Part shown: piece after piece, positions 1-64,000 of the stretch | How positions within the stretch are numbered: position 1 is the stretch's first letter | Layout: each line of letters starts with the position of its first letter | NCBI GenBank assembly: GCA_943359325.1 | Contig: CALRHD010000004.1 | Coordinates: 5,836 to 69,835 of the forward strand | Length of the DNA stretch: 64,000 nt | Reading direction: 5' to 3' | Origin: Candidatus Uhrbacteria bacterium | Lineage (GTDB): Bacteria; Patescibacteriota; Patescibacteriia; UBA9934 | Notes under the pieces: model-generated | Databases searched by the model: none | Told to the model about the DNA's origin: nothing | The model's input: the letters and a program-made list of their open reading frames with translations, nothing else | Position numbers and translations under genes: made by a program

Positions 1-607
1 GTCGCAGGATTGAGCGTCAGTGTTCCCTGGCCAACGCTAGAGCCCTGTGGGCTTCCCGTTAATGTAAGATTTCCGCTTGAATCAAGCGCAACAACCGCCG
101 CGCTGGTGCCGCCTGTTTGTGTGGTATCGAGGCCGTCGTGAAGGCTCGAGTTTATTGCGTAAGGTGCAGCGGTGATGGCCTTACGTGGTGTAAGCGTTTC
201 TCCGTTAATAATTACTTCAAGAAAAACTGATGCGTCGTCACCAAACATCGCGTCAGAAATAGCCGCATATGGCGTTGCTGCGCCCGTGTCACCGAGATTT
301 TCGCTGAAAAGTCCATCGGTCAGTGTGACGGTTCGCGCCGTGGTCGAAGCACATGTTGCCGAGCTGTTCGACCAACCGCATGTCCCACCTGTCAATGCAC
401 TATAAAGCGCGAACGTAATGCTTGCCGTTGCATCGGCAACAGGAACGCCATTACTGTTGAGTAGTCGACCTTCATAGGTAAAAATGTTCGACGGAGCTAC
501 AGCTGCAGATGCACGAGAAAGCAAAGTAAAAAACGCTCCATACAACACAAACGACGCCAACATCATGCTGGCGAGCACTCGGAAAAGTACCGCTGTTCTA
601 CGCTGCA

Positions 608-3175
608 TCATACCTCCTCGTGTTGTGCGTCAATCGGAATATCGAACGCAAGCGCGGTTGCTTCTTGCTTCGCGCGATAGTCAACGGGCCGCACAATTTT
701 TTCGTCGTACCCTGGCTTGCTATACGTCACATAATACTCATTGGGGCCAACAAGAAATGCGTAACGACCAAGACGATCGGTAAGAACCGTCTCGATGAGT
801 TTATTATACGTCGGTTCGAACAATCTGACGATAGCGTTGCCCACAGGATTCTTCGACACACCGTCGTACACAATGCCCCAACCTTTTGGTTTACTCGTTC
901 GCACCAATCGCCGCACCAAAACATACACAAAAATCTGCACAAGCAGCATGCATGCAGTAAAAATACTTGGTGCAAGTACGAGCGTCACGAGTCCGAGCAG
1001 AACGCCAACAATTGCAACGCCGTGTTGCAGCACACGGAAAAATCGTTTGAATGCAATGCTCCGTGGCGTGTGAAGTTCAGGCGTATTCGCAGGGTCGAGC
1101 GGAATATTTGCCGAAATTGTCGCTTCTTTTTCGCTGACGGTAATTTCTTGCCCTGTATACACATCTAAAAATGTTCCGTCGTCTTTTTTGCCCTGCAAAA
1201 TTTGACTAGGGAATGCAAATCCGACTTTTTGAGCAATGATCGCGTATATTCCAGGAGCTGCACTCAGCAAATATTTACCTTGTGCATCCGTCACGACGGT
1301 ACGAAGCAAGCGGCGCTCAGGCAAAGAGAAAAGTCGTACCGTTGCCAAATCAACAGGCAATTTTGTTGCAGCGTTGTATACAGTGCCGAACGCTTTTCTG
1401 CGACGTCGGGCAAAAAAGAGAATGGGCGAGGTAAAGAGATACTGCAAAAATGGCAATAGACTAAAGGACGATGCAAGAATAATCGTAGACGCAGCCGCGA
1501 GCACAACAGTCGTGGGAATTGCGATGTCCGTACCGACCTGAATTTCTGGCAGCATACGAAGCGACGCGATGACGTTCGCAATTTTTGCAACAACAGTTGT
1601 TGACGTTAACGACGCTGGTTCTTCGGTATCTGTGATCGCTACTGGCTCCATGCGCACCATTTCAATGCTTGGACTCAGGATGTGATCCGTAACGGTGATT
1701 GTTTTAGAGGCATCATCGAACCCTGATTTTCCCGCAATCACGACGTACGTTCCATTTGGGACATACCACGCAATCAAACCATCTGCTCCTGCGACAATAG
1801 GGTTACTCTCGCCGTAATCGCTCGCGTTCCATGCGATTCGTGTACCGCCGATAATGCTGTAGACCGTCACAACTGCACCGGAAATAGGTACACGCCGACC
1901 GTCAATAATTTCGTACACCAAACCCGAACCACGCGCGTCAACAAAGTACGTTTCCTGTGTCGTTCCTGCTGCAGTCGTCACTTCAACGCTTATCGACGCA
2001 TCCGACGTAGGCACAGTAATAGTGCCCGTATATGTGCCATCATTTGACTCGGTAAGAACGTGGGCGACACCATCAACAAGTACCGAAACACCCTCGACAC
2101 GTTCGTCGCTCTCAACGTCCACGACAATCGTCGCTTCCGTGCCACCAATTGCGCCGAATGTGCTCCCGCTCGGTGCTAATACCAACCCTCCGTCCGCGAT
2201 AATTGAAACGTCGACGCTCACTTCCGCAGATGTGCTGCCACTTCCCGACGATGACGACGTATCCGACGTCCCACTATCGCCACTCGACGTTCCTGTGTCA
2301 GAGCTACTTCCCGACGCTCCTCCACTCGACGTCTCACCACTGCTCGAGTCAGTGCCAGATGTGTCACTACTCGACCCATCCGACGCATCGGTCGCGTCCG
2401 CCGTTGTTTCGCCGTCGGTCGATGTCGTATCCGTTGTTTCTGTAGTGTCCGCTGTATCACTCGTATCGGTCGTGTCTGGCGTCGTGTCTGTGCTGTCGGT
2501 CGTATCTGTTGTATCAGACGTATCTCCAGAGTCTGTAGAACCACTGTCGCTTCCTGCACCGCCACCCGACGACCCACCGCCACCGCCGCCACTCACACCC
2601 GATGGAAGAACATTTGCCGTAACATTTCCGCCGCTGTTCGTAGTAATGGCAAGTGGGATCGAACCTGACCCAGAAAATGTGCCTGCAATATTTACAAAAT
2701 AGGTTCCTACGCTACTCGGATTCGTAATACGATTTGCACCTGTCCCAGACGCCGTTGCGTTCAGGCCGATTTCAATAATCACCTGGCTGCCACTCGCAAT
2801 CGCACCGCCATCACCGCTACAAATGGTAAACGTAATGATCTGTCCTGAAATACCCGCCGACGCCTGATCGGTTCCCGAGCAATTTGCTGCGGTCGTAAGG
2901 TCGACGCCGTCGTCAGCAATGTCGATGTCGTCCTCGGTAATCGATGTCATGGTAAACCCTGTCGCAAACGTCACTGTCATTGTAGATCCTTCGCTTATTG
3001 CATTCGCAATAGTCATCACAATTTTATGGTTGCTCGCCGTCGCGATAACACTCGTTGACGGCTGGTCGTATGCATCCGTAACTGTTGTTGCATGTAAAGT
3101 GCCGAAAAAAACAAACGAGCACGCAACGAAAAGCGCGCATAGTATGCGGTTCTGCATCCCCCGACCGTTCACCAT
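608..3175 (-). CDS. large cell-surface protein: signal peptide, Gly/Ser/Thr/Asp-rich low-complexity linker, three carboxypeptidase-regulatory-like beta-sandwich repeats alternating with predicted TM segments
   Basis: 855-aa ORF. N-terminal hydrophobic leader MQNRILCALFVACSFVFFGTLHA. About 150 aa of GGGGGSSGGGAGSDSGSTDSGDTSDTTD... low complexity. Repeated units such as YVVIAGKSGFDDASKTITV, IYAIIAQKVGFAFPSQ and YYVTYSKPGYDEK resemble CarboxypepD_reg folds, each followed by a hydrophobic helix. Confidence 0.6.
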   Translation of the reverse strand: MVNGRGMQNRILCALFVACSFVFFGTLHATTVTDAYDQPSTSVIATASNHKIVMTIANAISEGSTMTVTFATGFTMTSITEDDIDIADDGVDLTTAANCSGTDQASAGISGQIITFTICSGDGGAIASGSQVIIEIGLNATASGTGANRITNPSSVGTYFVNIAGTFSGSGSIPLAITTNSGGNVTANVLPSGVSGGGGGGSSGGGAGSDSGSTDSGDTSDTTDTTDSTDTTPDTTDTSDTADTTETTDTTSTDGETTADATDASDGSSSDTSGTDSSSGETSSGGASGSSSDTGTSSGDSGTSDTSSSSGSGSTSAEVSVDVSIIADGGLVLAPSGSTFGAIGGTEATIVVDVESDERVEGVSVLVDGVAHVLTESNDGTYTGTITVPTSDASISVEVTTAAGTTQETYFVDARGSGLVYEIIDGRRVPISGAVVTVYSIIGGTRIAWNASDYGESNPIVAGADGLIAWYVPNGTYVVIAGKSGFDDASKTITVTDHILSPSIEMVRMEPVAITDTEEPASLTSTTVVAKIANVIASLRMLPEIQVGTDIAIPTTVVLAAASTIILASSFSLLPFLQYLFTSPILFFARRRRKAFGTVYNAATKLPVDLATVRLFSLPERRLLRTVVTDAQGKYLLSAAPGIYAIIAQKVGFAFPSQILQGKKDDGTFLDVYTGQEITVSEKEATISANIPLDPANTPELHTPRSIAFKRFFRVLQHGVAIVGVLLGLVTLVLAPSIFTACMLLVQIFVYVLVRRLVRTSKPKGWGIVYDGVSKNPVGNAIVRLFEPTYNKLIETVLTDRLGRYAFLVGPNEYYVTYSKPGYDEKIVRPVDYRAKQEATALAFDIPIDAQHEEV

Positions 3176-3178
3176 ACA

Positions 3179-4090
3179 CTAGGAAGCTCGACGCTTTCGC
3201 ATTGCAACGATACCCGCAATAATCAATAAGCAAAAGCTCATTGAGCGCCATGGAACAACCACCATGCGTGTCGTTCCAGACAACGTCGGCGCTACCCCAG
3301 GGTACGGTGCGGCCACCAACGTTGCCGTGAAAATGCCGAAACGATGTTCGGTAATCTCACGCCAAAGTTCGTGAAAAAAATTTTGTTGCGTTACGTCGCC
3401 AAGAAGAGACGTAAATAGGCGACGATGCCTGCTCGGCACACGATGCAACGCGGGATTCATGTCGATTTGCGCAATCGACTTTCCCCATGTGTTTTTTACG
3501 TCGATAAATCCGTATGGCTGCAATGTGCGTTCGCCGCCATTTTCAATTGTTACGACAAACTCTGTCGCAAGGTGTGACGTAAACACGGGTGCCGCAGAAA
3601 ACATGTTGAGTGTAGCTGCAACCGCTGGATCGCCAATGGTTACAAATACCAGGCTACTCACACCTGTTGCAACGGTAACTGCATTATCTCCTGCAACCTC
3701 ACGAACGACAAGCCCAACCGCAAAAGAATCTGGCTGTGACTGCATCGGTGCACTCACCGTGAGGAGCACAACGCGCGCAGCGTTCGGTGCTAGAGTGAAT
3801 TTCGAAGTATTCAGAGAAAGTATTGCCGCATGTTCAGAGGAAATAGCGGAAAATTGTGGGCTAGATCCATCGGGACTGAGTGTAACGTCATAAAGAGTTG
3901 CGATATACGTCAATGATTGTAACGTATCATTTTGAACGCTAAAATCCTGTGTCGCTACGGTACCAACTTCAACCGCAATATCGGTTGTTGTTGGCGTAAA
4001 CACCATTGCCTGTGCCTCATTGACGTGTAAAAACCATGCAAGAATCCATGCACAAAAAAGCATATACGAGGTACTAGTAATCTCCCACAA
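3179..4090 (-). CDS. secreted or anchored hypothetical protein (signal peptide, C-terminal hydrophobic segment plus basic tail)
   Basis: 303-aa ORF. Leader MLFCAWILAWFLHVNEAQA. C-terminus FCLLIIAGIVAMRKRRAS. An alternative internal ATG at 4063 would remove the 17-nt overlap with the next gene. Confidence 0.5.
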   Translation of the reverse strand: MWEITSTSYMLFCAWILAWFLHVNEAQAMVFTPTTTDIAVEVGTVATQDFSVQNDTLQSLTYIATLYDVTLSPDGSSPQFSAISSEHAAILSLNTSKFTLAPNAARVVLLTVSAPMQSQPDSFAVGLVVREVAGDNAVTVATGVSSLVFVTIGDPAVAATLNMFSAAPVFTSHLATEFVVTIENGGERTLQPYGFIDVKNTWGKSIAQIDMNPALHRVPSRHRRLFTSLLGDVTQQNFFHELWREITEHRFGIFTATLVAAPYPGVAPTLSGTTRMVVVPWRSMSFCLLIIAGIVAMRKRRAS

Positions 4091-5009
4091 AAATAACCGT
4101 CAGTGCCTGCGTATACATCGCCGACGTTGCACCTGTCGCAATCGAAGCCTTCAGCGTAAGAAAATCTCGCGTATACAAACTGTTGTCTCCGCGGCTTCCA
4201 ACTTGTTGTGGAGTTGTGGTAATCGCAGTGTCTGCTGTATCGAATGTCGATGACGCAAGTGAGGTGTCTGAAGATCGCGCGCCATATTCCGTTGCCCCAG
4301 GCGATACAGTTCCATCGCTCACGTCAGTAAGCACGTTACCCGAACTACCGGATGCCGTAATGTCTCTGTCTTCCATGACATAAATATTGTAACCCTGCGA
4401 CACATCTGCGCTCGCTTCCCAACCAACAATGAGTGTAGAGACCGCATCCGTTACCAGAGTACCAAAATCGAGGGCAGTCACTGCGCTCAACAAATACACA
4501 ACATCGTTTACCCCATCGATTGTCGGCGTTGTTCCTCCTGTGTTCAGCGCATCCACCGTCATTGTTGTCGCGGTAAGCGATGCAACCTTTCCCATTGCAG
4601 TAATCTGTGAAACACCCTCATTTTGGACAATCGCAATATAGCTACCAACCGAATATGAGGACGTTGTTGTTACTGTCACCGTTGTTCCCGAAAGTAATGT
4701 TGCGCCAACCTGATAGCTCCTTGATTCTGAGAGCACGTTAAAATTGACCGTTCGATCGTATATTCCCCCTCGATATCCTTCCTTCAGGCTATAACTCGCA
4801 CTTGTTCCCGCACCTGCAATGTTTTCGATTGAATCGTGAAGTTTATAGGACGCGGAAGATGAATCGTTCGAACCCCCCGCATCAACCGAATCCCACAAAA
4901 TCTGGTAGTTTGTCGACGTCATTGCCGCAACCGCAAAATTTGGTGAGAATCCCGAAAGAAACAACATCGATACCAAAACAAGAGATAGCGTCTTCTTCAC
5001 GCTCGCCAT
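4074..5009 (-). CDS. secreted Thr/Ser-rich hypothetical protein
   Basis: 311-aa ORF. Signal peptide MASVKKTLSLVLVSMLFLSGFSPNFAVAA. Ordinary amino-acid composition, no stops. Co-oriented with the two preceding surface-protein genes. Confidence 0.5.
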   Translation of the reverse strand: MASVKKTLSLVLVSMLFLSGFSPNFAVAAMTSTNYQILWDSVDAGGSNDSSSASYKLHDSIENIAGAGTSASYSLKEGYRGGIYDRTVNFNVLSESRSYQVGATLLSGTTVTVTTTSSYSVGSYIAIVQNEGVSQITAMGKVASLTATTMTVDALNTGGTTPTIDGVNDVVYLLSAVTALDFGTLVTDAVSTLIVGWEASADVSQGYNIYVMEDRDITASGSSGNVLTDVSDGTVSPGATEYGARSSDTSLASSTFDTADTAITTTPQQVGSRGDNSLYTRDFLTLKASIATGATSAMYTQALTVIFVGDY

Positions 5010-5207
5010 ACCTCTCTATTTTACACTATCGCGCCAACGCTGAACACAAAAATAAATGATTTTTAACAATCTTACTGAACAAGTTTGTTGTTCATCTTTA
5101 AATCAGCTATGTTTGTCCTGTCTATCGTTGACTTTTATATACATTTAAGCCTCTTTCTGGCAGTTTTTTTCCTGGAAAAATACTCCTTTTCCCCTCTTTT
5201 TTTGCAC

Positions 5208-5249
5208 TTATCCACAGTGTAAGATTCTTAAAATCACTACTTATCCACA
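5208..5249 (+). promoter_or_regulatory. two perfect DnaA-box 9-mers (TTATCCACA) 24 nt apart in the upstream region of the surface-protein operon
   Basis: ttatccaca at 5208-5216 and at 5241-5249, read directly from the sequence. Confidence 0.5.
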
Positions 5250-5279
5250 CCTCTCCTCTCAAAACTTACCCCGGTTTTC

Positions 5280-5299
5280 ATCCCCATGAAAATGGGGAT
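5280..5299. terminator. perfect hairpin atcccca-tgaaaa-tggggat
   Basis: 7-bp inverted repeat with a 6-nt loop. A similar tcccca/tgggga hairpin recurs at 34513-34536. Confidence 0.4.
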
Positions 5300-5316
5300 C
5301 CATGTTCATTCGCTCT

Positions 5317-5511
5317 GGATTCCCGCCTACGCGGGAATGACAAACCTGTGTGTTGAGGCGTCCATAAGAGCCTGTTTATAATCTCACACGTTTCCCATAA
5401 ATGCATCGCTAACGCTGTCATCCTCACGAATGTAGGGAACCGGTGTATTTCTTTGGATTTTCGCTTACGTGGGAATGACATGTCCGTCTGTTGAGGCATT
5501 TATAAGACTGC
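5317..5511. repeat. two copies of a roughly 57-nt direct repeat (5317-5374 and 5455-5511, about 75% identical), each with an internal hairpin, lying downstream of the minus-strand tRNA-Ala
   Basis: ggattcccgcctacgcgggaatgaca...gttgaggc...taaga aligns with ggattttcgcttacgtgggaatgaca...gttgaggc...taaga. Copy 1 contains the palindrome tcccgc-ctac-gcggga. Confidence 0.55.
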
Positions 5512-5593
5512 AAGGACCAAAATAACAAACACCCCTGTATTGCAGGAGTGTTTGTCTTGATTCTGCCGAGCGGATTTGAGCCGTTCAGCGGCA

Positions 5594-5669
5594 TGGTGGA
5601 CCTGAGCGGATTCGAACCGCTGACCTCTGCAATGCGAATGCAGCGCTCTACCAACTGAGCCACAGGCCC
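5594..5669 (-). tRNA. tRNA-Ala (anticodon CGC)
   Basis: Full cloverleaf read on the minus strand: GGGCCTG acceptor with a G3:U70 wobble, D-arm GCTCAGTTGGTAGAGC, anticodon loop TTCGCAT, T-loop TTCGAAT, encoded CCA. Confidence 0.85.
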
Positions 5670-5782
5670 TTATTCGTGTCTACTTTATTCTGAAAAGTGC
5701 CCATTTTAGGCCTGTTACATATGCAACAGGCTTGCCATAAGCAGTGAGCGTAGTCTCGTCCAATCGCTACATTCGCACCCCG

Positions 5783-5859
5783 TGGTGACCCCGGAGGGAG
5801 TTGAACCCCCAACCTTGTCCTTAGGACGGACCTGCTCTATCCAGTTGAGCTACGAGGTC
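5783..5859 (-). tRNA. tRNA-Arg (anticodon CCU)
   Basis: Acceptor GACCTCG/CGGGGTC, D-arm GCTCAACTGGATAGAGC, anticodon loop GTCCTAA, T-arm GGGGG-TTCAACT-CCCTC, encoded CCA. The anticodon stem has a G27-A43 mismatch. Confidence 0.7.
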
Positions 5860-5998
5860 ATGTTGTTAAACCTCAAGTGTCGTAAAATGCATTTACTGCC
5901 CACTGTGCTATACTGGAGCTTCAACAATTACCTACTACGAAATTTTGTTCACAACGAACACCGCGAAAAGTATAACGGCGCAATGCCAGAAGGTCAAT

Positions 5999-7114
5999 AT
6001 GGATAGTCAGTTTGTTGTCGTCATTTTCGCACTTCTTGCGATCGGTGTAATAATTATCCTCACATTACGTCATAATACAAAGGCCTCCTCGCGACAATTT
6101 TCAGAGGGCGTTGCAGAGCTTGTTGAAAAGGTGAGAGAAGACATGCTCAAAATGAGCGATCGTGACCGCTCAGAGATGCAGTCGCAGCTCAATCGCGTCA
6201 ACGATCAACTCTCAAGGGGCCTTAGCGACTCCAGAACGGCACTTATCCAACAGTTTGAGCAAACGTCGAAGATAGTGCAGGACGTCACCCAGAAGCTCAC
6301 AACGCTCGACAGTACAAACAAGCAAGTGCTCGATTTCTCATCACAGCTACAGAATCTACAAAATATTTTGAAAAGCCCAAAGCAACGTGGTGTTGTGGGT
6401 GAATTTTATCTTGCACAACTTCTCAGCAACGTCCTTACAAAGGAAAGCTTTGCGCTCCAGCACCATCTCGGCGTCGACGAATCAACAGGGAAGGAGCTGA
6501 TTGCCGATGCCGCAATTTTTGTTGGTGACCTCACTATTCCTATCGATGCGAAGTTCAGTCTGGAGAATTACAACCGTATAATGGAGGAATTTGATCCAGA
6601 GCGACGTGAAAAACTGGAAAAGGATTTTAAAAACGACATCAAACTCCGCATCGATGAGACTGCAAAATATATTCAACCGAATTTCAACACCATGAACTTC
6701 GCATTCATGTTTATTCCTGCGGAGGGCGTGTATTACAATCTCATGAACGCTGAGGTGGGGAGTGGCATTAACAGCCGCAGCCTTACAGAATATGCGTTTA
6801 CCAAAGGTGTTATGATTGTTTCTCCAACGTCATTTTACGCCTATCTCCAAACTGTTTTACTCGGCCTCAAACATTTACAAATCGAAAAAGGAGCGCAGGA
6901 AATCATTAAACGCGTCGCAGAACTCGGCAATCACTTCCGGAAATTCGCCGATTATCACGACAGACTTGGCAAAAATCTCGGGACGGTCGTCGGGCAATAC
7001 AATGCGTCGAACGAAGAGCTGCGAAAGGTGAGCAAAGACGTTATCCGCATCACCTCGGGTGCCTCAACCGAGCTTATCGAGCTCGACGAGGTCACGAAGC
7101 CTGCAATCGAGTAG
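5999..7114 (+). CDS. rmuC: DNA recombination protein RmuC
   Basis: N-terminal TM helix, then a coiled-coil, then a C-terminal RmuC nuclease-like domain. The internal ATG at 5999 (MDSQFVVVIFALLAIG) was chosen because the ORF's 5-prime extension overlaps the tRNA. Confidence 0.8.
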   Translation: MDSQFVVVIFALLAIGVIIILTLRHNTKASSRQFSEGVAELVEKVREDMLKMSDRDRSEMQSQLNRVNDQLSRGLSDSRTALIQQFEQTSKIVQDVTQKLTTLDSTNKQVLDFSSQLQNLQNILKSPKQRGVVGEFYLAQLLSNVLTKESFALQHHLGVDESTGKELIADAAIFVGDLTIPIDAKFSLENYNRIMEEFDPERREKLEKDFKNDIKLRIDETAKYIQPNFNTMNFAFMFIPAEGVYYNLMNAEVGSGINSRSLTEYAFTKGVMIVSPTSFYAYLQTVLLGLKHLQIEKGAQEIIKRVAELGNHFRKFADYHDRLGKNLGTVVGQYNASNEELRKVSKDVIRITSGASTELIELDEVTKPAIE

Positions 7115-7146
7115 ATAAAAAAACGGGCTCGAAGCCCGTTTTGTTC
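7115..7146. terminator. bidirectional rho-independent terminator between rmuC and rpsT
   Basis: aaaaaaa-ACGGGC-tcgaa-GCCCGT-ttttgtt, a GC stem flanked by an A-run and a T-run. Confidence 0.7.
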
Positions 7147-7416
7147 TTATTTCTTTCCTACTTTGTTGAGCTTCGTCGCCATTCGTGACTTTGTGCGCGC
7201 TGCCGTGTTCTTTTTTACTGCCTTTTTGCTCACCGCCTTGTCGAGCTGTTTGTACAGAGCGGTAATAAGCTTCTTTGCTTCGGCGACATTGCCCGCCTCG
7301 AGGGCCTTGCGGAAATTGCGGCTCAAATTGTTGATTTCGCTCGTATGTTTCTTGTTGCGGCTTGCACGCTTCACACTTTGACGAAGCGCTTTCTTAGCAT
7401 TATCGAGATTTGGCAT
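7147..7416 (-). CDS. rpsT: 30S ribosomal protein S20
   Basis: 89-aa basic protein (KKALRQSVKRASRNKKHTSEIN...) with the typical bS20 pattern. Confidence 0.85.
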   Translation of the reverse strand: MPNLDNAKKALRQSVKRASRNKKHTSEINNLSRNFRKALEAGNVAEAKKLITALYKQLDKAVSKKAVKKNTAARTKSRMATKLNKVGKK

Positions 7417-7476
7417 AAATAGTGTGGGACGAATGTAATAAGAATGAGCGAACTTTAGCGAAAAGGGGGGAATGCG

Positions 7477-8454
7477 TCAAGCCAATAGCATATCCGTGAC
7501 AATACGATCAACGGCAAGCGCGCTATCAACTCTGCCACGTTTCGCATCTCTATCCATCTGCGTAATAAGGCCGTGAAGCCTAAAAATTTGAACGAACGTG
7601 TAGCATTTTGCCTGCGCCAACGTCTTCTGCGCGACGAATGGGTGCATGGAAAGTTTTTTTGCTACCGTCCCTTTGTCTACGCTAGCGTAGCCATCCGTCA
7701 GCGTTTTAACCTGAGCGAGTAAACGAACCTGCCGCGCAATCATGGCGAGAATGTAGAGATCGGCCGAGCCTGCCGCACGTTCATCGGCAAGCATACGGAG
7801 TGCCGTTTTTGCATCGTTCCCCGCAAGCGCATCAACGAGCGCAAAAATATTCGATGCGCTATCTCGCATAACAAGCATGTCGATCGCTACTCTTGTTATA
7901 GACTCTTTTCCTGCATATGCCGCCAATTTGGCAATTTCTTGCCTCAGGCGCCACACATCATCACCAACTCGCGCCGCCAACTCAGCAGCAACGTCACGCG
8001 ATATTGTTGCACCATGCTCTTTTGCTCGTTCCACAACCCACCGCACAAGCACATCTCCTTCTAATTTTTCCTGTGCATAATGGTGTGTTTCCGCCATGTC
8101 TTTGCACCCCACGAATACCGCATGCTTCTCGATAGCCTTCGCATCCTCACAATCTGCAAGTACTACAATACTCGAAGACGGCGTACGGCGAAGGGCATCA
8201 ATCCACACATCTGATTGAGCTTTCTTGAGCGTCATGAGTAAACCCCGCACAATCACCATGCGTTTTTCACTCAAAAACGGCGCGCTTTGCACCGCCTGCA
8301 CAATGTCCCCAAATGGCAATTCTGAAGAACCTGTCGTAGGGAACTCCGCCAAATTCATGCCCGACGCATCAAATTTCTGCAAAAATCGTTTCCGCATTTC
8401 TTCAACTTTCTCGGAAACGCGTACACCGTCCGAACCGTACACAAAAATCAACAT
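7477..8454 (-). CDS. holA: DNA polymerase III delta subunit
   Basis: 325 aa. N-terminal MLIFVYGSDGVRVSEK..., AAA-lid-like middle region and delta C-terminal domain, consistent with HolA. Confidence 0.7.
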   Translation of the reverse strand: MLIFVYGSDGVRVSEKVEEMRKRFLQKFDASGMNLAEFPTTGSSELPFGDIVQAVQSAPFLSEKRMVIVRGLLMTLKKAQSDVWIDALRRTPSSSIVVLADCEDAKAIEKHAVFVGCKDMAETHHYAQEKLEGDVLVRWVVERAKEHGATISRDVAAELAARVGDDVWRLRQEIAKLAAYAGKESITRVAIDMLVMRDSASNIFALVDALAGNDAKTALRMLADERAAGSADLYILAMIARQVRLLAQVKTLTDGYASVDKGTVAKKLSMHPFVAQKTLAQAKCYTFVQIFRLHGLITQMDRDAKRGRVDSALAVDRIVTDMLLA

Positions 8455-8469
8455 AGCAGGACCATCCTA

Positions 8470-11040
8470 TCACAGGTCGCCCCAATTTTTGCCCACGGCG
8501 ACGTCAACAATAAGGGGGATCTCGAGTGCGACAACATCTGACATCAACCCTGGAATTTCTGCTTGCGCATTTTTTACATCATCTTCATGTACCTCAAACA
8601 CCAATTCATCGTGTACCTGAAGGAGCATCGTGATTCGTAGACTACTTTTTGCAATCCATGTATCAACCCGTTCCATGGCCATTTTAATAATATCGGCCTG
8701 CGCACCCTGAATTGGCATGTTTATCGCCATGCGCTCCGCAGCGGCAACAAGTTGCGGCACACCGCTATTCACGTCGGGTAAATACCTCCGACGCCCAAAC
8801 ATCGTTTGCACAAATTCATCACGATGTGCAGCGATTTTCGTTTCATCGAGATACTCTTGCACGCCATGATGCACAGAAAAATAGCGATCAATGTACTCAC
8901 GCGCTTCGTCAAAACTGACTCCTGCACTTCTTCCGAGCGACCGTGGGCCAATGCCGTACAAAATACCAAAGTTAATCGCTTTCGCCGCAAAGCGCTGGTC
9001 CTTCGTGACTCTTTCTTCGTCAATATCCCACATTTCCGCCGCAGTTCGCCTGTGAATGTCTGCACCGTCCTTAAATGCGCTGAGAAACGCTTCATCTTTC
9101 GCGACAATAGCCGCAAGCCTCAATTCGATTTGTGAATAGTCTGCTGAAAGCAGCACATGGTGTGGCTTCGCAACAAACGCCTTGCGAATTTCTCGCCCAA
9201 GTTCGGTACGGACAGGAATATTCTGCAAATTTGGGTTCGACGACGACAATCGCCCTGTCGCAGCAACACATTGATTAAACTGCGCATGAATTCTTCCATC
9301 CGCCGCAACCAATTTTGGTAATGCATCCGCATAGGTACTTTTCAACTTCGCCAACTCACGATATTCCAAAATCAAAGGAATAATCGCATGACACTCTACA
9401 AGCTTTTCAAGCTCTGGCGCAGCAGTAGAAAAACCTGTTTGTGTTTTTTTTATGCCTTTAGTTGGTATCTTTAAGTCATCAAATAATACCTCTGCAAATT
9501 GCGACGGGGAGTTGATATTAAATTCCTTGCCTGCAAGTTTATGAATCTCTTTCGTTAATTGCTCCAATCGTTCGTCAAATGTTTTTGAAAGCGACGTAAG
9601 CTTTTTGACGTCAACATGAATACCCGCATATTCCATACGGAACAAAATAGGCACAAGCGGCATTTCAATGTCGCTCGCGAGTTTTTCCATACCATCTTTT
9701 TTGAGTCGTACGTGCAGTGCGTCGGAAAGATCAAAAAGGGAAGTGAGCTGTGTTAGGGGCGACACCGCCTCATACCTCAATTCTTGCCGTACAATGTCGG
9801 TAAATGCCACTTCGCGGTCACCTGAAGAAAGGAGATACGCCGCAACCATGACGTCGAAGCATGCTTTCACACTCGGCATGCCTTTTGTTGCATGAGCCAG
9901 GGCGTGCAGCACGCCCTTCACATCGTAGCCAATAATTTCTTCTGTGACTGCAATCTTTTCTGTAATCTCTTTCAGTACACTTTCCGACGGATGCTCGGCA
10001 CAAAACATACGCTCACCATCAAAAATCCCCACCCATTCGACAGACCCACCGAACAAATCTGCTGCCTTCGGCACAAGCACAACTGCAATTCGCCTACCAG
10101 AAATTTCACCTAGAGGAGTTTTACGCACCGCACTTTTCATTCCCTTCTTTTCTCCTTCCTCTGACCCGCCCTCATACTTCTTCAATAACACCTTAAACTC
10201 TAAATCCCTCAACAACGGCAAAAGCAGAACAAGATTCGGCGTACCAACCGCTGCTTTCGATACATCAAAATCCATCAGGTCAACATCGCGAACGATTGTC
10301 ACCAGTCGACGCATCTGCTCTGCCAATTTTTCCTGCCCCTCAAGCTTCTTTGTAAACTTGGCGGGCACGTCACCCTTTTTCAGTGCGGCAAAAATTTTTT
10401 CAACGCTCCCAAACTGTTGCATTAAACTTGTCGCTGACTTTTCACCGAGGCCGCGAATCCCAGGAATGTTGTCGGATGTGTCACCGAGCATGGTCTTTAG
10501 GTCAATAAGTTGCGGAGGCAGCAGCCCATACTTCTTTTGCACCGCATCAACGTCGTACGTTGCGGTCTCTGAAAGTCCTTTCACGAAAAACACCACCTTC
10601 GTGTGGTCGTCGACCAACTGCAGCAAGTCTCTATCGCCTGTCACAATCAACGTCTCGTAGTCTTTTTTTGCGTTGTGGCTCGCAAGCGTACCAATAACGT
10701 CGTCGGCCTCAAACCCCTCAGCCGAAAGCGATGGAATACCGTATGCACGCAGAACCTCCTGAATAATCGGGATCTGGTCGTACAGCTCCTGTGCCTTTTT
10801 TTCGCGATGCGCCTTATACGGGGTAAATTCGTTGTGGCGAAACGTCGGCCCTTCCAAATCCCATGCGACTGCCATGAAGTCAGGAGAAAACATGCGCAAC
10901 ATTTTGTCGACGACATTCGTAAAGCCATAAGCGGCATTCACCATACGTCCGTCTTTTGTGGTGAGCGGCGGAACAGCATGCCACGCACGGTGCAAAAGGG
11001 CATTACCGTCGAGGATAAGGAATGTTTTTCGGTCAGTCAT
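8470..11040 (-). CDS. polA: DNA polymerase I
   Basis: 5-prime-to-3-prime exonuclease N-terminus (MTDRKTFLILDGNALLHRAWHA...), polymerase motifs (DYSQIELR, QVHDELVFE). Start moved to the internal ATG at 11040 because the upstream 46 codons look like a non-coding read-through. Confidence 0.9.
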   Translation of the reverse strand: MTDRKTFLILDGNALLHRAWHAVPPLTTKDGRMVNAAYGFTNVVDKMLRMFSPDFMAVAWDLEGPTFRHNEFTPYKAHREKKAQELYDQIPIIQEVLRAYGIPSLSAEGFEADDVIGTLASHNAKKDYETLIVTGDRDLLQLVDDHTKVVFFVKGLSETATYDVDAVQKKYGLLPPQLIDLKTMLGDTSDNIPGIRGLGEKSATSLMQQFGSVEKIFAALKKGDVPAKFTKKLEGQEKLAEQMRRLVTIVRDVDLMDFDVSKAAVGTPNLVLLLPLLRDLEFKVLLKKYEGGSEEGEKKGMKSAVRKTPLGEISGRRIAVVLVPKAADLFGGSVEWVGIFDGERMFCAEHPSESVLKEITEKIAVTEEIIGYDVKGVLHALAHATKGMPSVKACFDVMVAAYLLSSGDREVAFTDIVRQELRYEAVSPLTQLTSLFDLSDALHVRLKKDGMEKLASDIEMPLVPILFRMEYAGIHVDVKKLTSLSKTFDERLEQLTKEIHKLAGKEFNINSPSQFAEVLFDDLKIPTKGIKKTQTGFSTAAPELEKLVECHAIIPLILEYRELAKLKSTYADALPKLVAADGRIHAQFNQCVAATGRLSSSNPNLQNIPVRTELGREIRKAFVAKPHHVLLSADYSQIELRLAAIVAKDEAFLSAFKDGADIHRRTAAEMWDIDEERVTKDQRFAAKAINFGILYGIGPRSLGRSAGVSFDEAREYIDRYFSVHHGVQEYLDETKIAAHRDEFVQTMFGRRRYLPDVNSGVPQLVAAAERMAINMPIQGAQADIIKMAMERVDTWIAKSSLRITMLLQVHDELVFEVHEDDVKNAQAEIPGLMSDVVALEIPLIVDVAVGKNWGDL

Positions 11041-11119
11041 ACGGAAACATTGTAGCAGATAAAACAAGACGCCCGCCCAACCCCGAAGGATTGAGCGAGC
11101 GAGTTTTGTAGCGCGAGAG

Positions 11120-12022
11120 CTACTTGGCGGTAGCGCCGGTCGACGGGCTGTCTTGGACACGAAGGGCGAAGACGTCACGCCAGGCCAAGCCGGTCTGGAG
11201 CGTCGTCTTGCCGCTGCTCGTGTCGAAGCCGATCAGGCCGATCTTCTTCGTGACGCGTCCATCCGAGCCGAGGCTCGCGAAGGGGAGTGCATCACCGACG
11301 ACATCGTCCTGATGAGCACTGGCGTTGACGAGAAGCTTGTCACCGCTCTGCTCGGCGGTCACAGTCGTCTTCGTGTTCAGGTCGACGTAGCCCATGATGA
11401 GCTCGGCGTTCTGATTCGCGAAGCGCGGCGCGAGGATCGCGTTCTTCGGCACGTCGAGCGTGTCGGTCGAAAACTCGATCTGTCGATTGTCGACGATCGT
11501 CTGCATGACAACCCCGATTTCCATCTGCCCGAGCGTATCGGCGTAGCGGATGGCCATCTTGCCATTCTCGAGCGGCTGGAAGCCTTCAACGCCGGAACGC
11601 GCCGTCGCGTCGTAGGCGGTCCACGTCTTACCGTGAACATTCACGAACATCGTGATCGTCTTTCGGTAGGTCTGGTCCATCACGCCGGCAGTGGCGAAAT
11701 GGAAGCCCGTCGTGTGGAGCTGCGTGAGAACGCGGGCGAAATCGTTGATCTCGTCCTCATTCATTTGCAGTGCGTCGATGACGTTCTGGTTCTGCACGAA
11801 CAGCACCTTTCGATGGCCGTCGTCGATTGCCATGTAGGACACATCTACTTCCTTGAAGCCGTCCTTGACCGGACCCGAGTTGTCCTCGAGCTTGTAGAGG
11901 ATGGTGCCCGTCTGCTGGTCGCGACCGACCGCAACACGCATCTTTTTCTGCGCGGTGAAGATGTTGCTGTTGTCGTTCTCGAGGAAGCCGATGAGGGCGA
12001 TGGCGGTGAGAATGAGTTTCAT
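11120..12022 (-). CDS. hypothetical secreted protein or lipoprotein
   Basis: 300 aa. Signal peptide MKLILTAIALIGFLEN. AGGAG RBS 6 nt upstream of the ATG at 12022. The opposite-strand 291-aa ORF is Arg-rich antisense-like. Confidence 0.6.
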   Translation of the reverse strand: MKLILTAIALIGFLENDNSNIFTAQKKMRVAVGRDQQTGTILYKLEDNSGPVKDGFKEVDVSYMAIDDGHRKVLFVQNQNVIDALQMNEDEINDFARVLTQLHTTGFHFATAGVMDQTYRKTITMFVNVHGKTWTAYDATARSGVEGFQPLENGKMAIRYADTLGQMEIGVVMQTIVDNRQIEFSTDTLDVPKNAILAPRFANQNAELIMGYVDLNTKTTVTAEQSGDKLLVNASAHQDDVVGDALPFASLGSDGRVTKKIGLIGFDTSSGKTTLQTGLAWRDVFALRVQDSPSTGATAK

Positions 12023-12156
12023 GATTGACTCCTGTAAAGCACCAACCTGAGTGGCTGGCTGTCGTACACGCTGGTACGAACGAGCGAAATTATGCCTGAG
12101 GAACAAAATCGTGTCAAACTCTCCATCCCCAACTCAATAAAAAACATAGCGAATAC

Positions 12157-12185
12157 TTGCGAAAAAACACCAAAAATGCTACAAT
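12157..12185 (+). promoter_or_regulatory. sigma70-like promoter TTGCGA-17-TACAAT upstream of the tRNA-Arg/tRNA-His pair
   Basis: Hexamers read directly. 17-nt spacer. The -10 ends about 26 nt before the tRNA 5-prime end. Confidence 0.55.
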
Positions 12186-12211
12186 CGGCAAGCAAAAATC
12201 CTCTTTCTCGT

Positions 12212-12288
12212 GCCCTGATAGCTCAGTTGGATAGAGCAGGGGACTTCTAAGCCCAAGGTCGATGGTTCGATCCCATCTCAGGGCACCA
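12212..12288 (+). tRNA. tRNA-Arg (anticodon UCU)
   Basis: Acceptor GCCCTGA/TCAGGGC, D-arm GCTCAGTTGGATAGAGC, anticodon loop CTTCTAA, T-arm GATGG-TTCGATC-CCATC, CCA encoded. The anticodon stem has only 3 G-C pairs flanked by mismatches. Confidence 0.65.
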
Positions 12289-12345
12289 GAAAGGGGATTC
12301 ATTTGCCAACACTCATTTTTTTGCTACTATTGCGGCTGCAAACAT

Positions 12346-12421
12346 GGCGGTCATGGTGTAACGGTTAGCACTGAAGATTGTGGATCTTCCGGCGTGGGTT
12401 CAACTCCCACTGGTCGCCCCA
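12346..12421 (+). tRNA. tRNA-His (anticodon GUG) with encoded G-1
   Basis: The extra 5-prime G pairs with the discriminator C73, giving the 8-bp acceptor characteristic of tRNA-His. Anticodon stem GAAGA/TCTTC, loop TTGTGGA, T-arm GTGGG-TTCAACT-CCCAC, CCA encoded. Confidence 0.85.
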
Positions 12422-12426
12422 AAAAA

Positions 12427-12453
12427 GAACCTCCCGAGTGGAGGTTCTTTTTT
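12427..12453 (+). terminator. rho-independent terminator after tRNA-His
   Basis: GAACCTCC-cgagt-GGAGGTTC followed by TTTTTT. Confidence 0.8.
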
Positions 12454-12467
12454 ATGCCGAGACTGGT

Positions 12468-13385
12468 TTATTCTCCCTTTCCATGAAACTCCTTGTACAC
12501 CCGCTTGAGTTCTTTGTCGGTAATGTGGGTATAGACCTGCGTCGTCGTAATAGATGAGTGACCAAGGAGCGATTGGACACTGCGAATGTCGGCGCCGTTG
12601 CGAAGGAGATCGGTGGCGTAGGTGTGGCGAAGGGTATGAGGAGTGACGCGCTTGGTGATGCCTGCGCCGCGAGAATAGTGATCGACGAGACGTTGAATAG
12701 AGCGCGAGGTGAGTGGTGCAGCGGCAACGCCCATCTGCGCTCTGTCGTGACGCACAAACAAGTACGGTGATACATCAACACGCTTGGCAAGATATGACTT
12801 TATTGCCTGGCGTGCAGGCTCCGACAAAAATACAATCCGATGTTTACTGCCCTTACCCTTTACCGTAAATTCATCTTGTTTTAAATTCACCTGCTCAATT
12901 GGCAAGTTCGCCAACTCCGACACACGTAAGCCTGTCGAAAATAAGAGTTCAAGAATTGCACTATCGCGAAGCCCAACAATGCTCATGTCTTTTGCAGGCA
13001 GTGCGAGCATTCTCTTCAACTCGTCGGATTCAAGAAAACTTACGTGTCGCGATTCTTGTTTCGCAAGCTCAATCTTTTCCGCTGACAATGACTCAACGTC
13101 ACGCTTCGCTAAGTATTTTAAAAATGCACGAAGCGCGATAAGGTGATAATTCTGCGTATTCTTTTGCAACGTCGCTTCCTCGCGACCAGTAATGCTGCGA
13201 TTAAGGTAGAGTCGAAATCGTCGTACCTGTTCCTCGGTAATTCCTTTTGGCGACACGATTCCCGCCCACGAAAGAAATCGGTGAATATAAAAATGATAAT
13301 TTCGTACTGTTTGCGGCGTTCGACCGCGCTCTATTTCAAGGTAGTCGAGAAACTGTTGAAGATAACGGTCGATCGAAGACGCCAT
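12468..13385 (-). CDS. tyrosine site-specific recombinase, XerC/XerD family
   Basis: 305 aa. N-terminal SAM-like core-binding domain (YLQQFLDYLEIERGRTPQTVRNYHFYI). C-terminal catalytic motifs (HTLRHTYAT...LLGHSSITTTQVYTH). Confidence 0.85.
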   Translation of the reverse strand: MASSIDRYLQQFLDYLEIERGRTPQTVRNYHFYIHRFLSWAGIVSPKGITEEQVRRFRLYLNRSITGREEATLQKNTQNYHLIALRAFLKYLAKRDVESLSAEKIELAKQESRHVSFLESDELKRMLALPAKDMSIVGLRDSAILELLFSTGLRVSELANLPIEQVNLKQDEFTVKGKGSKHRIVFLSEPARQAIKSYLAKRVDVSPYLFVRHDRAQMGVAAAPLTSRSIQRLVDHYSRGAGITKRVTPHTLRHTYATDLLRNGADIRSVQSLLGHSSITTTQVYTHITDKELKRVYKEFHGKGE

Positions 13386-13442
13386 ACGCGAACAGTATAC
13401 TCTTGATTTTACATCAGCTCACTATATGTTACAGTAACATAT

Positions 13443-13729
13443 ATGAAATCAACCATCTCATATTCGCTTCCTGTCACAATTTTCCGCGAGGGGGGGCATT
13501 TGTTGCATATACTCCTTCGCTCGATTTATCATCCACAGGAAAAACTGAAAAGGCAGCAAGGCGAATGTTTGCAGAAGCCGTTGAAGCATTTTTTGAAGAG
13601 CTGGAAGCGATGGGTACCATGGACGCGGTATTAAAAAGTTTAGGTTGGACGAAGTCGAAGGGAAAGTTTGTGCCGCCACAGGTTGTTGAGCAATCGCTTA
13701 TGAATATTATGGTCCCCGCTTTCGCATAG
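13443..13729 (+). pseudogene. HicB-like (UPF0150) antitoxin gene interrupted by a frameshift at a G7 homopolymer (13490-13496)
   Basis: ATG at 13443 encodes MKSTISYSLPVTIFREGG. After the G-tract the -1 frame continues AFVAYTPSLDLSSTGKTEKAARRMFAEAVEAFFEELEAMGTMDAVLKSLGW...PAFA to 13729. The joined roughly 96-aa product matches the HicB/UPF0150 pattern (Y.v..e.eeGG.y.a.vP.l.g....G.T.eEA...a.eAie..le). One extra G would restore the frame. Confidence 0.6.
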
Positions 13730-13824
13730 TATTTATGGGAGATTTCGGATCAGAGTGATAATAATAAACAGAGCCTGTGCAAATCTCCGTTGACCCAAAC
13801 TGTACTCCTGCTATGATAGCTCGC

Positions 13825-13890
13825 GTTACATCGACTCACATCTGAGTCGGCCAATAGATCGTGGTCACCATGCTTGACCACGATCTTTTG
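13825..13890 (+). ncRNA. candidate small RNA: promoter-like TTGACC-16-TATGAT (13790-13817), then two stem-loops ending in a T-run
   Basis: Hairpins cgactca-catc-tgagtcg and gatcgtggtc-accatgctt-gaccacgatc followed by TTTTGTT. May simply be the terminator of the upstream HicB-like gene. Confidence 0.25.
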
Positions 13891-14038
13891 TTAAACAGAA
13901 CTTCCCCAGTTGGCCTATTTTCGACTCACGACATCACAAACTTCCTCACCGTACCGATTACAGTACGCCTCGGAAGCTTTGCTCGTCATTCATCGAAACT
14001 AGTCTCAACTGAAAAAGTTCTGATAGCTCGTGAGAAAG

Positions 14039-14067
14039 TTGACGAAAACGCAAGCGTTCGCTATAGT
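14039..14067 (+). promoter_or_regulatory. sigma70-like promoter TTGACG-17-TATAGT for rpsO
   Basis: Hexamers read directly. About 80-nt leader to the rpsO ATG at 14153. Confidence 0.55.
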
Positions 14068-14152
14068 CCGACCGTAATTCATACGGCTGTTCGTGGGGGC
14101 TGAGGGAGTTCAGCAACCCATACCTCCTGCGAGACAGATGATTTGTCAGACT

Positions 14153-14443
14153 ATGCTGAGCAAGAAACAAAAAGAGGGTATTATCAAAAAGTACGGCACA
14201 CATGCGTCCGACACTGGTTCGCCACAAGTACAAATCGCCATTCTCACCAAAGAAGTCGAAGAATTGACGAAGCACTTGAAGGGTCACCGTAAGGACTTCA
14301 GCTCACGCCGCGGACTCATTAAAAAAGTTTCGGAACGTCGCCGCTTGCTCAAATATTTGGAGCGCGAAGATGAAAAAGCGTTTGCAAGCATTGTCGCCGA
14401 CCTCGGCCTCAAAGCACAACAAGCAAGCGCAAAAATCGTATAA
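14153..14443 (+). CDS. rpsO: 30S ribosomal protein S15
   Basis: MLSKKQKEGIIKKYGTHASDTGSPQVQIAILTKEVEELTKHLKGHRKDFSSRRGLIKKVSERRRLLKYL... is the classic uS15 pattern. The internal ATG was chosen because the ORF 5-prime extension is non-coding leader. Confidence 0.9.
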   Translation: MLSKKQKEGIIKKYGTHASDTGSPQVQIAILTKEVEELTKHLKGHRKDFSSRRGLIKKVSERRRLLKYLEREDEKAFASIVADLGLKAQQASAKIV

Positions 14444-14511
14444 GTTTTTCCACACACCTCGCTCCGTGCGAGGTGTTGCGGTATACTGTCCTCAACATTT
14501 TTTTTTACGAT

Positions 14512-15189
14512 ATGCTCAACACTTCACAACGCCGCATTGGCGTGTTTATCGACATACAGAACATGTACTACAGCGCTCGAAACATTTACGGGCAGAAGGT
14601 CAATTTTCTGAACATCGTCAAAGCTGCAGCAGGCGACCAGCAACTTATTCGCGCTATTGCATACTGCGTTTCCACGAAAGGTGGCGACGAGCTCGCGTTT
14701 TTTGAAGCACTCCATTCCGTCGGCATTGAAGTCATGACGAAGGAACTGCTCGAATACGATTCAGGACACAAAAAAGGGGATTGGGATGTAGGGATCGCTA
14801 TCGACGTTGTACGCATGTGCGACATGTTTGACGTCGTTGTGCTCGTGTCGGGCGACGGCGACTATGTCCCTGTCGGCGAATATGTGAAGAGTCGCGGCCG
14901 TATTTTCCAAGTTATGTCGTTCCGTGAGTCAACATCCACAAGGCTCGTCGATTTTGCTGATGTGTACACAAACCTTTCCGACGACAAGGGTCGTTACCTC
15001 ATGGCAGCCTCCGGTCGCTCCCGTCCTGCAAAACATGGCGAAGCAAGCATTGACTTGACCGCAGTCGAAGACGAAGCAGGCGCTGCAGCACCAAAAAAGC
15101 CTGTTGTCGCCAAGAAAGCAACCGCTCCAGACGAAAAAGAAAAGGTCGACCAAGCACGCAAGCCACGCCGCTACAATCGTCATAAATAG
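14512..15189 (+). CDS. NYN-domain (LabA/YacP-like PIN-fold) protein with Lys/Ala/Pro-rich basic C-terminal tail
   Basis: RRIGVFIDIQNMYYSAR...NFLNIVKAAAG...AIAYCVS...VVVLVSGDGDYVP... matches the NYN/LabA family. The tail AAPKKPVVAKKATAPDEKEKVDQARKPRRYNRHK is histone-H1-like. Confidence 0.75.
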   Translation: MLNTSQRRIGVFIDIQNMYYSARNIYGQKVNFLNIVKAAAGDQQLIRAIAYCVSTKGGDELAFFEALHSVGIEVMTKELLEYDSGHKKGDWDVGIAIDVVRMCDMFDVVVLVSGDGDYVPVGEYVKSRGRIFQVMSFRESTSTRLVDFADVYTNLSDDKGRYLMAASGRSRPAKHGEASIDLTAVEDEAGAAAPKKPVVAKKATAPDEKEKVDQARKPRRYNRHK

Positions 15190-15198
15190 TTGACATAT

Positions 15199-15222
15199 CA
15201 TCATCGAACCTGTTCGATGATG
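15199..15222 (+). promoter_or_regulatory. 9-bp perfect hairpin (catcatcga-acctgt-tcgatgatg) in the pnp leader
   Basis: Inverted repeat read directly, located between the NYN gene stop and the pnp start. Confidence 0.4.
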
Positions 15223-15307
15223 CTTGTTACTTATTTATAACCTCGGCCCGGGACATCGAGATCTTCGCAATATAGCGAGAGCTCTTGTGCCTCGGGCGGA
15301 AAAAACT

Positions 15308-17476
15308 ATGCAAACACAGCGTTTTGCAATCGATTTTGGCGGAAAACCGCTTACGATTGAAGTTGGCAAATTCGCCAGCGCCGCCAACGGAAGCTGCACA
15401 GTGCAGTACGGAAACACCGTCGTGCTCGCCACGGCAGTGATTTCGAAAGACATTCGCCCTGGCATGGGATTCTTCCCGCTCATGGTCGATTTTGAAGAAA
15501 AACTCTACGCCGCAGGCCGTATTAAGGGTTCACGGTTTATTAAACGCGAAGGCCGACCGACAGACGAAGCCGTGCTCAACGCTCGCTTCATCGACCGCGC
15601 CATTCGCCCGCTTTTCGACCAACATATTCAAAATGACGTGCAAGTCATCGTCACCGTCCTCGCATTCGATGGCGAAAATGACGCCGACATTCCTGGCCTC
15701 ATTGGTGCGTCGTGTGCGCTCCACATGTCCGACATTCCGTGGAATGGCCCGATTGCCGCAGTGCGTGTGAACAACGTCGACGAAAAGCTGATCGTCAACG
15801 GAACGTATGCACAGCGTGATGCGAGCACATTCGACGTCGACGTTGCGGGAACGGCCGAGAAAGTCATCATGATGGAAGCAAGCGCAAAGGAAGCACCAGA
15901 GTCTGTGGTACTCGACGCAATTGTTTTCGGGCGCAGTCAGTTGCAGCCCGTGATTGATCTTATCGAAACCGTTCGTAAAACAGTCGGCAAAGAAAAACGT
16001 GATCTTCTCACACCGAAAACCGATGCAGAACGTGCGACCGCAGTACATCGTGCAGAAATTATCACAAAAGCGGAGAGCAAGATCACGCTGCTTGTTGACG
16101 AGCTCATGTTTGGCGCGCCAAAAGCAAGTAAAACAGAACGTGCAGTTGCAAAGGACGAAATGAAGAAACGACTTGTCGACGCACTGAAGGCAGAAGAAAT
16201 GTCCGATGACGATATCAAAATCGCAACAGGACGCATTGGTGACGTCATTGACCGCGAAGTGACGCGAATGATTTTGGACAAGGGTACGCGCGTTGACGGT
16301 CGCGGCATCGACGAAGTGCGGCCGCTTTCTGCAGAGGTTGGCGTGTTGCCATGCGTGCATGGTTCTGGGCTATTTATGCGCGGCGAAACGCAGGTGCTCT
16401 CTGTGGTGACACTCGGCGCGCCGGGCGACAAGCAGACACTCGACGGCATGGAAATTGTCGGAGAAAAACGCTACATGCACCACTACAATTTTCCACCATT
16501 CTCGGTTGGTGAGGCAAAACCACTTCGCGGTGCGGGACGCCGCGAAATTGGCCATGGTGCACTTGCAGAAAAGGCACTGGGCAACATGATTCCCCCGAAA
16601 GAGTCATTTCCATACGCAATTCGCGTTGTTTCTGAGGTATTCGGCAGCAATGGATCAAGTTCGATGGGTGCAACGTGTGGGAGTAGCTTGGCGCTCATGG
16701 ATGCAGGTGTGCAGATTGCAAACCCCGTTGCAGGCATTGCAATGGGTCTTGCGAGCGACGGAACACGTTATAAAGTCATTACCGACCTGCAGGATTTGGA
16801 AGACGGCGAGGGTGGCATGGACTTCAAAATTACGGGTACAGAAAATGGCATCACCGCTATTCAGCTCGACACGAAAACCGATGGACTTCCGCACGACGTT
16901 GTTGTTGAGACTATTACAAAAGGTCGCGTTGCACGCCTCACCGTGCTCGACGTTATGAAAAAAGCGATCGCTGCACCACGGCCAGAGCTGTCGCCAAACG
17001 CGCCACGGATTATTACCATCATGATCCACCCTGACAAAATTCGCGAAGTTATCGGCCCGGGTGGTAAAATGATTAACGAAATTATCGCAAAGACTGGTGT
17101 CACCACAATCGACATCGAGCAGGACGGACTCGTGATGATTACATCCAAAGATGGTGTGTCCGCAGAAGCGGCGAAGCAATGGGTCGCCAATCTCACACAC
17201 GACGTTGCTGCAGGCGATGTGTACGAAGGCGAGGTAGTGCGACTCATGGAGTTCGGTGCATTCGTGAACATTTTGCCCGGTAAAGACGGCCTTGTACATG
17301 TTTCCGAACTTGCACCATGGCGTGTCGAGAAAGTCACCGACATCGTGAAGCTCGGCGATAAAGTCAAAGTGAAGGTTATTGAAATCGACGACAAAGGTCG
17401 CACGAATCTTTCCATGAAACAGGCAGAGGGCAATGTGTATCCTGAACGCACGGGAAAACCAGCACCAAAAGCATAG
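15308..17476 (+). CDS. pnp: polyribonucleotide nucleotidyltransferase (PNPase)
   Basis: Two RNase PH-like domains, KH (IREVIGPGGKMINEI) and S1 (GDVYEGEVVRLMEFGAFVNIL) C-terminal domains. Start at the internal ATG (MQTQRFAIDFGGKPL). Confidence 0.95.
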   Translation: MQTQRFAIDFGGKPLTIEVGKFASAANGSCTVQYGNTVVLATAVISKDIRPGMGFFPLMVDFEEKLYAAGRIKGSRFIKREGRPTDEAVLNARFIDRAIRPLFDQHIQNDVQVIVTVLAFDGENDADIPGLIGASCALHMSDIPWNGPIAAVRVNNVDEKLIVNGTYAQRDASTFDVDVAGTAEKVIMMEASAKEAPESVVLDAIVFGRSQLQPVIDLIETVRKTVGKEKRDLLTPKTDAERATAVHRAEIITKAESKITLLVDELMFGAPKASKTERAVAKDEMKKRLVDALKAEEMSDDDIKIATGRIGDVIDREVTRMILDKGTRVDGRGIDEVRPLSAEVGVLPCVHGSGLFMRGETQVLSVVTLGAPGDKQTLDGMEIVGEKRYMHHYNFPPFSVGEAKPLRGAGRREIGHGALAEKALGNMIPPKESFPYAIRVVSEVFGSNGSSSMGATCGSSLALMDAGVQIANPVAGIAMGLASDGTRYKVITDLQDLEDGEGGMDFKITGTENGITAIQLDTKTDGLPHDVVVETITKGRVARLTVLDVMKKAIAAPRPELSPNAPRIITIMIHPDKIREVIGPGGKMINEIIAKTGVTTIDIEQDGLVMITSKDGVSAEAAKQWVANLTHDVAAGDVYEGEVVRLMEFGAFVNILPGKDGLVHVSELAPWRVEKVTDIVKLGDKVKVKVIEIDDKGRTNLSMKQAEGNVYPERTGKPAPKA

Positions 17477-17480
17477 GCAC

Positions 17481-18707
17481 ATGAACACGCCGCTCAACAT
17501 TCCACTGAACGCCGCCCCCGCAACCCGTCGTGATACACGTCGGGTTGTTTCGGTTGTGTGTGGCGTTATTATTGGCGTATTGCTCGGCGTATTGATCTTC
17601 CGTGCGCCGTTTGCCACAAGCACAACGCTTTCGCTTGCTCCACTTCACACCATCGCAACACTGCGTATCCTCAAAACGCACGCAACAGAACGTATCATCT
17701 CCACACATCTCGGCATTCAACCACTGTTCCCAGGAAGTGTGTTGACGTGGGCCGATGCAATGAGCGCTGCAAAGAGTGAAATTGCTGTCTATGTACTCGA
17801 AGATGGTTCTTTTGCCTTTGGTGTCGACGCACTATTACCGCAGGCTATCGCATCAAAAGCATCGGAATATGATCTTCACGTCCGAGAAATCGGAAATACG
17901 AGTCTCATCGGTTCAAAAAAAACCATATTCCCCACAACACCAAATGCAACACTCGTCGTTTCTTCACTCCTCCCGTGGCATCAGGGTGAAGTCGTCGAGA
18001 ATGGCCGTCGGCACAGTATTGCCGTCACCCGCAAAGGAATCACACTTCGTGGCAGTGGATTCGTTGCGGAGAAGGGCCGTGCAACTGTTCCGACTGGCTC
18101 ACATGTACGCGCTCACCTTTCGCTCCCTGCCGATGCAAACAGCATTCCCGAAGAACTCATACCCCTTGCCATTGCTCCACTCGGCAGTTTTCTCGATCAT
18201 TTTATCGAAAACGGTGGTGAGATCACTCTTTTTGACGATGCGAACAGCGAAGGGTTCTCTCTTACCACAAAAACAGGCGACATGACACAGGAAGACCTTG
18301 CCGCAGCAGGCAAAGATATTATAAACAGGCGACGTTTGTCTACGCGTGTGTTGACAAACGTCGACGGAACACGTTACTCGGAGATCTATAGCGACAGCAC
18401 AAACATTATCGTTGACATACGCGCAGAAGAAAACTTTAGCCTCATAACACTCACAGATGACACGGGGGCTACAATCCGCATGACACGGACACCGAGCACT
18501 ATTACCATCGCAAATAGTAAAATTAGCATTGAAAAAGGCGAGCAAATCTACTCTTCTTGCCTACGAAGTGCACACACATGGATGCAAACTTCACTCCTCA
18601 ACGACACACCGCTCGTTACCAACGAAAGCAGCGATGCACTTCTTGTGTTCACAAAAATGTTCTCCGAGGTCGCATTCAATGACCGCAACGCGCGCTTCTG
18701 TTGGTAA
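17481..18707 (+). CDS. hypothetical membrane-anchored protein
   Basis: 408 aa. N-terminal TM (VVSVVCGVIIGVLLGVLIF). No recognisable domain. Starts 5 nt after the pnp stop. Confidence 0.55.
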   Translation: MNTPLNIPLNAAPATRRDTRRVVSVVCGVIIGVLLGVLIFRAPFATSTTLSLAPLHTIATLRILKTHATERIISTHLGIQPLFPGSVLTWADAMSAAKSEIAVYVLEDGSFAFGVDALLPQAIASKASEYDLHVREIGNTSLIGSKKTIFPTTPNATLVVSSLLPWHQGEVVENGRRHSIAVTRKGITLRGSGFVAEKGRATVPTGSHVRAHLSLPADANSIPEELIPLAIAPLGSFLDHFIENGGEITLFDDANSEGFSLTTKTGDMTQEDLAAAGKDIINRRRLSTRVLTNVDGTRYSEIYSDSTNIIVDIRAEENFSLITLTDDTGATIRMTRTPSTITIANSKISIEKGEQIYSSCLRSAHTWMQTSLLNDTPLVTNESSDALLVFTKMFSEVAFNDRNARFCW

Positions 18708-18790
18708 CTATGTGGATAACATGAGTTTTCCACACAAGTTATCCACAGGCATACACCAAATTTATGCCAATATTTATCCACAGTTGAACA
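18708..18790. promoter_or_regulatory. cluster of four DnaA-box-like 9-mers (two perfect TTATCCACA, one perfect reverse TGTGGATAA, one TTTTCCACA), about 8.5 kb from dnaA
   Basis: tgtggataa...ttttccaca...ttatccaca...ttatccaca within 83 bp, read directly. Confidence 0.55.
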
Positions 18791-18831
18791 TCTACTCAAT
18801 GTTTGCAGGGCTTGCGTGCTGTTTACAATAG

Positions 18832-19200
18832 TTGTTCAGCAAACTATACTTATTACGTGATTCACTTCACACCTGTTCATTCCACAAATCCTACGAATCC
18901 CAAGAAGCAATTGGGACTGACATAGGGGAGGTTTCCGAAGCCCCCACGCACTGTGCTTCGGAGAACACCTCACTGCTGTACTCTTCAAGTGCACGGCGCC
19001 AGGGGGAACTCGGCTGAGCCGAAGCTGCACCACGCACGCGAGGAAACCCAAGTAAGGGTAGAGCAGGTCGTCAACGCAGTCGCTGTTGACGCCGAAGGGA
19101 CGTTGCGTCGCCTTGTTATGCACCGCATGACACGGCAACCCAACGCCCCAAACCGGTGTCCAAACACTGCCCATCTCGGGCGCAGACCATTCCGATCGAG
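18832..19200. ncRNA. GC-rich (about 60%) roughly 370-nt non-coding region with multiple hairpins; candidate structured RNA of unknown class
   Basis: No credible ORF on either strand (only W/C/R-rich short frames). Local GC is well above the flanks. Three GCCGAAG motifs and several inverted repeats (tccgaagc...gcttcgga, cggctgagccg, gtcaac...gttgac). Sits between the DnaA-box cluster and the dksA-like gene. Confidence 0.3.
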
Positions 19201-19329
19201 GAAAGGGATATATTCTATCCATCTTTCATTCTGGCTTCATTGCCTTACTCCTCCATCGCACGTCGGTTTGCGCCTTTTCTTTTTCCCACGATTTGCTATA
19301 GTGCGAAGACGATACATCTTTTTCCATAT

Positions 19330-19701
19330 ATGAACGCAAAACTTCTCAGGGAACTTCGCGCCATGCTGGACTCGGAACGCCTCAAACTCCAAAATGAGCT
19401 CGACAATATTGCACGCCGCGGAAAGTCTTCCGACGGTACTTTTGCGACAGACTTTCCGTCACACGGCGATAAAGAAGACGAAAATGCCGCGGAAGTAGCT
19501 GAGTTCAGCGACAACCTCTCATTGAGCAGCGAACTTGAGTCTGCCATGAAAGACATCGTTTCCGCCATAAAAGCAATGGAGAACGGCACTTACGGCAAAT
19601 GTAAATATTGCCAGCAGGTTATTGATGTACAACGCCTCATGGCACGCCCAACATCAACGTCGTGTATTGCATGTAAAAAGACCCTCACTCAGGAAGTATA
19701 G
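19330..19701 (+). CDS. DksA/TraR-family C4-type zinc-finger protein
   Basis: 123 aa. Coiled-coil N-terminus and C-terminal CKYCQQVI...17 aa...CIAC zinc finger. Confidence 0.7.
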   Translation: MNAKLLRELRAMLDSERLKLQNELDNIARRGKSSDGTFATDFPSHGDKEDENAAEVAEFSDNLSLSSELESAMKDIVSAIKAMENGTYGKCKYCQQVIDVQRLMARPTSTSCIACKKTLTQEV

Positions 19702-19702
19702 T

Positions 19703-20164
19703 GTGAAATTTTCATACGCCGTCTTCATATGTGTCACCGCGTTGGTCGTGGCGCTTGTCGACGGCGTTTTGAAATTCGCTGCTATCCGCACATTCCCAAG
19801 TGATAATACACCGCTCAATCCTATTTTTGATCTCGCGCTCCACAAAAACCCTGGCATTGTCTTTGATCTCAATATTCCGCTCTCAATCATCCTTCCTATC
19901 ACCGCCGTACTCTGCATTGCGCTCTTACACCAAGCCTGGACGCTTCAAAAAACCTCACCGCTCTCTGCTGCGTCGCTCGTCGTCATTGTCATTGGCGCAC
20001 TCGGCAATGCTGTCGACCGTATGGTCAATGGATTTACCACAGATTACCTCATATTTTTTCGCCTCACCGCAATCAACCTGTCAGATATCCTCATCCTCGC
20101 TGGTATCGTTTTATATTTCATCTATAATAAGGGGAGACTCCCCACGATAGGCGCAAATTTTTAA
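19703..20164 (+). CDS. lspA: lipoprotein signal peptidase (signal peptidase II)
   Basis: Four TM segments with conserved GNAVDR and DYLIFF motifs. GTG at 19703 was chosen, directly after the dksA stop. An alternative ATG at 19622 would overlap dksA by 80 nt. Confidence 0.75.
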   Translation: MKFSYAVFICVTALVVALVDGVLKFAAIRTFPSDNTPLNPIFDLALHKNPGIVFDLNIPLSIILPITAVLCIALLHQAWTLQKTSPLSAASLVVIVIGALGNAVDRMVNGFTTDYLIFFRLTAINLSDILILAGIVLYFIYNKGRLPTIGANF

Positions 20165-20182
20165 ATCACTCCCCGTACTAAT

Positions 20183-21715
20183 TTGTGTATGGGATCATTT
20201 TGCGTTTCCGCAGCAGCCGTTCTTGGGCTTTCTGCAAAAACTGTTACTGTAGAAGCAGACATTACATCGGGCTTGCCCAAATTCCTCGTTGTCGGACTCC
20301 CCGACACGGCGATTAATGAATCACGGGAGCGCGTGCGCGCGGCAATAAAAAACAGTGGGCTACCGTTTCCACGAACGCACATCACCGTAAACCTCGCGCC
20401 TGCAGACATTCGCAAACAAGGCCCTGCGTACGATCTTGCAATTGCCATAGCACTCTTGGCGTCGCACGGACACTTCGAAAATAGCGTACCACTCACACGT
20501 TACGTCTTTTTCGGCGAGCTTTCCCTCGACGGGAGGCTGCGCCCTGTGCGAGGCGCGCTCCTCGCCGCAATGATGGCGAAACGAGAAGGGTTTGCAGGAA
20601 TCATTGTCGCCGAAGAGAATGCAAACGAAGCCTCACTTGTCGAAGGTCTCGCGGTGTTCCACGCAAAAACATTACTTGAGGTGGTTACAGCATTTGTTGA
20701 CGGTACGGAACCCGCGCAATACATCCGCAAAGAAAAAGAGGACTCGGTACAGAGCTATGAACACGACTTTGCACACATCAGGGGTCAAGAAAATGTGAAG
20801 CGAGCGGTAGAAATTGCGGCAGCGGGCGGTCACAACATTCTTCTCTCGGGCTCACCGGGGTCAGGAAAAACAATGCTTGCACGTGCATTGCCATCTATCC
20901 TACCTGACCTTTCGTTCGAAGAGGCGCTCGAAGTCACCATGATTCACTCCGTAGCAGGCATTGTCGACACGCATGATGCGCTCGTGCACACCCGACCGTT
21001 CCGTTCACCGCATCATACAAGTTCTGGTATTGCGCTTGTGGGTGGCGGCACGTGGCCGCGCCCAGGAGAAATTTCGCTTGCACATCGCGGTGTGTTATTC
21101 CTTGATGAATTCCCCGAGTTCTCACGCAACGTCCTTGAAAATCTCCGTCAGCCCCTTGAAGACGGTGTAATAACCGTTGCGCGCGCTGCAGGGAGCTTGG
21201 AATTTCCCGCACGCTTCATGCTCATTGCTGCGATGAATCCATGCCCCTGCGGCTACCTTCACGACACCATTCGTCCCTGCGTCTGCACACCAAACCAGAT
21301 CATGAAGTACCAACAACGTATCTCCGGACCGCTCCTCGACCGCATTGACTTGGCGTGTGACGTTCCGCGTGTAGAATTTGAAAAACTCACCGGCACAACA
21401 GCAAGTGAGATGTCATGCGACATTCGCCTTCGCGTGCAGCAAGCGCGCGATCGCCAGCTTGCACGCAGCGGCGTCACAAAAACAAAAACAAATGCAGAAC
21501 TTCGTCCACCGCACCTTCTCACCGCGTGTCAGCTGAACGAAGAGTGTATGGCGCTGCTCCGCCAAGCCGTTGACCGCCTCGGCCTTTCCGCTCGCGCCTA
21601 CACGCGCGTCTTACGTGTTGCCCGAACAATCGCCGACTTGGCCGCAAGCAACGTCGTTCTCCTCGCTCACGTCGCCGAAGCGCTCCAATATCGCCCCCGT
21701 GTTGCCGCAGCGTAG
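20183..21715 (+). CDS. comM: YifB/ComM-family Mg-chelatase-like AAA+ ATPase
   Basis: Lon-like N-terminal domain, Walker A GSPGSGKTMLA, Mg-chelatase C-terminal region. 510 aa. Confidence 0.85.
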   Translation: MCMGSFCVSAAAVLGLSAKTVTVEADITSGLPKFLVVGLPDTAINESRERVRAAIKNSGLPFPRTHITVNLAPADIRKQGPAYDLAIAIALLASHGHFENSVPLTRYVFFGELSLDGRLRPVRGALLAAMMAKREGFAGIIVAEENANEASLVEGLAVFHAKTLLEVVTAFVDGTEPAQYIRKEKEDSVQSYEHDFAHIRGQENVKRAVEIAAAGGHNILLSGSPGSGKTMLARALPSILPDLSFEEALEVTMIHSVAGIVDTHDALVHTRPFRSPHHTSSGIALVGGGTWPRPGEISLAHRGVLFLDEFPEFSRNVLENLRQPLEDGVITVARAAGSLEFPARFMLIAAMNPCPCGYLHDTIRPCVCTPNQIMKYQQRISGPLLDRIDLACDVPRVEFEKLTGTTASEMSCDIRLRVQQARDRQLARSGVTKTKTNAELRPPHLLTACQLNEECMALLRQAVDRLGLSARAYTRVLRVARTIADLAASNVVLLAHVAEALQYRPRVAAA

Positions 21716-21727
21716 CAACAAAAATTC

Positions 21728-23059
21728 CTACCGAATATACTCAAGCGGATTTGAAAATTTTCCGTTCGCAATAACTTCGAAGTGGATGTGGGTGCCCGTT
21801 GATGTCCCTGTAGAACCACAACGGCCGATAGGTGTGCCTGCAGTAATTTGCTGGCCAGTTTGCACGTAGAGCGAATAGTGATGGCCGTAACGCGTCACCA
21901 AACCGTTTCCGTGATTGATTTCGACGACGTTGCCGTAACCGCGCTTCACCCCCGAAAACTGCACAATACCGTCGGCTGCGGCATAGTTATCGTTTGTGGA
22001 CGTGCCGTTGGCGTGACCGTTGCAGTCAATGTCCACACCCGTATGATACCAGCTCAAACCACGCACGATGTACGTCAAATCGGTCGGCCATACCATTTTG
22101 GTGCCGTTTGCGAGTTTTGGTGTTGATGTCGACGGCGTACCGCTAAAAATGCTCCCCACTGCACTCTTCCGGCTCACAGGTATTGGTGCCTTTATTTCGC
22201 CGCCCGGCACAATAACGCTCTGACTGACCTGCAGACCCTGCGCGTCGTCGATGTTGTTGTACGCAAGAATTTGATCCTCGGTGACACTATACTTTTTCGC
22301 GATCGCCGCAACGGTATCGCCGCGTTTGACGCTATGCACGACGCCAGAAACGGGAAGAATCTTCAACGACTGACCCGGTTTCACAATGGAACGCACAGAA
22401 AGACTGTTCGCCCAGAGAAGCGTATTCAAACTAATCCCATAGGACCCTGCGATCGTCGACAACGTATCGCCGTCTTTTACCGCATACTCCACAATCGCGT
22501 CACGCGGCGCAACACTCGCTCCGCTTTCGGAGATTGCAAGCGACGACAAACTCCCACCAACAACCGTCGCAGAAGATGCGTCAACGTCCTCGCCGCCTGC
22601 CGCAAGCGGAGCAGAAAGCACTCCTGCAGAAATGTACTTCACCGGCGTCGACTGCGTCACAACGTCGATATCAGCATATTCGTCGATAAGCTGCTCGGCA
22701 TTATTTGTGACCAAACCATACATAAGCGTCCGCTGGCCATATGTTTCCGCACGAACGTCAGCAAGCTGTAGATTGACCACACCTGCCGTCACCGCAATGC
22801 CAATAGCAACAACATGCAACATGTGGCGATTCGCCACCAGATACATAAGGCGGTTCTTCGCAGGGCGATACCAGTGCGAAAACCTACGGCGCACAGTGTA
22901 AAGAATGTGGTACGCGGGAATGACGATACGCGGCAGTGAAAAGCGCCAAACACCAAAAATCGGGCGAACGACCACACGGCCAACCACACGGCCGATCGCT
23001 TTTAGCCCCACGAGAGCACGAATGCCATGTAAACCTACGCGAACAAGGAGAGTTTTCAT
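21728..23059 (-). CDS. M23-family peptidase with two LysM domains
   Basis: LysM repeats (DGDTLSTIAGSYGISLNTLLWAN and KRGDTVAAIAKKYSVTEDQILAYNNI). M23 motifs (HTGVDID...HIHFEV). TM anchor MLHVVAIGIAVTAGVV. Start uncertain: ATG at 23059 (MKTLL) was used; an internal ATG at 22846 is possible. Confidence 0.75.
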   Translation of the reverse strand: MKTLLVRVGLHGIRALVGLKAIGRVVGRVVVRPIFGVWRFSLPRIVIPAYHILYTVRRRFSHWYRPAKNRLMYLVANRHMLHVVAIGIAVTAGVVNLQLADVRAETYGQRTLMYGLVTNNAEQLIDEYADIDVVTQSTPVKYISAGVLSAPLAAGGEDVDASSATVVGGSLSSLAISESGASVAPRDAIVEYAVKDGDTLSTIAGSYGISLNTLLWANSLSVRSIVKPGQSLKILPVSGVVHSVKRGDTVAAIAKKYSVTEDQILAYNNIDDAQGLQVSQSVIVPGGEIKAPIPVSRKSAVGSIFSGTPSTSTPKLANGTKMVWPTDLTYIVRGLSWYHTGVDIDCNGHANGTSTNDNYAAADGIVQFSGVKRGYGNVVEINHGNGLVTRYGHHYSLYVQTGQQITAGTPIGRCGSTGTSTGTHIHFEVIANGKFSNPLEYIR

Positions 23060-23125
23060 GCATCTCGCATTGTACGCCCAACGAGCGGCGTGGTCAAAAG
23101 AATTCTGGGCACAGAAAAATTTAAT

Positions 23126-23143
23126 TTGGCTAAAAATAGCCAA
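23126..23143. promoter_or_regulatory. palindromic motif TTGGCTA-aaaa-TAGCCAA in the divergent region between the M23 peptidase and tig genes
   Basis: Read directly. The same half-sites recur at 33032-33048 and 54717-54743. Confidence 0.45.
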
Positions 23144-23147
23144 AGAA

Positions 23148-23176
23148 TTGACATCAATTGTCAAGCTGCCTATACT
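23148..23176 (+). promoter_or_regulatory. consensus sigma70-like promoter TTGACA-17-TATACT for tig
   Basis: Perfect -35 and near-perfect -10 with a 17-nt spacer. ATG of tig at 23200. Confidence 0.65.
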
Positions 23177-23199
23177 CCTGCCATCACTTTTTTCCTCTT

Positions 23200-24489
23200 A
23201 TGTCCCATACTTTTGAAAAATTGTCCGAGAACAAAGTAAAAATCACCGTCACCATTCCTGCGGCGGCTGTTACCGACGCGTGCATCGAGGCAGCTGAACA
23301 CATGAGTAAGGAGATGTCGTTTCCGGGATTTCGTCCGGGACATGCGCCATACGACGTCGTCAAGCAAAAAGTCGGCGAGATGGCTATTTTAGAACACGCA
23401 GTCGAAGAACTCGTACGCGAAACGTTTGTCGAGGCAATGCTTGCCGAAGATTTAGAGACTGTTGGCCAGCCATATTTCACCATGAGCAAACTTGCTCCTG
23501 GGAATGACGTTGTGTACACCGCGGAAATTTCCCTCATGCCTGACATCACAAAACTCGCGGACTACACAACACTTTCTGTGTCACGAAAAGACATTGAACC
23601 AAAAGAGGAGCTTGTTGCGCAGGCCGCAAAAGATTTACTCCGCATGCAAACGCGTGAAATTCGTGCAACAAAAGACTACACGCTTGCAAAAGGCGATAAG
23701 GCGGTCGTGCATTTGCACATGAAAAAAGACGGCGTGACGCTCGAAGGCGGCGAAAGTCAAAATCATGGTGTCTACACAAACGAGGCGCACTATATTCCGG
23801 GGTTTGTCGACGAGATTGTTGGCATGAAAGAGGGCGAGGAACGCACATTCACACTGAAATTTCCAGACGAACATTACCAAAAACACATTGCAGGGCAGAG
23901 CGTTGACTTTGTCGTAAAACTCAATGAGATTTTCACGCTTGAGTCGCCAGTTATTGACGATGCGTTCGCGAAGTCGCTTGGGCTTGCCTCGGCAAGCGAT
24001 GTCAATATCAAACTCCGCGAAAATCTTCGTACGGAAAATGCAGCCGAAGAAGAACGACGCCTCGAAAAAGCGGTACTCGACGCCATTGCGGACAAATCGA
24101 CGTTCGACACCATTCCCGATCTGCTTGTAAATCAAGAAATAGAAAAGATGTTGCGCGAGCTCGAATACCACATTGAGCAGCAAGGTGGAGAATTCAAGCA
24201 ATACCTCACACACATCGGCAAAACTTTGCCTGAACTCAAGCTCGACTTTGCCGCACCTGCATTGCAACGCGTAAAAATCGGGCTCGTACTGCGCAAAATT
24301 CAACACGAACAAAAGATTACCGTCGACGCCGCAGCAGTAGATGCAGAACTCGACAAAATGGCGGCAACATTCAAGGAAACCGACGACGCCCGCAAGGAAA
24401 TCTACGAACCACAATATCGTGACTACATTGAACGCCAGCTCGTGAACCGGAAAACGATTGAGATGCTAAAAATGGCGATGGTGAAATAA
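23200..24489 (+). CDS. tig: trigger factor
   Basis: 430 aa. N-terminal ribosome-binding domain (MSHTFEKLSENKVKITVTIPAAAV), central PPIase region and C-terminal domain. Confidence 0.9.
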   Translation: MSHTFEKLSENKVKITVTIPAAAVTDACIEAAEHMSKEMSFPGFRPGHAPYDVVKQKVGEMAILEHAVEELVRETFVEAMLAEDLETVGQPYFTMSKLAPGNDVVYTAEISLMPDITKLADYTTLSVSRKDIEPKEELVAQAAKDLLRMQTREIRATKDYTLAKGDKAVVHLHMKKDGVTLEGGESQNHGVYTNEAHYIPGFVDEIVGMKEGEERTFTLKFPDEHYQKHIAGQSVDFVVKLNEIFTLESPVIDDAFAKSLGLASASDVNIKLRENLRTENAAEEERRLEKAVLDAIADKSTFDTIPDLLVNQEIEKMLRELEYHIEQQGGEFKQYLTHIGKTLPELKLDFAAPALQRVKIGLVLRKIQHEQKITVDAAAVDAELDKMAATFKETDDARKEIYEPQYRDYIERQLVNRKTIEMLKMAMVK

Positions 24490-24496
24490 CGACATG

Positions 24497-24533
24497 AAAA
24501 TCGGAGGTCACAAATTGTGACCTCCGATTTTTT
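24497..24533. terminator. rho-independent terminator: 14-bp perfect inverted repeat ATCGGAGGTCACAA/TTGTGACCTCCGAT followed by TTTTTT
   Basis: Read directly after the tig stop. Confidence 0.8.
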
Positions 24534-24552
24534 AGTGGTAAACTTGCGCTAT

Positions 24553-25065
24553 ATGAAGTCCGTCATCCCACACGAACGTATCGAGAGCCGAATTTACATC
24601 ATTCGTGGGGTAAAAGTGATGCTCGACCGCGATCTTGCAGGTCTTTATGGCGTAAAAACCATGGTGCTCAACCAGGCGGTACGAAGAAACATTGAAAGGT
24701 TTCCTGATGATTTCATGTTTCAACTTACTAAAGAAGAATTCATAAATTGGAAATCACAAATTGTGATATCCAAATCCGACCGTAAAGGCTTACGAAAGAC
24801 ACCTCTCGTCTTTACTGAACAAGGAGTCGCCATGCTTTCAAGTGTGCTAAAGAGTAGGCAAGCTGTTGCGATCAATGTTCAGATCATGCGCACATTTATG
24901 AGAATCCGTGACATGGTTCGGAGCGACGAGCAGCTTCTGCGCCGCCTCGACTACATGGAGCAGCATTACGATCAACAGTTTAAAATTGTTTTCGACGCAC
25001 TCCGCAGTATGTACACGAGTAAGGACGAGCCTTCAGAGATTGGTTTTAAGGCGAAAAAATCTTAA
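24553..25065 (+). CDS. ORF6N-domain DNA-binding protein (phage antirepressor-like)
   Basis: IYIIRGVKVMLDRDLAGLYGVKTMVLNQAVRRNIERFPDDFMFQLTKEE matches the ORF6N domain signature. C-terminal coiled-coil region. The palindrome TCACAAATTGTGA occurs upstream (24507-24519) and inside the gene (24759-24771). Confidence 0.7.
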   Translation: MKSVIPHERIESRIYIIRGVKVMLDRDLAGLYGVKTMVLNQAVRRNIERFPDDFMFQLTKEEFINWKSQIVISKSDRKGLRKTPLVFTEQGVAMLSSVLKSRQAVAINVQIMRTFMRIRDMVRSDEQLLRRLDYMEQHYDQQFKIVFDALRSMYTSKDEPSEIGFKAKKS

Positions 25066-25076
25066 ATTAGGGCTCT

Positions 25077-25934
25077 ATGCGTTTTGGTGCACACGTGTCA
25101 GCGGCGGGAGGGCTTTGGAAGGCCGGACCAGCAGGGAAGGAACTGGGATGTGAAGTCATCCAAATATTTTCGCGTTCGCCACAAATGTTCCATGCAAAGC
25201 CCATTAGCAATGAAGACGCAGAAAAGTTTAAGGAGTCGATGAAAGAAAACGGCATCGAAGACGCCTATATTCATGCACCGTACATCGTGAACCTTGCGTC
25301 GGCGAAAAACACGACGCGTTTTGGTTCCGTAAAGATTCTCCGTGACGAATTGGAGCGCGGAACACAGCTTGGTGCAAAAGCGATCATGTTTCACCCCGGA
25401 TCAGCGAAGGAAGTCGGACAGGAAGCGGGTATTGAGGCCGTTATCAAAGGTCTCGATCGAATTCTCGATGGGTACGAGGGTTCATGCCAGCTCCTCATCG
25501 AAATCTCTGCTGGTGCTGGTGCGGTGATGGGAGATGCATTCGAAGAGATCGCTGCTTTCATCAACGGCGCAAAACGTGGAAAGGAAATCGGAGTCTGTTT
25601 TGATACCCAGCATGCGTTTGCCTCTGGATACGATCTTCGAACCAAAAAAGATGTCGACCAAACATTCGAAGACTTTGATCGCATAATCGGCCTCAAGAAG
25701 CTCGTCGCGTCACACTGCAACGATTCAAAGATAGAATTCGACGGCCACAAAGACCGCCACCAACACCTTGGGCACGGCTTCATTGGCGCGGACGCTTTCA
25801 AATTCATCGTCCACCACCCCAAACTCCAACACATCGACCTCATACTTGAAACACCGTTCGACGGCGAAGAAGAAAAGGGAAGTCGTGAAGAAGATATCGC
25901 GCTCTTAAAGAAATTTCGCAATGAAATGAAGTAA
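25077..25934 (+). CDS. nfo: deoxyribonuclease IV (endonuclease IV, AP endonuclease family 2)
   Basis: 285 aa. TIM-barrel xylose-isomerase-like fold signatures (MRFGAHVSAAGGL...HAPYIVNLAS...HCNDSK). Confidence 0.85.
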   Translation: MRFGAHVSAAGGLWKAGPAGKELGCEVIQIFSRSPQMFHAKPISNEDAEKFKESMKENGIEDAYIHAPYIVNLASAKNTTRFGSVKILRDELERGTQLGAKAIMFHPGSAKEVGQEAGIEAVIKGLDRILDGYEGSCQLLIEISAGAGAVMGDAFEEIAAFINGAKRGKEIGVCFDTQHAFASGYDLRTKKDVDQTFEDFDRIIGLKKLVASHCNDSKIEFDGHKDRHQHLGHGFIGADAFKFIVHHPKLQHIDLILETPFDGEEEKGSREEDIALLKKFRNEMK

Positions 25935-25935
25935 T

Positions 25936-26187
25936 GTGATTATCACGATTCACGTCAAACCCAACGCAAAAGTCACTAGGGTCGTCGGTGTGCTCGATGT
26001 CCGAACGTTTATTATTGCGCTTCATGCCCCTGCAACAGAAGGTAAAGCGAATGATGCGCTTATCACGTTTTTAAGTGAAGCGCTCGATATTGCAAAAACG
26101 TTTATCGTCATAAAACGCGGCCACGGCAGTCGCATAAAACAGATCGAAATCCCCGACGATACAAGCCTCGCCGCACTTCGTGGATAA
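25936..26187 (+). CDS. DUF167/YggU-family small protein
   Basis: 83 aa: IHVKPNAKVTRVVGV...EGKANDALITFLSEALDIAKTFIVIKRGHGSRIKQIEI matches UPF0235. Confidence 0.8.
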   Translation: MIITIHVKPNAKVTRVVGVLDVRTFIIALHAPATEGKANDALITFLSEALDIAKTFIVIKRGHGSRIKQIEIPDDTSLAALRG

Positions 26188-26229
26188 CACTCTTGACGTG
26201 CGAGACGAAAGGGCTATCATGAAGATGAA

Positions 26230-26280
26230 GAGACTCCTCATCCTAGCGCCGTGGGATGAGGAGTCGTCTATTTTTTCGTC
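26230..26280. terminator. bidirectional terminator between yggU-like (+) and yidD (-)
   Basis: 12-bp inverted repeat AGACTCCTCATCC/GGATGAGGAGTC followed by T-runs on the plus strand. Confidence 0.7.
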
Positions 26281-26285
26281 TTTTT

Positions 26286-26549
26286 TTACGGCAAATCTAC
26301 ACCACCTTTTGTAAACGGATGGCAACGGAGAATTCGATATACACCCTTTGAAGAACCGACGACAATACCGTTTTTCATGACCGCCTGTCGCGTAAATTCC
26401 GAACACGATGGATAAAATGGACAAAATCCGTGAGGGAACATTCCCTTCATGGGTCCGTGATCAAACGACAATGTTTTTTGGTACAGCTGAATCGGGGCGC
26501 AGTAACTTCGCCTTAGTAAGGACGCGCAAAAGTCTCGACTCTTTTTCAT
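26286..26549 (-). CDS. yidD: membrane protein insertion efficiency factor YidD
   Basis: LYQKTLSF...CPFYPSCSEFTRQAVMKNGIVVGSSKGVYRILRCHPFTKGGVDLP matches the YidD signature. The start at 26549 overlaps the rnpA 3-prime end by about 89 nt, so the true start may be further downstream. Confidence 0.7.
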   Translation of the reverse strand: MKKSRDFCASLLRRSYCAPIQLYQKTLSFDHGPMKGMFPHGFCPFYPSCSEFTRQAVMKNGIVVGSSKGVYRILRCHPFTKGGVDLP

Positions 26550-26835
26550 GATAGTCGAGATCGATCGCAAGTTTTGACGTGAGAAGAAGGACGTCATAGC
26601 CGGGAAGGATACGTGGGAGAAAAAGGCGAATGATTTCTCGATATTGTCGCCGAACGCGGTTGCGGACAACTGCGCTTTTACTCACTTTTGTTCCCACGAC
26701 AACTGCAAAGCGCGAATGCTTTTGTTTGTTCGGCGTAACCTTCGCACCACACGCGTCGTCGAACACACTCAACTTTGCTCGAAGGGTGCGAGCAATATCC
26801 TGATCATGGCGAAGCCGGTGCTGCATGGTCAACAT
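26461..26835 (-). CDS. rnpA: ribonuclease P protein component
   Basis: 124 aa: MLTMQHRLRHDQDIARTLR...FAVVVGTKVSKSAVVRNRVRRQYREIIRL... matches RnpA. Only the C-terminal third of the 323-aa ORF is real. Confidence 0.85.
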   Translation of the reverse strand: MLTMQHRLRHDQDIARTLRAKLSVFDDACGAKVTPNKQKHSRFAVVVGTKVSKSAVVRNRVRRQYREIIRLFLPRILPGYDVLLLTSKLAIDLDYHEKESRLLRVLTKAKLLRPDSAVPKNIVV

Positions 26836-26878
26836 AGAGGGAGTATACACAAAACCGCGCAAACGCGCGGCAGTGTGA

Positions 26879-27031
26879 TTATCGTGGGCGTGCAACAACT
26901 GTAAGACGCTTTCGACCCTTTGCGCGACGGCGCTTGAGTGTGGCGCGACCATCCTTTGTGAGCATCCGCTTTCGGAAGCCGTGCACCCTCGCACGAGCTC
27001 GCTTTTTTGGTTGATAGGTTCGCTTAGGCAT
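26879..27031 (-). CDS. rpmH: 50S ribosomal protein L34
   Basis: 50 aa: [50 protein letters not shown]. Confidence 0.9.
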
Positions 27032-27103
27032 AAAAGTAGAGTGAGTATAGGTCGCCCGCAAATAAATGTCAAAGTTTCTGCGTGTTGTGTACAAGTTCCG
27101 ACT

Positions 27104-27182
27104 TTATCCACATATTTTACCGAGTTATCCACAGTTACAATGATTTTAAGCAAAATTCTGTGGGGTTGAGGGGTGTGGATAT
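27104..27182. promoter_or_regulatory. DnaA boxes upstream of dnaA (two perfect TTATCCACA at 27104-27112 and 27125-27133, a near-perfect reverse box at 27174-27182); candidate -10 TACAAT at 27135-27140 overlapped by a box
   Basis: Read directly. Typical autoregulated dnaA promoter architecture. Confidence 0.6.
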
Positions 27183-27258
27183 GTAGGCTATGATGTGCCC
27201 AGTCGTTGGAATGAGGTCGCTTTTTTTCGCGACCTAGCCATCGCGTACTCCGCCAATT

Positions 27259-28644
27259 ATGAACACCCATGAACTCTGGCAGGCCGTACTCGGAGACCTT
27301 GAGCTGAAGACAAGCAAGGCAAATTTCTCTGCGTGGTTTCATAACACGTTTGTCAGTGAGTATTGTGCCGGCGAAGTGATCATTGGCGTTCCCAACACCA
27401 TTTGTAAGGATTGGATGGAAAAGCGTCACCATCGCGACATTATCGAAGCGATACAGAATGCAACAAACATCGCCGTGCGTAGCCTCGTCTACCGCGTTGA
27501 AACAAAAAACTCCCTCCCCACACCTATTATTCTCCGCGTTGAAACGCCCGTGGCAAAACAGGAGGACTATGGTTTTGTCACCACGCAGGGTGGTGTTGTC
27601 GATGCACCGCCCACAAGCAACATTTCGCTCAACAGCACATACTCATTCAGCAATTTCGTTGTTGGTAAGCAAAACGAGCTCGCGCATGCTGCGGCTCAGG
27701 CCGTTGCCGCACAACCCGGAGGCACCTACAATCCGCTTTTTGTGTATGGCGGTGTCGGACTGGGTAAAACCCATCTTCTTCACGCGATTGCGAATGAAAT
27801 GCGCCGTAAAAACCCGAATGTCCGCGTTGTGTATGTCACCTGCGAGCATTTTACAAACGACTTCATTCACTCCGTCCGTATTGGAAAGGGCAAGGAGTTC
27901 AAAGATCGCTATCGTGGTGCTGATCTGCTCTTAATCGACGATATTCAATTTATTACCGGCAAAGAGGGAACGCAGGAAGAATTTTTTCACACGTTTAACA
28001 CCCTCCACCAAGAAAACAAACAAATCGTCATTTCGTCAGACCGTCCTCCGAAAGCAATCCCGTCACTCGAAAAACGCCTCCAATCGCGCCTTGAGTGGGG
28101 AATGCTCGTCGACGTTGGCACGCCCGACCTTGAAACACGCATCGCGATTCTCCAAAAAAAGTGTATGGAGAAAGGGGTGGCACTCGACCATGAAATTCTG
28201 CACTACGCCGCATCCACAATCTATTCAAACATTCGTGAGCTCGAGGGCGCACTCAATAAAATTATCGCATACCACCAGTTCAAAAACATATTGCCAACGC
28301 TCGAGAGCGTCAAACCCATTCTTGCGAGCTTCGAGTCCGAGAATACAAAAAAAACGGTCACACCACGTCAGCTCATTCACATCGTTTCGGAATATTTCGA
28401 CCTTGCAATAGAAGAAATTCTCGGAAAAAGTCGCGAAAAACGTCTTGCCTTCCCACGACAAATCATCATGTATCTCCTTCGTGAAGAAATGAAGAGTTCG
28501 TATCCGTCGATTGGCAGCGAGCTTGGTGGTCGCGACCATACCACCGCAATGCACGCCTACACAAAAATCTCTGGCCTCATGCATAAGGACGATCGCCTGC
28601 AAAAAGATATGGAGCTAATTAAACAGCGCCTCTACACATCATGA
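27259..28644 (+). CDS. dnaA: chromosomal replication initiator protein DnaA
   Basis: 461 aa. Domain I (MNTHELWQAVLGDLELK), AAA+ Walker A GGVGLGKTHLL, domain IV HTH (MYLLREEMKSSYPSIGSELGGRDHTTAMHA). Confidence 0.95.
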   Translation: MNTHELWQAVLGDLELKTSKANFSAWFHNTFVSEYCAGEVIIGVPNTICKDWMEKRHHRDIIEAIQNATNIAVRSLVYRVETKNSLPTPIILRVETPVAKQEDYGFVTTQGGVVDAPPTSNISLNSTYSFSNFVVGKQNELAHAAAQAVAAQPGGTYNPLFVYGGVGLGKTHLLHAIANEMRRKNPNVRVVYVTCEHFTNDFIHSVRIGKGKEFKDRYRGADLLLIDDIQFITGKEGTQEEFFHTFNTLHQENKQIVISSDRPPKAIPSLEKRLQSRLEWGMLVDVGTPDLETRIAILQKKCMEKGVALDHEILHYAASTIYSNIRELEGALNKIIAYHQFKNILPTLESVKPILASFESENTKKTVTPRQLIHIVSEYFDLAIEEILGKSREKRLAFPRQIIMYLLREEMKSSYPSIGSELGGRDHTTAMHAYTKISGLMHKDDRLQKDMELIKQRLYTS

Positions 28645-28902
28645 CCTATCCACAGAATTTGTGGATAATGCTGTGGGCAACACCGTGTACAACTATGTGT
28701 GTTCGCCTGTGACAGAAAAGCACATAACGTGCGTCGCAAAACATCTCAAGAGTTATCCCTTCCCTCACCACCACATTCATCGCCGCTTACACACAGTCGC
28801 CTACGCCATTTTCAAAAAGCAGAGTAGGCCGGAATCCACTTATGAGACTTATCCCCCTCCTTACAAGTTACTGTTACTAAAAAGTTTTAAAATATCACTC
28901 AC
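28645..28902. other. putative oriC between dnaA and dnaN: DnaA boxes (TATCCACA at 28647, perfect reverse TGTGGATAA at 28660-28668, weaker boxes) plus an AT-rich stretch before dnaN
   Basis: Boxes and the AT-rich tract ttactgttactaaaaagttttaaaatatcac read directly. Position is conserved in many bacteria. Confidence 0.55.
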
Positions 28903-30039
28903 ATGAAATTTTCCTGTACGAGAGAGAACCTTTATCAGGGTCTCGCTATCACAAGTCACCTAGGAGCGAGGGCAGTAAACCTTCCCATTCTTAATAATGT
29001 TCTTTTAAAGGCAGATAACGTCGGACTTAAACTTACTGCAACAACAATAGACCTTACGGTTACCTGTCTTGTTCGCGGAAAAGTCGACCAGCAAGGGGAA
29101 TATACTGTTCCTGCGAAACTTTTTTATGATTACGTGAATCTTTTGCCGAGTGAGCGTGTGGACCTTGATTTGCTCGACAAGGCGATTTCCGTTGTGTGCA
29201 CAGGGTCGAAAACGAAAATCGTTGGTATGCCCGCTGCAGACTTTCCGTTTGTGCCGCAGGTGACGGGAGGAGCGATCTTTCACGTTCCTGTTGCGGCGTT
29301 CGATGTGGCGCTCTCACAGGTGTTATTTGCGATTGCGACAAACGAATCACGACCCGACATTACGGGCGTGTGCATGAAATTTTCGACAGAGGGTGGTATA
29401 CGGACGCTGACGCTTGCGGCGACAGATAGTTATAGGCTCGCAGAGCGTGTTGTGCCTGTTGCGGATGGCGCCGACGACACGCGGCAGATTATCATGCTCG
29501 GGAGAGCGCTCGCTGAGCTTCGTGTGATTTTCAGTGTCCTTCGTGACAGTGTCGACGCACCAGAAAACATAGAACTTGAAGTGACCGACAGTCAGGTTGC
29601 GTTCCGCTTTGGGAACGTTGAACTTATTTCCCGTACTATCGACGGAAAGTATCCTGACTACAAACAGATTATTCCAACAAAATCACAAACTGAGATTATT
29701 TTGTCGCGCCAAGCACTCGTGCAGGCGGTGAAACGGGCAAGCCTCTTCTCGAAAATTGGGCTTTTTGATGTTCGTCTCGAGATTCAGCCCGACGTAAGGG
29801 GTATTGTGCTTTCTGCAACCGATGCAGATAGAGGAGAAAACACCGTGACACTCGAAGGCGACGTGACCGGCCCTGTAAATGTCATGGTTTTGAACTATCG
29901 CTATCTCCTCGACGGCCTGAACGCCATTTCAACCGAAAAAGTTGCCGTTCGCATGGTCGACGGCTTCAGCCCGTGCGTTCTTGTCCCACAGGGCTCAACA
30001 GACGCCTACCTCTACATCATCATGCCGATTCGGCAGTAG
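28903..30039 (+). CDS. dnaN: DNA polymerase III beta sliding clamp
   Basis: 378 aa. Three-domain beta-clamp pattern (MKFSCTRENLYQGLAITSHLGARAVNLPILNNVLLKA...). Confidence 0.9.
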   Translation: MKFSCTRENLYQGLAITSHLGARAVNLPILNNVLLKADNVGLKLTATTIDLTVTCLVRGKVDQQGEYTVPAKLFYDYVNLLPSERVDLDLLDKAISVVCTGSKTKIVGMPAADFPFVPQVTGGAIFHVPVAAFDVALSQVLFAIATNESRPDITGVCMKFSTEGGIRTLTLAATDSYRLAERVVPVADGADDTRQIIMLGRALAELRVIFSVLRDSVDAPENIELEVTDSQVAFRFGNVELISRTIDGKYPDYKQIIPTKSQTEIILSRQALVQAVKRASLFSKIGLFDVRLEIQPDVRGIVLSATDADRGENTVTLEGDVTGPVNVMVLNYRYLLDGLNAISTEKVAVRMVDGFSPCVLVPQGSTDAYLYIIMPIRQ

Positions 30040-30045
30040 GGAAGG

Positions 30046-32946
30046 TTACGGCACTACGGTTTCAACGATCGACGTCACTGTACCTGAGATGGATTCCCTT
30101 ACGAACACACGGACAGGTGTAGCGTCGGCAGTTGTGGTGTCGTTGTAGGTGGCAGTTGCGCTTATGACATACTCCGCCTCGCTGGGTAGCGACCACGACA
30201 CCGCATTAATCGACGACGGGCTCACAACGATTGCAATCTCTGATATCGCGCCCGTCCAGAGGTTTTTTGCGCTCACCGTTAGCGCCGTCGCATTCGCTGC
30301 ATTCGCGAGCTCTACGGAAATCGTGTAGGTCGCCGATGTTTTCTCGATGGTTTGATTGCTGAACGGATTTGTTATCAGTGGTCCTTCGATACCATTGCCC
30401 GCCTCAGTAACGGTCACTGTAACATCGTCGCTCGCATTGTTATCAACATCATCGTATACGGTTGCGGAAAGCGTGTGGTTGCCTTGTGCGACCCACGACG
30501 GAAGCGTCACGATGTCGCCATCCATGTTTGTGCTGCTCCCCACATACGTTCCGTCGACGTTGAATTCGATACGCGAAAACTCTCTGTGCAACTCAACGCG
30601 ATATTCGACGCCAAACGAGCGGCCAACATCGCTATGGTTGTTCGGATTTTTTATGGTGATTTCAGGAGTATTTCGCGGGGTATGGATATCATCTTCTTCG
30701 GTCGGCACCGTGCAACTTTCATACGGCACCTCGCCGTCCTTCAGCGTCGCATTGTGGCGCGTAATAAAGTCGGCAATGGCTGCTTCCCACGTTGCGTAGT
30801 ACGGATCGCGGCTTGGGTCGAGCGGCGCCATGCCACGCGGATCGTCCTTGTTGATGTAGTGAAGAATGCTGTGGTACTCGCCGCACGCCACGGTTTTGCG
30901 GAATCGTTCAGGCGTGTGTTCTGTTGCTAATTTGCCAGAAACGGTGTCGATCGTGACGGTTTGCGTAGGCATAACGCCGTCAAGGACGGGTTTTCCTGTC
31001 ATGGGGATTTCTGCAGCGGGGAATGACTCTACGGCCGTTCCTGCAAGCGCTTTTTGCATGTACTGGTGCCAAATTGGTGCAGCGACAATACTGCCGTCGG
31101 CGCGGTTATTCATCTGTGTGCCGTCGGTGTTCCCAACCCAAACGCCCGCAACGAGAGACGGTGTGTAGCCCATTGTCCACGCGTCGTTGTAATCGTTTGT
31201 TGTACCCGTTTTTGCGGCAATAGGGCGGTCGGAAAGGTAGAGGAGATTACTTGCACCGAAAACATATTCGCGACTCGCTTCGTCGGAAAGCACATTCGAG
31301 GTGATGGCGGTAATCGCACTATCAAGCACGCGTTCGCCTTCATGTTCCTCGGGCTTGAATTCGTCGATTACATTGCCGTCCGAATCTTCGACCTTGAGAA
31401 TCCCGACGATGTCACGTTTTGTGCCGTTGTTCGCAAGCGTTGCGTAAGCGCGTGCATGCTCGATGAGCTCGACTTCACCGCCACCGAGCACAAGCGAGAG
31501 ACCGTAGTTTGAACGGTCGGTAAGCGTGGTGTAACCCATGCGGTTGAGGAAATCGAGCGCGCGATTTACGCCGACCAAATACAGTGTCTGAACCGCGGGG
31601 AGGTTGAGAGAGCCTTGGAGCGCTTTTCGCATGGTAAGCGGCCCGCGCTCGCCACCGTCATAATTATGTGGCGCATACGGACCAGTTGCAGTGGGGTATG
31701 TGGTGTTTACATCCCATAAAATGGTGTTTGGCGTGTACCCCTTTTCAAACGCAGCGGTATAAATAAGCGGTTTCATGCTTGAACCAGGCTGGAGTGGACG
31801 CAAGGTGACGTTCACTTGCCCCTGTATATCGTCGTTAAAATAGTCCGCACTTCCCACCATCGCAAGGACTTCTCCGGTTTTCGGGTCGAGCGATACAAGT
31901 CCCGCGTTGTTGAAGCCGTATCGTTCGCTGTTGAGTCCCATGCCGTATGCAACCGCGTCCTGTGCGATGGTTTGTTTGTTATAGTCGAGTGTTGTCGTGA
32001 CACGCAGCCCGCCTGTTTCAATATTACGGTCAGGGTACGTTTCTTCAAGAAGCTGTTTGACCCACATGACGAAGTGTGGCGCAGTTTTAAGACCAGCTTC
32101 TTTGGGAATAATCGTTGTATCTTCCGTTTTTGCAACGTCAACATCGGCTTGTGATGCGTAACCAAGTTCGGCCATGCCGTCGAGCACCCAGTCGCGACGT
32201 GCGGTGAGCATGTCGGGGTTGTTCAGATAACGCGTGGGTTGGCGAACGATCGCGGAAAGTGTCGCACACTCGGCGAGATCGAGGTCCTTCGCGCTTTTAT
32301 CAAAATACGCATTCGATGCAGCCTCAATTCCGTAGTTAGTGGAACCGTATCCGATTTCGTTAAAATACATCTGAAGAATCTGCTCCTTTGAAAAATTACG
32401 CTCAATCGCAAGAGATAAAATAATTTCCTTGAATTTGCGAGTAAACGTGCGTTCGTTGGTGAGAATGGCATTTTTGACGAGCTGCTGCGTGATTGTTGAT
32501 GCACCTTGTGCGCGGTTGAGGTGAACGATGTCGCTAAAAATTGCACGGGCAATACCTCGGAGATCGATGCCGTTGTGCGTGAGAAAGCTGCGATCCTCGG
32601 CGGTAATAGTTGCGTCAATGAGGTTGGCGGGAAGCTCGTCGTATGTGATAAGCGTGCGTTTTTCGTCGCCCGAAACTTCGTAGAGCAAATGCTCGCCCGT
32701 GCGATCGTAGATTTTGGTAGTCTGGGAGACGTCCTGGAAAAGGAGTGAATTAGGGTCAGGAAGGGTGTGTGAAATCCATGCGTAGGCAAGGAGAAAGAGA
32801 ATAGCAAAGCCGAAAAACGCGACAAAAGCTGTAAGGATGACGTTTTTTATGAGTGTTTTTTTGTCGACTTTGATAAATGCCGCCTTGAAGAGTCGCCCGA
32901 AGCGGGATTTGGAAAGATGGGAACGGTATTGCGAATATCGCTGCAT
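30046..32946 (-). CDS. class A penicillin-binding protein (PBP1A: transglycosylase plus transpeptidase) with a roughly 250-aa C-terminal Ig-like extension
   Basis: GT51 motifs (EDRSFLTHNGIDL, GASTITQQLVKN). Transpeptidase SSMKP motif. N-terminal TM. ATG at 32946 was preferred over the TTG at 33027 given by the ORF track. Confidence 0.85.
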   Translation of the reverse strand: MQRYSQYRSHLSKSRFGRLFKAAFIKVDKKTLIKNVILTAFVAFFGFAILFLLAYAWISHTLPDPNSLLFQDVSQTTKIYDRTGEHLLYEVSGDEKRTLITYDELPANLIDATITAEDRSFLTHNGIDLRGIARAIFSDIVHLNRAQGASTITQQLVKNAILTNERTFTRKFKEIILSLAIERNFSKEQILQMYFNEIGYGSTNYGIEAASNAYFDKSAKDLDLAECATLSAIVRQPTRYLNNPDMLTARRDWVLDGMAELGYASQADVDVAKTEDTTIIPKEAGLKTAPHFVMWVKQLLEETYPDRNIETGGLRVTTTLDYNKQTIAQDAVAYGMGLNSERYGFNNAGLVSLDPKTGEVLAMVGSADYFNDDIQGQVNVTLRPLQPGSSMKPLIYTAAFEKGYTPNTILWDVNTTYPTATGPYAPHNYDGGERGPLTMRKALQGSLNLPAVQTLYLVGVNRALDFLNRMGYTTLTDRSNYGLSLVLGGGEVELIEHARAYATLANNGTKRDIVGILKVEDSDGNVIDEFKPEEHEGERVLDSAITAITSNVLSDEASREYVFGASNLLYLSDRPIAAKTGTTNDYNDAWTMGYTPSLVAGVWVGNTDGTQMNNRADGSIVAAPIWHQYMQKALAGTAVESFPAAEIPMTGKPVLDGVMPTQTVTIDTVSGKLATEHTPERFRKTVACGEYHSILHYINKDDPRGMAPLDPSRDPYYATWEAAIADFITRHNATLKDGEVPYESCTVPTEEDDIHTPRNTPEITIKNPNNHSDVGRSFGVEYRVELHREFSRIEFNVDGTYVGSSTNMDGDIVTLPSWVAQGNHTLSATVYDDVDNNASDDVTVTVTEAGNGIEGPLITNPFSNQTIEKTSATYTISVELANAANATALTVSAKNLWTGAISEIAIVVSPSSINAVSWSLPSEAEYVISATATYNDTTTADATPVRVFVRESISGTVTSIVETVVP

Positions 32947-33010
32947 AAAGCGGAAGTCCCGATCTACGGGAAGGATACGTTTGACTCGTGGATGGAGTAT
33001 AGAAAATTTT

Positions 33011-33058
33011 TTGCGAAAATGCAACAAAAGATAGCCAAAATTTGGCTAATATTCGCAA
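33011..33058. promoter_or_regulatory. nested palindrome TTGCGAA...TAGCCAA-aat-TTGGCTA...TTCGCAA between the PBP1A and 3D-domain genes
   Basis: Inner 17-bp perfect palindrome at 33032-33048 flanked by outer inverted repeats TTGCGAA/TTCGCAA. Shares half-sites with the motif at 23126. Confidence 0.45.
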
Positions 33059-33076
33059 AGTCAAGCCCTGTTTTGA

Positions 33077-33105
33077 TTGACGATTAGGGGTTAAAATGCT
33101 AGAAT
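33077..33105 (+). promoter_or_regulatory. sigma70-like promoter TTGACG-17-TAGAAT for the 3D-domain gene
   Basis: Hexamers read directly. A GGAGG RBS 8 nt before the GTG at 33134. Confidence 0.5.
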
Positions 33106-33133
33106 GACAAAGTCATCTCGGAGGAGTTCTGAG

Positions 33134-33682
33134 GTGTTTTTGTTTCAGTCTATGAAAAATCTTCGCATACAGTCATTCGTCCATACCGCAAAGCAGTCTC
33201 CTATCGAGATTGCTATTGTGGCGGTCATGGTATTCGCACTGTTTGTCGGCATTATGCCGAACATAGTAGAGGCAGACGAACGTCCTGCGGAGTTTGCTTT
33301 TATCGATAAATTGACGTCGCTCCGCATTGCGTCCATGCAGAACCAGGTCAAACAATACGGTGTATTTCCGAAGTCTGATCTTCGTGGTCCGTCGTATACA
33401 ATGACTGTTCCTGCAACGGCGTATAATAGTGAGATTGGCCAAACGGACAGCACGCCATTTATTACGGCGTCTGGGACACATGTTCGCCCAGGAGTGATTG
33501 CGGCAAACTTTTTGCCTATCGGTACGCGTGTGAAGATCCCCGATCTTTACGGCGATCAGGTGTTCGTTGTTGAAGACCGTATGAACGCCCGTTACCACAA
33601 ACGTGTCGACATTTGGATGGAACATCATGCGGACGCCATTGCATTTGGTGTGAAAAACATTGCCATCGAGGTTTACAACTAA
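33134..33682 (+). CDS. 3D-domain (MltA/RlpA-like double-psi barrel) protein, membrane-anchored
   Basis: TAYNSEIGQTDSTPFITASGTHVRPGVIAANFLPIGTRVKIPDLYGDQVFVVEDRMNARYHKRVDIWM is a typical 3D domain. The ORF-track ATG at 33104 lies inside the -10 element, so GTG 33134 or ATG 33152 is the likely start. Confidence 0.75.
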   Translation: MFLFQSMKNLRIQSFVHTAKQSPIEIAIVAVMVFALFVGIMPNIVEADERPAEFAFIDKLTSLRIASMQNQVKQYGVFPKSDLRGPSYTMTVPATAYNSEIGQTDSTPFITASGTHVRPGVIAANFLPIGTRVKIPDLYGDQVFVVEDRMNARYHKRVDIWMEHHADAIAFGVKNIAIEVYN

Positions 33683-33782
33683 CAACAAAGCAGGCGCTTC
33701 GGCGCCTGTTTTGTTTTACGCGTCTCGGACGCGAATACTCGACTCTTGTAGGGTTATTTGTTGTCGGGTATCATTTCTATAT

Positions 33783-34343
33783 ATGAAAAATCTATTGTTT
33801 GCAGCAGCGGTGGTGTTGGTCTTAGGAGGATTTGGGTGCAAAACAGTAGAACCTGCAGCTGTCCCGGACACGAGTGCGAATGGTACGTCGTTAAAGGCGG
33901 AAGAGAAGGTTGAGGGCGTGTGGCATTTGACGTTTAATTTGCCAAAGGACTGGGTCATGGTTCCGCAATACGCAGAAGATTTTGAGAAACCCATCACGAG
34001 CCGCCCCATCAACTCTCAGCTGACCGACGTTGTGGTGCAGAGCACGAATAAGGTTATTGCATTAACCGGACACTCTGATTTGCCCGAGGGAACGTTTATC
34101 ACAGACGACTACACGTATATTCGTGCGTTCAGGATGGATAAAGCGAGCATCGTGCCTGCGGAAGCCGAAGATATTGGCAATGGTTTTTCTCGTCTCGTGC
34201 AAGGAGTGAACGCGACATTTTACATGAAGGGGCAGTATGCGAACTACAAATTTGTTGTATACCGCGACAATGCCGACCTTTCTGTTGCCGAGAATGTTGT
34301 GAAAAGTGCAAAAGAAGTAACTGACTTTGTTGCCACACCGTAA
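33783..34343 (+). CDS. hypothetical lipoprotein
   Basis: Signal peptide MKNLLFAAAVVLVLGGFGC with a lipobox (LGGFGC). 186 aa. Confidence 0.6.
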   Translation: MKNLLFAAAVVLVLGGFGCKTVEPAAVPDTSANGTSLKAEEKVEGVWHLTFNLPKDWVMVPQYAEDFEKPITSRPINSQLTDVVVQSTNKVIALTGHSDLPEGTFITDDYTYIRAFRMDKASIVPAEAEDIGNGFSRLVQGVNATFYMKGQYANYKFVVYRDNADLSVAENVVKSAKEVTDFVATP

Positions 34344-34390
34344 GTTTTTTGATAGCCTTGAGCGGCTGACGGCACTGCCACCAGCACCAC

Positions 34391-34466
34391 GGCCGCATGG
34401 CGAAGTGGTTAACGCGGCGGTCTGCAAAACCGCTATGCGCCGGTCCGACTCCGGCTGCGGCCTCCA
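34391..34466 (+). tRNA. tRNA-Cys (anticodon GCA)
   Basis: Acceptor GGCCGCA/TGCGGCC, discriminator U73, anticodon stem GCGGT/ACCGC with loop CTGCAAA, encoded CCA. T-loop reads TCCGACT (C at position 55), which is unusual. Confidence 0.7.
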
Positions 34467-34512
34467 TCCCCCTTTGCCCAATATGAATTGGGCTACGGAG
34501 GGATGTAAAATG

Positions 34513-34540
34513 AAATCCCCAATAAAGTGGGGATTTTATT
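34513..34540 (+). terminator. rho-independent terminator after tRNA-Cys
   Basis: AAATCCCCA-ataaag-TGGGGATTT followed by a T-rich stretch. Confidence 0.6.
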
Positions 34541-34707
34541 GTTTCAGGAGGGAGCGAATCGGCACAGATAGCACGCGTTGCCCACCGGTTGCCCAAACTT
34601 CTGATTTTGCCCTCGGATTTTCGAGAACCATGACTGCGTCACGGAGGCAGGAGGGCCGCTTTTTTATTTGCCACATCGTAGTATAATCAACCTTGGAGGA
34701 AGATAAC

Positions 34708-35163
34708 ATGACCATCGATTTGCTCAAGTTCGCCGCTCCGTGGGAGCGCCCGGACCATCAGCCTGATTTCCGTTTCGGAGGAGCCGCAACGCCAGCGACC
34801 ATGGACTTACCGGTGCCCGAGTGGGCACTGCGGCACATAGTAACCGCGGTTTCATCGTTCCCAATGGCGGAAGCCCGAATCCCTGATCGCGCAATTACTT
34901 CCAATAAACTCTCAACTGCCGACGGCCAGATCATCGAATTTCCGTTCGAAGGTCCCGCCTGGGTGTTCTTCCTGGACCTCGCTCCTGGTGCGCCGTGGGC
35001 ACATGAATGCAGGTATATCGCTGTCGTGAAGGGCCGCGATCCTTACCTCATCGAGGCTTGGAGCATGCCAGATCGGCGCGCGGACGGAATCCGCTTCATA
35101 CACCAGCGTGCTCTCCCGCACATCATGCACAGGCGGACGCCCAGCGCTGCAAGTCGTGGGTAA
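34708..35163 (+). CDS. hypothetical protein; GC-rich (about 60%) gene with strong SD (GGAGGA 8 nt upstream)
   Basis: 151 aa (MTIDLLKFAAPWERPDHQPDF...). Composition and RBS differ from neighbouring genes. Immediately downstream of tRNA-Cys. Confidence 0.55.
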   Translation: MTIDLLKFAAPWERPDHQPDFRFGGAATPATMDLPVPEWALRHIVTAVSSFPMAEARIPDRAITSNKLSTADGQIIEFPFEGPAWVFFLDLAPGAPWAHECRYIAVVKGRDPYLIEAWSMPDRRADGIRFIHQRALPHIMHRRTPSAASRG

Positions 35164-35262
35164 GAGGCTTCGCGGTACGTAGACGGGGCGGACAACTAGC
35201 GCTTCGTCGAGTGTCCCCATGGGCACTCATTTGTTTTTGCAAGGTACAAAACAAAAGGCAAA

Positions 35263-35682
35263 TTACGTCTCAAACAAAATCCGCATGACTTGCGGCAGCT
35301 CCATGGAGGCAAGATTTTTGGGGATAGTAGAAATAATATGCTTCACGACGTCGGTGTGAAGCGCATCGACAAGTTCGTTTTTGTTGGCTTCTGGAACGCA
35401 AAGAATGATGTCGACAAATTCATCTCGTGTGAGCTCTTGCAGTGCATTGGAAAGTGCATGGTATAGCTCGAGGCGGCGGTGTTGCTTTGCGGCGTCGAGG
35501 TCGGGCATTCCCGTGCCATTCGGTCGCGTTTCACGTTCGACGGGCTCTAATTCCGACGTTTCAATGACGCTATGCGCGATGATTTCGCGGTCATCAAGTG
35601 CAAAAAGTTTTGCGAGTTCGTTGTTCGTGAGAACGAGTAGCGTCTTTTGTGCAAAAGCAGGGTAGTGCTCCGAAATGTGCAT
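35263..35682 (-). CDS. hypothetical protein (about 139 aa)
   Basis: Only the C-terminal 139 codons (MHISEHYPAFAQKTLLVLTNNELAKLF...) look coding. The upstream part of the 267-aa ORF is Pro/Arg-rich antisense of the VIT gene. AAGGG immediately precedes the ATG. Confidence 0.5.
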   Translation of the reverse strand: MHISEHYPAFAQKTLLVLTNNELAKLFALDDREIIAHSVIETSELEPVERETRPNGTGMPDLDAAKQHRRLELYHALSNALQELTRDEFVDIILCVPEANKNELVDALHTDVVKHIISTIPKNLASMELPQVMRILFET

Positions 35683-35744
35683 ACCCTTATAGTATAAAGC
35701 CGAAAGCCGAAAGAGGAAAGCAAAACGTGATACAATGTGTGCGT

Positions 35745-36446
35745 ATGAGGCAACGGAGGCGCCGAGATTTTCTTGGCGGTGCAGTGAGGGAGGTTGTGTT
35801 TGGACTGGAGGACAGTCTGGTTTCCACGCTCGGCGCGGTGGCGGGGGTTTCGATTGGCAGCGGCGATCGCGGCGTGGTGATACTTGCGGGGCTTGTGCTC
35901 GTGACTGTAGAAGCGATTTCCATGGCAGCAGGAAGTTTTTTGTCGACGGAATCCGCACAACAAGTGTCAAAGGAGCGTCATGCGCAAGACTCTGCACGTA
36001 TTTTGCAGGAACGAGTGAGCGACGATGAGTCGATTGAAGCATTATTCCAGCGGAAAGGGTTTTCAAAAAACGAAATCACCTCTGCGCTTGATGCGCTGAA
36101 GCGAGAACGTCATATTTGGTTGAAAGAGATTACACGAGTTGAGCGTCGACTCTTTACCGCAGGTATTCACCCCACGTTTGCCGCCCTTGTGATGGGTATC
36201 ACATACTTTTTTGGCGGCGCCGTTACTCTTTTACCATATTTCTTTCTGCCCGTTGGTGCGGCAACACTCGTCGCCTTTTTCATCGCAATCTGCCTTCTGT
36301 TTTTCGTCGGCGTTTGGAAGGCGCGTATTGCGGGCCTTTCGCAGCTACGAAGTGGTGCCGAAATGGTTGCCGTTTCGCTCTTTGCTGCAGCGATAGGTAT
36401 GGCAGTCGGAAGAATCGCCGCAATGTCGCTTGGCGTCCAAACATAG
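35745..36446 (+). CDS. VIT1/CCC1-family (DUF125) membrane protein, putative iron/manganese transporter
   Basis: REVVFGLEDSLVSTLGAVAGVSIGSGDRGVVILAGLVLVTVEAISMAAGSFLSTES plus C-terminal TM helices, typical of the VIT family. Confidence 0.75.
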   Translation: MRQRRRRDFLGGAVREVVFGLEDSLVSTLGAVAGVSIGSGDRGVVILAGLVLVTVEAISMAAGSFLSTESAQQVSKERHAQDSARILQERVSDDESIEALFQRKGFSKNEITSALDALKRERHIWLKEITRVERRLFTAGIHPTFAALVMGITYFFGGAVTLLPYFFLPVGAATLVAFFIAICLLFFVGVWKARIAGLSQLRSGAEMVAVSLFAAAIGMAVGRIAAMSLGVQT

Positions 36447-36449
36447 CCT

Positions 36450-37442
36450 ATGTTGCTGCACCGTTTTACAAAAATACACGCGCCAGAATTTCCCACAGGC
36501 ATGGAGTGGCTTGGCGGCGCACCTTTGACGATGCAGCACTTGCGCGGCAAGCCTGTGCTCATCGATTTTTGGACATTCTCGTGTGTGAATTGCCTTCGTA
36601 CGCAACCTCACCTCACGTCGTGGCACGAAAAGTATGCGAAGCTCGGCCTGCAGATTATCGGCGTTCACACGCCCGAATTTGCGTTTGAGAAAGACGTTAC
36701 GAATGTGAAAAAAGCTATTGCACAGCTTGGTGTGCCGTACCCTGTGGTGCTTGATAATGACTATGCCATTTGGAACCTGTATGCAAACCGCTGGTGGCCG
36801 AGAAAATTCCTCATCGACAAGAACGGTACGATTGTGTACGACCATGTCGGTGAAGGCGGCTACGGCGAAACCGAAATGGCTATTCAAAAGGCGCTCATGG
36901 ATGCAGGCGTCAAAAAGCTGCCGCGTATCGACGCAGACACGTCTGGCGATGGCGGAGTGTGCTACAAAACAACGGCCGAAACGTATCTGGGCTATCTCCG
37001 CGGGAAGATTGGCAACGCAGAGGCCTTTTTGCCTGACGCCGAAGAAGCATTTACTGACCGCGGCATGCACGATGATGATGCGGTATATCTCCACGGTCAT
37101 TGGCGACTCGCAGGCGAATTTGTGGAGCACACGCGGCGTGTTGCTACGGCGTCGGAGTATTTACTTCTCACATACAGCGCATTTGGTGTGAACCTCGTCA
37201 TGGAGACTGCAGACGGGAAAGCGGCAACTATTGACGTTGAGCTCGACGGCTTACCCATTGCGCCCGACATGGCTGGCGAGGACGTCACATTCGTAAAAGG
37301 TCGCGCCATTGTTACGGTCAAAGAAGCAAGAATGTATCGCCTTGTGAAGGCAGACGTTTACCACCGGGGCGCTCTTAAACTTTCAACCGGCTCTTCAGGG
37401 TTGCGAATGTATGCGTTTACGTTTGATGGGTGTGCGCAGTGA
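36450..37442 (+). CDS. thioredoxin-like (redoxin/DipZ C-terminal-like) protein
   Basis: LRGKPVLIDFWTFSCVNCLRTQPHLTSWHEKYAKLGLQIIGVHTPEF (CxxC redoxin fold) followed by a roughly 180-aa beta-rich C-terminal domain. Confidence 0.7.
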   Translation: MLLHRFTKIHAPEFPTGMEWLGGAPLTMQHLRGKPVLIDFWTFSCVNCLRTQPHLTSWHEKYAKLGLQIIGVHTPEFAFEKDVTNVKKAIAQLGVPYPVVLDNDYAIWNLYANRWWPRKFLIDKNGTIVYDHVGEGGYGETEMAIQKALMDAGVKKLPRIDADTSGDGGVCYKTTAETYLGYLRGKIGNAEAFLPDAEEAFTDRGMHDDDAVYLHGHWRLAGEFVEHTRRVATASEYLLLTYSAFGVNLVMETADGKAATIDVELDGLPIAPDMAGEDVTFVKGRAIVTVKEARMYRLVKADVYHRGALKLSTGSSGLRMYAFTFDGCAQ

Positions 37443-37472
37443 CAAAATATTCGCAATACACTACACTCGGCG

Positions 37473-38633
37473 GTGATTATGCCTGCACGCCGAATATATT
37501 TGGACTATGCTGCGGCGACGCCTATGGACGCGCGGGTTTTGGCGGCGATGACACCGTTTTTTGCAGAGTTGTTTGGAAATCCGTCGTCGGTGTACGCCGA
37601 AGGTCGAGTAGCACGAAAGGCGATGAACGATGCAAGAAAAAGCGTTGCAGTGGCGCTCAATGCTCGTTCTGACGAGATTATTTTTACGAATGGCGTGACT
37701 GAGGCGATAAACATTGCGTTGCAAGGAGTTTTACGCGCCGCATCAGAGAAAAAGCATGTTGTGACGATTGCGACAGAGCATAAAGCAACCCTCAATGCAC
37801 TCGAAAGAGAGGACATTGACGTGACGTTTGTTTCGGTCGCCTCGATTGGCAGTGTTGCAGTGAACGATATCGTTGCCGCAATCCGTCCTGACACTGCGCT
37901 CGTCACCATGATGTATGCAAACAATGAGATCGGCACCATTGCGCCGATTGCAGAAATTGGAAAGGCAATTGCGAAGCATCGCCGCACCACAAAGTCGGCG
38001 TACCCACTTTTTCATATTGACGCTGCACAGGCAGGAAATTATCTCGATCTCGATGTTGAGGGTCTTCATGTTGACATGATGAGTCTTTCGGCAGGAAAAA
38101 TGGGTGGTCCAAAAGCGAGCGGTGTGCTGTATATAAAAAAAGGTACGGCAATTTCGCCAATTTTGTTTGGGGGCAATCAAGAGCACGGGTTACGTCCAGG
38201 AACAGAAAATGTTGCAGGCATTGTAGGCTTCGCGATTGCACTGACGACTGCCATTTCAGAGCGTGAAAAAAATACGGCTCATGTTGCGATATTACGCGAT
38301 GCGCTGAAAAACGGCATTCTTTCTCTTGCACCGAATGCGACCGTGAACGGTGGCATGGAAAACCGTTTACCGAATAATGTGAACATCGCATTTCATGGCG
38401 TCGACGGCGAGGCGCTTGTGATGTACCTTGATGAGCGTGGCATTGCTGCGTCGACCGCGTCGTCGTGTGCAGGAGCGCAGTCAATGAGTCATGTGCTGAT
38501 TGCGCTTGGTATGGGCATTGACGCCGTAAAAAGCAGTGTGCGTTTTACACTCGGTGCCGCGACAACACAGGCTGACGTCGACGAAACCCTTGCCGCACTT
38601 GCAGATATTTTGACTATCCTTCCCCGTATATGA
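37473..38633 (+). CDS. iscS: cysteine desulfurase (class V aminotransferase, IscS/NifS family)
   Basis: IYLDYAAATPMD...NPSSVYAEGR..., PLP-lysine region SLSAGKMGGPKASGVLYIKKG, active-site Cys region ASTASSCAGA. Confidence 0.9.
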   Translation: MIMPARRIYLDYAAATPMDARVLAAMTPFFAELFGNPSSVYAEGRVARKAMNDARKSVAVALNARSDEIIFTNGVTEAINIALQGVLRAASEKKHVVTIATEHKATLNALEREDIDVTFVSVASIGSVAVNDIVAAIRPDTALVTMMYANNEIGTIAPIAEIGKAIAKHRRTTKSAYPLFHIDAAQAGNYLDLDVEGLHVDMMSLSAGKMGGPKASGVLYIKKGTAISPILFGGNQEHGLRPGTENVAGIVGFAIALTTAISEREKNTAHVAILRDALKNGILSLAPNATVNGGMENRLPNNVNIAFHGVDGEALVMYLDERGIAASTASSCAGAQSMSHVLIALGMGIDAVKSSVRFTLGAATTQADVDETLAALADILTILPRI

Positions 38634-38896
38634 AACTTCGCATCGTTGTCGACCCTGACCTGTGCATTGGCGCTGCAAGCTGCGTCACTATTGCGCCCGA
38701 AACATTTCAGTTGAACGTTGAAAACAAGGCAGAAGTGCTTGACCACGGCGTACAAGAAGGTGAGCCGTCGTACGAACGGACAATCGAATGTACCGAGTCA
38801 GAAAAAGACGCCATCATCCTCGGTGCCCAGTCTTGCCCTACGCTTGCCATTACTATTTTTGATGAAGCAGGAGCACAGCTCTATCCAGAAGTTTAG
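38630..38896 (+). CDS. small ferredoxin (single [4Fe-4S]/[3Fe-4S] type)
   Basis: 88 aa: VDPDLCIGAASCVTIAPETF...AQSCPTLAI. ATGA overlap with iscS. Confidence 0.7.
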   Translation: MKLRIVVDPDLCIGAASCVTIAPETFQLNVENKAEVLDHGVQEGEPSYERTIECTESEKDAIILGAQSCPTLAITIFDEAGAQLYPEV

Positions 38897-38903
38897 TAAA
38901 GAT

Positions 38904-40082
38904 ATGCGTTATCTCATTATCGGCGGAGGTATTGCAGGAACGACCGCAGCAGAGGAGCTGCGGAAGATTGACGCTGCTGCCGAGATTACGATTATTGATC
39001 ACGAGGATAACGTCTGCTATTCGCGCGTGCTGTTGCCGCACTATGTGAAAGGCGTCGTGCCGCGCGAGAAAGTTTTTTTGCGAAAGCCTGAGTGGTATGG
39101 TGCGCAACGGATCGAGGCGTTTTTCGGCACGATCGTCATGTCGATTGATACAAAAAATAAACATGTTGTCGTCGATAGTGGGCGCGAAATTCCCTACGAC
39201 GTGTTGCTGATTACAACAGGCGGCGAAGTAAACACCGCGCCAGAAGACATGCGCGGCGTTTCATATCTGCACACACTTGGTGACGCCGACCATTTCTTGG
39301 AACTTTTGCGTGAAGTGACACAACTTCCAAAAGAGGAGCAATGCGCGACGGTATTGGGTGGGGGATTTATCGCCCTTGAGTACATCAATATTTTTTCACA
39401 CTTCGGCATTCCGACGACGGTGATAAAACGGAGCAGCGGCTTTTGGTCACGGACGCTTTCGGAACACGCGCAAGCGGTGCTGGCGAATCATGCAACATCT
39501 CATGGCGTTACTTTGCTCACGAACGAGTTGAACCCGAAACTTGAGGGTAAAAAAACGCTCGAGTCGGTTGTAACGGCGAGTGGCAAGCGCATTCCCACAC
39601 GTATTCTTGGGGTCGGCATAGGCATTCACGCCGATACCGCGCTTTTTATTGACGCAGGAATTTTTTGTGGTGAGGGTATTCTCGCGTCCTCAACGCTCGA
39701 AACCAATGTGGATGGCGTGTATACTGCAGGAGACGTTGCAGAGCCGGAACACCCGCTCTATGGCCGTCCTGTGCAGATCGGCAATTGGCAAAGCGCGCAA
39801 ATGCAGGGCAGGGCAGTGGCGAAAACAATGTCAGGGGCTTCTACGGTGTTTGAGGCGGTGACGTCGTATGCGACAAATCTGCTTGGTATGCACGTCGTGT
39901 TTGTTGGCGACACGAGTAGGGCTCATGCCGAACGTGTGGAGTCACATAAGGCAACGCCAACGTCGTCGGTCGACCTCTTTTTCCGCGACAACCGCATTGT
40001 TGGCGCAACACTCGTTGGCGATGTGAGCGACCGTGCAGCAATTACGAAGGCGATTCAAGAGAAATATGCTCGACTCGCATAA
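38904..40082 (+). CDS. FAD-dependent pyridine-nucleotide-disulfide oxidoreductase (ferredoxin/rubredoxin-reductase-like)
   Basis: MRYLIIGGGIAGTTAAEELRK (FAD GxGxxG), second NAD(P) fold VLGGGFIALE, motif TAGDVA. Start at the internal ATG 8 nt after the ferredoxin stop. Confidence 0.8.
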   Translation: MRYLIIGGGIAGTTAAEELRKIDAAAEITIIDHEDNVCYSRVLLPHYVKGVVPREKVFLRKPEWYGAQRIEAFFGTIVMSIDTKNKHVVVDSGREIPYDVLLITTGGEVNTAPEDMRGVSYLHTLGDADHFLELLREVTQLPKEEQCATVLGGGFIALEYINIFSHFGIPTTVIKRSSGFWSRTLSEHAQAVLANHATSHGVTLLTNELNPKLEGKKTLESVVTASGKRIPTRILGVGIGIHADTALFIDAGIFCGEGILASSTLETNVDGVYTAGDVAEPEHPLYGRPVQIGNWQSAQMQGRAVAKTMSGASTVFEAVTSYATNLLGMHVVFVGDTSRAHAERVESHKATPTSSVDLFFRDNRIVGATLVGDVSDRAAITKAIQEKYARLA

Positions 40083-41115
40083 AACCTACGCGGCCTACGA
40101 CCCCGATGGGGTTGGTTTTCAGATTGAGCATTTGGCGGAGCAAGTGCGCATGGCGTGGCGGGATAGTCGTGGTGTTGCGTTGCCAAGCCGCTACAAGAAA
40201 GTGTCGCGTGTACTTGTTGTCGCGCTCGGAAGTTCGGCATTGAGTGCGGAGTTGCTTGCGTCGGCATTTACAAAAAAACTTTCAGTTCCTGTCGACATTC
40301 TTCGCAGCTATGCACTGCCGTTGTGGGTTGGAAAGGACACACTTATCGTGCTTTTGAGCTTTTCGGGTAGCACTGAAGAAGTTTTATCTGTGGCGCACGA
40401 GGCACGGCGACGTCGGTTGACTGTTGCAGTGTGTACGACAGGTGGTGCGCTTGCGGAAATTGCTGCGGACGCAAAATGGCCGATTATCCATTTTACGTCC
40501 AATGAATTTGCAGGTGAGGCGCGATATGGACAGGGGTTTTCGTCCATGAGTGTACTCGGCATTCTTCGCGCAGCAGGGTTATGCAGTGTTCAGGATGACG
40601 ACGTACGGCGAATGCGCCAAGCAATGGGCGATGTGCTCGATACGTGTGCCGTTGACGTACCAACGAAGGATAATCCTGCGAAAACTGTCGCCGAGGCGCT
40701 CGTTGGTCGCACCGTATTTGTCGTCGGTACAGAACATCTCACTGGCAATACGCGTATTTTCCAAGATCAGATTCACACGAGCGCGAAACAGTTTGCGTTT
40801 TCGCTTCCTGAGTTAAACAACCATTTTCTTGAAGCGTTTACGTTCCCAAAGAATTTTGTGAAAAATATTACGATCGTCATGTTGCGTTCTGCGCACTATG
40901 ATGCCCGTATCCAAAAGCGTTTCGACGTTATCGCGGAAGTATTCGAGACGATGGGCATGGAAGTTGTTGACTATGTCGCAGGAGGCAAAGACGCCATTGA
41001 AGAATGTGCGGAAGTGCTTCAGTTTAGCAGTTTTGTTTCGTACTATCTCGCGATGTGTAATAAAATAAATCCTCGCAATTTGCCTGTTGTCACCGCGTTC
41101 AAAAAACGTTTATAG
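40066..41115 (+). CDS. bifunctional phosphoglucose/phosphomannose isomerase (SIS domain)
   Basis: MLDSHKTYAAYDPDG...VVALGSSALSAELLAS...LLSFSGSTEEVL... is the archaeal-type PGI/PMI pattern. Overlaps the upstream gene by 17 nt. Confidence 0.7.
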   Translation: MLDSHKTYAAYDPDGVGFQIEHLAEQVRMAWRDSRGVALPSRYKKVSRVLVVALGSSALSAELLASAFTKKLSVPVDILRSYALPLWVGKDTLIVLLSFSGSTEEVLSVAHEARRRRLTVAVCTTGGALAEIAADAKWPIIHFTSNEFAGEARYGQGFSSMSVLGILRAAGLCSVQDDDVRRMRQAMGDVLDTCAVDVPTKDNPAKTVAEALVGRTVFVVGTEHLTGNTRIFQDQIHTSAKQFAFSLPELNNHFLEAFTFPKNFVKNITIVMLRSAHYDARIQKRFDVIAEVFETMGMEVVDYVAGGKDAIEECAEVLQFSSFVSYYLAMCNKINPRNLPVVTAFKKRL

Positions 41116-41273
41116 AGCCTGTTTATTATCTTTCTTCCGACTCCCTTTGGCGCTGTTTTGGCTGCAAAATTTTCAGATCTCCTCAACGTAGCTATGGCTA
41201 TGTTTCGTCGATCTTCAAATTTTTCGCTCAAAACATCATCCAAATGTCTCTGGAAGCAAGATTATAAATAGGC

Positions 41274-41319
41274 TCTAAAAGAAGAGGCGCGGCGACTGTA
41301 TTGCTACAGCCACCGCGCC
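41274..41319 (-). terminator. terminator of the 745-aa membrane-protein gene
   Basis: On the minus strand: GGCGCGGTGG-ctgtagcaatacag-TCGCCGCGCC followed by TCTTCTTTT. Confidence 0.5.
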
Positions 41320-41326
41320 ACGATTG

Positions 41327-43561
41327 TCACCCCTTGAACCACCAGCCGCACTCCGCCTTTTTCGTGGCGCACTGCTTGGCGATCTCGACGAACGGGTACT
41401 TGCCATCTTCTGCTGGCATCGTGAGGAGTTCACGGTGTTGTTCAACCTCTTTGCAGAGGTCGATTACATTGCCGTCTGACCTCGGGTCGCTGTACAGGAT
41501 TGGCCCGTATAACGCCTGAGTTTCTGCGAGCTTCCGTGTTGCCACGTTGCACGCGTCGCCGACAGGTTCCTTTTTCTCCGCCAATACAGAGACCGATCGG
41601 TCGCGCAAGGCTTCCCACCGTACCGTATTGTCGACGTAAGTGGCAAAACCACCAGCGGCAACGTTACACTCTGCTGTTTCCTCGTATCCACGACACACCT
41701 TGTACCACCCGTAGCCATTGTGCGCTACAGATACCACGAGACTGGATGCGTAGATCATTATGCCGATTACTCCGATGAGTGGCGCCAGCTTCTTCAGCAT
41801 GGAGACACGTTGTCCTGCGAGGGTCTTTTTCAAGTCCCCCGGAGCATCTTCGGAATCGCCCGCAAGCATACGACTTGCGAGAATCACTGCCAGCCCGAGA
41901 GCCAGCGAAGTGAGTGCCATGGTCGTGAGTGTCCAGAACTTTGGTGCGACCATCGTCAGGATCGCGTACAGAAACGGCGTTGCAAGCACGACGATCATGA
42001 GCGTCCCCGTGATTCGGTGCACACGCGTCGGTACTCCGACCGTTGCTGCATGTCCGACTGCCGCCAGACGGTTGTTGCCCCCTGCCAGACGGAGGAATAA
42101 CCCTGCAAAGTCGTCCGCAGGCCAGAGCAGATGCCCGGCGATGACGGTGACAACCACCGTTTCGACGAGCGTCAGCCACTGAAACTGCCACGCCATTGCC
42201 ACAAGACCGAAGACGAAGATGATCACAGGCAGCACCGAGGTGCTCCATGCAATCACTGCGACTCGTTTCACAATGTCGACGAGGTAACGCCGCCGCCATG
42301 CATCAAACTCCTTGGCGTTGTCGCCCTCGTCCTTGCCACTGGGTGGGGAAGGACGACTGCGTGCCACGTAGATGGCACTCGTGAGATAGGATGCTCCCAC
42401 GAAGAACCAAAACATGATGTTCGCGCCGAGGCCGCTCCATCGCATGAAGTACTCAGCCGGCGAAAGCGCTGCTTTGGACAGCACGCTCTCCGAGGTGAGC
42501 CAGACCCATCGTACTTGCGCCACGGCCAGCACCAAGAGCACAAGGCTCATGAAGCCGACGGGCACACTGTACGTTGCACGACCAGCAGCCAAGACGCTGG
42601 GGTAGACGACGTTCTCCACGTCATCAACTATGGTTTCGATGCCTCCTGGACTGAGAACCTTCTTCAAAGGTCCACGTAGCGCTTCTGGCACGCCCGCTCC
42701 ATTGAAGAAGGCGTCGAACCGATCGACGACTGCAACAGGGATCGATGAACCGTGGCGCCCGTAGTGATCGTTGATGAGGTCGCCGATGAGCGCAACGGTC
42801 TTCGGGTCCTTGAGGAAGTCGACTGGCGTCAGGTGAACAAGATCACCGAGGCGATCGAGTTCACCATTTCCCCAGAACGAGATGAGCTCGTTCATCGATT
42901 CGGCTGCGTTGTGCTGCACGGCTTCAACAGTCGCCTTGCGCAGCTCTGCGGCGATGCCGACAATTGCATACTTGTCGACGCCCGCCCGCTGTTCTTCATC
43001 TGCAAGTTCGGCAAGCCGCTTGTAGATGCTGCGTTGCGGTTTTGCGATGAGCGTGAGCGCATCGATAAATTCCGGTAGGTTCTTCACCGGCGGGGTTGTG
43101 CCGCCTCCGGTTTGGGTTGTGGTGTCCACATTGCCTCCTGAGAGAATGGTGGTGAGTGTTTGTTGGAATGTCGGCTTCATGCCGTCCTCCAGGTTCTTCT
43201 GGTTTGTTGCCGCATTTTGCAGCATCGTGCCAATTGTGATTCTTGCGGCGGGAAACGCCACAACCGCCGTGTTGCGGAGTGCACTGCCTTCGGGCAGCCA
43301 CCGAATTATTGCATCTTCGACAGCCTCGTGAAGTATGAATCGCACCGGAAACGGAACTGCCATATAGGCAGCCGCCGCGATCGCGACCAATTCTTCTGCA
43401 CCTCGGACGAACTCAGGCTTGTAGAAACGGTTCAGTGCCGATGTTGTTGCATCTTCAACAACCTTCGCTCTATTGATCGCTCCTGCAGCGCTGAAGGCCT
43501 TTAGGCCCATGTCTACTGCAAATTTTGTCAGTCGTTCGGCCGGGGTCATTTTTCCAGCCAT
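41327..43561 (-). CDS. large polytopic membrane protein: roughly 340-aa cytoplasmic N-domain, at least 7 TM helices, Cys-rich extracytoplasmic C-terminal domain; GC-rich; possibly T4SS-associated (VirB6/TrbL-like is speculative)
   Basis: 745 aa from ATG 43561 (MAGKMTPAERL...), with AGGAG 7 nt upstream. TM runs include LVLLVLAVAQVRWVWL, IMFWFFVGASYLTSAIYVA, VIIFVFGLVAMAWQF, LMIVVLATPFLYAILTMVA and LIGVIGIMIYASSLVVSVA. C-terminus has 6 Cys (CRGYEETAECN...CNVATRK...CKEV...CATKKAECGWWFKG). Confidence 0.65.
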   Translation of the reverse strand: MAGKMTPAERLTKFAVDMGLKAFSAAGAINRAKVVEDATTSALNRFYKPEFVRGAEELVAIAAAAYMAVPFPVRFILHEAVEDAIIRWLPEGSALRNTAVVAFPAARITIGTMLQNAATNQKNLEDGMKPTFQQTLTTILSGGNVDTTTQTGGGTTPPVKNLPEFIDALTLIAKPQRSIYKRLAELADEEQRAGVDKYAIVGIAAELRKATVEAVQHNAAESMNELISFWGNGELDRLGDLVHLTPVDFLKDPKTVALIGDLINDHYGRHGSSIPVAVVDRFDAFFNGAGVPEALRGPLKKVLSPGGIETIVDDVENVVYPSVLAAGRATYSVPVGFMSLVLLVLAVAQVRWVWLTSESVLSKAALSPAEYFMRWSGLGANIMFWFFVGASYLTSAIYVARSRPSPPSGKDEGDNAKEFDAWRRRYLVDIVKRVAVIAWSTSVLPVIIFVFGLVAMAWQFQWLTLVETVVVTVIAGHLLWPADDFAGLFLRLAGGNNRLAAVGHAATVGVPTRVHRITGTLMIVVLATPFLYAILTMVAPKFWTLTTMALTSLALGLAVILASRMLAGDSEDAPGDLKKTLAGQRVSMLKKLAPLIGVIGIMIYASSLVVSVAHNGYGWYKVCRGYEETAECNVAAGGFATYVDNTVRWEALRDRSVSVLAEKKEPVGDACNVATRKLAETQALYGPILYSDPRSDGNVIDLCKEVEQHRELLTMPAEDGKYPFVEIAKQCATKKAECGWWFKG

Positions 43562-43694
43562 GTTGGCTCCTGTTGTTTGTTTCAAGGGGTGAAAACAGCA
43601 TTCAGCATCGCTGCTGGCTGTCGTTGTGAGGGAACAGAGTCGCCCATGCATTTTACACCAAAAATGGTGAAAAATGTGCATAAAGTGACTGGCA

Positions 43695-43723
43695 AATATA
43701 GCAAAAAAGTGGCTTTTTGTCAA
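43695..43723 (-). promoter_or_regulatory. consensus promoter TTGACA-17-TATATT (minus strand) for the 745-aa membrane-protein gene
   Basis: Read on the reverse complement: ttgacaaaaagccacttttttgctatatt. Confidence 0.6.
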
Positions 43724-43757
43724 TGGGAATAGTGGAGAAATGGAGAAGAGGGAGAGA

Positions 43758-43786
43758 TTGACAAAACCGTCATTTTATGCTATAGT
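43758..43786 (+). promoter_or_regulatory. consensus promoter TTGACA-17-TATAGT (plus strand) for the secreted-protein genes
   Basis: ttgacaaaaccgtcattttatgctatagt. Divergent from the previous promoter. Confidence 0.6.
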
Positions 43787-43876
43787 AAGACGTTGCGAAA
43801 ATGGCTGAAATAGGCCAAAATACAGGCTTTGGGGCCTGTTTCGCAATCCACCCACCCCAAGACCTTAGGAGGCAAC

Positions 43877-44509
43877 ATGTTCGCGATTCTTGTTCTCATT
43901 ACTGGCGCTTTCGCCGAAGACTACGGCACGGGCAATCTGCCGTGCGCCAATGTCGATGCGCCTGCCCCCGTGGTGCTGGTGGCAAAGACCCGCTGGCCAT
44001 TCCGCGCCATCACGGCGCAGATCAACGAGCGGCACGAAAGGCTCGCTTATCAGCACATCGAGGAATGCAGCCGCATTGCGGCGGCGAGTCTCGACAATCA
44101 GGCTGTGCACAATTCGGCCTATCGCATCGCGAATGTCGCGGTGCAGAAGGGGCAGCCTGTCGTTCTCGACGTTGAGAACGGGCGCGTGGTGACGGCCGAC
44201 GCTGCCGTCGCGCACGAATTGCCGGCCAGTGCATTCGGCGGCTACGGATATGGTGGCGGCTACTACGACTCTGAGCCGGGTAGCACGATCGGTCGAGACA
44301 TGGCGTTCATCAACAGCCAATTCGGCGTGGACGTGAGCAATGTTCGCGGCATGAGCGGCCACGGCGGAGGATCGTCCAAGGCAAAAAAGGCTGCGGACGA
44401 AAAAGCCAAGGCTGACGCTGAAGCCGCGGCTGCCAAAACGGCTGCGGACGCAAACGCGGCAAAGGTCGACGCCGCGAACAAGTCGATGGCGCCGATCGAA
44501 GGGAGCTAG
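43877..44509 (+). CDS. secreted hypothetical protein with Gly/Tyr-rich segment and Ala/Lys-rich C-terminus
   Basis: Signal peptide MFAILVLITGAFA. AGGAGG SD 5 nt upstream. 210 aa. GC-rich. Confidence 0.65.
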   Translation: MFAILVLITGAFAEDYGTGNLPCANVDAPAPVVLVAKTRWPFRAITAQINERHERLAYQHIEECSRIAAASLDNQAVHNSAYRIANVAVQKGQPVVLDVENGRVVTADAAVAHELPASAFGGYGYGGGYYDSEPGSTIGRDMAFINSQFGVDVSNVRGMSGHGGGSSKAKKAADEKAKADAEAAAAKTAADANAAKVDAANKSMAPIEGS

Positions 44510-44633
44510 TCACTCCCAACTCTTCCTCCTGCAGTCATCCGAAAGGGTGTACTGCAGGAGGCAGCTCACTCTGCAGAAAAATGTTCTGCATGGCGAGCTG
44601 CCAATCACGGTAGCAACATCTCACGAGGTCAAC

Positions 44634-45179
44634 ATGATTCTTTCACTCCTTTTCTCGCTCATGATACCGGTCGCACCTGCAGCCGACGAAGCGAAGCAAC
44701 CCTGCTATATGAGCGTCTCGATGCCAACGGGGTGCGAAGGCAACGGTGACTGCATGGTCATCGAAAATGCGCACAGCAGCATCGCCATCGCGCCGATCAT
44801 TGAGGGGCTGTGTCCTGTCACTGTCGTGAAAGCGAGTGCGAGCGGTCCGATTCAGGCGATCATCAGCCCGACGAGGGGGAGGAATGGTGCGACCTTCATT
44901 CCCGTCATTCCGCCCCATGGCATCGCGTACATGTTCTTCCCTGCGGGTACGACGCAGTTTCGGATTTCCGGTGTGGCGTATAGTGGCAGCTTTGGTGCTA
45001 CCATGCCCATGAATCAGGGTGGAGTGGCGATCAGCGTCTTCGACGACGACGAAGCGGTCGACATCTCTGATCATCAGCGGGTAGGCAGGTGTCTTTGGCA
45101 GACGATACAGCGTGGCACCAAGAAGGTGCAGTACGGCGCGGTGTGCTCTGGTCCCGAGCTCGAGAAGAGCAGGCGGTAG
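44634..45179 (+). CDS. secreted Cys-containing hypothetical protein
   Basis: Signal peptide MILSLLFSLMIPVAPAADEA. GAGGT SD. 181 aa. Confidence 0.6.
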   Translation: MILSLLFSLMIPVAPAADEAKQPCYMSVSMPTGCEGNGDCMVIENAHSSIAIAPIIEGLCPVTVVKASASGPIQAIISPTRGRNGATFIPVIPPHGIAYMFFPAGTTQFRISGVAYSGSFGATMPMNQGGVAISVFDDDEAVDISDHQRVGRCLWQTIQRGTKKVQYGAVCSGPELEKSRR

Positions 45180-45209
45180 GAGCGAATCGCCATTCTCGGC
45201 GAAACAAAC

Positions 45210-45265
45210 AAGCGGCAGTTGCGTTCTCGGGTCTCCGAGACGCACCTGCCGCTGTTTTCTTTTTT
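45210..45265. terminator. bidirectional terminator between the secreted-protein genes (+) and the pilin array (-)
   Basis: GCGGCAG...(loop)...CTGCCGC followed by TTTTCTTTTTTTT. Confidence 0.6.
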
Positions 45266-45270
45266 TTGGG

Positions 45271-45657
45271 TTAGCCTGTTGACGTTGCCGTACCGAGCTG
45301 GTCGATAACGAACGACGAAATGGCGTAAGCCGAGAGCAAGATGATGAGACCAATGACCGAGTTGAGCAAAATGCCGCGTGCCTTTTTGACGTTGTCTTCG
45401 TTTCCTCCCGCAGTCATCCAGAGGAGTCCTGCGTAGATGATGAGAATGAGGAAGATAACACCGAGGAAGCCGAGCAGTACGCTAATGAGCGAACCGATCG
45501 TCGTTGTGAGACTTCCTGCGTCACCACCAAGACCGGCGGAGTCGTTGACTTCATCGAGCTGGCCTGAGAGGTCAACGGCGTGTGCACTTTGCAGTGCGAT
45601 GGGTGCGAGTGGCAAGGCAGCCATTGCTGCCGCCATGAGTGCGTGTTTGAGCTTCAT
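45271..45657 (-). CDS. TrbC/VirB2-like pilin family protein (paralog 6 of 6)
   Basis: Signal peptide ending AHA. Conserved core LISVLLGFLGVIFLILIIYAGLLWMTAGGNEDNVKKARGILLNSVIGLIILLSAYAISSFVI (two TM helices around the WMTAGGN motif). Confidence 0.7.
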   Translation of the reverse strand: MKLKHALMAAAMAALPLAPIALQSAHAVDLSGQLDEVNDSAGLGGDAGSLTTTIGSLISVLLGFLGVIFLILIIYAGLLWMTAGGNEDNVKKARGILLNSVIGLIILLSAYAISSFVIDQLGTATSTG

Positions 45658-45666
45658 AGCAAAAAA

Positions 45667-46041
45667 TTAATATGTGTTAGTACCTACATAGCGTATCACG
45701 GTTGCCGAAATCGCATAAGAGGATAACACGATTACGAGTCCAATAACCGCGTTGAGCAAAATGCCGCGTGCCTTTTTTACTTGATCGGCGTTCCCTGCAG
45801 CCGTCATCCACAAGAGTCCTGCGTAAATCGTAAGAAAGAGAAAAATAACACCAAGAAATCCGAGCAGTACGCTAATGAGTGTACCGATCATTGGCAGCAA
45901 TCCTTCAGACGAAAATGCGGCGTCTTGCGTTGCACCCGCAGCAACTGTTGCACTGTCGTAACTTATTGCATGCACCAAAAGAGGAGTTGCTGCAACGAAC
46001 AGACAGGCATATAACGTTGCGGTGAGAAGGGGGCGACGCAT
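45667..46041 (-). CDS. TrbC/VirB2-like pilin family protein (paralog 5)
   Basis: Internal ATG (MRRPLLTATLYACLFVAATPLLVHA) chosen to avoid overlap with the upstream paralog. Same conserved core LISVLLGFLGVIFLFLTIYAGLLWMTAAGNADQVKKARGILLNAVIGLVIVLSSYAISA. Confidence 0.7.
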   Translation of the reverse strand: MRRPLLTATLYACLFVAATPLLVHAISYDSATVAAGATQDAAFSSEGLLPMIGTLISVLLGFLGVIFLFLTIYAGLLWMTAAGNADQVKKARGILLNAVIGLVIVLSSYAISATVIRYVGTNTY

Positions 46042-46042
46042 A

Positions 46043-46435
46043 TTACGGTGATCCGTTAATATCTCCAACGGTGAGCGCATTGAAAATCGCCGCAGTGAGC
46101 GCGTACGCTGCAGTAACGATCACAAGACCAATTACAGAATTGACCATTATTTCTCGAGCTTTTTTGACCTGGTCGCTGTTACCTGCCGCAGTCATCCACA
46201 AGAGTCCGGCGTAGAGCATGAGGAGAAGGAATATGACGCCGATCAGCGCAAGAATGGGGGCAATGATGTATGTGCCGATAAAGACGGTAATGCCACCCGT
46301 CGCATTGTTTGTGTCGTAGTTTGCAACCTCTCCAGTGCTAATGAGCCCCGTGTCGCTGAGTGCGATTCTCGCTGAAGCAAGCGCCGGCAGAGAAAGCGTG
46401 AACACGAACAGAAGGGTGACGAGGAGTTTTCGCAT
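46043..46435 (-). CDS. TrbC/VirB2-like pilin family protein (paralog 4)
   Basis: Signal peptide MRKLLVTLLFVFTLSLPALASA. Core ILALIGVIFLLLMLYAGLLWMTAAGNSDQVKKAREIMVNSVIGLVIVTAAYA. Confidence 0.7.
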   Translation of the reverse strand: MRKLLVTLLFVFTLSLPALASARIALSDTGLISTGEVANYDTNNATGGITVFIGTYIIAPILALIGVIFLLLMLYAGLLWMTAAGNSDQVKKAREIMVNSVIGLVIVTAAYALTAAIFNALTVGDINGSP

Positions 46436-46436
46436 A

Positions 46437-46847
46437 CTAGCTTTGTGTCGACGTGATAATGGAGCTAATAACGAAGCTCGCGATGGCGTACGCCGAGAGA
46501 ATAATCGCCAAACCGATGATACCTGCGATAATGAGGTTCTTTGCTTCGGTGACTTTTTCGTCGTTGCCTCCTGCAGTCATCCATTTAAAACCGCCGAGAA
46601 GAATAATGACGACCGCAATAACGCCGAGGAATCCGAGGAGTACACGAATAAGTTGGCCGATGGTCGTTTTGATGTCTGCTTGGCCGAGGCCTGCAGTGTC
46701 GCCGAAGTCGGACGGCAAAATGTCTTCTGCTTCAAGCTGTTGTGCATGTGCAGGAACTGCCTGCATGAGCATTGCACCGCCAAACGGCAGGGCAAGGAGT
46801 GCCGCAACGCTTGCGCCGACCAAGAACCGTGTAAAGGTTTGTGTCAT
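46437..46847 (-). CDS. TrbC/VirB2-like pilin family protein (paralog 3)
   Basis: Signal peptide ending AHA. Core LIRVLLGFLGVIAVVIILLGGFKWMTAGGNDEKVTEAKNLIIAGIIGLAIILSAYAIASFVI. Confidence 0.7.
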   Translation of the reverse strand: MTQTFTRFLVGASVAALLALPFGGAMLMQAVPAHAQQLEAEDILPSDFGDTAGLGQADIKTTIGQLIRVLLGFLGVIAVVIILLGGFKWMTAGGNDEKVTEAKNLIIAGIIGLAIILSAYAIASFVISSIITSTQS

Positions 46848-46890
46848 ACGAAAAAAATAATGAATGGATGTATAAAGTATAGCACATTAA

Positions 46891-47268
46891 CTATAGAGCA
46901 GTCGCACTGCCTGTTGTAAGCGCGTTTATGAGTGCGCTGACAATTGCGTATGCAGCAAACACAACGACAAGTCCGAGTGTTGCCCACACAATAATTTCAC
47001 GACCTTTTTTAATGCGGTCGGGATTTCCGGCACTCGTGAGCCAAAACATGCCACCATAAATAAACATGACAAGTGCGAGCGAACCGATAATAGACAAAAA
47101 GCCTTTGATAACCGTACCGAGAATAATACGCACATCGGTTTCGCCGAGCGGATTGTAGAGTGTGACGTCGGCGGCGTGGACAGGGGAGGCGAAAAGAGAT
47201 CCTGCAAGGCCGGAAACGAGAAAAGAGAAAAGGAGAACGAGGAGTGATGCGGAGAGAAACTTTTTCAT
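46891..47268 (-). CDS. TrbC/VirB2-like pilin family protein (paralog 2, more divergent)
   Basis: Signal peptide MKKFLSASLLVLLFSFLVSGLAGSLFASPVHA. Core FLSIIGSLALVMFIYGGMFWLTSAGNPDRIKKGREIIVWATLGLVVVFAAYAIVSALI. Confidence 0.65.
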   Translation of the reverse strand: MKKFLSASLLVLLFSFLVSGLAGSLFASPVHAADVTLYNPLGETDVRIILGTVIKGFLSIIGSLALVMFIYGGMFWLTSAGNPDRIKKGREIIVWATLGLVVVFAAYAIVSALINALTTGSATAL

Positions 47269-47275
47269 ATCAAAA

Positions 47276-47797
47276 TTATTCTGTCTGTATAATGTCGCTC
47301 GCTTCGGTGCCGATGGTATCTTCTATATTTGTTGTTGCAGGTTCGCCAGTTTTGAGGATGGAAATGACGAGGTTAATGAATGCGTATGCACCAAAGACAA
47401 TGACGAGTCCGATTGCGGCGCCAGTGATAGCATCTTTGCCGCGTTGTACCCGTTCAGGGTAGCCAGCGGAAAGAATCCATTCAAACCCGCCGTATACAAA
47501 TGCGATCAACGCTGCGCTGCCCGAAAGTGCGAGAATAAGATAGCTAATGTTCACCGCTACCTGTAGCGCCTGTTCGACTGTGCACCTTCCTGAATCTTTG
47601 CATGCACAGTGGGCGGTGTCGGCGTCGGTTTCGAATGGCGCGGAACAGATGTTTGCGAAAATAATGCCGTCGCGGCGAATGTCGCTGTATTCGGTGCTGA
47701 TGGTGAGAGCGTGAGCAGAGAATGGAGAAACAAAAAAACCGACGGAGAGAACAAGCCCGAACATGATAGGCGCAAACAAGCGACGGATTGCGTGCAT
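47276..47797 (-). CDS. TrbC/VirB2-like pilin family protein (paralog 1, longest, with Cys-rich insert)
   Basis: Signal peptide ending SAHA. Insert ANICSAPFETDADTAHCACKDSGRCTV. Core LILALSGSAALIAFVYGGFEWILSAGYPERVQRGKDAITGAAIGLVIVFGAYAFINLVISIL. Confidence 0.65.
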   Translation of the reverse strand: MHAIRRLFAPIMFGLVLSVGFFVSPFSAHALTISTEYSDIRRDGIIFANICSAPFETDADTAHCACKDSGRCTVEQALQVAVNISYLILALSGSAALIAFVYGGFEWILSAGYPERVQRGKDAITGAAIGLVIVFGAYAFINLVISILKTGEPATTNIEDTIGTEASDIIQTE

Positions 47798-47839
47798 AAC
47801 TATAAAGAGTATAGCACATCTCTGCTCGCTTCACTGATC

Positions 47840-47970
47840 ACCGAAGTGTGGGGTAGTCCGCTCCTCGCTGCGACCCTCCGAGCCGCAGTCCCTGCAGCAG
47901 GGCCTCGGCGTTACTCGGCCATGGACTGACGGGTCGGGTCTCGCTCGATCGCGAACCACCCCACACTTTT
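47840..47970. repeat. structured GC-rich palindromic element, copy A (roughly 125 nt, closed by agtgtggggt/accccacact), immediately upstream of the pilin operon
   Basis: The core ccgagccgcagtccctgcagcagggcctcggcgttactcggccatggactgacgggtcg is about 80% identical to the reverse complement of 50330-50410. A -10-like TATACT (minus strand) sits about 12 nt upstream of the paralog-1 ATG. Confidence 0.55.
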
Positions 47971-48003
47971 GGTGAGCCTACTCGATACTCGGTTACTTGT
48001 TAC

Positions 48004-49389
48004 TTATTTGTACGTCTGCGCGACAATTCTCGCCGTTGTTTCAATGTCATTTGCAGGGTCTTCTGCACCGCCCAAAATAGTATCGATCAAACTCATCATC
48101 GCATTTTCCATCGCAGCGACGTCGTTTCCGTGGTACCACGTTCGTGCGGTCAAAAGTTGCTCGGCAAAAATGCCCGTGTCTTCGTTATCGAGCGTGTTGT
48201 TAATAAGGCCGCGAAGGGCGGGCGGCTTTCCTGCCTTATCCAAATATGTCTGCACATTTTCCTCTTTTGCTTGGTACTGTAAAAAGTCCCACGCCCAATC
48301 TGCAAATTCGGTGTCTTTTGAAACGCCCTCAACCCAATAATTGGCGATGTTCACCTCGCGGCCGCCGTCGATTTGCGGGAGTTTAGAAATGCCGAAGTTG
48401 AGTTTTGGTGACATGGTACGCAAAAGCGGAATGTCGTAGCTATAGCCGAAGAAAATTGCCGTTTGCCCGTTTGCAAATGCTTGGAGTGAGTTCGGGAACG
48501 AATCATTCCATGTGTAGACTTCTTTTGTGGGATTTGCGAAGTCAGTGAAGAAATTTACGGCGTCAAGACCAGGAAATATGTTGTCGGGCGTGCCGTCGGG
48601 AATGGTGTGGAACGCAACGCGGCCACGGCTGTCCGTCATGTTTGTGCCGTTTTGCATCATGAGGACAGAGAGAATGTCAGTGACACGTTCGACGTTGTCC
48701 GATGTGCCGATTGCGGCGCCCGACTGCGCAATATCGCCCTTGCTGTTGATGTCGGTGAGCTTTATGATGTCGGCCTGAAAGTCTTGCCATGTTGTGGGTG
48801 ACGTTGCTATGCCCGCAGCATTGAACAAATCTTTGTTGACGAACATCGCGAGCGTATCGACCGAAAGCGGAAGGCCGAAAATGCGTTGCTCGGCGTCTAC
48901 ACTCGGGTCGGGTTGATAGTCGCGAACGACGTCTTCAGCGACCACGTCAACAAAGTCATTCTTAAGCGTTTTTTGGCTCATGCCTGGAGTTTCTTTGTTG
49001 ACGATCACCGTTTGCTTGCGAATTGCGCCTTGCGTTTGAAGGAAGCTCACTGTTGTCGATGCGGGCATTGGCATGAGCAGGTTTTTGAATTGCTCGACTT
49101 CGTCGTTATGCACTGCAAAAATATCAGGACCTTCGCCTTCGGCTAATGCGCGCACCAATTCATCTTCGTATTCATCCCCGCGGAGTTTTTTGTAGTTTAT
49201 TTTGACGTTTGGGTGGAGCGCGGTGTAGCTCTTTATGACGTCGCGGAATGCGTCGTCGTTGTCAAAAACGCGCCAGTAAGAAAGCGTAACGTCTTCCAAA
49301 CTACTCTTGTCGGCGGCAGCACCGCAGCCCGACGTAATGAGCAGCGTTCCCAAAAGTGCAAGCGCGGTAAAACGGGCGGAGTAGGTCAT
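48004..49389 (-). CDS. ABC transporter extracellular solute-binding lipoprotein (carbohydrate type, family 1)
   Basis: Lipoprotein signal MTYSARFTALALLGTLLITSGC. 461 aa with a periplasmic-binding-protein fold pattern. Confidence 0.75.
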   Translation of the reverse strand: MTYSARFTALALLGTLLITSGCGAAADKSSLEDVTLSYWRVFDNDDAFRDVIKSYTALHPNVKINYKKLRGDEYEDELVRALAEGEGPDIFAVHNDEVEQFKNLLMPMPASTTVSFLQTQGAIRKQTVIVNKETPGMSQKTLKNDFVDVVAEDVVRDYQPDPSVDAEQRIFGLPLSVDTLAMFVNKDLFNAAGIATSPTTWQDFQADIIKLTDINSKGDIAQSGAAIGTSDNVERVTDILSVLMMQNGTNMTDSRGRVAFHTIPDGTPDNIFPGLDAVNFFTDFANPTKEVYTWNDSFPNSLQAFANGQTAIFFGYSYDIPLLRTMSPKLNFGISKLPQIDGGREVNIANYWVEGVSKDTEFADWAWDFLQYQAKEENVQTYLDKAGKPPALRGLINNTLDNEDTGIFAEQLLTARTWYHGNDVAAMENAMMSLIDTILGGAEDPANDIETTARIVAQTYK

Positions 49390-49394
49390 ACGGG

Positions 49395-50264
49395 TTATTT
49401 CAATGACTGCAAATAGTGCTGCAAATCGTTTTTGACTTCAGGGTGGGTGAGGCCGAGTTCGATCTGCGCGATGATAAATTGGACTTTATTGCCGCAATCG
49501 TAGCGGCGACCGTCGAACTTGCAGCCGTAGAGCGGCTTGCCGTTTTCGAGGTGCGTGGCGAATGCGTCGGCGAGGCGAATTTCTTCATCTTTTCCGGGTT
49601 GCTGTTCGGCGAGAATGCGCAAAATTTCTGGTGTAATGACGTAACGACCGACGACTGCGAGGTTCGACGGCGCGTCGTCAACAGCAGGTTTTTCTACGAA
49701 CTTTTTAATTTCCCATGTGTTTTTGCCCGTTTCAATGCCGCCAATGACGCCATAGCGCGATACTTCTGCGTGCGGTACTTCTTGGATGGCGATCACAGGG
49801 TCGCCGTACTTTTCGAATGTCTTGATAAGCTGGCCAATCGCAGGAACCTTTCCCGTAATAATATCGTCGCCAAAAAGAATTGCAACAGATTCGTCGGCAC
49901 CAATGAACGGTGCGGCGGCGAGCACGGCGTGGCCGTCTCCAAGCGGTTTTTGTTGGCGAACGAATGCAAATTTTGCGAGTTTTCCGACCTCGCGGATTGC
50001 CTCAAGCTCCTTCATTTTATTTTTTTGCTCAAGTCGGTACTCGAGCTCGAAGTTTCGGTCGAAATGGTCCTCAATGGCGCGTTTGCCCATTGCGGTAACG
50101 AAGATAATTTCTTCAATGCCTGCTGCAACAGCTTCCTCTACAATATATTGAATGACGGGTTTGTCGACGACGGGCAACATTTCTTTTGGTTGCGCTTTTG
50201 TGGCAGGGAGAAACCGCGTTCCCATGCCTGCGACGGGAATAATCGCTTTGCGAATTTTTATCAT
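49395..50264 (-). CDS. galU: UTP--glucose-1-phosphate uridylyltransferase
   Basis: MIKIRKAIIPVAGMGTRFLPATKAQPKEMLPVVDKPVIQYIVEEA is the classic GalU N-terminus. Start at the internal ATG at 50264. Confidence 0.9.
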   Translation of the reverse strand: MIKIRKAIIPVAGMGTRFLPATKAQPKEMLPVVDKPVIQYIVEEAVAAGIEEIIFVTAMGKRAIEDHFDRNFELEYRLEQKNKMKELEAIREVGKLAKFAFVRQQKPLGDGHAVLAAAPFIGADESVAILFGDDIITGKVPAIGQLIKTFEKYGDPVIAIQEVPHAEVSRYGVIGGIETGKNTWEIKKFVEKPAVDDAPSNLAVVGRYVITPEILRILAEQQPGKDEEIRLADAFATHLENGKPLYGCKFDGRRYDCGNKVQFIIAQIELGLTHPEVKNDLQHYLQSLK

Positions 50265-50286
50265 ACTTTTTTCAGTATAACGCAAA

Positions 50287-50447
50287 AACTGTACCCGCAC
50301 CATATGTCCTGCGACGTCGTTCGGCACCGCCCGTCGCGCTGAGCGCGACCCGTCAGTCCCTGGCCGGCGTAAGCCGAGGCCTTGCTGTACGGACTGCGGC
50401 TGCGGGGCTGAACAAGGAGCGGGATATGTGGTGCGGGTACAGTTTTA
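50287..50447. repeat. structured GC-rich palindromic element, copy B (roughly 160 nt, closed by a 19-bp inverted repeat aaaactgtacccgcaccatat/atatgtggtgcgggtacagtttt), immediately upstream of galU
   Basis: Core homologous to copy A in inverted orientation. A TATACT on the minus strand about 10 nt upstream of the galU ATG. Confidence 0.55.
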
Positions 50448-51314
50448 TTAAAAACTTCCGCTACTTCCACCACCACCAAAACTGCCTCCTCCAAAACCAC
50501 CAAAGCTGCTGCCTCCGCCCGATGAACCACCCCGACCGCCACCGAGCCACCAGAATCCGGGACTATTAAAATTTTTGCCATGTAAAAGTTTCGACAATAT
50601 AAAGTCGATGAGCAGGCCCGCAGCAACACCGATTCCGAGCCCCAAAAGTCCTGCAACAAGTACACCGACTCCTGCGCCGAGCACGCCGCCCAGCCACCAC
50701 GACTTTGTGCTGCCAAGCCAGCGGCCAATGAGAAAGAGAAAAATGAGTGCGAATGGGCCAAACGTATTGAGCAGCGCGGGGAGCACGTTGTTGCCTTTCT
50801 CTATTTGCGCAAATGTTTCGCCACGAGCAAGGCTGTTGAGCGCCACAACGCCGTTTAAGACCGCTGCGTCATAGTTGTTCGCGTGCAAAGATGGCGTCAT
50901 CACGTCGTCAATAATTCTCCATGCTTCGGCGTCGGGAATAACACCTTCCAATCCATACCCTACTTCAATACGCACCTTTCGTTCGGTTGGGGCAATGAGA
51001 AGCAAAACGCCGTTGTCGCTCCCTTGCTGGCCAATGCCCCAGCTTCGCGCAAGCGCAATCGCATAATCTTCAATGGCGTAGTCCTGCAAACTCGACACGG
51101 TCACAACCGCGATTTGCGTCGATGTTTCTTGGTTGAGGAGTGCAATTTCTTGCTGAATTGCCGATTCTGTTTCGGGTGACAAGACGTTTGCTTGGTCGAG
51201 AATGTAACTTTGCGGGGCAAGAGGCAGTGAAAGGGCTGCAAAACACAACTCCGCGTTCGCAAAAAAAGCAAACGCTGCGAGTGCTACGATGCCATTGCGT
51301 ACAAAATTACTCAT
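50448..51314 (-). CDS. TPM-domain (YgcG/TLP18.3-like) membrane protein with Gly/Ser-rich C-terminus
   Basis: Signal peptide. TPM domain pattern (VLSPETESAIQQEIALLNQETSTQIAVVTV...). TM segment. C-terminal GGGSSGGGSSFGGFGGGSFGGGGSS. Confidence 0.75.
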   Translation of the reverse strand: MSNFVRNGIVALAAFAFFANAELCFAALSLPLAPQSYILDQANVLSPETESAIQQEIALLNQETSTQIAVVTVSSLQDYAIEDYAIALARSWGIGQQGSDNGVLLLIAPTERKVRIEVGYGLEGVIPDAEAWRIIDDVMTPSLHANNYDAAVLNGVVALNSLARGETFAQIEKGNNVLPALLNTFGPFALIFLFLIGRWLGSTKSWWLGGVLGAGVGVLVAGLLGLGIGVAAGLLIDFILSKLLHGKNFNSPGFWWLGGGRGGSSGGGSSFGGFGGGSFGGGGSSGSF

Positions 51315-51891
51315 TGCTGAAGTCGATCACTGGGGCTGTTGCACTCCCTTCAATCGACGTAAAGAGTGGGAAGACGTCAAAGCCAAATAAGTTCGCAATA
51401 ATGTTGCCGGGGAAACGTTGTACTTTGACGTTATATGTTGTTGCGGCGTCATTAAAGTCTTTTCGTGCAACAGCGATGCGATTTTCCGTTCCCTCGATTT
51501 GCGCTTGGAGCGTTTGGAAGCTCGCGGTCGCCGTCAAATTTGGGTATGCCTCAACGCTCACAAGGAGTCGCGACATTGCAGAGTCGAACGTTTGGCTTGC
51601 GGCAATTTGGTCGCCAATCGTCGCGCTGGCGTTTTGCGTTGTGTTCAGCCAGTTTGTTCGTGCTTCCGTGACTGCCGTTAACGTCGACTGTTCGAAATTC
51701 GCTGCACCTTTTACGGTCGCAACAAGCTGTGGCACGACATCTGCACGACGTTGGTACTGCACCTCGACATTGCCCCACGCGTTGTCGACGCTCGCTTTTC
51801 CGCTCACGAGGCCGTTGTATGACCCCATGACCCACAACGCAATAACGACGACAACACCGAGTACAATTGCCCACACGGGAATTTTTTTCAT
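51307..51891 (-). CDS. LemA-family protein
   Basis: N-terminal TM, then NGLVSGKASVDNAWGNVEVQYQRRADVVPQLV... matches the LemA pattern. 8-nt overlap with the TPM gene (the usual LemA-TPM pair). Confidence 0.8.
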   Translation of the reverse strand: MKKIPVWAIVLGVVVVIALWVMGSYNGLVSGKASVDNAWGNVEVQYQRRADVVPQLVATVKGAANFEQSTLTAVTEARTNWLNTTQNASATIGDQIAASQTFDSAMSRLLVSVEAYPNLTATASFQTLQAQIEGTENRIAVARKDFNDAATTYNVKVQRFPGNIIANLFGFDVFPLFTSIEGSATAPVIDFSNE

Positions 51892-52040
51892 ATCAAGAAA
51901 TGGTTAAGACTGATGATAGGGTAGCATGCCCGAGTTGAAAATTCTAATGTTAGCAAAGTCGTTTCCAGCTTACTCACCTTGACTTGCTGGAACTTTGTTA
52001 ATCGTATATAATCTCCCATAGTCATAGTATAAGATTACCT

Positions 52041-53114
52041 ATGAATCTACGAACCAACAATATCCCCGAATCCGTTTGGTCGCTGATTAATCAAATCGAC
52101 CATCTGAAGGGGCGATGGATTGGAGGAGCAAAACTCAACCCGCAGGCGCTTGGGCGCTTGAAGCGGTCGGTTTTGGTGACATCGACCGGCGCGTCAACGC
52201 GTATCGAAGGATCGAAGCTGTCCGACGAAGACGTGGAGAAGTTCATGCGAGGTTTGTCGCTACAAAAATTTACCGATCGCGACAAACAGGAAGTACAAGG
52301 GTATTTTGAGCTGCTAGAAAATGTCTTTACTTCGTGGAAGCACATCCCATTTACAGAAGGCGTTATCAAACAGCTGCATCGAGAGCTGTTACAGTACACA
52401 AAGAAGGACGAACGGCATCGTGGCGAGTATAAAAAGATGGAGAATTCGGTGGAGGTGTTCGACGAATCGGGTAAATCTGTGAGCGTAATTTTTGAGACTA
52501 CTCCCGCCTATCTTACGCCAAAACGGATGGAGGAGCTCGTTGAACGGACAGCGGGCGCGCTATCCGGCAAAGTCGGATCCGGCTCCGCCGGAAAGCGAAA
52601 AGAGGTTCATTCGCTTATCGTCATTGGAAACTTCCTCGTCGAATTTCTCGCGATCCATCCGTTCCAAGATGGCAATGGGCGTCTTTCACGCATCCTCACG
52701 AATTTATTTTTGTTAAAAGCAGGGTACGAATATGTACCGTACGTCTCCCACGAAAAGCTCATCGAGGACAACAAGACGGATTACTACGTCGCGCTCCGCA
52801 AGAGTCAGTCATCGCTAAGAACCGAGCGCGAGAATGTCACGCCTTGGTTGGAATTCTTCCTAACCGTTTCGCTTGAACAGGCGCGACAGGCTATTGAGTT
52901 ACTTTCGCATGAGAATATTGAAAAGATTCTCTCACCAAAACAGCTTGCGGTGTGGCGGTATCTTGAAACAGTCGACGAAGCAACGGCGGGAGATGTCGCC
53001 AAGGCAGCTGGCGTTGCCCGCCCGACTGTCTCGCAGGCAATTGACGTATTGTTGCGATTGAAGAAGATCGAACGTATTGGGCAGGGACGAACGACGAGAT
53101 ATCGGAAAATTTAG
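52041..53114 (+). CDS. Fic-family protein (Fic/DOC AMPylation fold) with C-terminal winged-HTH
   Basis: Fic motif HPFQDGNGRLSR present. 357 aa. Confidence 0.85.
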   Translation: MNLRTNNIPESVWSLINQIDHLKGRWIGGAKLNPQALGRLKRSVLVTSTGASTRIEGSKLSDEDVEKFMRGLSLQKFTDRDKQEVQGYFELLENVFTSWKHIPFTEGVIKQLHRELLQYTKKDERHRGEYKKMENSVEVFDESGKSVSVIFETTPAYLTPKRMEELVERTAGALSGKVGSGSAGKRKEVHSLIVIGNFLVEFLAIHPFQDGNGRLSRILTNLFLLKAGYEYVPYVSHEKLIEDNKTDYYVALRKSQSSLRTERENVTPWLEFFLTVSLEQARQAIELLSHENIEKILSPKQLAVWRYLETVDEATAGDVAKAAGVARPTVSQAIDVLLRLKKIERIGQGRTTRYRKI

Positions 53115-53216
53115 AAAGCAAAATGACTCCAATATGGAGTCATTTTGTTATGGGACACATCCCTATTGGTCGCCTCGCTTATATGAGTAAGCGCATTGCA
53201 CGATAAGAAATTGTCC

Positions 53217-53306
53217 TGGCGGAGAGGGTGGGATTCGAACCCACGTTACCCTTTCGAGTAAACCACATTTCGAGTGTGGCGCGTTCGACCACTCTGCCAC
53301 CTCTCC
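53217..53306 (-). tRNA. tRNA-Ser (anticodon CGA), long variable arm
   Basis: GGAGAGG acceptor, D-arm GCAGAGTGGTCGAACGC, anticodon stem CCACA/TGTGG with loop CTCGAAA, variable arm TTTACTCGAAAGGGTAACG, T-arm GTGGG-TTCGAAT-CCCAC, discriminator G, CCA encoded. Confidence 0.85.
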
Positions 53307-53316
53307 GTATTTATTC

Positions 53317-53586
53317 TCATTTTTCTGTTCGGTTGCCATGAGCGATCGTATCCCTATATTGCTGGTTAAGCAATCTTCTCCCCTCCGTTGTTTTGAGAAA
53401 TTGCTCCCTTCTTATTGCGTCACTTTCACATTGATAGGCTTCGTAGCCTACGAGAACGGTGGGTCGATATGGTTTCGTTGATTGCACGAGTCCTCTGGAA
53501 TGTTCGTCGAGGCGACGTCGTAAATCTCTTGTCATTCCCTTGTAAAGATCCCCATTTTTCAGTTTGAGAATGTAGACGTACCACAT
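53317..53586 (-). CDS. GIY-YIG-domain nuclease family protein
   Basis: MWYVYILKLKNGDLYKGMTRDLRRRLDEHSRG carries the GIY...YIG/R/E signature. 89 aa. Confidence 0.75.
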   Translation of the reverse strand: MWYVYILKLKNGDLYKGMTRDLRRRLDEHSRGLVQSTKPYRPTVLVGYEAYQCESDAIRREQFLKTTEGRRLLNQQYRDTIAHGNRTEK

Positions 53587-53638
53587 ATAAGAAAGATTCG
53601 TCCGGTCATTCGACCGGACGCCCCGTCGGATGACGGGG

Positions 53639-53729
53639 CGAACCCACGTTACCCTTTCGAGTAAACCACATTTCGAGTGTGGCGCGTTCGACCCCTGCCT
53701 GCCGGCAGGCAGGACTCTGCCACCTCTCC
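53639..53729 (-). pseudogene. disrupted second copy of tRNA-Ser(CGA): 5-prime two-thirds identical to the intact gene, a 20-nt perfect palindrome (CCTGCCTGCCGGCAGGCAGG, 53694-53713) inserted in the D-loop, and 3-prime end truncated within the T-loop
   Basis: Identity to 53233-53290 read directly. Divergence begins after GTGGGTTCG. No acceptor 3-prime strand or CCA. Confidence 0.7.
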
Positions 53730-53802
53730 GGGTTTGCTTGTTGGTCGTTCCAACTTTTGAAGCAGTGAAATGGTAACAAAATCAACAGGAAATGCAAATG
53801 TA

Positions 53803-54066
53803 TCATTCGTATATTTCATGATCACCAACGGCAATGAGGGTTATGCGTCTTGGTTTTCCCTTTGGATAAAAAAAGATCATACGAATTTTATAGTTTACTG
53901 AGGCGCTGTAGGCATCGCGAAGCTTTCCTTGTAGTTTATGGACTCCAATGGATTTGTGGTTGGTTTCGTCCTTGAGCTTGTCGACAGCGATAAAGATCTC
54001 GTTTTGTAGGATTTTTGGCAGCGCACGAAGTTGTCGAAGAAAGCGACGTTCGTATTCAATCTGCAT
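53803..54066 (-). CDS. RelE/ParE-family type II toxin
   Basis: 87 aa (MQIEYERRFLRQLRALPKILQNEIFIAVDKL...ITLIAVGDHEIYE), typical RelE/StbE fold pattern. Overlaps the upstream antitoxin gene by 11 nt. Confidence 0.75.
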   Translation of the reverse strand: MQIEYERRFLRQLRALPKILQNEIFIAVDKLKDETNHKSIGVHKLQGKLRDAYSASVNYKIRMIFFYPKGKPRRITLIAVGDHEIYE

Positions 54067-54292
54067 ACTCTTTTGCCATTCGTTTCACGATAGTGCGGAG
54101 ATCGCCCCTCACTACGTCACCTTCGCTGGCATTCCGCATAGATCGGAGGAGTTCTTCGGTTTCCTGTTCTTCCGAGTACCACGATAAGGCCTGCCGAACT
54201 ACCTCAGCTTTTGTTGATGCGCGACCACGTTTGACCATGGTGTTGATAAAACTCTCTAGTCGTGCGGGAAGGGGAACAGAAAGTGTTGCCAT
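54056..54292 (-). CDS. ribbon-helix-helix (CopG/ParD-like) antitoxin
   Basis: 78 aa. N-terminal RHH (MATLSVPLPARLESFINTMVKRGRASTKAEVVRQALSWY). Confidence 0.7.
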   Translation of the reverse strand: MATLSVPLPARLESFINTMVKRGRASTKAEVVRQALSWYSEEQETEELLRSMRNASEGDVVRGDLRTIVKRMAKEYAD

Positions 54293-54415
54293 ATGAGATT
54301 ATAATATGATGATCTCTTTTGTTCGTCAATCGAAGTGATATAGGGGCGAATGTAAAAAACAAAAAGTCCATCGTAAGGAGCCGATAGCGACTCGCGATGG
54401 ACAGTGGAGTGATCA

Positions 54416-54697
54416 TTATCGACGGAGCGTGGTAATGCGACGAGACTCGATGACGTTGACGCGGACATGGATCTGCATGGGGTTTGGGTCATCGGGCTCT
54501 TGTGTGAGCGAGAAGTGTGCTGAACGGACTGTTTGCGTGAAAACGACTTGTGGTTGGTCGAGAAACCGCACGCCTGTCGGCAAGTGAACACCGTGCATGA
54601 TGTTTAGTTGTGTTCGTGCTGACTCTTTTGTTTCAGCGCGGTTGAGAATGTTGCGAACCGCGGTTTCTACTGCTTCACGTTCATACGGTATGGCCAT
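54416..54697 (-). CDS. hypothetical protein (93 aa)
   Basis: ATG with GAGGAG SD 6 nt upstream. No recognisable domain. Confidence 0.5.
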   Translation of the reverse strand: MAIPYEREAVETAVRNILNRAETKESARTQLNIMHGVHLPTGVRFLDQPQVVFTQTVRSAHFSLTQEPDDPNPMQIHVRVNVIESRRITTLRR

Positions 54698-54716
54698 GAT
54701 TTACTCCTCGGTTGAG

Positions 54717-54743
54717 TAGCCAAAACTTACGGGTTATTGGCTA
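54717..54743. promoter_or_regulatory. third occurrence of the TAGCCAA...TTGGCTA inverted-repeat motif (13-nt spacer), in the divergent region between the 93-aa gene and the DnaA-C-like gene
   Basis: Read directly: TAGCCAAAActtacgggttaTTGGCTAAAAA. Confidence 0.4.
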
Positions 54744-54784
54744 AAAAAGCAAGTTTCTGCTACCGTCCCTGCACCTCTGGAGGA

Positions 54785-55111
54785 ATGATGACGTTGGAAG
54801 GGAAAGCTCGTGTGGTTATTGTATTGGTTTCAGAATGTTATGACGTGCCCGTGGAAGATATCTTAAGCATTCAGAAGACGGCGCGAGTTTTTCGGCCGCG
54901 GCACGTTGCGATGTACTTGTGTCGGAATGACGTGCTCATGTCGTTTCCCGCCATCGGGAGGCTCTTTGTTCGAGACAACTCGACCGTGCAGAATGGATGT
55001 GGGCAGATACGGCGGGCTTTGAAGAAGGAGCCGAAACTCGTGGGGGTCATTGCCGCGTTGCGCAGTCGATATGCCGAATGCATGCAGGAAGGGGCACTGG
55101 CTGTCGCATAA
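54785..55111 (+). CDS. stand-alone DnaA domain-IV-like (DnaA C-terminal HTH) protein
   Basis: 108 aa. VPVEDILSIQKTARVFRPRHVAMYLCRNDVLMSFPAIGRLFVRDNSTVQNGCGQIRRAL aligns with the DnaA DNA-binding domain IV signature (RQ.AMYL...S...IG..FG.RDH.TV). ATG-ATG with TGGAGG SD. The ORF-track TTG start at 54737 lies inside the palindromic motif. Confidence 0.7.
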   Translation: MMTLEGKARVVIVLVSECYDVPVEDILSIQKTARVFRPRHVAMYLCRNDVLMSFPAIGRLFVRDNSTVQNGCGQIRRALKKEPKLVGVIAALRSRYAECMQEGALAVA

Positions 55112-55165
55112 CCCTCGAAAGAAGTATCATCGGCGCACAGCTCCTTGTGCGCCGAAAATGTTTTT

Positions 55166-55744
55166 ATGATGACTGCAAAATTTATCACAAGCGCAACGAA
55201 CGGAGCCGGTTTGCCTGTTTCGGATAAGCCACAGATTGCACTTGTGGGGCGGTCGAATGTGGGGAAGTCGTCACTCATTAATCATCTCACTCAACAAAAA
55301 AGCCTCGCCCGTGTCAGTTCGGCTCCCGGAAGAACACAAACGATGAATGTGTACGAAATCGACAGGCGCTATTTTCTTGTCGACCTTCCCGGCTATGGCT
55401 ATGCGAAAACGTCGAAAGAAAAACGCGCAGGTTTCGCAGAAATGATTGAGCGATATCTCACGGACACGCCGCAACTGGCACTTGTGCTTGTGGTGATTGA
55501 CGCTTTCGTTGGGCCGACGGATTTAGATCACGATATGCTCGAGCTCCTTCATTCGCTTGGAAGGCCTGTGATTATTGTTGTGAATAAAATTGATAAACTT
55601 TCAAAAAGTGAATCTGTCTTACTCATGCAGAAACTTTCTGCTGAATATGTGGATGCAAAATTTATTCCGCATTCCGTCGAAACAGACAAGCATCGTGGAG
55701 AAATTTTAGAGTCGATTGATGTTGCTATTCGTGCAGCGCGATAG
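55166..55744 (+). CDS. engB: ribosome-biogenesis GTPase YihA/YsxC (EngB)
   Basis: G1 motif GRSNVGKSS, G3 DLPGYG, G4 NKID. 3-prime end overlaps the convergent ligase gene by about 20 nt. Confidence 0.85.
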   Translation: MMTAKFITSATNGAGLPVSDKPQIALVGRSNVGKSSLINHLTQQKSLARVSSAPGRTQTMNVYEIDRRYFLVDLPGYGYAKTSKEKRAGFAEMIERYLTDTPQLALVLVVIDAFVGPTDLDHDMLELLHSLGRPVIIVVNKIDKLSKSESVLLMQKLSAEYVDAKFIPHSVETDKHRGEILESIDVAIRAAR

Positions 55745-56987
55745 CGTCGTCGCTACGGGAACGAATGATGAGGAGCGCAAGAAGCCCGGCGGTGAAGATT
55801 GCGAGGTCGTTTTTGAAAAATGGTACGTCGACAAGGCCGTGGATGAGCATGGTGAGGAACGCGGCGCAGACAGCGAGTACGACAGAGTCTTCACGGTGCC
55901 TCCAGACTGTTTTTGCAACCTGCATTGTGAGAAGAATGGTGGCTAAAACGCCGAGAAGCCCGAGTTCAACCCAAATGTTGAGGAGAACGCTGTGCGGGTA
56001 CTGAAAAATTTCGAAATACGTTGCATCGTGGTAGGGCGCAATCGCGGCGGGGAAGCCGGAAAGCCCAGCGCCAAGGAGCCAATGGTCGTTGAGATATGTG
56101 GCGGTTTCGTGCCATATTGCAATGCGGGCATGGCCGGAAACGTCGGCAAGGAGCAGTTTTTCGCGTACGGTCGATGAGAGCCCAAATGCGGCAGTGCTAA
56201 ATACGATGGCAAGAAGAATAACGAGTATTTTTGTTCGTCGCGGTGTATGAGAAATGCAGAGAGTGATGAGCAGCGCAGCAGGAATCGCAACGAGAGCCGC
56301 TTCGGTTTTTGAAAGTATGATTGCGGTGAGCATGAGTGTAAGAGAGGAAAGAGGAAAGAGGAAAGAGGAAAGTTTCTGGTTGTGCTTTGTCCACAAAAAT
56401 ACGACGAGCATGGCGACGATCGGCGCAAGAAAGAGCCCTACCGCATTCGGAAAGTCGAAGATGGATGTGATGCGACCTTCGACGTCCCATGGTGCAGGAA
56501 TGCCGAGTTTGGTGATGTATTGCAAAATACCAAGCACCGCGACGAGAACACCGCTTGTCGCGAGCGGCCAAATGTAATTTTGTTGTACCTGTCGCTTCGT
56601 GTCATTTGTAAGTGCTCCGTAACAAAGAAGAAGCACGAGCAGTGGTTCGACATAATAGGCTTTGAGAATGCCGAGGGCTGCGAAAATGTCGGGGGCATGG
56701 GCTGCGGAAAAACATGCAGCAGCAAACATGAGTAACATTGGTACGCGCCATGGTTTCAACATTCGCCAGCTGACAGGGTAAATAGTAGGTTGGCGCACGA
56801 GTTTTATTGCGACGAGAGTCAAGATGAAAATTTCGAGCGCGGTTGTAGGGACGGGGCCAATGGAGAAGCGCAAAAGATATGTGGGAAGCAGACCAAAGAG
56901 CAGTGTGAGCGCAAAGCGAAAGTCTCGCCACGCAACGACTGCGAACGTCACGAATATGATGACGAGAAGGAGCATGTACATCGTCAT
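55725..56987 (-). CDS. O-antigen ligase/polymerase-like (Wzy_C family) polytopic membrane protein
   Basis: About 10 TM helices with a large periplasmic loop. The start MTMYMLLLV overlaps the wzx stop in an ATGA arrangement. Confidence 0.65.
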   Translation of the reverse strand: MTMYMLLLVIIFVTFAVVAWRDFRFALTLLFGLLPTYLLRFSIGPVPTTALEIFILTLVAIKLVRQPTIYPVSWRMLKPWRVPMLLMFAAACFSAAHAPDIFAALGILKAYYVEPLLVLLLCYGALTNDTKRQVQQNYIWPLATSGVLVAVLGILQYITKLGIPAPWDVEGRITSIFDFPNAVGLFLAPIVAMLVVFLWTKHNQKLSSFLFPLSSLTLMLTAIILSKTEAALVAIPAALLITLCISHTPRRTKILVILLAIVFSTAAFGLSSTVREKLLLADVSGHARIAIWHETATYLNDHWLLGAGLSGFPAAIAPYHDATYFEIFQYPHSVLLNIWVELGLLGVLATILLTMQVAKTVWRHREDSVVLAVCAAFLTMLIHGLVDVPFFKNDLAIFTAGLLALLIIRSRSDDAIALHE

Positions 56988-58411
56988 AATCGTGATGGCA
57001 TCGCGAGCAGCATGAGTTTTTTGGGGCTTGGGCCGCCGCATGCCCAGAGAGTGAGGAGGTATATGGTGATGCCGAGGACGACGGAAATGACGACGCTTGA
57101 GAATGTGATAAAGACGATTGCTACAAACATGACGACGCTCGCAAGTGTTGCGCGCAAAAACATTGCGAAGTTGAGCTGTGTATTACTAACGCGTAGCACC
57201 ACAACAGCGGTGATGAGTGTGATAAGCATTTCTGAAAATAGCGTTACCCATGCCGCAGCAAGAATACCCGACATGGGGATGAAGACGACATATCCTATCG
57301 TCGAAAGGACGGCGACGACGAAATAGCCCCACAGCATTGGCCGTTGTTTTTGTACGGCGACAATCGCGTGGCCAAACAGGCTACCGAAGAATACGACCGA
57401 CGTTGCCGTGCCGAGAATGGCCATAATCGTCCCTGCGGCAGCAAGTTCGGGTTTGATGAGCGAGAGCACGCGACCGCCTTCTACGATAGCGCCAAATGCA
57501 AATGGAATCGCGAGTAAGGAAAATGCATCAAACCCCTGTTGCAAATGATTTTTGAATGAGGATGCGTCATTTTTCGCCCATGCGTGAGCCAAAAGTGGCA
57601 GTAAAAGTCCCATGAACATTATGGGTACTGTTGTCATAACGTCAACAACCTTGTACGACGCGCCGTACAGGCCGATTGCGGCATCGGGAACATGAAAGAT
57701 CGACATAAAGAAAATGTCTCCCTTCAAATATATGAGGTTGAATGCGATAGAAACGCCAATGGGCCAGCTCTTTCCAATGATACGTTGCCACACCGACCAT
57801 GAAATTTGCGGACGAATGGTGACGTGGCGACGCACGAACAGAAGTGTGATGACGAGTTGTACGAATGCGCCAACGGCAAAAATGCTTGCGGCAAGAATAA
57901 TTGACGGCGCAACGATCGTGACGAGCACGGCAAGAAGCGTCACGGCGCCGCGGTTGAGGTTTTCGGCGAGAACGGCACGGCCAAGGGCGAGGCGTTTTTG
58001 GAATACGCCAATGCACATCGTTGCAACGCTTCCGAAAAAGAAAGAAAGGCAGGTGATTGCAGCTGCGATTTTTACGTCATTTTGATAAGGAAGTGCAAAA
58101 GCGATCGCGGCGCCTGTCGAGAGAAACGTGAATGCAGAAATAGCGCGAAGCGTGAGGAGATTGCCAAGAAGTTTTTCTTCGTCTGCTCCGGGTTCCGAAA
58201 TCATCTGTGTTGTTGTCAGCGTGAGTCCAAAGTCGACAAGAACGGCAAAAATTGCTGCGAAATTGAGCGCAATCGTGAGTGCGCCAAACCGCTCGATGTC
58301 GAGGTGGTTCACGAGAATTGCGAATGTCGCGAGGCTCAATGCCGTCCCTATACCTTTGCCCATGATTTGTATTGCCGTATTTTGGGCAAGTTTTTGTGTG
58401 ATGTGGGACAT
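56984..58411 (-). CDS. polysaccharide biosynthesis flippase (MOP/Wzx family)
   Basis: 475 aa, about 12 TM helices. N-terminal MSHITQKLAQNTAIQIMGKGIGTALSLATFAILVN is typical of Wzx-like proteins. Confidence 0.75.
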   Translation of the reverse strand: MSHITQKLAQNTAIQIMGKGIGTALSLATFAILVNHLDIERFGALTIALNFAAIFAVLVDFGLTLTTTQMISEPGADEEKLLGNLLTLRAISAFTFLSTGAAIAFALPYQNDVKIAAAITCLSFFFGSVATMCIGVFQKRLALGRAVLAENLNRGAVTLLAVLVTIVAPSIILAASIFAVGAFVQLVITLLFVRRHVTIRPQISWSVWQRIIGKSWPIGVSIAFNLIYLKGDIFFMSIFHVPDAAIGLYGASYKVVDVMTTVPIMFMGLLLPLLAHAWAKNDASSFKNHLQQGFDAFSLLAIPFAFGAIVEGGRVLSLIKPELAAAGTIMAILGTATSVVFFGSLFGHAIVAVQKQRPMLWGYFVVAVLSTIGYVVFIPMSGILAAAWVTLFSEMLITLITAVVVLRVSNTQLNFAMFLRATLASVVMFVAIVFITFSSVVISVVLGITIYLLTLWACGGPSPKKLMLLAMPSRL

Positions 58412-58449
58412 AAGAAGATTGTAGCGAGTATGCTATACTCTATCCATCT

Positions 58450-60258
58450 ATGCAATTTCGCCTTTTGCGACACGTTGCCCTGTGTTTTGTACTGCTTTTT
58501 GGCGTGCTCTTTGGTGCTTCTCGTGTCGACGCTGCGTCGCAATTGGCCGCATTGCGCGTCACTACAACAGGGAGTGGTGTACTTGTTCTGCAACCAGGAG
58601 AAGTAAAAGAGGTGACTGTGTCGTTTCAGAATATTGGGACGTCGACATGGAAAAATGATGGTGTGGGCTATATTTCTGTTTACACATACGGCCCGAAGTA
58701 TCGAAAGAGCAGTTTTGACCCCGGAACATGGCTTTCGCCGACACAGGTGAAGCGCATTCGCGAAGTGAGTGTTGTGCCAAGCGCAACGGCAACAATCGCG
58801 TTTCAGCTCCACGCTCCCACAACTGAAGGCACGTACACCGAAACATTTGCATTAGCTTCTGAAGGCATTGCGTGGGTCGACGGCGGTGAATTTTCGTTCG
58901 TGATTAACGTGAAGAAATCTGCCGCGGTAAATCCTGAGCCTGTCGAAGGGGTTGATGATAAAGGACTTTCTGCTGCGCTTGCCATGCAGTCGGCAAAGGC
59001 GATCAAGCTTGTTGCAGGCCGTTCGGCCATGGTGACGGCGGGGTTCACGAACACGGGAACAAAGGCGTGGAATAGTTTTGGCCTACGTACGCCAAGCGTG
59101 AATATGGCAACAACGACATCGGCGATCGAATTCGCACATTCCTCTTGGAGTGGATCGCAGCTCGCCTATAACGACGAAACAACAATTGCTCCAGGAAAAA
59201 CGGCGTATGTGACGTTTTCGATTACTGCACCAAAAATGAACGGAACGCATACTGCGCAATTTCAGTTTGCTGCGAATGACATTGCCATTGATGACGCATT
59301 TGTGGAGCTTCCTATTGAGGTAACGGGCGGTGCGGCGGAAGCAGTTTTTGCAGAAAGAATCGTTGACACGACGCATTTTATCGACGAACCGATTATCCGT
59401 GTTGGCGTCATTACTGTCGATGAAGAAACGCAAAATGAAGTTGTTATTACGTCGACAGAAAGCGATTTCGACCTCCGTGATGTGAACGGCAACCTGCTTG
59501 CCGAACTCACGAAGGGAAGTAGTGTCACGGCGTCCTTTGATGGCAGCAGATATGTGTACGACCGTGGTCGCGGCGCAGAATTTTCGTCGTATGCGCTTCG
59601 ATTTGTGCCAAAGGTCGACTATGCGGTCATGAAGATTGCGAATTTCGACCGCAGAGTGACGCGCGGTTCGGCAAACGCCGACAACACATTTCGTGGCGTG
59701 CTCGAATTCCGCTACAACGACACGCATGAACGAGCGTGGATTATCGATGAGCTGCCCATGGAGTATTACTTGCGCGGTTTAGCGGAGACGTCGAACATTT
59801 CGCACATGGAATTTCAGAAATCGTTGATGACGGCGGCACGGACGTATGCATTTTATCACTGGACGCGTGCAACGAAGCACGCAAAAGAGTTTTATCATGT
59901 CGACGCATATTTTGATCAAGTTTATAAGGGTTACGGGCAAGAAGAGCGCACGCCAAGGGTGACACAGGCCATTCAAGAAACGCGAGGGAAAGTGGTGACG
60001 TATGCGGGCGACATTGCCATTACGCCGTACTTTTCGCGCAGTGATGGCCAAACACGTAATTGGAGCGATGTGTGGGGTGGCGATATTCCATGGGCAATCG
60101 CAGTTGCGGTTCCATGCGACGACGGTAAAGTGTTGTGGGGTCACGGCGTGGGTATGTCGGCGTCGGGCGCACTTTGCATGGCAAATAACGGCATGTTGTG
60201 GGAGGAAATTGTGAAATATTTCTACACCGGCGTTGCAATTGAACAGCGATGGGAGTGA
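58450..60258 (+). CDS. SpoIID/LytB-domain protein with N-terminal Ig-like repeats
   Basis: Signal peptide. C-terminal SpoIID domain (EYYLRGLAETSNISHMEFQKSLMTAARTYAFYHW...YFSRSDGQTRNWSDVWGG). Confidence 0.8.
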   Translation: MQFRLLRHVALCFVLLFGVLFGASRVDAASQLAALRVTTTGSGVLVLQPGEVKEVTVSFQNIGTSTWKNDGVGYISVYTYGPKYRKSSFDPGTWLSPTQVKRIREVSVVPSATATIAFQLHAPTTEGTYTETFALASEGIAWVDGGEFSFVINVKKSAAVNPEPVEGVDDKGLSAALAMQSAKAIKLVAGRSAMVTAGFTNTGTKAWNSFGLRTPSVNMATTTSAIEFAHSSWSGSQLAYNDETTIAPGKTAYVTFSITAPKMNGTHTAQFQFAANDIAIDDAFVELPIEVTGGAAEAVFAERIVDTTHFIDEPIIRVGVITVDEETQNEVVITSTESDFDLRDVNGNLLAELTKGSSVTASFDGSRYVYDRGRGAEFSSYALRFVPKVDYAVMKIANFDRRVTRGSANADNTFRGVLEFRYNDTHERAWIIDELPMEYYLRGLAETSNISHMEFQKSLMTAARTYAFYHWTRATKHAKEFYHVDAYFDQVYKGYGQEERTPRVTQAIQETRGKVVTYAGDIAITPYFSRSDGQTRNWSDVWGGDIPWAIAVAVPCDDGKVLWGHGVGMSASGALCMANNGMLWEEIVKYFYTGVAIEQRWE

Positions 60259-60261
60259 TAT

Positions 60262-61317
60262 ATGATTTACAAAAAACTACTCATATTCAGCTTTTTCATC
60301 GCATCTCTTCCTACGCAGGTTTTTGCAACGAACGACGCCGATCCATTGCAAACTGTTTACGAATCTCGGGGCGATTTGCAGTCTGCATTTAACGTAGACG
60401 GAACACCCGTTGGCAATGCTGCGGGATTCTTGATGAACCTTAAGGACTGGGCACGGCAATACGGTTGGCAGGAATATCCTGAACTCATTTCTTATGCTCC
60501 TCTTACAGTGCCACCTTCCCGTTTACAACCTACAAGCTACCAGCTACAACCTCCCACATCATCCATGTACATCGTCATCGACAATGCTTCAGGCGCAATT
60601 CTTGCCGCTGAACATGCAGAAGAACCGTGGCCGATAGCGTCGATAACAAAGTTGATGACGGCGAGCGTTGCGCTCGATAGTGGCATTGACGCGGGTGGCA
60701 CGGGGAGCATTGTTGCCGCAGATGACGTAGGTGGTGCACGGCTTAATGTGTTTTCGGGGACGACGTTTACGACGCGTGACTTGCTTGCGGCTACACTCGT
60801 CGGTAGTGCCAATAACGCCGCGAATGCCATTGCTCGCATGACGGGTTTTTCTCGAGAGAGTTTTGTCGAAAAGATGAATGCGTATGCTGCATTACTTGGC
60901 ATGACACGTGCACACTTTGTCGACCCTACAGGTATTGAACTTGGAAACACGGCAAATGCTCGCGAAGTTGCTGCACTTGCACGTTCGGCATTCGGCCGCG
61001 AAAATATTCGTAAATTTGCAGGATCATCAACAACGCACATCGCGGCGTTGAGCGACGCTGCGTATATTCGCGACATTAAAAGTACGAATTGGCTTCTGTA
61101 CGACCATGCCTACGATGACCTTTATGTGACGGCAGGAAAGACGGGTTTTTTGAATGAGTCAGGCTGGAACTTGGTTGTGGAGCTTCACCCCATGCATGAC
61201 GACGACACGCACCGTTCTCTTACTATCGTTACCCTTGGTGCTGCAGGCCGCCGCGAAAGTTTCGACGACGCCGCCGCATTAGCACGGTGGACGTGGGGGA
61301 ATTTTGAATGGAGATAG
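60262..61317 (+). CDS. D-alanyl-D-alanine carboxypeptidase (peptidase S11, PBP5-like)
   Basis: Signal peptide. SxxK motif SITKLMTASVAL. SGT and KTG-like (AGKTGF) motifs. Confidence 0.8.
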   Translation: MIYKKLLIFSFFIASLPTQVFATNDADPLQTVYESRGDLQSAFNVDGTPVGNAAGFLMNLKDWARQYGWQEYPELISYAPLTVPPSRLQPTSYQLQPPTSSMYIVIDNASGAILAAEHAEEPWPIASITKLMTASVALDSGIDAGGTGSIVAADDVGGARLNVFSGTTFTTRDLLAATLVGSANNAANAIARMTGFSRESFVEKMNAYAALLGMTRAHFVDPTGIELGNTANAREVAALARSAFGRENIRKFAGSSTTHIAALSDAAYIRDIKSTNWLLYDHAYDDLYVTAGKTGFLNESGWNLVVELHPMHDDDTHRSLTIVTLGAAGRRESFDDAAALARWTWGNFEWR

Positions 61318-61322
61318 GAATC

Positions 61323-61670
61323 TTAACTTTTTGTGTCCATAATCCATTTTCCGTCAATGAAATCTGCGACGTTTTTCCCTCCGACGGGCATGCCGTCCTC
61401 AAAATTCGTGATGGTGATGCCGTTATAGTTGGTTTTCCCCTGAAGATCACGGCGATACGCGTATTCAGTCGTTTCACCAGATAGCTTTCCAGGAATTTCA
61501 ACTTCCCAGAGATATAAACCTTTCTCATCTGCAATTTTTCTTCGTTCTACGAACGCGCCATCGATGAGTTTATTGAAAATTTCGCGTACCTCGGCCTCAT
61601 TTGGTAGGTGTTCGGCAGCAGTCTCAATATTTTTTTGCTTTTCTTCATGCCCAGGTCCTTTCTCACCCAT
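61323..61670 (-). CDS. hypothetical protein (115 aa)
   Basis: Ordinary composition. No recognisable domain. Confidence 0.45.
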   Translation of the reverse strand: MGEKGPGHEEKQKNIETAAEHLPNEAEVREIFNKLIDGAFVERRKIADEKGLYLWEVEIPGKLSGETTEYAYRRDLQGKTNYNGITITNFEDGMPVGGKNVADFIDGKWIMDTKS

Positions 61671-61713
61671 ATAATAAAATTATATTTCTTTCACTGTTCA
61701 ATGCGTTTAAAGT

Positions 61714-62289
61714 TCATGTGTCGCCCTGCTGCACCTCTTGCCCAAGTACGCCATCGCCGTGGCGTTTTTTACATTCAGTGACGAGTCGTGCAATGCGGAG
61801 TTTTACTTCGTCGGGATTGTCGATGTTTTTGAAATGAAATTCCACTTTTTCGCCTGCAGTTTGAATAATGACGTCACCGTAGGTCAAAAACGTTTCTAAA
61901 AATCCTTTCATTTCGCTCGTGATGTCTTGCACTTGGTTGAGTCGCATCTCGGAAATTTTTCTACTGAAGAGCCCCATTTGTTCTATGTTGATAATGCGTT
62001 CGTTCGTCACAATCCACGAGTCCAAATAGTAGTCGGAAATTTGCGCCATGGTAATAACGGCAACAACAAGCAGGTATGTCGACAAGATGAGTGTGCCGAC
62101 AGGTCCCCAAAATGCATTGTCGAAAATGTTTGCGCCTGACTTCGTGAGTGCAAAGATAATTGCGACAGGAACACACAAGAGTACGGCGCTAAAGAGAAAC
62201 GCCGTTGCCAAGTCAATCCAATATCGACGCATGAACAAAATAGTTTGCTCGTTGCGTTCTTGGTTAGGAAGATTTGCGAGGCTCATCAT
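61714..62289 (-). CDS. bacterial PH-domain (YdbT/DUF304-like) membrane protein
   Basis: Two TM helices, then a roughly 100-aa PH-like domain (IINIEQMGLFSRKISEMRLNQVQDITSEMKGFLETFLTYGDVIIQTAG). Confidence 0.65.
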   Translation of the reverse strand: MMSLANLPNQERNEQTILFMRRYWIDLATAFLFSAVLLCVPVAIIFALTKSGANIFDNAFWGPVGTLILSTYLLVVAVITMAQISDYYLDSWIVTNERIINIEQMGLFSRKISEMRLNQVQDITSEMKGFLETFLTYGDVIIQTAGEKVEFHFKNIDNPDEVKLRIARLVTECKKRHGDGVLGQEVQQGDT

Positions 62290-62552
62290 AGGCCGAGGTG
62301 GACGTTAGTGCCGACGAACGGGAGGACATCGGAGAGTGCAATGGTTGCCGACCAGTTGTAAGCACCGATGAGGGCTGCCGAGAAGACGAGCACGCCGAGG
62401 TACATGAGGACGTAGAAGAGAAGAACGACAGTTGTGGTAAATGACTCAATGCCGAATTTTGCAATGTGATAGACGTTAAAAAACATGAATATGCCCGTAC
62501 CAAGGAGGACAACGGCGTAGGGGATGAGAAAATACCAGAGGGGGAAGGTCAT
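62286..62552 (-). CDS. small integral membrane protein (88 aa, 3 TM)
   Basis: ATGA overlap with ruvB stop. Hydrophobic throughout. Confidence 0.5.
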
Positions 62553-63574
62553 AGATGCAGATGGTCGTATGCTCGTTTTGTGACAACGCGGCCGCGGGGC
62601 GTGCGCTCCAAAAAGCCGAGCTGGAGTAAAAACGGCTCGTAGATTTCTTCTATTGTAGCAGTTTCTTCCTGTGTTGCGGCGGCGAGTGTCGTGATACCCA
62701 CAGGGCCACCACTAAATTTTTCGATAATTGTTCTAAGGAGTCGGCGGTCGACGTGATCGAGGCCGAGAGGATCGATGGCGAGCATGTCGAGCGCGGCGTC
62801 GGCGATTGCAGTGTTCACGGAGCCATCGTGAACGATTTCGGCGTAATCGCGAACGCGCTTTAATAAGCGGTTTGCAATACGCGGTGTTCGGCGGGCACGA
62901 GTTGCAATGCGCATTGCGGCATCGTCGTCTACCGGGATGCCGAGAATGCTTGCACTGCGTATGAGGATTTTTGCAATGTCGGCGTCTTCGTAAAAATTGA
63001 GGTGATACGTGACGCCAAAGCGGTCACGGAGTGGCGCCGAGAGGAGCGAGAGGCGTGTAGTGGCGCCGATAATGGTGAATGGAGCAAGGTCGAGGCGGAG
63101 TGTGCGTGCGCTTGGTCCTTTGCCGACGACGAGGTCGAGCGCAAAGTCTTCCATTGCGGGGTAAAGGACTTCTTCGATTGCATGATTCATGCGGTGAATT
63201 TCGTCGATAAACAAGACGTCGCCTGCCTCGAGGTTACTCAAAATCGCCGCCAAGTCGCCGACGCGCTCTAACGCAGGGCCGCTTGTCACCTTCACGTTCG
63301 CACCCATTTCCTTGCCAATAATGTGCGCAAGTGTTGTTTTACCAAGCCCCGGATTGCCATACAATAAAACGTGCTCAAGTGAACGTTCGCGTTTTTTTGC
63401 TGCAGAAAGAAAAATGCTCAAGCTATTTTTAAGCTCTTCTTGCCCCACGAAGTCGTTCAACGCCGTTGGTCGCAGTCCTGCCTCGAAACGCTGTTCTTCA
63501 ACATTTGCAGCAGGTGCTGTCGCTCGTTCTGCTTCAGGAGCGTCGTCTGCTATTTGTTCATCTTCCACAATCAT
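62549..63574 (-). CDS. ruvB: Holliday junction branch migration ATPase RuvB
   Basis: Walker [19 protein letters not shown], Walker B LFIDEIHR, sensor and winged-helix C-terminus. 341 aa. Confidence 0.95.
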
Positions 63575-63631
63575 ACCAAGGTCATTATACGGCCTTGTAT
63601 GCCTTTTTGACTATGTTACACTTTGGCACGT

Positions 63632-63718
63632 GCCGGGATGGCGAAGCTGGTATACGCGGAAGACTTAAGATCTTCTTCCCGAAAGGGATCGTGGGTTCGA
63701 GTCCCACTCCCGGCACCA
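63632..63718 (+). tRNA. tRNA-Leu (anticodon UAA), long variable arm
   Basis: Acceptor GCCGGGA/TCCCGGC, anticodon stem GAAGA/TCTTC with loop CTTAAGA, variable arm TTCCCGAAAGGGATC, T-arm GTGGG-TTCGAGT-CCCAC, CCA encoded. Confidence 0.85.
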
Positions 63719-63726
63719 CTCACACT

Positions 63727-64000
63727 ATGCCTATTTCGCGACCACTTATCATTGGCCTTGCGGGTCCGAGCGGCGCGGGGAAGTCGACGTTATGTGCGGC
63801 GATTGCTGCAGAACGAAGTGATGTCGGCCATTTTAAGCTCGACGATTTTTTTAAGGATGCGACGGAATTTTCTTACTATAAACACTGGCTCAATCGTGAA
63901 GTGCCGACGAATTTAAAATTTGATGATTTTATTTCTGCTCTTTCTCAACTGCGTAATGGTTATTCTGTCGATGTCCCCGACTACTCAATGAAGGCCGATA
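63727..64000 (+). CDS. P-loop nucleoside/nucleotide kinase (uridine-kinase-like), 5-prime partial at window end
   Basis: MPISRPLIIGLAGPSGAGKSTLCAAIAAE... has a Walker A. Continues past the end of the window. Confidence 0.6.
   Translation, partial: MPISRPLIIGLAGPSGAGKSTLCAAIAAERSDVGHFKLDDFFKDATEFSYYKHWLNREVPTNLKFDDFISALSQLRNGYSVDVPDYSMKAD

Follow-up and report, generated by a model that had tools for sequence, protein, structure and literature searches.

A possible lineage-specific palindromic repeat on gene-end hairpins around galU in a Candidatus Uhrbacteria genome

The galU-SBP locus and its promoters

The window analysed here is a stretch of 64,000 nucleotides (nt) from a Candidatus Uhrbacteria genome. 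Its minus strand carries a TPM-domain gene (50448–51314), a gene for a GalU-like nucleotidyltransferase (49395–50264), a gene for a solute-binding protein (SBP, 48004–49389) and the first (47276–47797) of six T4SS_pilin paralogs. The gene identities proposed in a first-pass annotation of this DNA are upheld, with T4SS_pilin paralogs, an NTP_transferase resembling GalU and SBP_bac_1. Two long imperfect hairpins that share a core in opposite orientation occupy the spaces between these genes, and both had been described as imperfect palindromes by the first-pass annotation. Copy A spans 138 nt (47838–47975), flanked by the SBP stop codon (48004) on one side and the promoter of the pilin genes on the other, thus lying in the predicted 3' untranslated region (UTR) of the SBP gene with the pilin genes downstream. 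Copy B spans 162 nt (50285–50446) and is framed by an A-run and a T-run, with its onset 1 nt past the stop codon (50448–50450) of the TPM-domain gene, whose 3' end it adjoins, and its other end 5 nt from the -10 box of the downstream galU gene.

The TATACT hexamers noted earlier in front of the first ATG of both operons are present on the minus strand. In front of the pilin genes, the box (47808–47813) is preceded by TGC and followed by the ATG 10 nt downstream, and that of galU (50274–50279) stands 9 nt from its ATG; each lies outside the neighbouring hairpin. Judging from sequence, TATACT is the -10 box of this genome, as the hexamer is found 24 times versus 8.5 expected, and the arrangement TATACT-N7-12-ATG is seen 7 times versus 0.8 expected. 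On its sense strand, the hairpin of copy B is followed by TTTTTGCGTT, and the A-run and T-run frame resembles a bidirectional terminator. No U-tract is present on the sense strand of copy A (CACUUCGGUG / CTTCGGTG), which is therefore not a canonical intrinsic terminator.

A common core between locus-specific arms

The homologous cores extend over 47858–47957 on the plus strand in copy A and 50314–50425 on the minus strand in copy B, with boundaries that two diverged copies define to within about 5 nt only. They are recovered by alignments, by BLAST and by a covariance model built from the two cores (R1), which scores copy A at 116 bits and copy B at 153 bits. In the BLAST comparison of A(+) with B(-), 93 nt align at 79.6% identity (E about 1e-13), in agreement with the inverted identity of about 80% that had been noted before. 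Best conserved is an apical block of 56 nt, in which 47881–47936 of copy A is 84% identical to 50346–50401 of copy B, read in reverse; in copy A, this block contains a 9-bp helix, CCGCAGTCC/GGACTG(A)CGG. The longest block identical in both copies is 14 bp, several indels interrupt the core alignment, and the core of copy B holds an additional side hairpin of 17 nt, GTCGCGCTGAGCGCGAC. A 36-column pattern of the core is found exactly twice in the window, versus 0.00 occurrences expected from shuffles.

The basal arms present a different picture, since each pairs internally, yet those of A and B are unrelated in sequence. In copy A, the arms of 18 nt (47844–47861 and 47951–47968) are 89% complementary and include the terminal inverted repeat reported earlier, AGTGTGGGGT/ACCCCACACT; the inner end of the left arm merges into the common core, and its outer part (about 47844–47857) has no counterpart in copy B. 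In copy B, the arms of 28 nt (50285–50312, mostly locus-specific, and 50419–50446) are likewise 89% complementary, and their outer 18 bp pair perfectly, a near match to the 19-bp repeat originally claimed. Shuffled sequences aligned as well as the observed ones in 65/500 cases for the 5' arms and 16/500 for the 3' arms, i.e., without significant similarity, and the homology of A and B is restricted to the core. At an identity of only about 80%, the two elements are diverged, and neither is a recent duplicate of the other.

Strong folding is predicted for each copy on either RNA strand, with z-scores of -4.7 to -7.0 against dinucleotide shuffles and none of 200 shuffles equalling any of the four strands. 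The hairpin of copy A has 52 pairs (-72.9 kcal/mol on the plus strand and -80.2 kcal/mol on the minus strand), and that of copy B 62–63 pairs (-105.9 and -91.0 kcal/mol, respectively). Hairpin formation is therefore independent of orientation. Elsewhere in the window, a third hairpin of 171 nt, unrelated to these two, is located at 41110–41280.

Comparison with syntenic relatives

Six syntenic relatives, whose SBP is 64–70% identical to the one encoded here, were available for comparison. The order and orientation of galU, SBP and pilin genes are kept in all six, and all lack the repeats, which indicates that this gene order is ancestral. At the same site, the relatives show a stop codon, a simple GC hairpin, a T-rich tail, the sequence TGnTATACT and an ATG 9–10 nt further on. 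Their junction hairpins are plain and terminator-like, with stems of 8–13 bp, although hairpin size varies greatly among them and reaches ~95 nt in one (L025). The arms of copy A, with 11 perfect base pairs (AAGTGTGGGGT/ACCCCACACTT), resemble the terminator stems of the relatives in size and in the style of their G-runs. The core is absent from the orthologous spacers of all six, and these spacers measure 58–126 nt versus 206 nt here. With the promoter kept, only a simple hairpin in place and a shorter spacer in the relatives, the core appears to have been added in the genome studied here.

Searches for further copies

The first-pass annotation had proposed looking for further copies, and the part of this genome that could be covered, 86 kb, yielded none. 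Run with its filters off, the covariance model recovered A and B alone from the window, the hit ranked after them scoring 10.3 bits, and no copy came up in 22 kb of additional flanking sequence, leaving the two copies, 2.3 kb apart, as the sole ones in these 86 kb. In about 100 kb from the relatives, the same model found none, with the best score (~17 bits) inside coding DNA. Rfam searches of the whole window at gathering scores, and of 47700–50600 at E<=10, returned only tRNAs and two noise hits.

Public collections gave a similar result. The exact pattern GGCCANGGACTGACGGGTCG matched eight times in public genome contigs, each time over only 20–24 nt in high-GC organisms, as expected by chance, and CCGCAGTCCNNNCAGCANGGCCTCGG matched twice in public metagenome contigs, both in high-GC coding DNA without a model match. 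Among viral contigs, the two exact patterns yielded no match and one chance match, respectively, and BLASTN against phages and plasmids yielded only chance matches of 31–42 nt. Six-frame translations of both elements found nothing at E<=10 among 5.8 billion proteins. No transposase, RAYT or TnpB was encountered among the annotated or scanned genes of the 86 kb, which include all but a few small open reading frames of the window. No direct repeat suggestive of a target-site duplication was visible by eye, either where the hairpins end or at the limits of the core, given their uncertainty of ~5 nt. The literature was searched for MITEs and other palindromic repeats in the reduced genomes of Patescibacteria/CPR, and nothing relevant was retrieved. 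The lack of copies beyond the two in the 86 kb, in the relatives and in the public collections counts against dispersal and mobility.

An indirect hint of more copies elsewhere comes from short-read assemblies of two samples (ERR3719144 and ERR5863107). Logan contigs (k=31) from these samples are 100% identical to the window and stop inside both elements at identical bases: two of them (L029 and L030) both end at 50390, a third (L010) covers 47932–50353, and a fourth (L032) starts at 47924. The gaps between contigs, 36 nt and 7 nt, fit a recurrence of 50324–50419 and 47895–47961 elsewhere in the sample. The same samples have further contigs that end in a tRNA gene, in a repeated fragment of a tRNA and in a third palindrome. 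One other contig ends within a perfect palindrome of 39 nt, and hairpins as such can therefore break assemblies of this type.

A palindromic repeat atop gene-end hairpins

We consider it about an even chance (roughly 0.5) that A and B are diverged copies of a lineage-specific GC-rich palindromic repeat of ~100 nt, similar in kind to REP, ERIC and MITE elements, that sits atop hairpins at gene ends. Each copy would top the hairpin at a junction between the end of one gene and the promoter of the next. The palindromic, non-autonomous element may have entered the loop of a terminator hairpin already in place, or have been copied onto this hairpin by a conversion-like event; either would leave a common core between locus-specific inverted arms, as is observed. 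With a minus-strand stop codon on one side and the following -10 box on the other, both copies are predicted to be transcribed within the 3' UTR of the preceding gene, i.e., the TPM-domain gene for copy B and the SBP gene for copy A. Because the unit is a palindrome, it would form a hairpin of 50–60 bp in either orientation, so that the structure terminating or protecting the upstream transcript could be kept and lengthened, with the next promoter insulated. Such a role as a terminator or 3'-end barrier would be compatible with either orientation of the core.

Proteobacteria and firmicutes are well known for small palindromic repeats between their genes, and while the repeat family described here is new, its kind is already known. 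Enterobacterial ERIC elements (IRU) are numerous imperfect palindromes of about 127 nt, with a consensus covering their whole length including the ends. They resemble A and B in size, in forming one long imperfect hairpin, in being intergenic but transcribed, and in lying in either orientation, so that either strand can provide a 3' UTR hairpin. Compared with ERIC by description, the elements here differ in that only the central 56–100 nt are common, the ends are locus-specific, and two copies are known. MITEs such as the Correia elements of Neisseria and RUP are also small, non-coding and palindromic, lie in intergenic regions by promoters or terminators, and yield hairpin transcripts as possible substrates of RNase III. 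Copies of a MITE share their termini and are flanked by target-site duplications, whereas here the termini are not conserved, no target-site duplication is visible, and the promoter is not carried by the element.

The suggestion of a REP/BIME-type palindrome in the first-pass annotation survives as a statement of kind, but not of membership. Like REP, BIME and REPIN elements, A and B are GC-rich extragenic palindromes past stop codons that form long hairpins and occur in either, i.e., also inverted, orientation. REP units, however, are 20–40 nt long with a conserved GTAG head, and here no 5' GTAG head is common to both copies, GTAG being present in copy A only (47853–47856). REP, BIME and REPIN elements are mobilised by RAYT transposases, and a REPIN consists of two inverted REPs and a spacer, with conserved ends and a free middle (PMC3116915, PMC3337134). 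The elements here are the reverse of a REPIN, with a conserved middle and non-conserved ends, and no RAYT (Y1 transposase) gene was found in the 86 kb covered. Roles in the 3' UTR have been proposed for REP-type elements (bioRxiv 10.64898/2026.03.23.713779).

Intrinsic (Rho-independent) terminators share the position of A and B past a stop codon and before the next promoter, where the relatives have their plain hairpin, and copy B has a T-run on both strands. In contrast, the stems here comprise 50–60 bp instead of 5–15 bp, and a homologous core is common to A and B, as would not be the case for unrelated terminators. A scan with a terminator consensus listed neither copy, their stems and loops exceeding the limits of the scan. 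A further parallel is offered by the insertion sequences IS1397/ISKpn1 and ISPpu9, which encode a transposase and target palindromes, namely REPs (PMC8450116). These also insert into an existing hairpin, so that the insert is framed by locus-specific inverted arms, but the insert here is ~100 nt, non-coding and without a known parent element.

Other structured elements fit less well. Integron attC sites are rejected, as neither hairpin contains RYYYAAC/GTTRRRY core sites by eye and the called genes include no integron integrase. The differences between A and B are not adenine-specific, as they would be in the template and variable repeats of a DGR, and no reverse transcriptase is found among the called genes, which also speaks against a retron msr/msd. 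The sso of RCR plasmids, oriT and TIGR arrays were each rejected for lack of defining sequence features or a partner gene.

It could also be speculated that the core represents a novel type of mobile element in Patescibacteria, palindromic and non-autonomous, that inserts specifically into the loops of terminator hairpins, gains locus-specific inverted arms instead of conserved termini or direct target duplications, and, as a palindrome, preserves the terminator of its host at any landing site, with the hairpin at 41110–41280 belonging to a second such family. We regard this extension as unlikely. If the core does spread via terminator loops, it would be a neat example of selfish DNA built to do its host almost no harm, and also a practical nuisance that breaks short-read assemblies of these genomes.

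Alternative explanations

A somewhat unlikely alternative to a dispersed repeat is local elaboration, in which two terminator hairpins were lengthened in place and one apex reached the other, nearby hairpin through ectopic conversion or template switching, leaving two copies but neither a family nor a mobile element. The presence of only two copies, 2.3 kb apart, is consistent with such a history, as are the great variation in junction hairpin size among the relatives (up to the ~95 nt mentioned above) and the unrelated 171-nt hairpin, a sign that this genome tolerates or generates long hairpins. However, the 80% identity and several indels speak against a recent conversion between A and B, and the contigs of two samples that break off at the same bases point to additional copies.

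Alternatively, A and B may be two paralogous genes for small structured RNAs, with a conserved apical domain and a long closing stem of free sequence, transcribed from the better-folding strand (minus in A and plus in B), copy B having its own promoter and T-run. This is improbable. In its favour, both copies fold better on the same element strand, with differences of 7 and 15 kcal/mol, a conserved apex sits on variable closing stems, and the plus strand of copy B has a TATAAC hexamer (50276–50281) and a TTTTATT past the hairpin. Yet this TATAAC is merely the reverse side of the TATACT of galU and lacks the TGn typical of promoters in this genome, and the G-U counts (6 versus 4) favour neither strand. 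A covariation check on A and B, limited to two sequences, placed only nine pairs in the same alignment columns, all of them invariant and uninformative in either direction, and the differences at the apex are not compensatory, as a GNRA-capped hairpin in B and a CUG hairpin in A are each lost in the other copy. The missing Rfam match and the absence from all six relatives also weigh against an RNA gene.

That the 2.4-kb galU-SBP segment can be inverted or excised by means of A and B, as had been raised because the inverted copies bracket it, is very improbable: one contig (L010) does run exactly from core to core, but the break points lie off the limits of A/B identity, identity reaches 84% with no identical block above 14 bp, the sole tyrosine recombinase of the window (12468–13385, the nearest recombinase gene) is 35 kb away, the contigs read show a single orientation, and the ancestral gene order is found in relatives that lack the repeats. 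The earlier proposal of a shared cis-regulatory 5' leader or riboswitch, or of a MITE bringing a promoter to the downstream operons, was based on the close proximity of each copy to a downstream operon that has a TATACT box, and it is equally hard to sustain, as the copies are oppositely oriented relative to two co-directional minus-strand operons, the box lies downstream of each element and outside both hairpins, 9–10 nt before the ATG, with no room for a leader after the predicted start, Rfam searches as permissive as E<=10 find no family for the element, A and B have no conserved terminal arms, and the relatives have the same TGnTATACT and ATG spacing without the element. Because the copies are inverted, the TATACT box cannot belong to both elements. 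The galU-SBP pair and the pilin array are without a shared riboswitch, and their promoters are ordinary extended -10 boxes from which near-leaderless mRNAs are predicted to start.

Two hairpins with a shared core

Two long imperfect hairpins, proposed in the first-pass annotation and borne out by sequence reading and a repeat finder, lie within a minus-strand gene array that runs, along transcription, from LemA through a TPM-domain protein, copy B, a GalU-like nucleotidyltransferase, a solute-binding protein (SBP) and copy A to six T4SS_pilin paralogs. The organism is an uncultured member of the Patescibacteria, as those homologues of its SBP and YchF that bear names are assigned to Candidatus Uhrbacteria or to the Patescibacteria group. 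Copy A (47838-47975) is closed by basal arms of 18 nt (47844-47861 and 47951-47968; 89% complementary by the repeat finder), and copy B (50285-50446) by arms of 28 nt (50285-50312 and 50419-50446; 89% complementary, the outer 18 bp perfect). By sequence reading, copy B starts 1 nt past the TPM stop codon and copy A 28 nt past that of SBP, and both hairpins end ahead of the next gene's -10 box. The claimed inverted arrangement also holds, as the plus strand of copy A matches the minus strand of copy B with 84% identity over 56 nt (47881-47936 vs 50346-50401; repeat finder) and 79.6% over 93 nt (E ~1e-13; BLAST). The window contains exactly two matches to a pattern derived from this core, where 0.00 are expected. 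Identity between the copies is unbroken over at most 14 bp, the basal arms are unrelated in sequence between the copies, and a test for conserved ends found none. Having a conserved centre and free ends is an unusual trait among intergenic palindromic repeats. The pilin paralogs are six small tandem genes (PF18895, TrbC/VirB2-like; 45271-47797), whose number and order after galU-SBP are the same in each of six relatives.

Promoters and orthologous sites

TATACT boxes precede both operons, as had been noted, at 10 and 9 nt from the respective ATGs. The hexamer occurs 24 times (8.5 expected) and TATACT-N7-12-ATG seven times (0.8 expected), numbers that clearly mark it as the genome's -10 box. 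An extended form, TGnTATACT, lies 7-12 nt ahead of start codons (e.g., 47795-47813, 50262-50279, 13383-13399, 35680-35696 and 58434-58452), which implies leaderless or near-leaderless mRNAs, and the same layout is seen in 6/6 relatives. The dnaA and dnaN genes are adjacent (27259-30039), and the region of the replication origin therefore probably falls within the window; in that case the two copies share a replichore, on which they are oppositely oriented.

The galU-SBP-pilin array is kept at all six syntenic loci from relatives (L011, L013, L015, L023, L025 and L027; SBP 64-70% identical). Each of their SBP-to-pilin spacers runs from the stop codon through a simple GC-rich hairpin and a T-rich tail to TGnTATACT, with the ATG 9-10 nt on, and the same plan is found upstream of galU in relatives having a gene end there. 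These spacers measure 58, 77, 79, 85, 120 and 126 nt, compared with 206 nt in the window, and subtracting the ~130 nt of copy A leaves ~76 nt, within the relatives' size. Together with the TATACT statistics, they indicate that the promoter is ancestral and outside the elements, that the mRNAs are nearly leaderless and have no room for a leader, and that the shared core was added where an ordinary terminator-like hairpin normally stands. The relatives' hairpins mostly have 8-13-bp stems, the exception being L025, with a purine- and pyrimidine-rich hairpin of ~95 nt (5968-6095 of that locus) unrelated in sequence to both copies; hairpin size at this junction has thus changed repeatedly in the lineage.

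Search for further copies

A covariance model of both cores, run on the window with filters off, recovered only copy A (116 bits) and copy B (153 bits), the next match scoring 10.3 bits. It found no further copy in 22 kb of extra flank from the same genome and nothing convincing in ~100 kb from the six relatives. Exact-pattern scans of GTDB representative genomes, JGI metagenomes and IMG/VR gave chance matches in high-GC DNA only, BLASTN against phages and plasmids gave nothing longer than chance matches of 31-42 nt, and all open frames of both copies found nothing among 5.8 billion predicted proteins. By all of these searches, the family is therefore undetected outside this genome.

The window lies on ENA metagenome contigs that are 73 kb and 95 kb long. 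Logan contigs (k=31) from two different samples, 100% identical to the window, stop inside both copies: two end at 50390 (L029 and L030), one covers exactly 47932-50353 (L010) and one starts at 47924 (L032), leaving gaps of 36 nt and 7 nt. A flanking unitig extends into a repeat by k-1 = 30 nt, so gaps of these sizes would result if 96 nt of copy B (50324-50419) and 67 nt of copy A (47895-47961) recurred identically elsewhere in the sample; the right limit of the former, 50419, is the first base of copy B's locus-specific arm. The samples also have contig ends in a tRNA-Leu, a repeated tRNA-Ser fragment and a third, unrelated palindrome (41110-41280). The breaks are only suggestive of further core copies, as one more contig end falls in a perfect 39-nt palindrome, which alone breaks a k=31 graph, and another in an unremarkable spacer.

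Folding, origin and possible function

All four strands fold far more strongly than shuffled controls (z -4.7 to -7.0), the complete hairpins having 52 pairs in copy A and 62-63 in copy B (-73 to -106 kcal/mol). In a covariation check on the two sequences, an invariant 9-bp sub-apical helix (CCGCAGTCC/GGACTG-A-CGG) is the only pairing at shared alignment columns of both minimum-energy folds; outside it, homologous 5' segments take different partners. The property maintained is a very long hairpin rather than one specific fold.

Homologous cores, oppositely oriented, cap the hairpins at two junctions between a gene end and a promoter and are missing at the orthologous sites. At a probability of about 0.5, we favor a small palindromic repeat that was copied onto terminator hairpins already in place, or into them, which would explain both the locus-specific inverted arms and the absence of direct target duplications, none being visible by eye. 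The core would be transcribed as the 3' UTR of TPM (copy B) and SBP (copy A) and, being palindromic, forms a 50-60-bp hairpin in either orientation, so that it could go on serving as a transcription stop, a 3'-exonuclease barrier or an RNase III target. Such roles have been put forward for elements of the REP, ERIC and Correia types. For REP-type repeats, 3' UTR functions are proposed in bioRxiv 10.64898/2026.03.23.713779. A canonical T-run is present in copy B and absent in copy A, making read-through into the pilin genes possible.

Purely local elaboration and copying is a clearly less probable origin. A pair of small RNA genes is unlikely. In its favor, one strand of the element (A minus, B plus) has the stronger fold in both copies, by 7 and 15 kcal/mol; against it, G-U counts (6 vs 4) single out neither strand, and the small apical hairpins differ between the copies by uncompensated changes. 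Inversion or excision of the bracketed 2.4 kb, suggested in the first-pass annotation, is highly improbable given that no identical block exceeds 14 bp and that the gene order is ancestral. Equally so are its riboswitch or leader and its promoter-delivering MITE: the inverted copies and co-directional operons exclude a strand-specific leader RNA and an element-carried promoter, the mRNAs are near-leaderless, neither copy matches an Rfam family even at E<=10, and the promoter lies outside the element.

Riboswitch, MITE and REP/REPIN membership were each rejected on defining tests. MITE terminal repeats are alike between copies and REPINs have conserved REP ends (PMC3116915, PMC3337134), whereas the terminal arms here are unrelated; of the proposed REP/BIME type, only the broad class of intergenic palindromic repeats stands. 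The copies resemble ERIC elements and REPINs in size, shape and position, and intrinsic terminators in position. Among genes checked in 86 kb, there was no transposase, RAYT, TnpB, reverse transcriptase or integron integrase, and the sole tyrosine recombinase (12468-13385) is separated from the copies by 35 kb. The most fitting description of the pair is a new, lineage-specific member of this broad class. The feature is real and its explanation of an ordinary kind; neither regulation nor inversion is supported.

Other palindromes and tRNA-associated repeats

The AT-rich 171-nt element at 41110-41280 (29-nt arms, 86%) forms a single long hairpin (~ -62 to -66 kcal/mol) between a convergent PGI-like gene (40033-41115, plus strand) and a 798-aa ORF (41327-43723, minus strand), followed by a GC hairpin at ~41287-41320. 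It is single-copy in all sequence examined, and one Logan contig breaks off within it at ~41221. The perfect 39-nt palindrome, ATATCAACACTCGGCACTG-T-CAGTGCCGAGTGTTGATAT, lies in an intergenic spacer of the same genome ~12.7 kb left of the window (L033, 13004-13042), again with a Logan contig end inside.

In the region 53217-53306, the 3' part of tRNA-Ser (53261-53298) is repeated at ~53664-53700 (95% over 38 nt), where a Logan contig ends at 53664. The repeats flank a small GIY-YIG ORF (53317-53586), whose neighbors are a Fic gene, a DnaA_C-like gene and several small ORFs that lack annotation; the arrangement may be an att-like remnant of an integrated element. Finally, tRNA-Arg (12212-12288) lies within a 22-nt inverted repeat (12197-12218 and 12278-12299, 91%; region 12197-12299) that reaches past the acceptor stem.

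Follow-up and report, generated by a model that had tools for sequence, protein, structure and literature searches.

The tRNA-Ser(CGA) gene at 53217-53306 of the window (the whole 64-kb stretch of DNA analysed here) belongs to a cassette of only ~0.5 kb (53217-53729, minus strand), and the locus is one member of a widespread cassette family rather than a scar peculiar to this place. We consider it probable (roughly 60%) that the cassette is a homing-endonuclease-like selfish element resident in tRNA genes, in which a partial duplication of the target keeps the tRNA functional. Integrases are not involved; a recombinase is needed at none of the loci. The nearby genes for Fic, RelE/ParD, a 93-aa orphan and a DnaA-C protein are unrelated neighbours lying outside the cassette. 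In the literature that we searched, we failed to find any description of this cassette.

Gene content of the tRNA-Ser locus

The first-pass annotation had described a series of genes running from a Fic gene to engB, and every one of them is present at the stated coordinates and in the same order (52041-55744), with profile, ARAGORN or Rfam matches where given:

52041-53114, plus strand: Fic protein (Pfam Fic, E 1.5e-13)
53217-53306, minus strand: intact tRNA-Ser(CGA) with encoded CCA (ARAGORN; Rfam tRNA, 57.3 bits)
53317-53586, minus strand: GIY-YIG nuclease, 89 aa (PF01541, E 2.6e-13)
53595-53729, minus strand: second, partial tRNA-Ser copy, 135 nt (alignment to the intact gene)
53803-54066, minus strand: RelE/HigB-like toxin (weak matches only, E 0.004 and 0.0018)
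54056-54292, minus strand: ParD/RHH antitoxin (E 4e-5 and 4e-9)
54416-54697, minus strand: 93-aa ORF (no family match)
54737-55111, plus strand: DnaA_C-only protein, i.e., DnaA domain IV (E 9e-18)
55145-55744, plus strand: EngB

The identical arrangement is present on four contigs and, with a single SNP, in the independent sample ERZ27280326 (L105), so that an assembly artefact is excluded. ARAGORN detected seven tRNA genes in the window, only one of which carries the cassette. We looked for an empty-site allele or a circular junction of this locus, and found neither.

The 89-aa protein is predicted from its sequence to be a stand-alone GIY-YIG nuclease of the UPF0213/Slx1-like branch. The catalytic residues Y5, Y15, R25, H29 and E61 are conserved in it and invariant across the alignment, and the nearest solved structures are PDB 1zg2 (E 1e-11) and 1ywl (E 2e-9), followed by SLX1 (E 0.03). 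It shares with these UPF0213/YhbQ-type proteins and SLX1 the single catalytic domain of ~90-100 aa; to our knowledge, UPF0213 proteins have been assigned no function. Over the nuclease family, a dN/dS of ~0.14 indicates purifying selection, and 74 cores are intact.

Among the neighbouring genes, the Fic protein is SoFic-like with a C-terminal winged-helix domain (PADLOC SoFic, E 2.6e-42), and the toxin and antitoxin genes overlap by 11 nt, with a promoter-like site at 54301-54329. Profile searches assigned no family to the 93-aa orphan, which has five homologues among 1.84 billion representatives; close relatives of the DnaA_C-only protein were not found. By tblastn, Fic, RelE, ParD, the 93-aa protein and DnaA_C had no homologue within 2.5 kb of any of the 80 other cassettes described below.

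A tRNA copy interrupted by hairpins

The second tRNA-Ser had been annotated as identical to the first through the variable arm and broken in the T-loop. Aligning the two copies confirmed the identity (75/75 bases over nt 1-16, 17-71 and 72-75), giving a direct repeat of 75 nt that corresponds to the 5' three-quarters of the tRNA. The break, on the other hand, is more elaborate than described: a 20-nt palindrome in the D-loop had been missed, and the T-loop holds a 40-nt double hairpin (TTCG^AATC), after which it resumes for 4 nt. The last 15 nt (3') of the tRNA are absent. The partial copy and its spacer comprise the following elements:

53714-53729, minus strand: tRNA-Ser(CGA) nt 1-16, acceptor 5' strand to the start of the D-loop (sequence and alignment; identical to the intact gene)
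53694-53713, no strand assigned: perfect 20-nt palindrome CCTGCCTGCCGGCAGGCAGG in the D-loop, of a hairpin family other than that of the T-loop pair
53639-53693, minus strand: tRNA-Ser nt 17-71, D-arm, anticodon arm (CGA), variable arm, T-stem 5' strand and TTCG (55/55 identical to the intact gene)
53619-53638, minus strand: hairpin 1, CCCCGTC-ATCC-GACGGGG plus CG, inserted after the CG of the T-loop
53599-53618, minus strand: hairpin 2, TCCGGTC-GAAT-GACCGGA plus CG
53587-53598, minus strand: AATC (T-loop nt 72-75, target-derived), then spacer TTTCTTAT to the start codon

The T-loop insertion (53599-53638) places two 9-bp hairpins between TTCG and AATC, and the 64-kb window contains no other copy of them; hairpin 2 was flagged as terminator-like owing to the T-rich tail behind it. 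The palindrome likewise occurs once in the window (chance expectation 0). Of perfect hairpins with stems of 8 bp or more and 4-nt loops, the window has just seven, three of which, the palindrome included, fall within the 135-nt partial copy; this excludes chance. The nuclease gene alone lies in the ~330 bp between the partial copy and the intact tRNA; the latter begins 10 nt past the stop codon of the ORF, a spacing that ranges from -15 to +40 nt in 51 other loci, and TTTCTTAT recurs 10 nt after this tRNA.

The double hairpin is not private to this locus. The pair in the window aligns without gaps to 43 homologous pairs, and the stems bear the marks of compensatory change: 99.3% of the cells are paired (19-42% in slid control alignments), 110 cells are compensatory, and double-sided changes occur at 11 of the 16 pairs. 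The tetraloops are conserved as ATNC and GNAT, and the family accounts for 152 of the 243 perfect hairpins in the loci. All hairpin pairs (54/54) lie in one orientation relative to transcription. Most of the distinct pair sequences (41/53) take the form CG-[18]-CG-[18]-CG, and two pairs residing in TTCA T-loops have CA-TG-CA instead of the CG flanks. The insertion point always follows YCG, either in the T-loop (TTCG^AATC) or in the anticodon loop where the anticodon contains CG, and elsewhere in the family the hairpins are followed by 3-8 nt taken from the local tRNA.

The cassette family in other genomes

GIY-YIG homologues 54-72% identical to the 89-aa protein share the micro-architecture in 80 other genomes of different species, mostly Patescibacteria and some Omnitrophota or PVC phyla. 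The first-pass annotation had seen the locus as a mobile-element scar around a homing-type nuclease; the recurrence in different tRNA genes and unrelated neighbourhoods bears out a mobile or selfish element but not a scar specific to one locus. A cassette comprises a GIY-YIG ORF of ~81-95 aa on the tRNA strand, flanked by an intact tRNA and by a partial duplicate that is cut off on its ORF-proximal side and carries the oriented 40-nt double hairpin. A tRNA and/or hairpins accompany 81 of the 83 ORFs: the stop codon is followed at -20 to +40 nt by the start of a same-strand tRNA in 51/83, and the ATG is preceded within 60 nt by the end of a tRNA in 14/83. In type B, tRNA nt 1 to ~57 stand upstream of the ORF, and at no fewer than 10 such loci this stretch matches the intact tRNA perfectly over 56-73 nt; in type A, an identical 3' part of the tRNA comes after the hairpins. 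A complete element, with a split old tRNA-Val bearing hairpins, a new tRNA-Val, the ORF and hairpins, is found at L088. Hairpins with a partial tRNA duplicate also occur without the ORF, at two tRNA-Ser genes in L065, in L024 and L057, and in a tandem array in L074.

About 12 tRNA types serve as hosts (Ser, Arg, Lys, Asn, Gly, Thr, Pro, Met, Cys, Val, Ile and Tyr), and host tRNA type, phylum and ORF side interleave in the clustering of the proteins. A gene order conserved across distant relatives had been named as the sign of an old fixed feature. The micro-architecture, broken copy included, is indeed conserved, but gene order further out is not shared by relatives with an EngB of 59-74% identity. 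The range of host tRNAs, the varied contexts and the unconserved wider order speak for a mobile cassette of stereotyped make-up and against a locus fixed long ago. Nucleotide identity stays at or below 80% in every pair of ORFs (72-75% for two copies within one genome), and thus there is no sign of recent within-genome transposition. Chimeric tRNAs, which movement between tRNAs by simple homologous homing should produce, were not seen among the loci.

Mode of spread and competing explanations

If the cassette is a homing-like element, we infer the following route. The nuclease would cut tRNA-gene DNA at the loop-coding YCG; GIY-YIG enzymes typically leave a 2-nt 3' overhang, with which the CG flanking each 18-nt hairpin is consistent. 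The cassette may then be installed by recombinational repair off a copy that already bears it, with the tRNA halves as homology arms, and the host would survive through the intact tRNA always regenerated beside the disrupted copy. By interrupting the dispensable copy, the hairpins presumably abolish its cut site; with re-cleavage prevented, the ORF between the direct repeats would escape loss by single-strand annealing. The ORF is probably expressed by co-transcription with the tRNA, and the intact tRNA-Ser in the window, 10 nt behind the ORF, may be transcribed by read-through of the cassette. An essential tRNA depending on such transcription would make silencing of the cassette costly. Several observations count against the homing-like reading: (i) the 89-aa protein lacks a DNA-binding domain, in contrast to characterised GIY-YIG homing enzymes; (ii) the intact tRNA retains the presumed cut site, which leaves self-immunity unaccounted for; (iii) neither an empty-site allele nor a circular junction of this locus was found; (iv) no ORF pair is similar enough to betray recent transposition; (v) the chimeric tRNAs expected of simple homologous homing are not seen; (vi) 2.9 million viral contigs contained no copy of the cassette and thus yielded no vector; and (vii) hairpin-bearing partial duplicates occur without an ORF.

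Two known systems come close. T-even phages carry free-standing GIY-YIG homing endonuclease genes, notably segB in the T4 tRNA gene cluster, and SegB reportedly cuts the tRNA-gene DNA of genomes lacking the ORF, its gene then being copied in by repair. Like the ORF of the cassette, segB is an intron-independent GIY-YIG nuclease gene among tRNA genes. Nevertheless, Seg proteins are at least 200 aa long with DNA-binding domains, are phage-borne, and are not known to come with a partial tRNA duplication or a double hairpin, both of which the cassette has; neither the 2.9 million viral contigs nor the 50,697 phage records searched contained its nuclease clade. In the atp6-orf360 type of Allomyces, a mitochondrial mobile endonuclease ORF brings a partial copy of the host gene, and the displaced fragment becomes a pseudogene. 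There too, a functional gene and a partial duplicate of it enclose a selfish nuclease ORF, and duplication rather than splicing preserves host function, although the targets are organellar protein-coding genes and the nucleases larger, whereas the cassette occupies a tRNA gene of free-living or episymbiotic bacteria.

Alternatively, the double hairpin itself may be the primary mobile agent, a palindromic element resembling MITEs or double-hairpin elements (DHEs), with the GIY-YIG protein as its dedicated hairpin- or structure-specific nuclease and transposase in effect. Insertion would proceed into the loop-coding YCG as single-stranded or cruciform DNA, with long, variable target duplications of 20-80 bp. 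We regard this as rather unlikely. In its favour, hairpins are near-identical within a locus while their stems differ across genomes, additional single hairpins of the same family lie in D-loops of partial copies, and the duplicates match the local tRNA of any type, like a target duplication. The dinucleotide flanks resemble a 2-bp duplication, the closest solved relatives of the nuclease are UPF0213 and then the structure-specific SLX1, and the stems are not enriched in G:U, fitting pairing at the DNA level. The ORF-less forms also suit it, but recombination between direct repeats can account for them. Moreover, the duplicate boundaries on the ORF side vary rather than being fixed, the window has no further copy of the hairpins, and we know of no GIY-YIG transposase in bacteria. 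The DHEs of chytrid and fission-yeast mitochondria are described as short, GC-rich, putatively mobile pairs of adjacent hairpins, located in intergenic regions and rRNA genes and near-identical within a genome (PMC10085805, citing Paquin et al. 2000). They are not known to be tied to tRNA loops or a GIY-YIG gene, whereas the cassette hairpins have ATNC/GNAT tetraloops and a fixed orientation; no sequence relationship is expected.

It is improbable, in our judgement, that the cassette is a domesticated or host-beneficial module inherited vertically, with a role in tRNA-gene maintenance, defence or, as a leader RNA, regulation of the downstream tRNA. Strong purifying selection with almost all ORFs intact, partial copies remaining identical to the tRNA, the fixed hairpin orientation and the attenuator-like hairpin 2 with its T-rich tail would all suit such a module, and saturated synonymous divergence indicates an old lineage. 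Against this, six of the window's seven tRNA genes lack the cassette, closely clustering proteins differ in host tRNA and ORF side, and disruptive insertions and truncations pile up in the partial copies. In addition, tandem and nested arrays occur, as is usual for selfish DNA, and relatives are located in rRNA insertion sequences.

In the model suggested by the first-pass annotation, a ~3-kb integrative islet (Fic, nuclease, toxin-antitoxin and DnaA-C) was placed in tRNA-Ser by a site-specific recombinase acting in trans, with the truncated tRNA as an att scar. Integration into tRNA genes is classic, islands commonly carry toxin-antitoxin and Fic genes, and neighbourhoods do differ among EngB relatives, yet we give this model very little credence. 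Integrase-type att logic fails on the duplicate, which covers 75 nt from the 5' end of the tRNA rather than its 3' end, abuts the ORF and lies only ~330 bp from the intact copy. As the annotation itself had remarked, no recombinase is present within the islet; GC composition shows no anomaly across it, and the unit of duplicate, ORF and tRNA recurs in the 80 other genomes free of the proposed cargo. Integrative islands and prophages that target tRNAs share with the cassette a tRNA gene and a nearby partial direct repeat, but they duplicate the 3' end, need an integrase and bring kilobases of cargo, none of which applies here. Nor does an intron- or intein-like invasion fit, Rfam detecting no intron and no 3' exon following the partial copy. 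That the partial copy is a functional non-canonical tRNA or tRNA-like RNA, its insertions removed like introns (known from tRNAs of Patescibacteria; PMC13011429) or tolerated, is least credible of all: its fold is unusually stable (z = -4.7) and a weak, G:U-rich helix (GGAGAGG with UCUUUCU) could close it, but that helix is not kept at other loci, ARAGORN and Rfam (even at E = 1) do not detect the copy, the T-stem 3' strand, acceptor 3' strand, CCA and any group I intron signature are missing, and an identical intact tRNA lies 330 bp downstream.

Relatives of the nuclease occur in other settings. Distant ones in Sinorhizobium and Rhizobium phages have no adjoining tRNA; relatives more distant than the cassette homologues lie in CPR 23S rRNA insertions, which counts in favour of the homing-like reading, and P0034 (41-49% identical) sits inside a 23S rRNA gene. 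GIY-YIG ORFs have been reported from non-intron insertion sequences of CPR rRNA genes, a known niche of homing endonucleases, in a study that makes no reference to tRNA genes (Tsurumaki et al. 2024, PMC11270868). The rRNA insertions and the cassette share the phylum, the small GIY-YIG family, structural-RNA gene targets and the lack of a ribozyme; the former differ in having a long flanking inverted repeat, with neither target duplication nor ATNC/GNAT hairpins.

The GIY-YIG gene and the two tRNA-Ser copies

The first-pass annotation correctly gave the gene order as Fic, tRNA-Ser(CGA), GIY-YIG, RelE/ParD, a 93-aa ORF, DnaA domain IV and EngB. The features at and around the tRNA are as follows.

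Features of the tRNA-Ser locus
52041-53114, plus strand, gene for a Fic protein (Pfam)
53217-53306, minus strand, intact tRNA-Ser(CGA) (ARAGORN; Rfam, 57 bits)
53317-53586, minus strand, GIY-YIG ORF of 89 aa (PF01541, E 2.6e-13)
53595-53729, minus strand, second tRNA copy (sequence and alignment)
53163-53339 and 53606-53806, small ORFs over the tRNA and the pseudo-tRNA; the same on contig L001, 9768-9938 and 10248-10424

The intact tRNA, whose T-arm sequence is GGGTTCGAATCCC, starts 10 nt past the stop codon of the GIY-YIG ORF. The arrangement of the ORF between the intact tRNA and its partial duplicate, hereafter the cassette, was found to be identical on four contigs and with one SNP on a contig from another sample, and thus is not an assembly artefact.

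The protein carries the GIY-YIG motifs in an N-terminal beta-hairpin (YVY at residues 3-5, YKG at residues 15-17), and its match to PF01541 spans residues 1-70 (50.5 bits against a cut-off of 22.6). The catalytic residues Y5, Y15, R25, H29 and E61 are invariant, the last three having been checked in 21 homologues. The closest solved structures are those of the UPF0213 proteins BH0048 and EF2693 (1zg2 and 1ywl; E 1e-11 and 2e-9, respectively), with SLX1 next. The 89-aa protein comprises the catalytic domain only, and no sequence-specific DNA-binding module was found in it. The 81-codon core is intact in 74 ORFs, and dN/dS was ~0.14 where computable, synonymous sites being saturated between species; the nuclease is under purifying selection. 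Two copies within one genome were 72-75% identical, and no pair of ORFs exceeded 80% nucleotide identity, giving no sign of recent within-genome transposition. The C-terminal tails of some homologues are translated hairpin DNA (e.g., ...HTTGRPVE in the homologue P0014).

In the tRNA sense, the second copy is identical to the intact tRNA-Ser over nt 1-16, carries a perfect 20-nt palindrome in its D-loop (53694-53713; CCTGCCTGCCGGCAGGCAGG, loop CCGG), and then matches the intact gene at 55 of 55 positions over nt 17-71, ending in GGGTTCG. Two adjoining hairpins follow, CCCCGTC-ATCC-GACGGGG-CG and TCCGGTC-GAAT-GACCGGA-CG, and after them AATC, corresponding to nt 72-75 of the T-loop, then TTTCTTAT and the nuclease start codon, ATG. 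The copy lacks the final 15 nt of the tRNA. When the 64-kb window was scanned for perfect hairpins (stem of at least 8 bp, loop of 4 nt), three of the seven detected fell in the 135-nt second copy. The broken T-loop had been recognised in the first-pass annotation, which did not report the D-loop palindrome. An integrase-type scar is not borne out, as the repeat comprises tRNA nt 1-75 without the 3' 15 nt and is not an integrase-type direct repeat of the tRNA 3' end.

An intron can also be dismissed. No 3' exon follows the second copy to rebuild one tRNA, and neither a group I intron nor any other Rfam family matched the copy and its hairpins at E values up to 1. If the copy were an intron-bearing tRNA, the T-stem and acceptor 3' strands could not both form, and the closing helix of its minimum-free-energy fold is not conserved in other loci.

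Several minor features of the locus were noted. The hairpin AAAATGACTCCATATTGGAGTCATTTT (53111-53153), located in the gap from the Fic stop codon to the tRNA-Ser trailer and bordered on both sides by runs of T and A, resembles a bidirectional intrinsic terminator. The small ORFs that overlap the tRNA and pseudo-tRNA, public gene calls (56 and 58 aa) as well as mechanical ORFs (58-66 aa), are almost certainly spurious. The Shine-Dalgarno analysis of the GIY-YIG ORF start was uninformative, as the start was no different from those of control ORFs. A Logan contig end from an independent assembly of the same strain (L104; ERR3719144) breaks 139 nt after RelE, inside the partial copy.

Recurrence and variants of the cassette

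Through homologues of the 89-aa protein, we fetched 80 loci from the genomes of different species, mostly Patescibacteria but also Omnitrophota, Verrucomicrobiota, Kiritimatiellota and Lentisphaerota. Adjacency to tRNA genes was counted for 83 ORFs with ARAGORN and local scripts. A same-strand tRNA starts -15 to +40 nt from the stop codon in 51 of the 83, the stop codon sometimes lying within the tRNA, and ends 0-60 nt ahead of the ATG in 14; an adjacent tRNA (or hairpin-bearing tRNA fragment) and/or the hairpin motif accompanies 81 of the 83.

Two arrangements were distinguished. Type B, to which the window belongs (~59 ORFs), consists of the tRNA 5' part up to the T-loop TTCG or the anticodon CG, the double hairpin, 3-8 nt of the local tRNA, a spacer of 9-46 nt, the ORF and an intact tRNA of the same type. 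Type A (~14 ORFs) consists of the intact tRNA, the ORF, the hairpins and the remaining 3' part of the tRNA, which is often identical to the intact copy and includes 1-4 nt of its trailer. At its 3' end, the type A ORF reads through 6-7 nt of the T-arm (GGTTCG) and on into the hairpins, and its stop codon is often the TGA within the GAATGA loop. Common to the two types is an ORF with an intact tRNA on one side and, on the other, a partial duplicate that is truncated on the ORF-proximal side and carries the hairpins in its loop. The nuclease is always co-oriented with and abuts the intact tRNA, and the partial duplicate matches the local tRNA. In several type A loci (L057 2501, L063 2500, L078 146 and L068 2500), the ATG is directly adjacent to the 3' end/CCA of the upstream tRNA or shares one base with it; 3' processing of this tRNA would generate a leaderless mRNA.

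Many tRNA species host the arrangement, and it spans several phyla. The host tRNAs are those for Ser with all anticodons (~60% of cases), Arg, Lys, Asn, Gly, Thr, Pro, Met, Cys, Val, Ile and Tyr. On clustering of the proteins, the two types, ~12 host tRNAs and several phyla were interleaved. For instance, the proteins at L059 (Verrucomicrobiota, tRNA-Asn) and L072 (Kiritimatiellia, tRNA-Thr) are 78% identical and their hairpins nearly so, while the partial duplicate matches its own local tRNA in each.

More elaborate structures were also found. L088 represents a complete element, in which the 5' half of an old tRNA-Val is followed by hairpins, AATCC, an intact tRNA-Val of different sequence, the ORF, GGGTTCG, an identical hairpin pair and, last, a 3' half matching the 5' half at the start. 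In several type B loci (L002, L023, L033, L060 and L067), the intact tRNA is succeeded by a second hairpin pair and then by a 3' tRNA fragment that is sometimes unlike the 3' end of the intact tRNA. A form without the ORF (intact tRNA, 0-60 nt, GGTTCG, hairpins, 3' part) was seen at two tRNA-Ser genes in L065, in L024, in L057 and as a tandem array in L074, and tandem ORFs were seen in L020, L031, L068, L071 and L080. The array in L074 (2370-2800), interrupted by a masked run of N, holds at least three units of spacer, GAGTTCG, double hairpin and tRNA-Pro 3' part behind an intact tRNA-Pro(CGG).

Relatives 41-49% identical lack the hairpins; one is inside a 23S rRNA gene insertion and others are not near tRNAs. 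The former (L097 1290-1854, GCA_000998135.1) is flanked by a 17-nt inverted repeat, with a LAGLIDADG ORF upstream in the same 23S rRNA gene. IMG/VR yielded neither hairpin nor protein matches to the cassette, and phage and plasmid records contained only relatives of <48% identity, none next to tRNAs; no phage or plasmid vector was found in these collections. No empty-site allele of the window locus was found: the exact tRNA pattern had no matches in metagenomes, and the one contig retrieved with a shorter pattern began at the tRNA and was unrelated. When the Fic and RelE proteins were looked up by exact sequence, the matches comprised the arrangement already seen and a single contig that breaks at the second copy.

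The double hairpin and the proposed mechanism

Hairpin pairs were located by their loop cores and 20-nt spacing only, and as stem complementarity was not used, the test for covariation is free of circularity. With respect to the tRNA/ORF strand, the 54 pairs are all oriented alike, hairpin 1 with loop ATNC preceding hairpin 2 with loop GNAT. In a gapless alignment of 44 pairs, 99.3% of 704 cells were paired, against 19-42% in slid controls; two-sided changes occurred in 11 of the 16 stem pairs (stems of 9 and 7 bp), with 110 compensatory cells. G:U pairs (7) were no commoner than other mismatches (5), which fits pairing at the DNA level or the copying of perfect palindromes. The hairpins are near-identical within a locus, and their stems differ between genomes. 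The double hairpin, which is conserved and covaries, constitutes a new cis element, oriented and placed at a defined position of loop-coding DNA.

Insertion is always after YCG, which in T-loops is TTCG^AATC and in anticodon loops CTCG^AAA (Ser-CGA), TTCG^GAA (Arg-TCG), TCCG^AAG (Arg-CCG) or TTCG^GGT (Pro-CGG). Of 53 distinct hairpin-pair sequences, 41 have the form CG-[18]-CG-[18]-CG. In TTCA T-loops, the two inserted pairs read CA-[18]-TG-[18]-CA, which suggests duplication of the target dinucleotide (2 bp). Many partial copies carry single hairpins of the ATNC/GNAT family in the D-loop region, and the family accounted for 152 of the 243 perfect hairpins in an unbiased scan of the loci. The D-loop palindrome of the window is distinct from this family, and a third type with loop GTTTAT (e.g., ggggtttatcccc) replaces hairpin 2 in L019, L026 and L034.

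We classified the cassette as a selfish, homing-type nuclease cassette. Among the closest analogues are SegB, a free-standing GIY-YIG homing gene in the tRNA cluster of T4, and mitochondrial endonuclease ORFs that duplicate part of their host gene. Another is provided by the GIY-YIG ORFs in rRNA gene insertions of the CPR, a described niche of these proteins (PMC11270868). As in free-standing homing genes, the nuclease ORF lies in or beside a highly conserved target gene, whereas the long-target DNA-binding module expected of such genes is absent. Mitochondrial double-hairpin elements (PMC10085805), a further close analogue, likewise have two adjacent stable hairpins as the repeated unit, a likeness of form only, and the group I introns known in tRNAs of Patescibacteria (PMC13011429) are a different thing. 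The literature searched, with incomplete coverage, contained no account of a tRNA duplicate, a GIY-YIG gene and a double hairpin together, nor any function assigned to the stand-alone UPF0213 GIY-YIG family. We put the probability that the cassette is a mechanistically new kind of element at roughly 0.2-0.25.

The nuclease would cut at the loop-coding YCG. TTCGAA is palindromic, and a cut after CG on both strands would leave a 2-nt 3' overhang, typical of GIY-YIG enzymes (I-TevI-type cleavage). The cassette would then be copied by recombinational repair with the tRNA halves as arms, and the hairpins would inactivate the cut site in the dispensable tRNA copy. Such inactivation would protect the ORF, since a cut there would let the flanking direct repeats anneal and delete it. 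The presumed target is still present in the intact copy. In type B, the intact tRNA is probably transcribed through the cassette, as gaps of -15 to +40 nt leave no room for its own promoter; such read-through would drive expression of the ORF as well and make silencing costly. The partial copies remain identical to the tRNA despite the old ORF lineages, for which either recurrent homing or gene conversion could account.

If the cassette moved between different tRNAs by simple homologous homing, chimeric tRNAs would be expected, none of which was observed, the duplicates matching each host tRNA, and a circular intermediate (Campbell model) with an att site in the T-loop predicts a downstream copy without the tRNA 5' part, which was not observed either. 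A stronger competitor, albeit an improbable one, takes the hairpin unit to be what actually moves, with the nuclease as its structure-specific enzyme and the long target duplications as a product. This alternative fits better both the matching of the duplicates to each new host tRNA and the lasting identity of the partial copies to the tRNA. It is also conceivable, though doubtful, that the cassette is a new class of bacterial mobile element with a minimal UPF0213-type GIY-YIG 'transposase', which would act on hairpin, cruciform or single-stranded DNA and insert a hairpin-ended cassette, always regenerating the essential gene hit. Such an enzyme would recognise YCG in stem-loop-coding DNA, namely tRNA T-loops, CG-containing anticodon loops and its own hairpin loops, and insertion would duplicate the CG (2 bp) as well as a long tRNA segment (20-80 bp). 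If this is the case, it would be the first function for the UPF0213/YhbQ family.

Introns and rRNA intervening sequences are the known means by which selfish nuclease genes reside in essential structural-RNA genes without host death; with the homing-type cassette, partial duplication of the target would be a third. The cassette offers a testable substrate hypothesis for stand-alone UPF0213 GIY-YIG proteins (YCG in a hairpin loop, 2-nt 3' overhangs), and understanding the double hairpin could reveal a hairpin-based mechanism of DNA insertion. The cassette would also account for many 'GIY-YIG nuclease family protein' genes and spurious small ORFs beside tRNAs in Patescibacteria. Cassettes fragment short-read assemblies, which explains contig breaks at their sites, and tRNA annotation pipelines should recognise hairpin-bearing pseudo-tRNAs.

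Neighbouring genes

The Fic gene, the putative toxin-antitoxin pair and the DnaA domain-IV gene had been regarded as parts of a ~3-kb islet. This idea is not supported, as none of the 80 other cassettes has a homologue of the Fic, RelE, ParD, 93-aa or DnaA domain-IV protein within 2.5 kb. Those cassettes contain no large ORF at all, and nothing was found to link the neighbouring genes to the tRNA duplication. The islet was rightly described as lacking an integrase, no tyrosine or serine recombinase being found between LemA and EngB. GC content is flat across the region (0.48-0.52). Relatives of EngB (59-74% identical) lie in unrelated neighbourhoods, so synteny is uninformative on presence or absence; the region may be variable.

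The Fic protein, which has a C-terminal winged-helix domain, resembles SoFic from end to end (PADLOC PDLC03963, E 2.6e-42) and is by this similarity a candidate for single-gene anti-phage defence. The ParD and RelE-like genes overlap by 11 nt; ParD matched TIGR02606 at E 4e-9, below the curated cut-off of that model, and the RelE/HigB-like toxin had weak matches only (E 0.002-0.004). The 93-aa ORF (54416-54697, minus strand) matched no family, and the profile search proposed for it, run as an exhaustive HMMER search of 1.84 billion representatives, returned five homologues (best E 5e-15), making it a rare orphan. The DnaA protein consists of domain IV alone (E 9e-18), and no close relative of it was found. 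Elsewhere in the window, at ~45270-47800 on the minus strand (L001 15790-18316), lie six tandem small genes of 124-173 aa, annotated publicly as T4SS_pilin (PF18895).

Follow-up and report, generated by a model that had tools for sequence, protein, structure and literature searches.

A recurrent GIY-YIG/tRNA cassette and a dispersed 20-bp palindrome at a tRNA-Ser locus of Candidatus Uhrbacteria

In a 64-kb stretch of DNA from Candidatus Uhrbacteria bacterium (64,000 nucleotides of contig CALRHD010000004.1; hereafter the window), a fragment of a tRNA-Ser gene carries a perfect palindrome of 20 nt, and a gene for a small GIY-YIG protein lies between this fragment and an intact tRNA-Ser gene. What placed a palindrome precisely inside a tRNA fragment, and is the adjacent nuclease gene involved? 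The original prediction proposed either a small mobile element of the MITE or REP type or a target-site structure created by a nuclease or transposase.

The tRNA-Ser(CGA) remnant and its inserted hairpins

As shown in Table 1, the tRNA-Ser(CGA) remnant with its insertions, a GIY-YIG gene and an intact tRNA-Ser(CGA) lie in this order on the minus strand. Alignment of remnant and intact gene placed the palindrome CCTGCCTGCCGGCAGGCAGG (designated P) between two identical blocks, nt 1–16 and nt 17–70 of the tRNA, confirming that it sits exactly in the D-loop. It had been thought to replace two D-loop nucleotides, but the alignment on the minus strand showed 20 nt simply added between nt 16 and 17 of the tRNA (AGT^GGT), with unambiguous boundaries and no base lost or replaced. 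P is a perfect 20-bp palindrome; viewed as a hairpin, it has an 8-bp stem around a CCGG centre. Homology had been predicted to end after GTGGGTTCG; the two copies do diverge there, but the T-loop resumes as GAATC past two insertions. These are the two further hairpins originally noticed, adjacent perfect 20-nt hairpins (H1 and H2, the HH doublet) inserted between TTC and GAATC of the remnant T-loop, and the same T-loop doublet recurs in related loci. GAATC are the last tRNA-derived bases. The remnant comprises nt 1–75 of the 90-nt tRNA, lacks the terminal 15 nt and breaks off 8 nt ahead of the GIY-YIG ATG; it was identical to the intact tRNA at every compared tRNA position (16 + 55 nt). The intact gene begins 10 nt past the GIY-YIG stop codon.

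Table 1. Features of the tRNA-Ser(CGA) locus in the window, in minus-strand order
Feature	Position	Strand	Evidence
tRNA-Ser(CGA) remnant nt 1–16, acceptor 5′ strand to D-loop	53714–53729	−	16/16 identical to intact gene
Palindrome P, CCTGCCTGCCGGCAGGCAGG	53694–53713	no strand	alignment, palindrome scan
tRNA-Ser(CGA) remnant nt 17–70, D-loop to T-loop TTC	53640–53693	−	100% identity to intact gene
Hairpin H1 of the T-loop doublet, GCCCCGTC-ATCC-GACGGGGC	53620–53639	−	hairpin scan, family consensus
Hairpin H2 of the T-loop doublet, GTCCGGTC-GAAT-GACCGGAC	53600–53619	−	hairpin scan
GAATC, tRNA nt 71–75: rest of T-loop and first T-stem 3′ base	53595–53599	−	alignment
Spacer TTTCTTAT, 8 nt, remnant to start codon	53587–53594	−	
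89-aa single-domain GIY-YIG nuclease gene	53317–53586	−	PF01541, 2.6e-13
Intact tRNA-Ser(CGA), 90 nt including encoded CCA	53217–53306	−	tRNA search

The original prediction had asked whether the fragment could still take a tRNA-like structure: ARAGORN called no tRNA in the remnant and Rfam gave no match even at E ≤ 1, and deletion of P in silico did not restore a tRNA call. The hairpins matched no Rfam family at gathering or E-value thresholds. Remnant and hairpins together folded at −75.6 kcal/mol (z = −4.7 against shuffles). A tRNA intron (archaeal bulge-helix-bulge or group I) or a split tRNA was ruled out, the remnant being without its last 15 nt and the P-deleted version without a tRNA call. 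For annotation, such remnants are best treated as pseudogene fragments and ORFs called through them as spurious, as was judged here for a 56-aa ORF through the palindrome. This P-spanning ORF is on record on four contigs of 50–200 kb from one sample, which collapsed into a single place; all of them carry P, though they may not be independent of one another.

In a promoter scan no clear promoter was detected directly upstream of the remnant. The nearest was a sigma-70-like promoter at 54329–54301 (−), ahead of a ParD/RelE-like gene pair that lies upstream of the remnant. A terminator scan gave a terminator-like call on H2, which was not general across cassette loci.

With as many as three mismatches allowed, the P 20-mer still had no second match in the window (0.00 expected). 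It was also the longest perfect palindrome in the 64 kb, the runner-up being 14 nt. Perfect hairpins with an 8-bp stem and a 4-nt loop numbered seven in the window against 1.06 in shuffles, and three of the seven lay within 114 nt of one another, in the tRNA-Ser remnant. Neither another GIY-YIG gene nor similar hairpins were found elsewhere in the window. Chance is thus excluded as the source of P and the hairpins in the remnant.

The GIY-YIG domain PF01541 spans residues 1–70 of the 89-aa protein (2.6e-13), and the catalytic residues Tyr5, Tyr15, Arg25, His29 and Glu61 were invariant across 25 relatives. Its best solved relatives were the uncharacterised UPF0213 proteins BH0048 and EF2693 (1zg2 and 1ywl; 1.5e-11 and 2.2e-9), with SLX1, I-TevI, T4 endonuclease II and UvrC trailing at marginal scores. 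Judged by sequence, the protein is UPF0213-like and possibly Ssn-like. Ssn are single-domain GIY-YIG proteins (~94 aa, CDD cd10448) that act as site-specific single-stranded-DNA endonucleases (Chenal et al. 2025, Nat Commun 16:2388, PMC11893778).

A recurrent GIY-YIG/tRNA cassette with a hairpin doublet

On the examined contigs of close homologues, every GIY-YIG gene was immediately followed by a tRNA (Ser-UGA, Ser-GCU, Tyr or Arg-UCG) and preceded by a 5′ partial copy of a tRNA, into which 20-nt hairpins of the same architecture were inserted. A scan of one genome per species yielded 80 related loci, nearly all labelled Patescibacteria, with a few labelled Omnitrophota, Kiritimatiellae/Lentisphaerae or Cloacimonadota. 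Among the 73 loci with a full ORF, a same-strand tRNA began within 120 nt of the stop codon in 53; the downstream tRNAs were mostly tRNA-Ser, with all anticodons, and also Arg, Lys, Met, Gly and Pro. Eleven loci had the mirror layout: intact tRNA, GIY-YIG gene, GGTTC, HH doublet, then GAATCC with a tRNA 3′ remnant. Remnants were mostly 92–100% identical to the neighbouring tRNA and ended at the T-loop or the anticodon loop, with the doublet about 5 nt inside the remnant end. The window and more than 60 loci have kept an intact tRNA alongside the remnant. Related GIY-YIG genes occupied many different tRNA species, and clustering by tRNA was only partial.

These results show that the window locus is one instance of a recurrent cassette comprising a promoter-proximal tRNA remnant, the HH doublet, a short spacer, a GIY-YIG gene and an intact tRNA in which the 5′ part that was displaced is present again. 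For the window locus itself no empty allele was found, and no polymorphism or mobility event was seen. A search of the literature on GIY-YIG genes with tRNAs in Patescibacteria or the Candidate Phyla Radiation returned nothing describing the cassette. The cassette accounts for many stray tRNA fragments and "hypothetical GIY-YIG" genes beside tRNAs in Patescibacteria, and points to an unrecognised route of tRNA gene invasion, duplication and retained function in very small genomes.

Across 54 distinct doublets, the consensus was gggTTC / GcCcgGTCATyCGACcgGgC / GcCcnGTCGrATGACnGGGC / GAatcc, with 22 different stems in the first hairpin and 18 in the second. The first hairpin was perfect in 46/54 and the second in 48/54 doublets. 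Loop polarity was fixed, ATYC in the first and GRAT in the second, and GAATC followed directly in 27/54. In an alignment of 28 doublets, 99.1% of cells were paired, 11 of the 16 pairs had changes on both sides and G-U pairs occupied 4/448 cells; since the hairpins were collected at no more than one mismatch, the paired fraction is inflated and the scarcity of G-U biased. The doublet lay just upstream of the GIY-YIG start codon or just past the ORF.

HH-type hairpins occurred at 73.6 per 100 kb in GIY-YIG loci versus 1–3 per 100 kb elsewhere, and were at background level only in P-bearing contigs and viruses; the T-loop junction motif had one viral match. Such hairpins were present in 73 of the 80 loci, and additional single hairpins were common in the D-arm, anticodon arm or variable arm of the remnants.

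P as a dispersed palindromic repeat

The check for further copies that the original prediction had called for came out positive beyond the window. A search with the stems of P fixed and the centre free retrieved at least 120 metagenomic and 47 viral stretches, and among the matches listed exact P occurred at 142 distinct sites on metagenomic and viral contigs with a GC content of 0.29–0.71. The centre was CCGG in 146 of the 185 stem matches among those listed, against 1 in 256 by chance. Several contigs held 2–6 copies, and variants of P with a single substitution existed. Two control palindromes, CCGTCCGTCCGGACGGACGG (same composition) and GGCAGGCAGGCCTGCCTGCC (halves of P swapped), had no viral-contig match, compared with about 40 for exact P.

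At the 142 exact sites listed, there was no target-site duplication beyond chance and no clear insertion consensus or conserved flanking tetranucleotide. The palindrome did not continue into the flanks, whose complementarity was at chance; the only flank bias at the listed sites was a weak depletion of T at position −1. P was found in D-loops and T-loops of tRNAs, in terminator-like hairpin loops and between short tandem repeats. It lay inside hairpin loops at three loci (L107, L115 and L174), and many copies were at terminator-type positions. Exact P was absent from PLSDB, 7.3 Gb of plasmids from cultured bacteria. No P was detected in isolate phages, a weaker test, the query having been padded with N.

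These results show that P is a discrete, widely dispersed repeat in the form of a 20-bp perfect palindrome. A full-text search for the 20-mer gave no match in the available literature, and an invariant 20-bp palindrome spread across uncultured bacteria and viral contigs is apparently undescribed. The invariance of P across more than 140 sites of very different base composition implies a shared copying mechanism or a very recent spread. It is unlikely that P derives from a technical sequence; its clean insertion at identical D-loop sites in independent samples speaks against this.

Near P, a small GIY-YIG protein was the sole protein family common to independent P loci among those listed, and the GIY-YIG proteins at P loci were 33–46% identical to the window protein. 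When whole P loci were considered, phage structural genes, a DNA methyltransferase and serine recombinases recurred within related groups of viral contigs. P or a one-base variant was present in the remnants of six GIY-YIG/tRNA cassettes (L058, L146, L152, L183, L209 and L253). In the first of these, CCTGCCTGACGGCAGGCAGG lay within the anticodon stem of the remnant; in the other five, P interrupted the D-arm of a 5′ tRNA remnant, 30–110 nt ahead of the GIY-YIG start. An intact tRNA followed the GIY-YIG gene in four of these five. The exception, L253, had an uninterrupted copy of the tRNA 5′ part after the gene, with no ARAGORN tRNA call there. At L152, P occupied the AGT^GGT site of another tRNA-Ser and lay on both sides of the GIY-YIG gene (P-GIY-P), one copy being substituted. 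A 21-nt variant followed a tRNA-Ser at L074, and P or a P-like hairpin was inserted at TTC^GAATC of three remnants without an adjacent GIY-YIG gene (L154, L187 and L137). Wherever the insertion could be compared with an adjacent intact tRNA or an uninterrupted 5′ copy, it was exact (8/8).

P was far commoner in tRNA remnants than their tiny share of intergenic DNA would give, and was concentrated in the D-arm; one listed copy lay in an otherwise intact tRNA. About 170 of the 187 listed copies had neither a GIY-YIG gene nor a tRNA context in the fetched locus. P may therefore depend on something other than a nearby GIY-YIG gene. With about 15 of the 187 listed copies associated with a tRNA, P as a tRNA-specific element was ruled out.

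Proposed origin, alternatives and known systems

The explanation that we consider probable on the whole, with a good deal of room for doubt, combines a dispersed P, the tRNA cassette, hairpins cognate to the nuclease, spread through single-stranded DNA and stabilisation of the cassette. A GIY-YIG gene with a replacement portion of a tRNA would have entered a resident tRNA gene at the T-loop, other family members having entered at the anticodon loop. The function of the tRNA would thereby have been kept, and its old 5′ part stranded. Ssn enzymes bind hairpin repeats, NTS in Neisseria and SRM in general (PMC11893778). By analogy to these, HH and P may be the cognate hairpin-forming DNA repeats of the small GIY-YIG nuclease family, spreading as exact units of 20 nt, probably after nuclease-dependent nicks in stem-loops of single-stranded DNA, which would then be rejoined or copied. 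Spread through such stem-loops would account for insertions both in terminator loops and in D-, anticodon-, variable- and T-loops. A nuclease by itself leaves the insertion unexplained; ligation or copying would have to be supplied in addition.

The hairpins would survive only where they are harmless, in the remnant and not in the live tRNA, and the insertions would stop the remnant from folding as a tRNA. Insertion of P would also cut the uninterrupted homology at the remnant 5′ end to 16 nt, so that recombination deleting the cassette would mostly give a poisoned tRNA, which would stabilise the cassette. A D-arm insertion was absent from about half of the remnants, and so protection against deletion cannot hold as a general role. 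Nor can the invaded allele be immune simply because its target is disrupted, the intact tRNA being identical to the remnant. A bolder form of this explanation, which we put forward tentatively and think rather less likely to be right than wrong, is that P and HH are the smallest known non-autonomous mobile units, cut at their boundaries in trans by GIY-YIG single-stranded-DNA nucleases, and that the cassette is a class of nuclease-only selfish element which targets tRNA T-loops or anticodon loops and is retained through its hairpin-poisoned remnant.

A different view, in which a conventional transposase unrelated to the GIY-YIG gene (for example a HUH enzyme of the IS200/IS605 or RAYT type) would move P in trans as a REP- or MITE-like repeat, and the remnant would be merely tolerant DNA, is in our judgement unlikely, though it has points in its favour. 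Most copies of P are far from any GIY-YIG gene, several lie together in high-GC phage-like contigs, and the lack of target duplication with insertion into hairpin loops (the three loci named above) would fit single-strand transposition. Against it, no transposase family recurred in 1.1 Mb of P loci, 20 bp cannot hold the paired subterminal hairpins and cleavage sites of the IS200/IS605 type, neither a conserved flanking tetranucleotide nor a target motif marks the P sites, and P is in excess in tRNA remnants, where it is concentrated in the D-arm.

Still less probable is that the hairpins are kept for a role in RNA, as a 5′ leader, as a processing or stability signal of a GIY-YIG mRNA transcribed off the tRNA promoter, or as terminators, with their spread secondary. 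The fold of remnant and hairpins is far more stable than shuffles, the doublet, with its fixed polarity, is always found close to the ORF, immediately ahead of its start codon or immediately past its end, and terminator positions are frequent among P copies, all as an RNA role would have it. Yet Ssn enzymes act on DNA and not on RNA (PMC11893778), no T-run followed the doublet in most loci, no Rfam family was matched, and G-U pairs were almost absent (the ascertainment-biased count given above). The exact identity of the 20-mer across the whole range of contig GC content indicates copying rather than convergent selection for a stable stem.

The original prediction had also allowed for a locally made target-site structure, and the corresponding reading, a local repair scar for which a nuclease would have cut the D-loop and fold-back synthesis or the opening of a hairpin would have followed, can be given very little credence. 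Repair through hairpin opening is known to leave palindromic additions, and a nuclease gene is adjacent; but the axis of the palindrome lies inside the insertion, the flanks take no part and P is unrelated to the flanking tRNA bases, and the identical 20-mer stands at the 142 unrelated sites among the matches listed. Least credible of all is an artefact of assembly or sequencing: chimeric reads can yield perfect palindromes and the window comes from a short-read metagenome assembly, but the flanks rejoin perfectly into uninterrupted tRNA sequence, the insertion is on all four contigs on record for the locus, in an unrelated sample (L152) the same element, accompanied by a one-base variant, occupies AGT^GGT in the D-loop of another tRNA-Ser, and single-substitution variants exist.

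Returning to the preferred explanation of hairpin units cognate to a small GIY-YIG nuclease, several known systems resemble parts of it. The likening of P to a MITE or REP element held in so far as P is dispersed and looks mobile; it failed for a strict MITE on the absence of a target-site duplication, and for REP it was not supported by the flanks, which had no conserved tetranucleotide. REP sequences have GTAG as their conserved flanking tetranucleotide. P and HH share with REP/BIME (with RAYT) and IS200/IS605 the extragenic palindromes, the recognition of single-strand hairpins and the lack of target duplication, but they have no conserved flanking tetranucleotide and no recurrent HUH transposase nearby, and their units are exactly 20 nt. 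P as a strict MITE was ruled out: its whole length is 20 bp, no target-site duplication flanks it, conservation stops at the ends of the palindrome and no transposase recurs nearby.

Islands and prophages that carry an integrase enter tRNA genes at the anticodon loop or the T-loop and restore the gene. The cassette uses the same two sublocations and is likewise flanked by a partial tRNA duplication, but it has no integrase, its insert is about 0.4 kb and the duplicated part is mostly the 5′ rather than the 3′ end.

Among free-standing endonuclease genes, GIY-YIG and LAGLIDADG ORFs of fungal mitochondria carry C-terminal duplications of atp6 or cob (PMC6279837), and the GIY-YIG enzyme SegB of phage T4 homes in a tRNA cluster (PMC2330249). 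In both these systems and the cassette, a nuclease ORF interrupts a conserved gene, a duplicate segment keeps its function and a truncated remnant lies alongside. The differences are the bacterial tRNA target, a nuclease without a DNA-binding domain, and the conserved double hairpin at the junction.

Mitochondria have mobile GC-rich palindromes and double-hairpin elements, which are scattered through AT-richer genomes and insert into loops of structural RNA genes, their mechanism being unknown (PMC2800124). They resemble P and HH as short GC-rich hairpin or double-hairpin repeats in such loops, but are organellar and lineage-specific in sequence, with no demonstrated tie to a single-domain GIY-YIG gene.

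The closest system is Ssn. The NTS of Neisseria contains dRS3, a 20-bp palindrome (ATTCCC-N8-GGGAAT), 71% of ssn genes have SRM-type repeats nearby, and the repeat-gene-repeat layout of ssn has been likened to an insertion sequence (PMC11893778). Like P, dRS3 is a 20-bp palindromic repeat with many copies (PMC11893778), but it has a variable 8-nt centre and belongs to one genus, whereas P is invariant at its 20 positions on contigs of very different base composition. The window protein, too, is a single GIY-YIG domain of about 90 aa, its gene is flanked by hairpin-forming repeats of 20–50 nt, and GTCAT[TC]C is common to the HH hairpins and the NTS motif CGTCATTCC (PMC11893778). In contrast, GTCAT is at the apex of the HH hairpins and 5′ of the stem in Ssn repeats, P is perfectly symmetric and without GTCAT, and the cassette sits in a tRNA gene with a partial tRNA duplication in Patescibacteria; neither tRNA genes nor Patescibacteria are mentioned in the Ssn paper (PMC11893778). 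The published SRM pattern, HGTCWY..(stem)..(stem)..RNCYNB, had no match in 228 kb of GIY-YIG loci, HH and P failing it; it did recover the Neisseria NTS and one site in the window (5315–5342). This site, on the minus strand, is a canonical NTS-type repeat and has a degenerate second copy.

From oligonucleotide lengths in the Ssn paper (PMC11893778), we infer that Ssn cut about 3 nt upstream of their repeat. Transferred to H1, such a cut (about 3 nt upstream of NGTCAT) would miss the 5′ end of the 20-nt unit by at most 1 nt and fall, by symmetry, likewise at the H2 boundary on the other strand. A perfect palindrome such as P would present the same single-stranded substrate on both strands. Ssn, the one characterised branch of the small GIY-YIG nucleases, are under development as a tool, and new pairs of enzyme and hairpin, one of them perfectly symmetric, would extend this single-stranded-DNA toolbox. 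The locus is best filed under the Ssn-type theme of a nuclease with hairpin repeats, to which it adds two apparently undescribed features, the tRNA-embedded double-hairpin cassette and the invariant palindrome P.

Palindrome P in tRNA genes, remnants and tandem repeats

Outside the window, the 20-bp palindrome P also lay in tRNA sequences of other loci. A viral contig (L244, GC 0.64) contained an otherwise intact tRNA-Met with P in its variable loop; ARAGORN called a 92-nt tRNA including P, which formed a long extra arm, suggesting that a working tRNA may tolerate P. At L137, the inverted repeats ATTCTGCTATTGCC and GGCAATAGCAGATAA bordered an intact tRNA-Ala, and this unit was enclosed by 5′ and 3′ tRNA-Ala remnants, with P in the 3′ remnant and no GIY-YIG gene within the region. 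This arrangement is the cassette in a tRNA-only version. At L154 and L187, the T-loop site TTC^GAATC, which is also the site of the HH doublet (two adjoining 20-nt hairpins) in the main GIY-YIG/tRNA family, was filled either by P itself or by a P-like hairpin of greater length (GCCTGCCCGCC...GGCAGG). The GIY-YIG gene of L074, adjoining tRNA-Ser(GCU), had an in-frame stop and is a copy in decay; a solo hairpin doublet and a T-loop remnant were located 3′ of this tRNA.

Numerous P copies were found directly 3′ of a stop codon, within arrays of degenerate 7–9 nt tandem repeats (L096, L098, L103, L145, L148, L167, L210 and L241). The short repeat ran on at either side of P, as if P had been inserted into it.

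Coordinates of features in the window and in other loci
Feature	Location	Strand	Remark
NTS-type repeat TGTCATTCCCGCGTAGGCGGGAATCCAG	window 5315-5342	-	fits published Ssn-related motif
Degenerate second NTS-type copy	window 5451-5480	-	110 nt upstream of first
Hairpin ATCCCCAT-GAAA-ATGGGGAT	window 5280-5299		adjoins NTS-type repeat
Hairpin ATCCCCAA-TAAA-GTGGGGAT	window 34515-34534		directly after tRNA-Cys
Direct repeats, 210 nt	window 45290-46277		three in tandem, spacing ~390 nt
Inverted repeat, 56 nt	window 47881-47936 with 50346-50401		84% complementary, arms 2.4 kb apart
Extended GIY-YIG frame	window 53320-53781	-	
ParD-like antitoxin and RelE/HigB-like toxin pair	window 53803-54292	-	immediately upstream of tRNA remnant
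Sigma-70-like promoter ahead of this pair	window 54329-54301	-	
tRNA-Met with P	L244 2239-2330		
tRNA-Ala and remnants	L137 150-400		
P or P-like hairpin in T-loop	L154 7300-7400; L187 5690-5730		
Interrupted GIY-YIG gene	L074 1501-1713		

Transcription and reading frames at the window cassette

The cassette may be driven by read-through from the ParD-like/RelE/HigB-like operon. The GIY-YIG frame was open for 65 codons 5′ of its ATG, across the hairpins, remnant and P, and a 56-aa ORF across P in a different frame was predicted by gene callers; both extension and ORF are almost certainly spurious.

NTS-type and other repeats in the window

Direct and inverted repeats were also seen elsewhere in the window (see table). 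The hairpins near the NTS-type repeat and tRNA-Cys resembled each other and may represent a further repeat or terminator family. Both NTS-type repeats were positioned 3′ of tRNA-Ala(CGC), and neither was adjoined by a GIY-YIG gene. The first was nearly identical to the Neisseria consensus of NTS, the hairpin repeat of the single-domain GIY-YIG ssDNA nucleases Ssn (PMC11893778).
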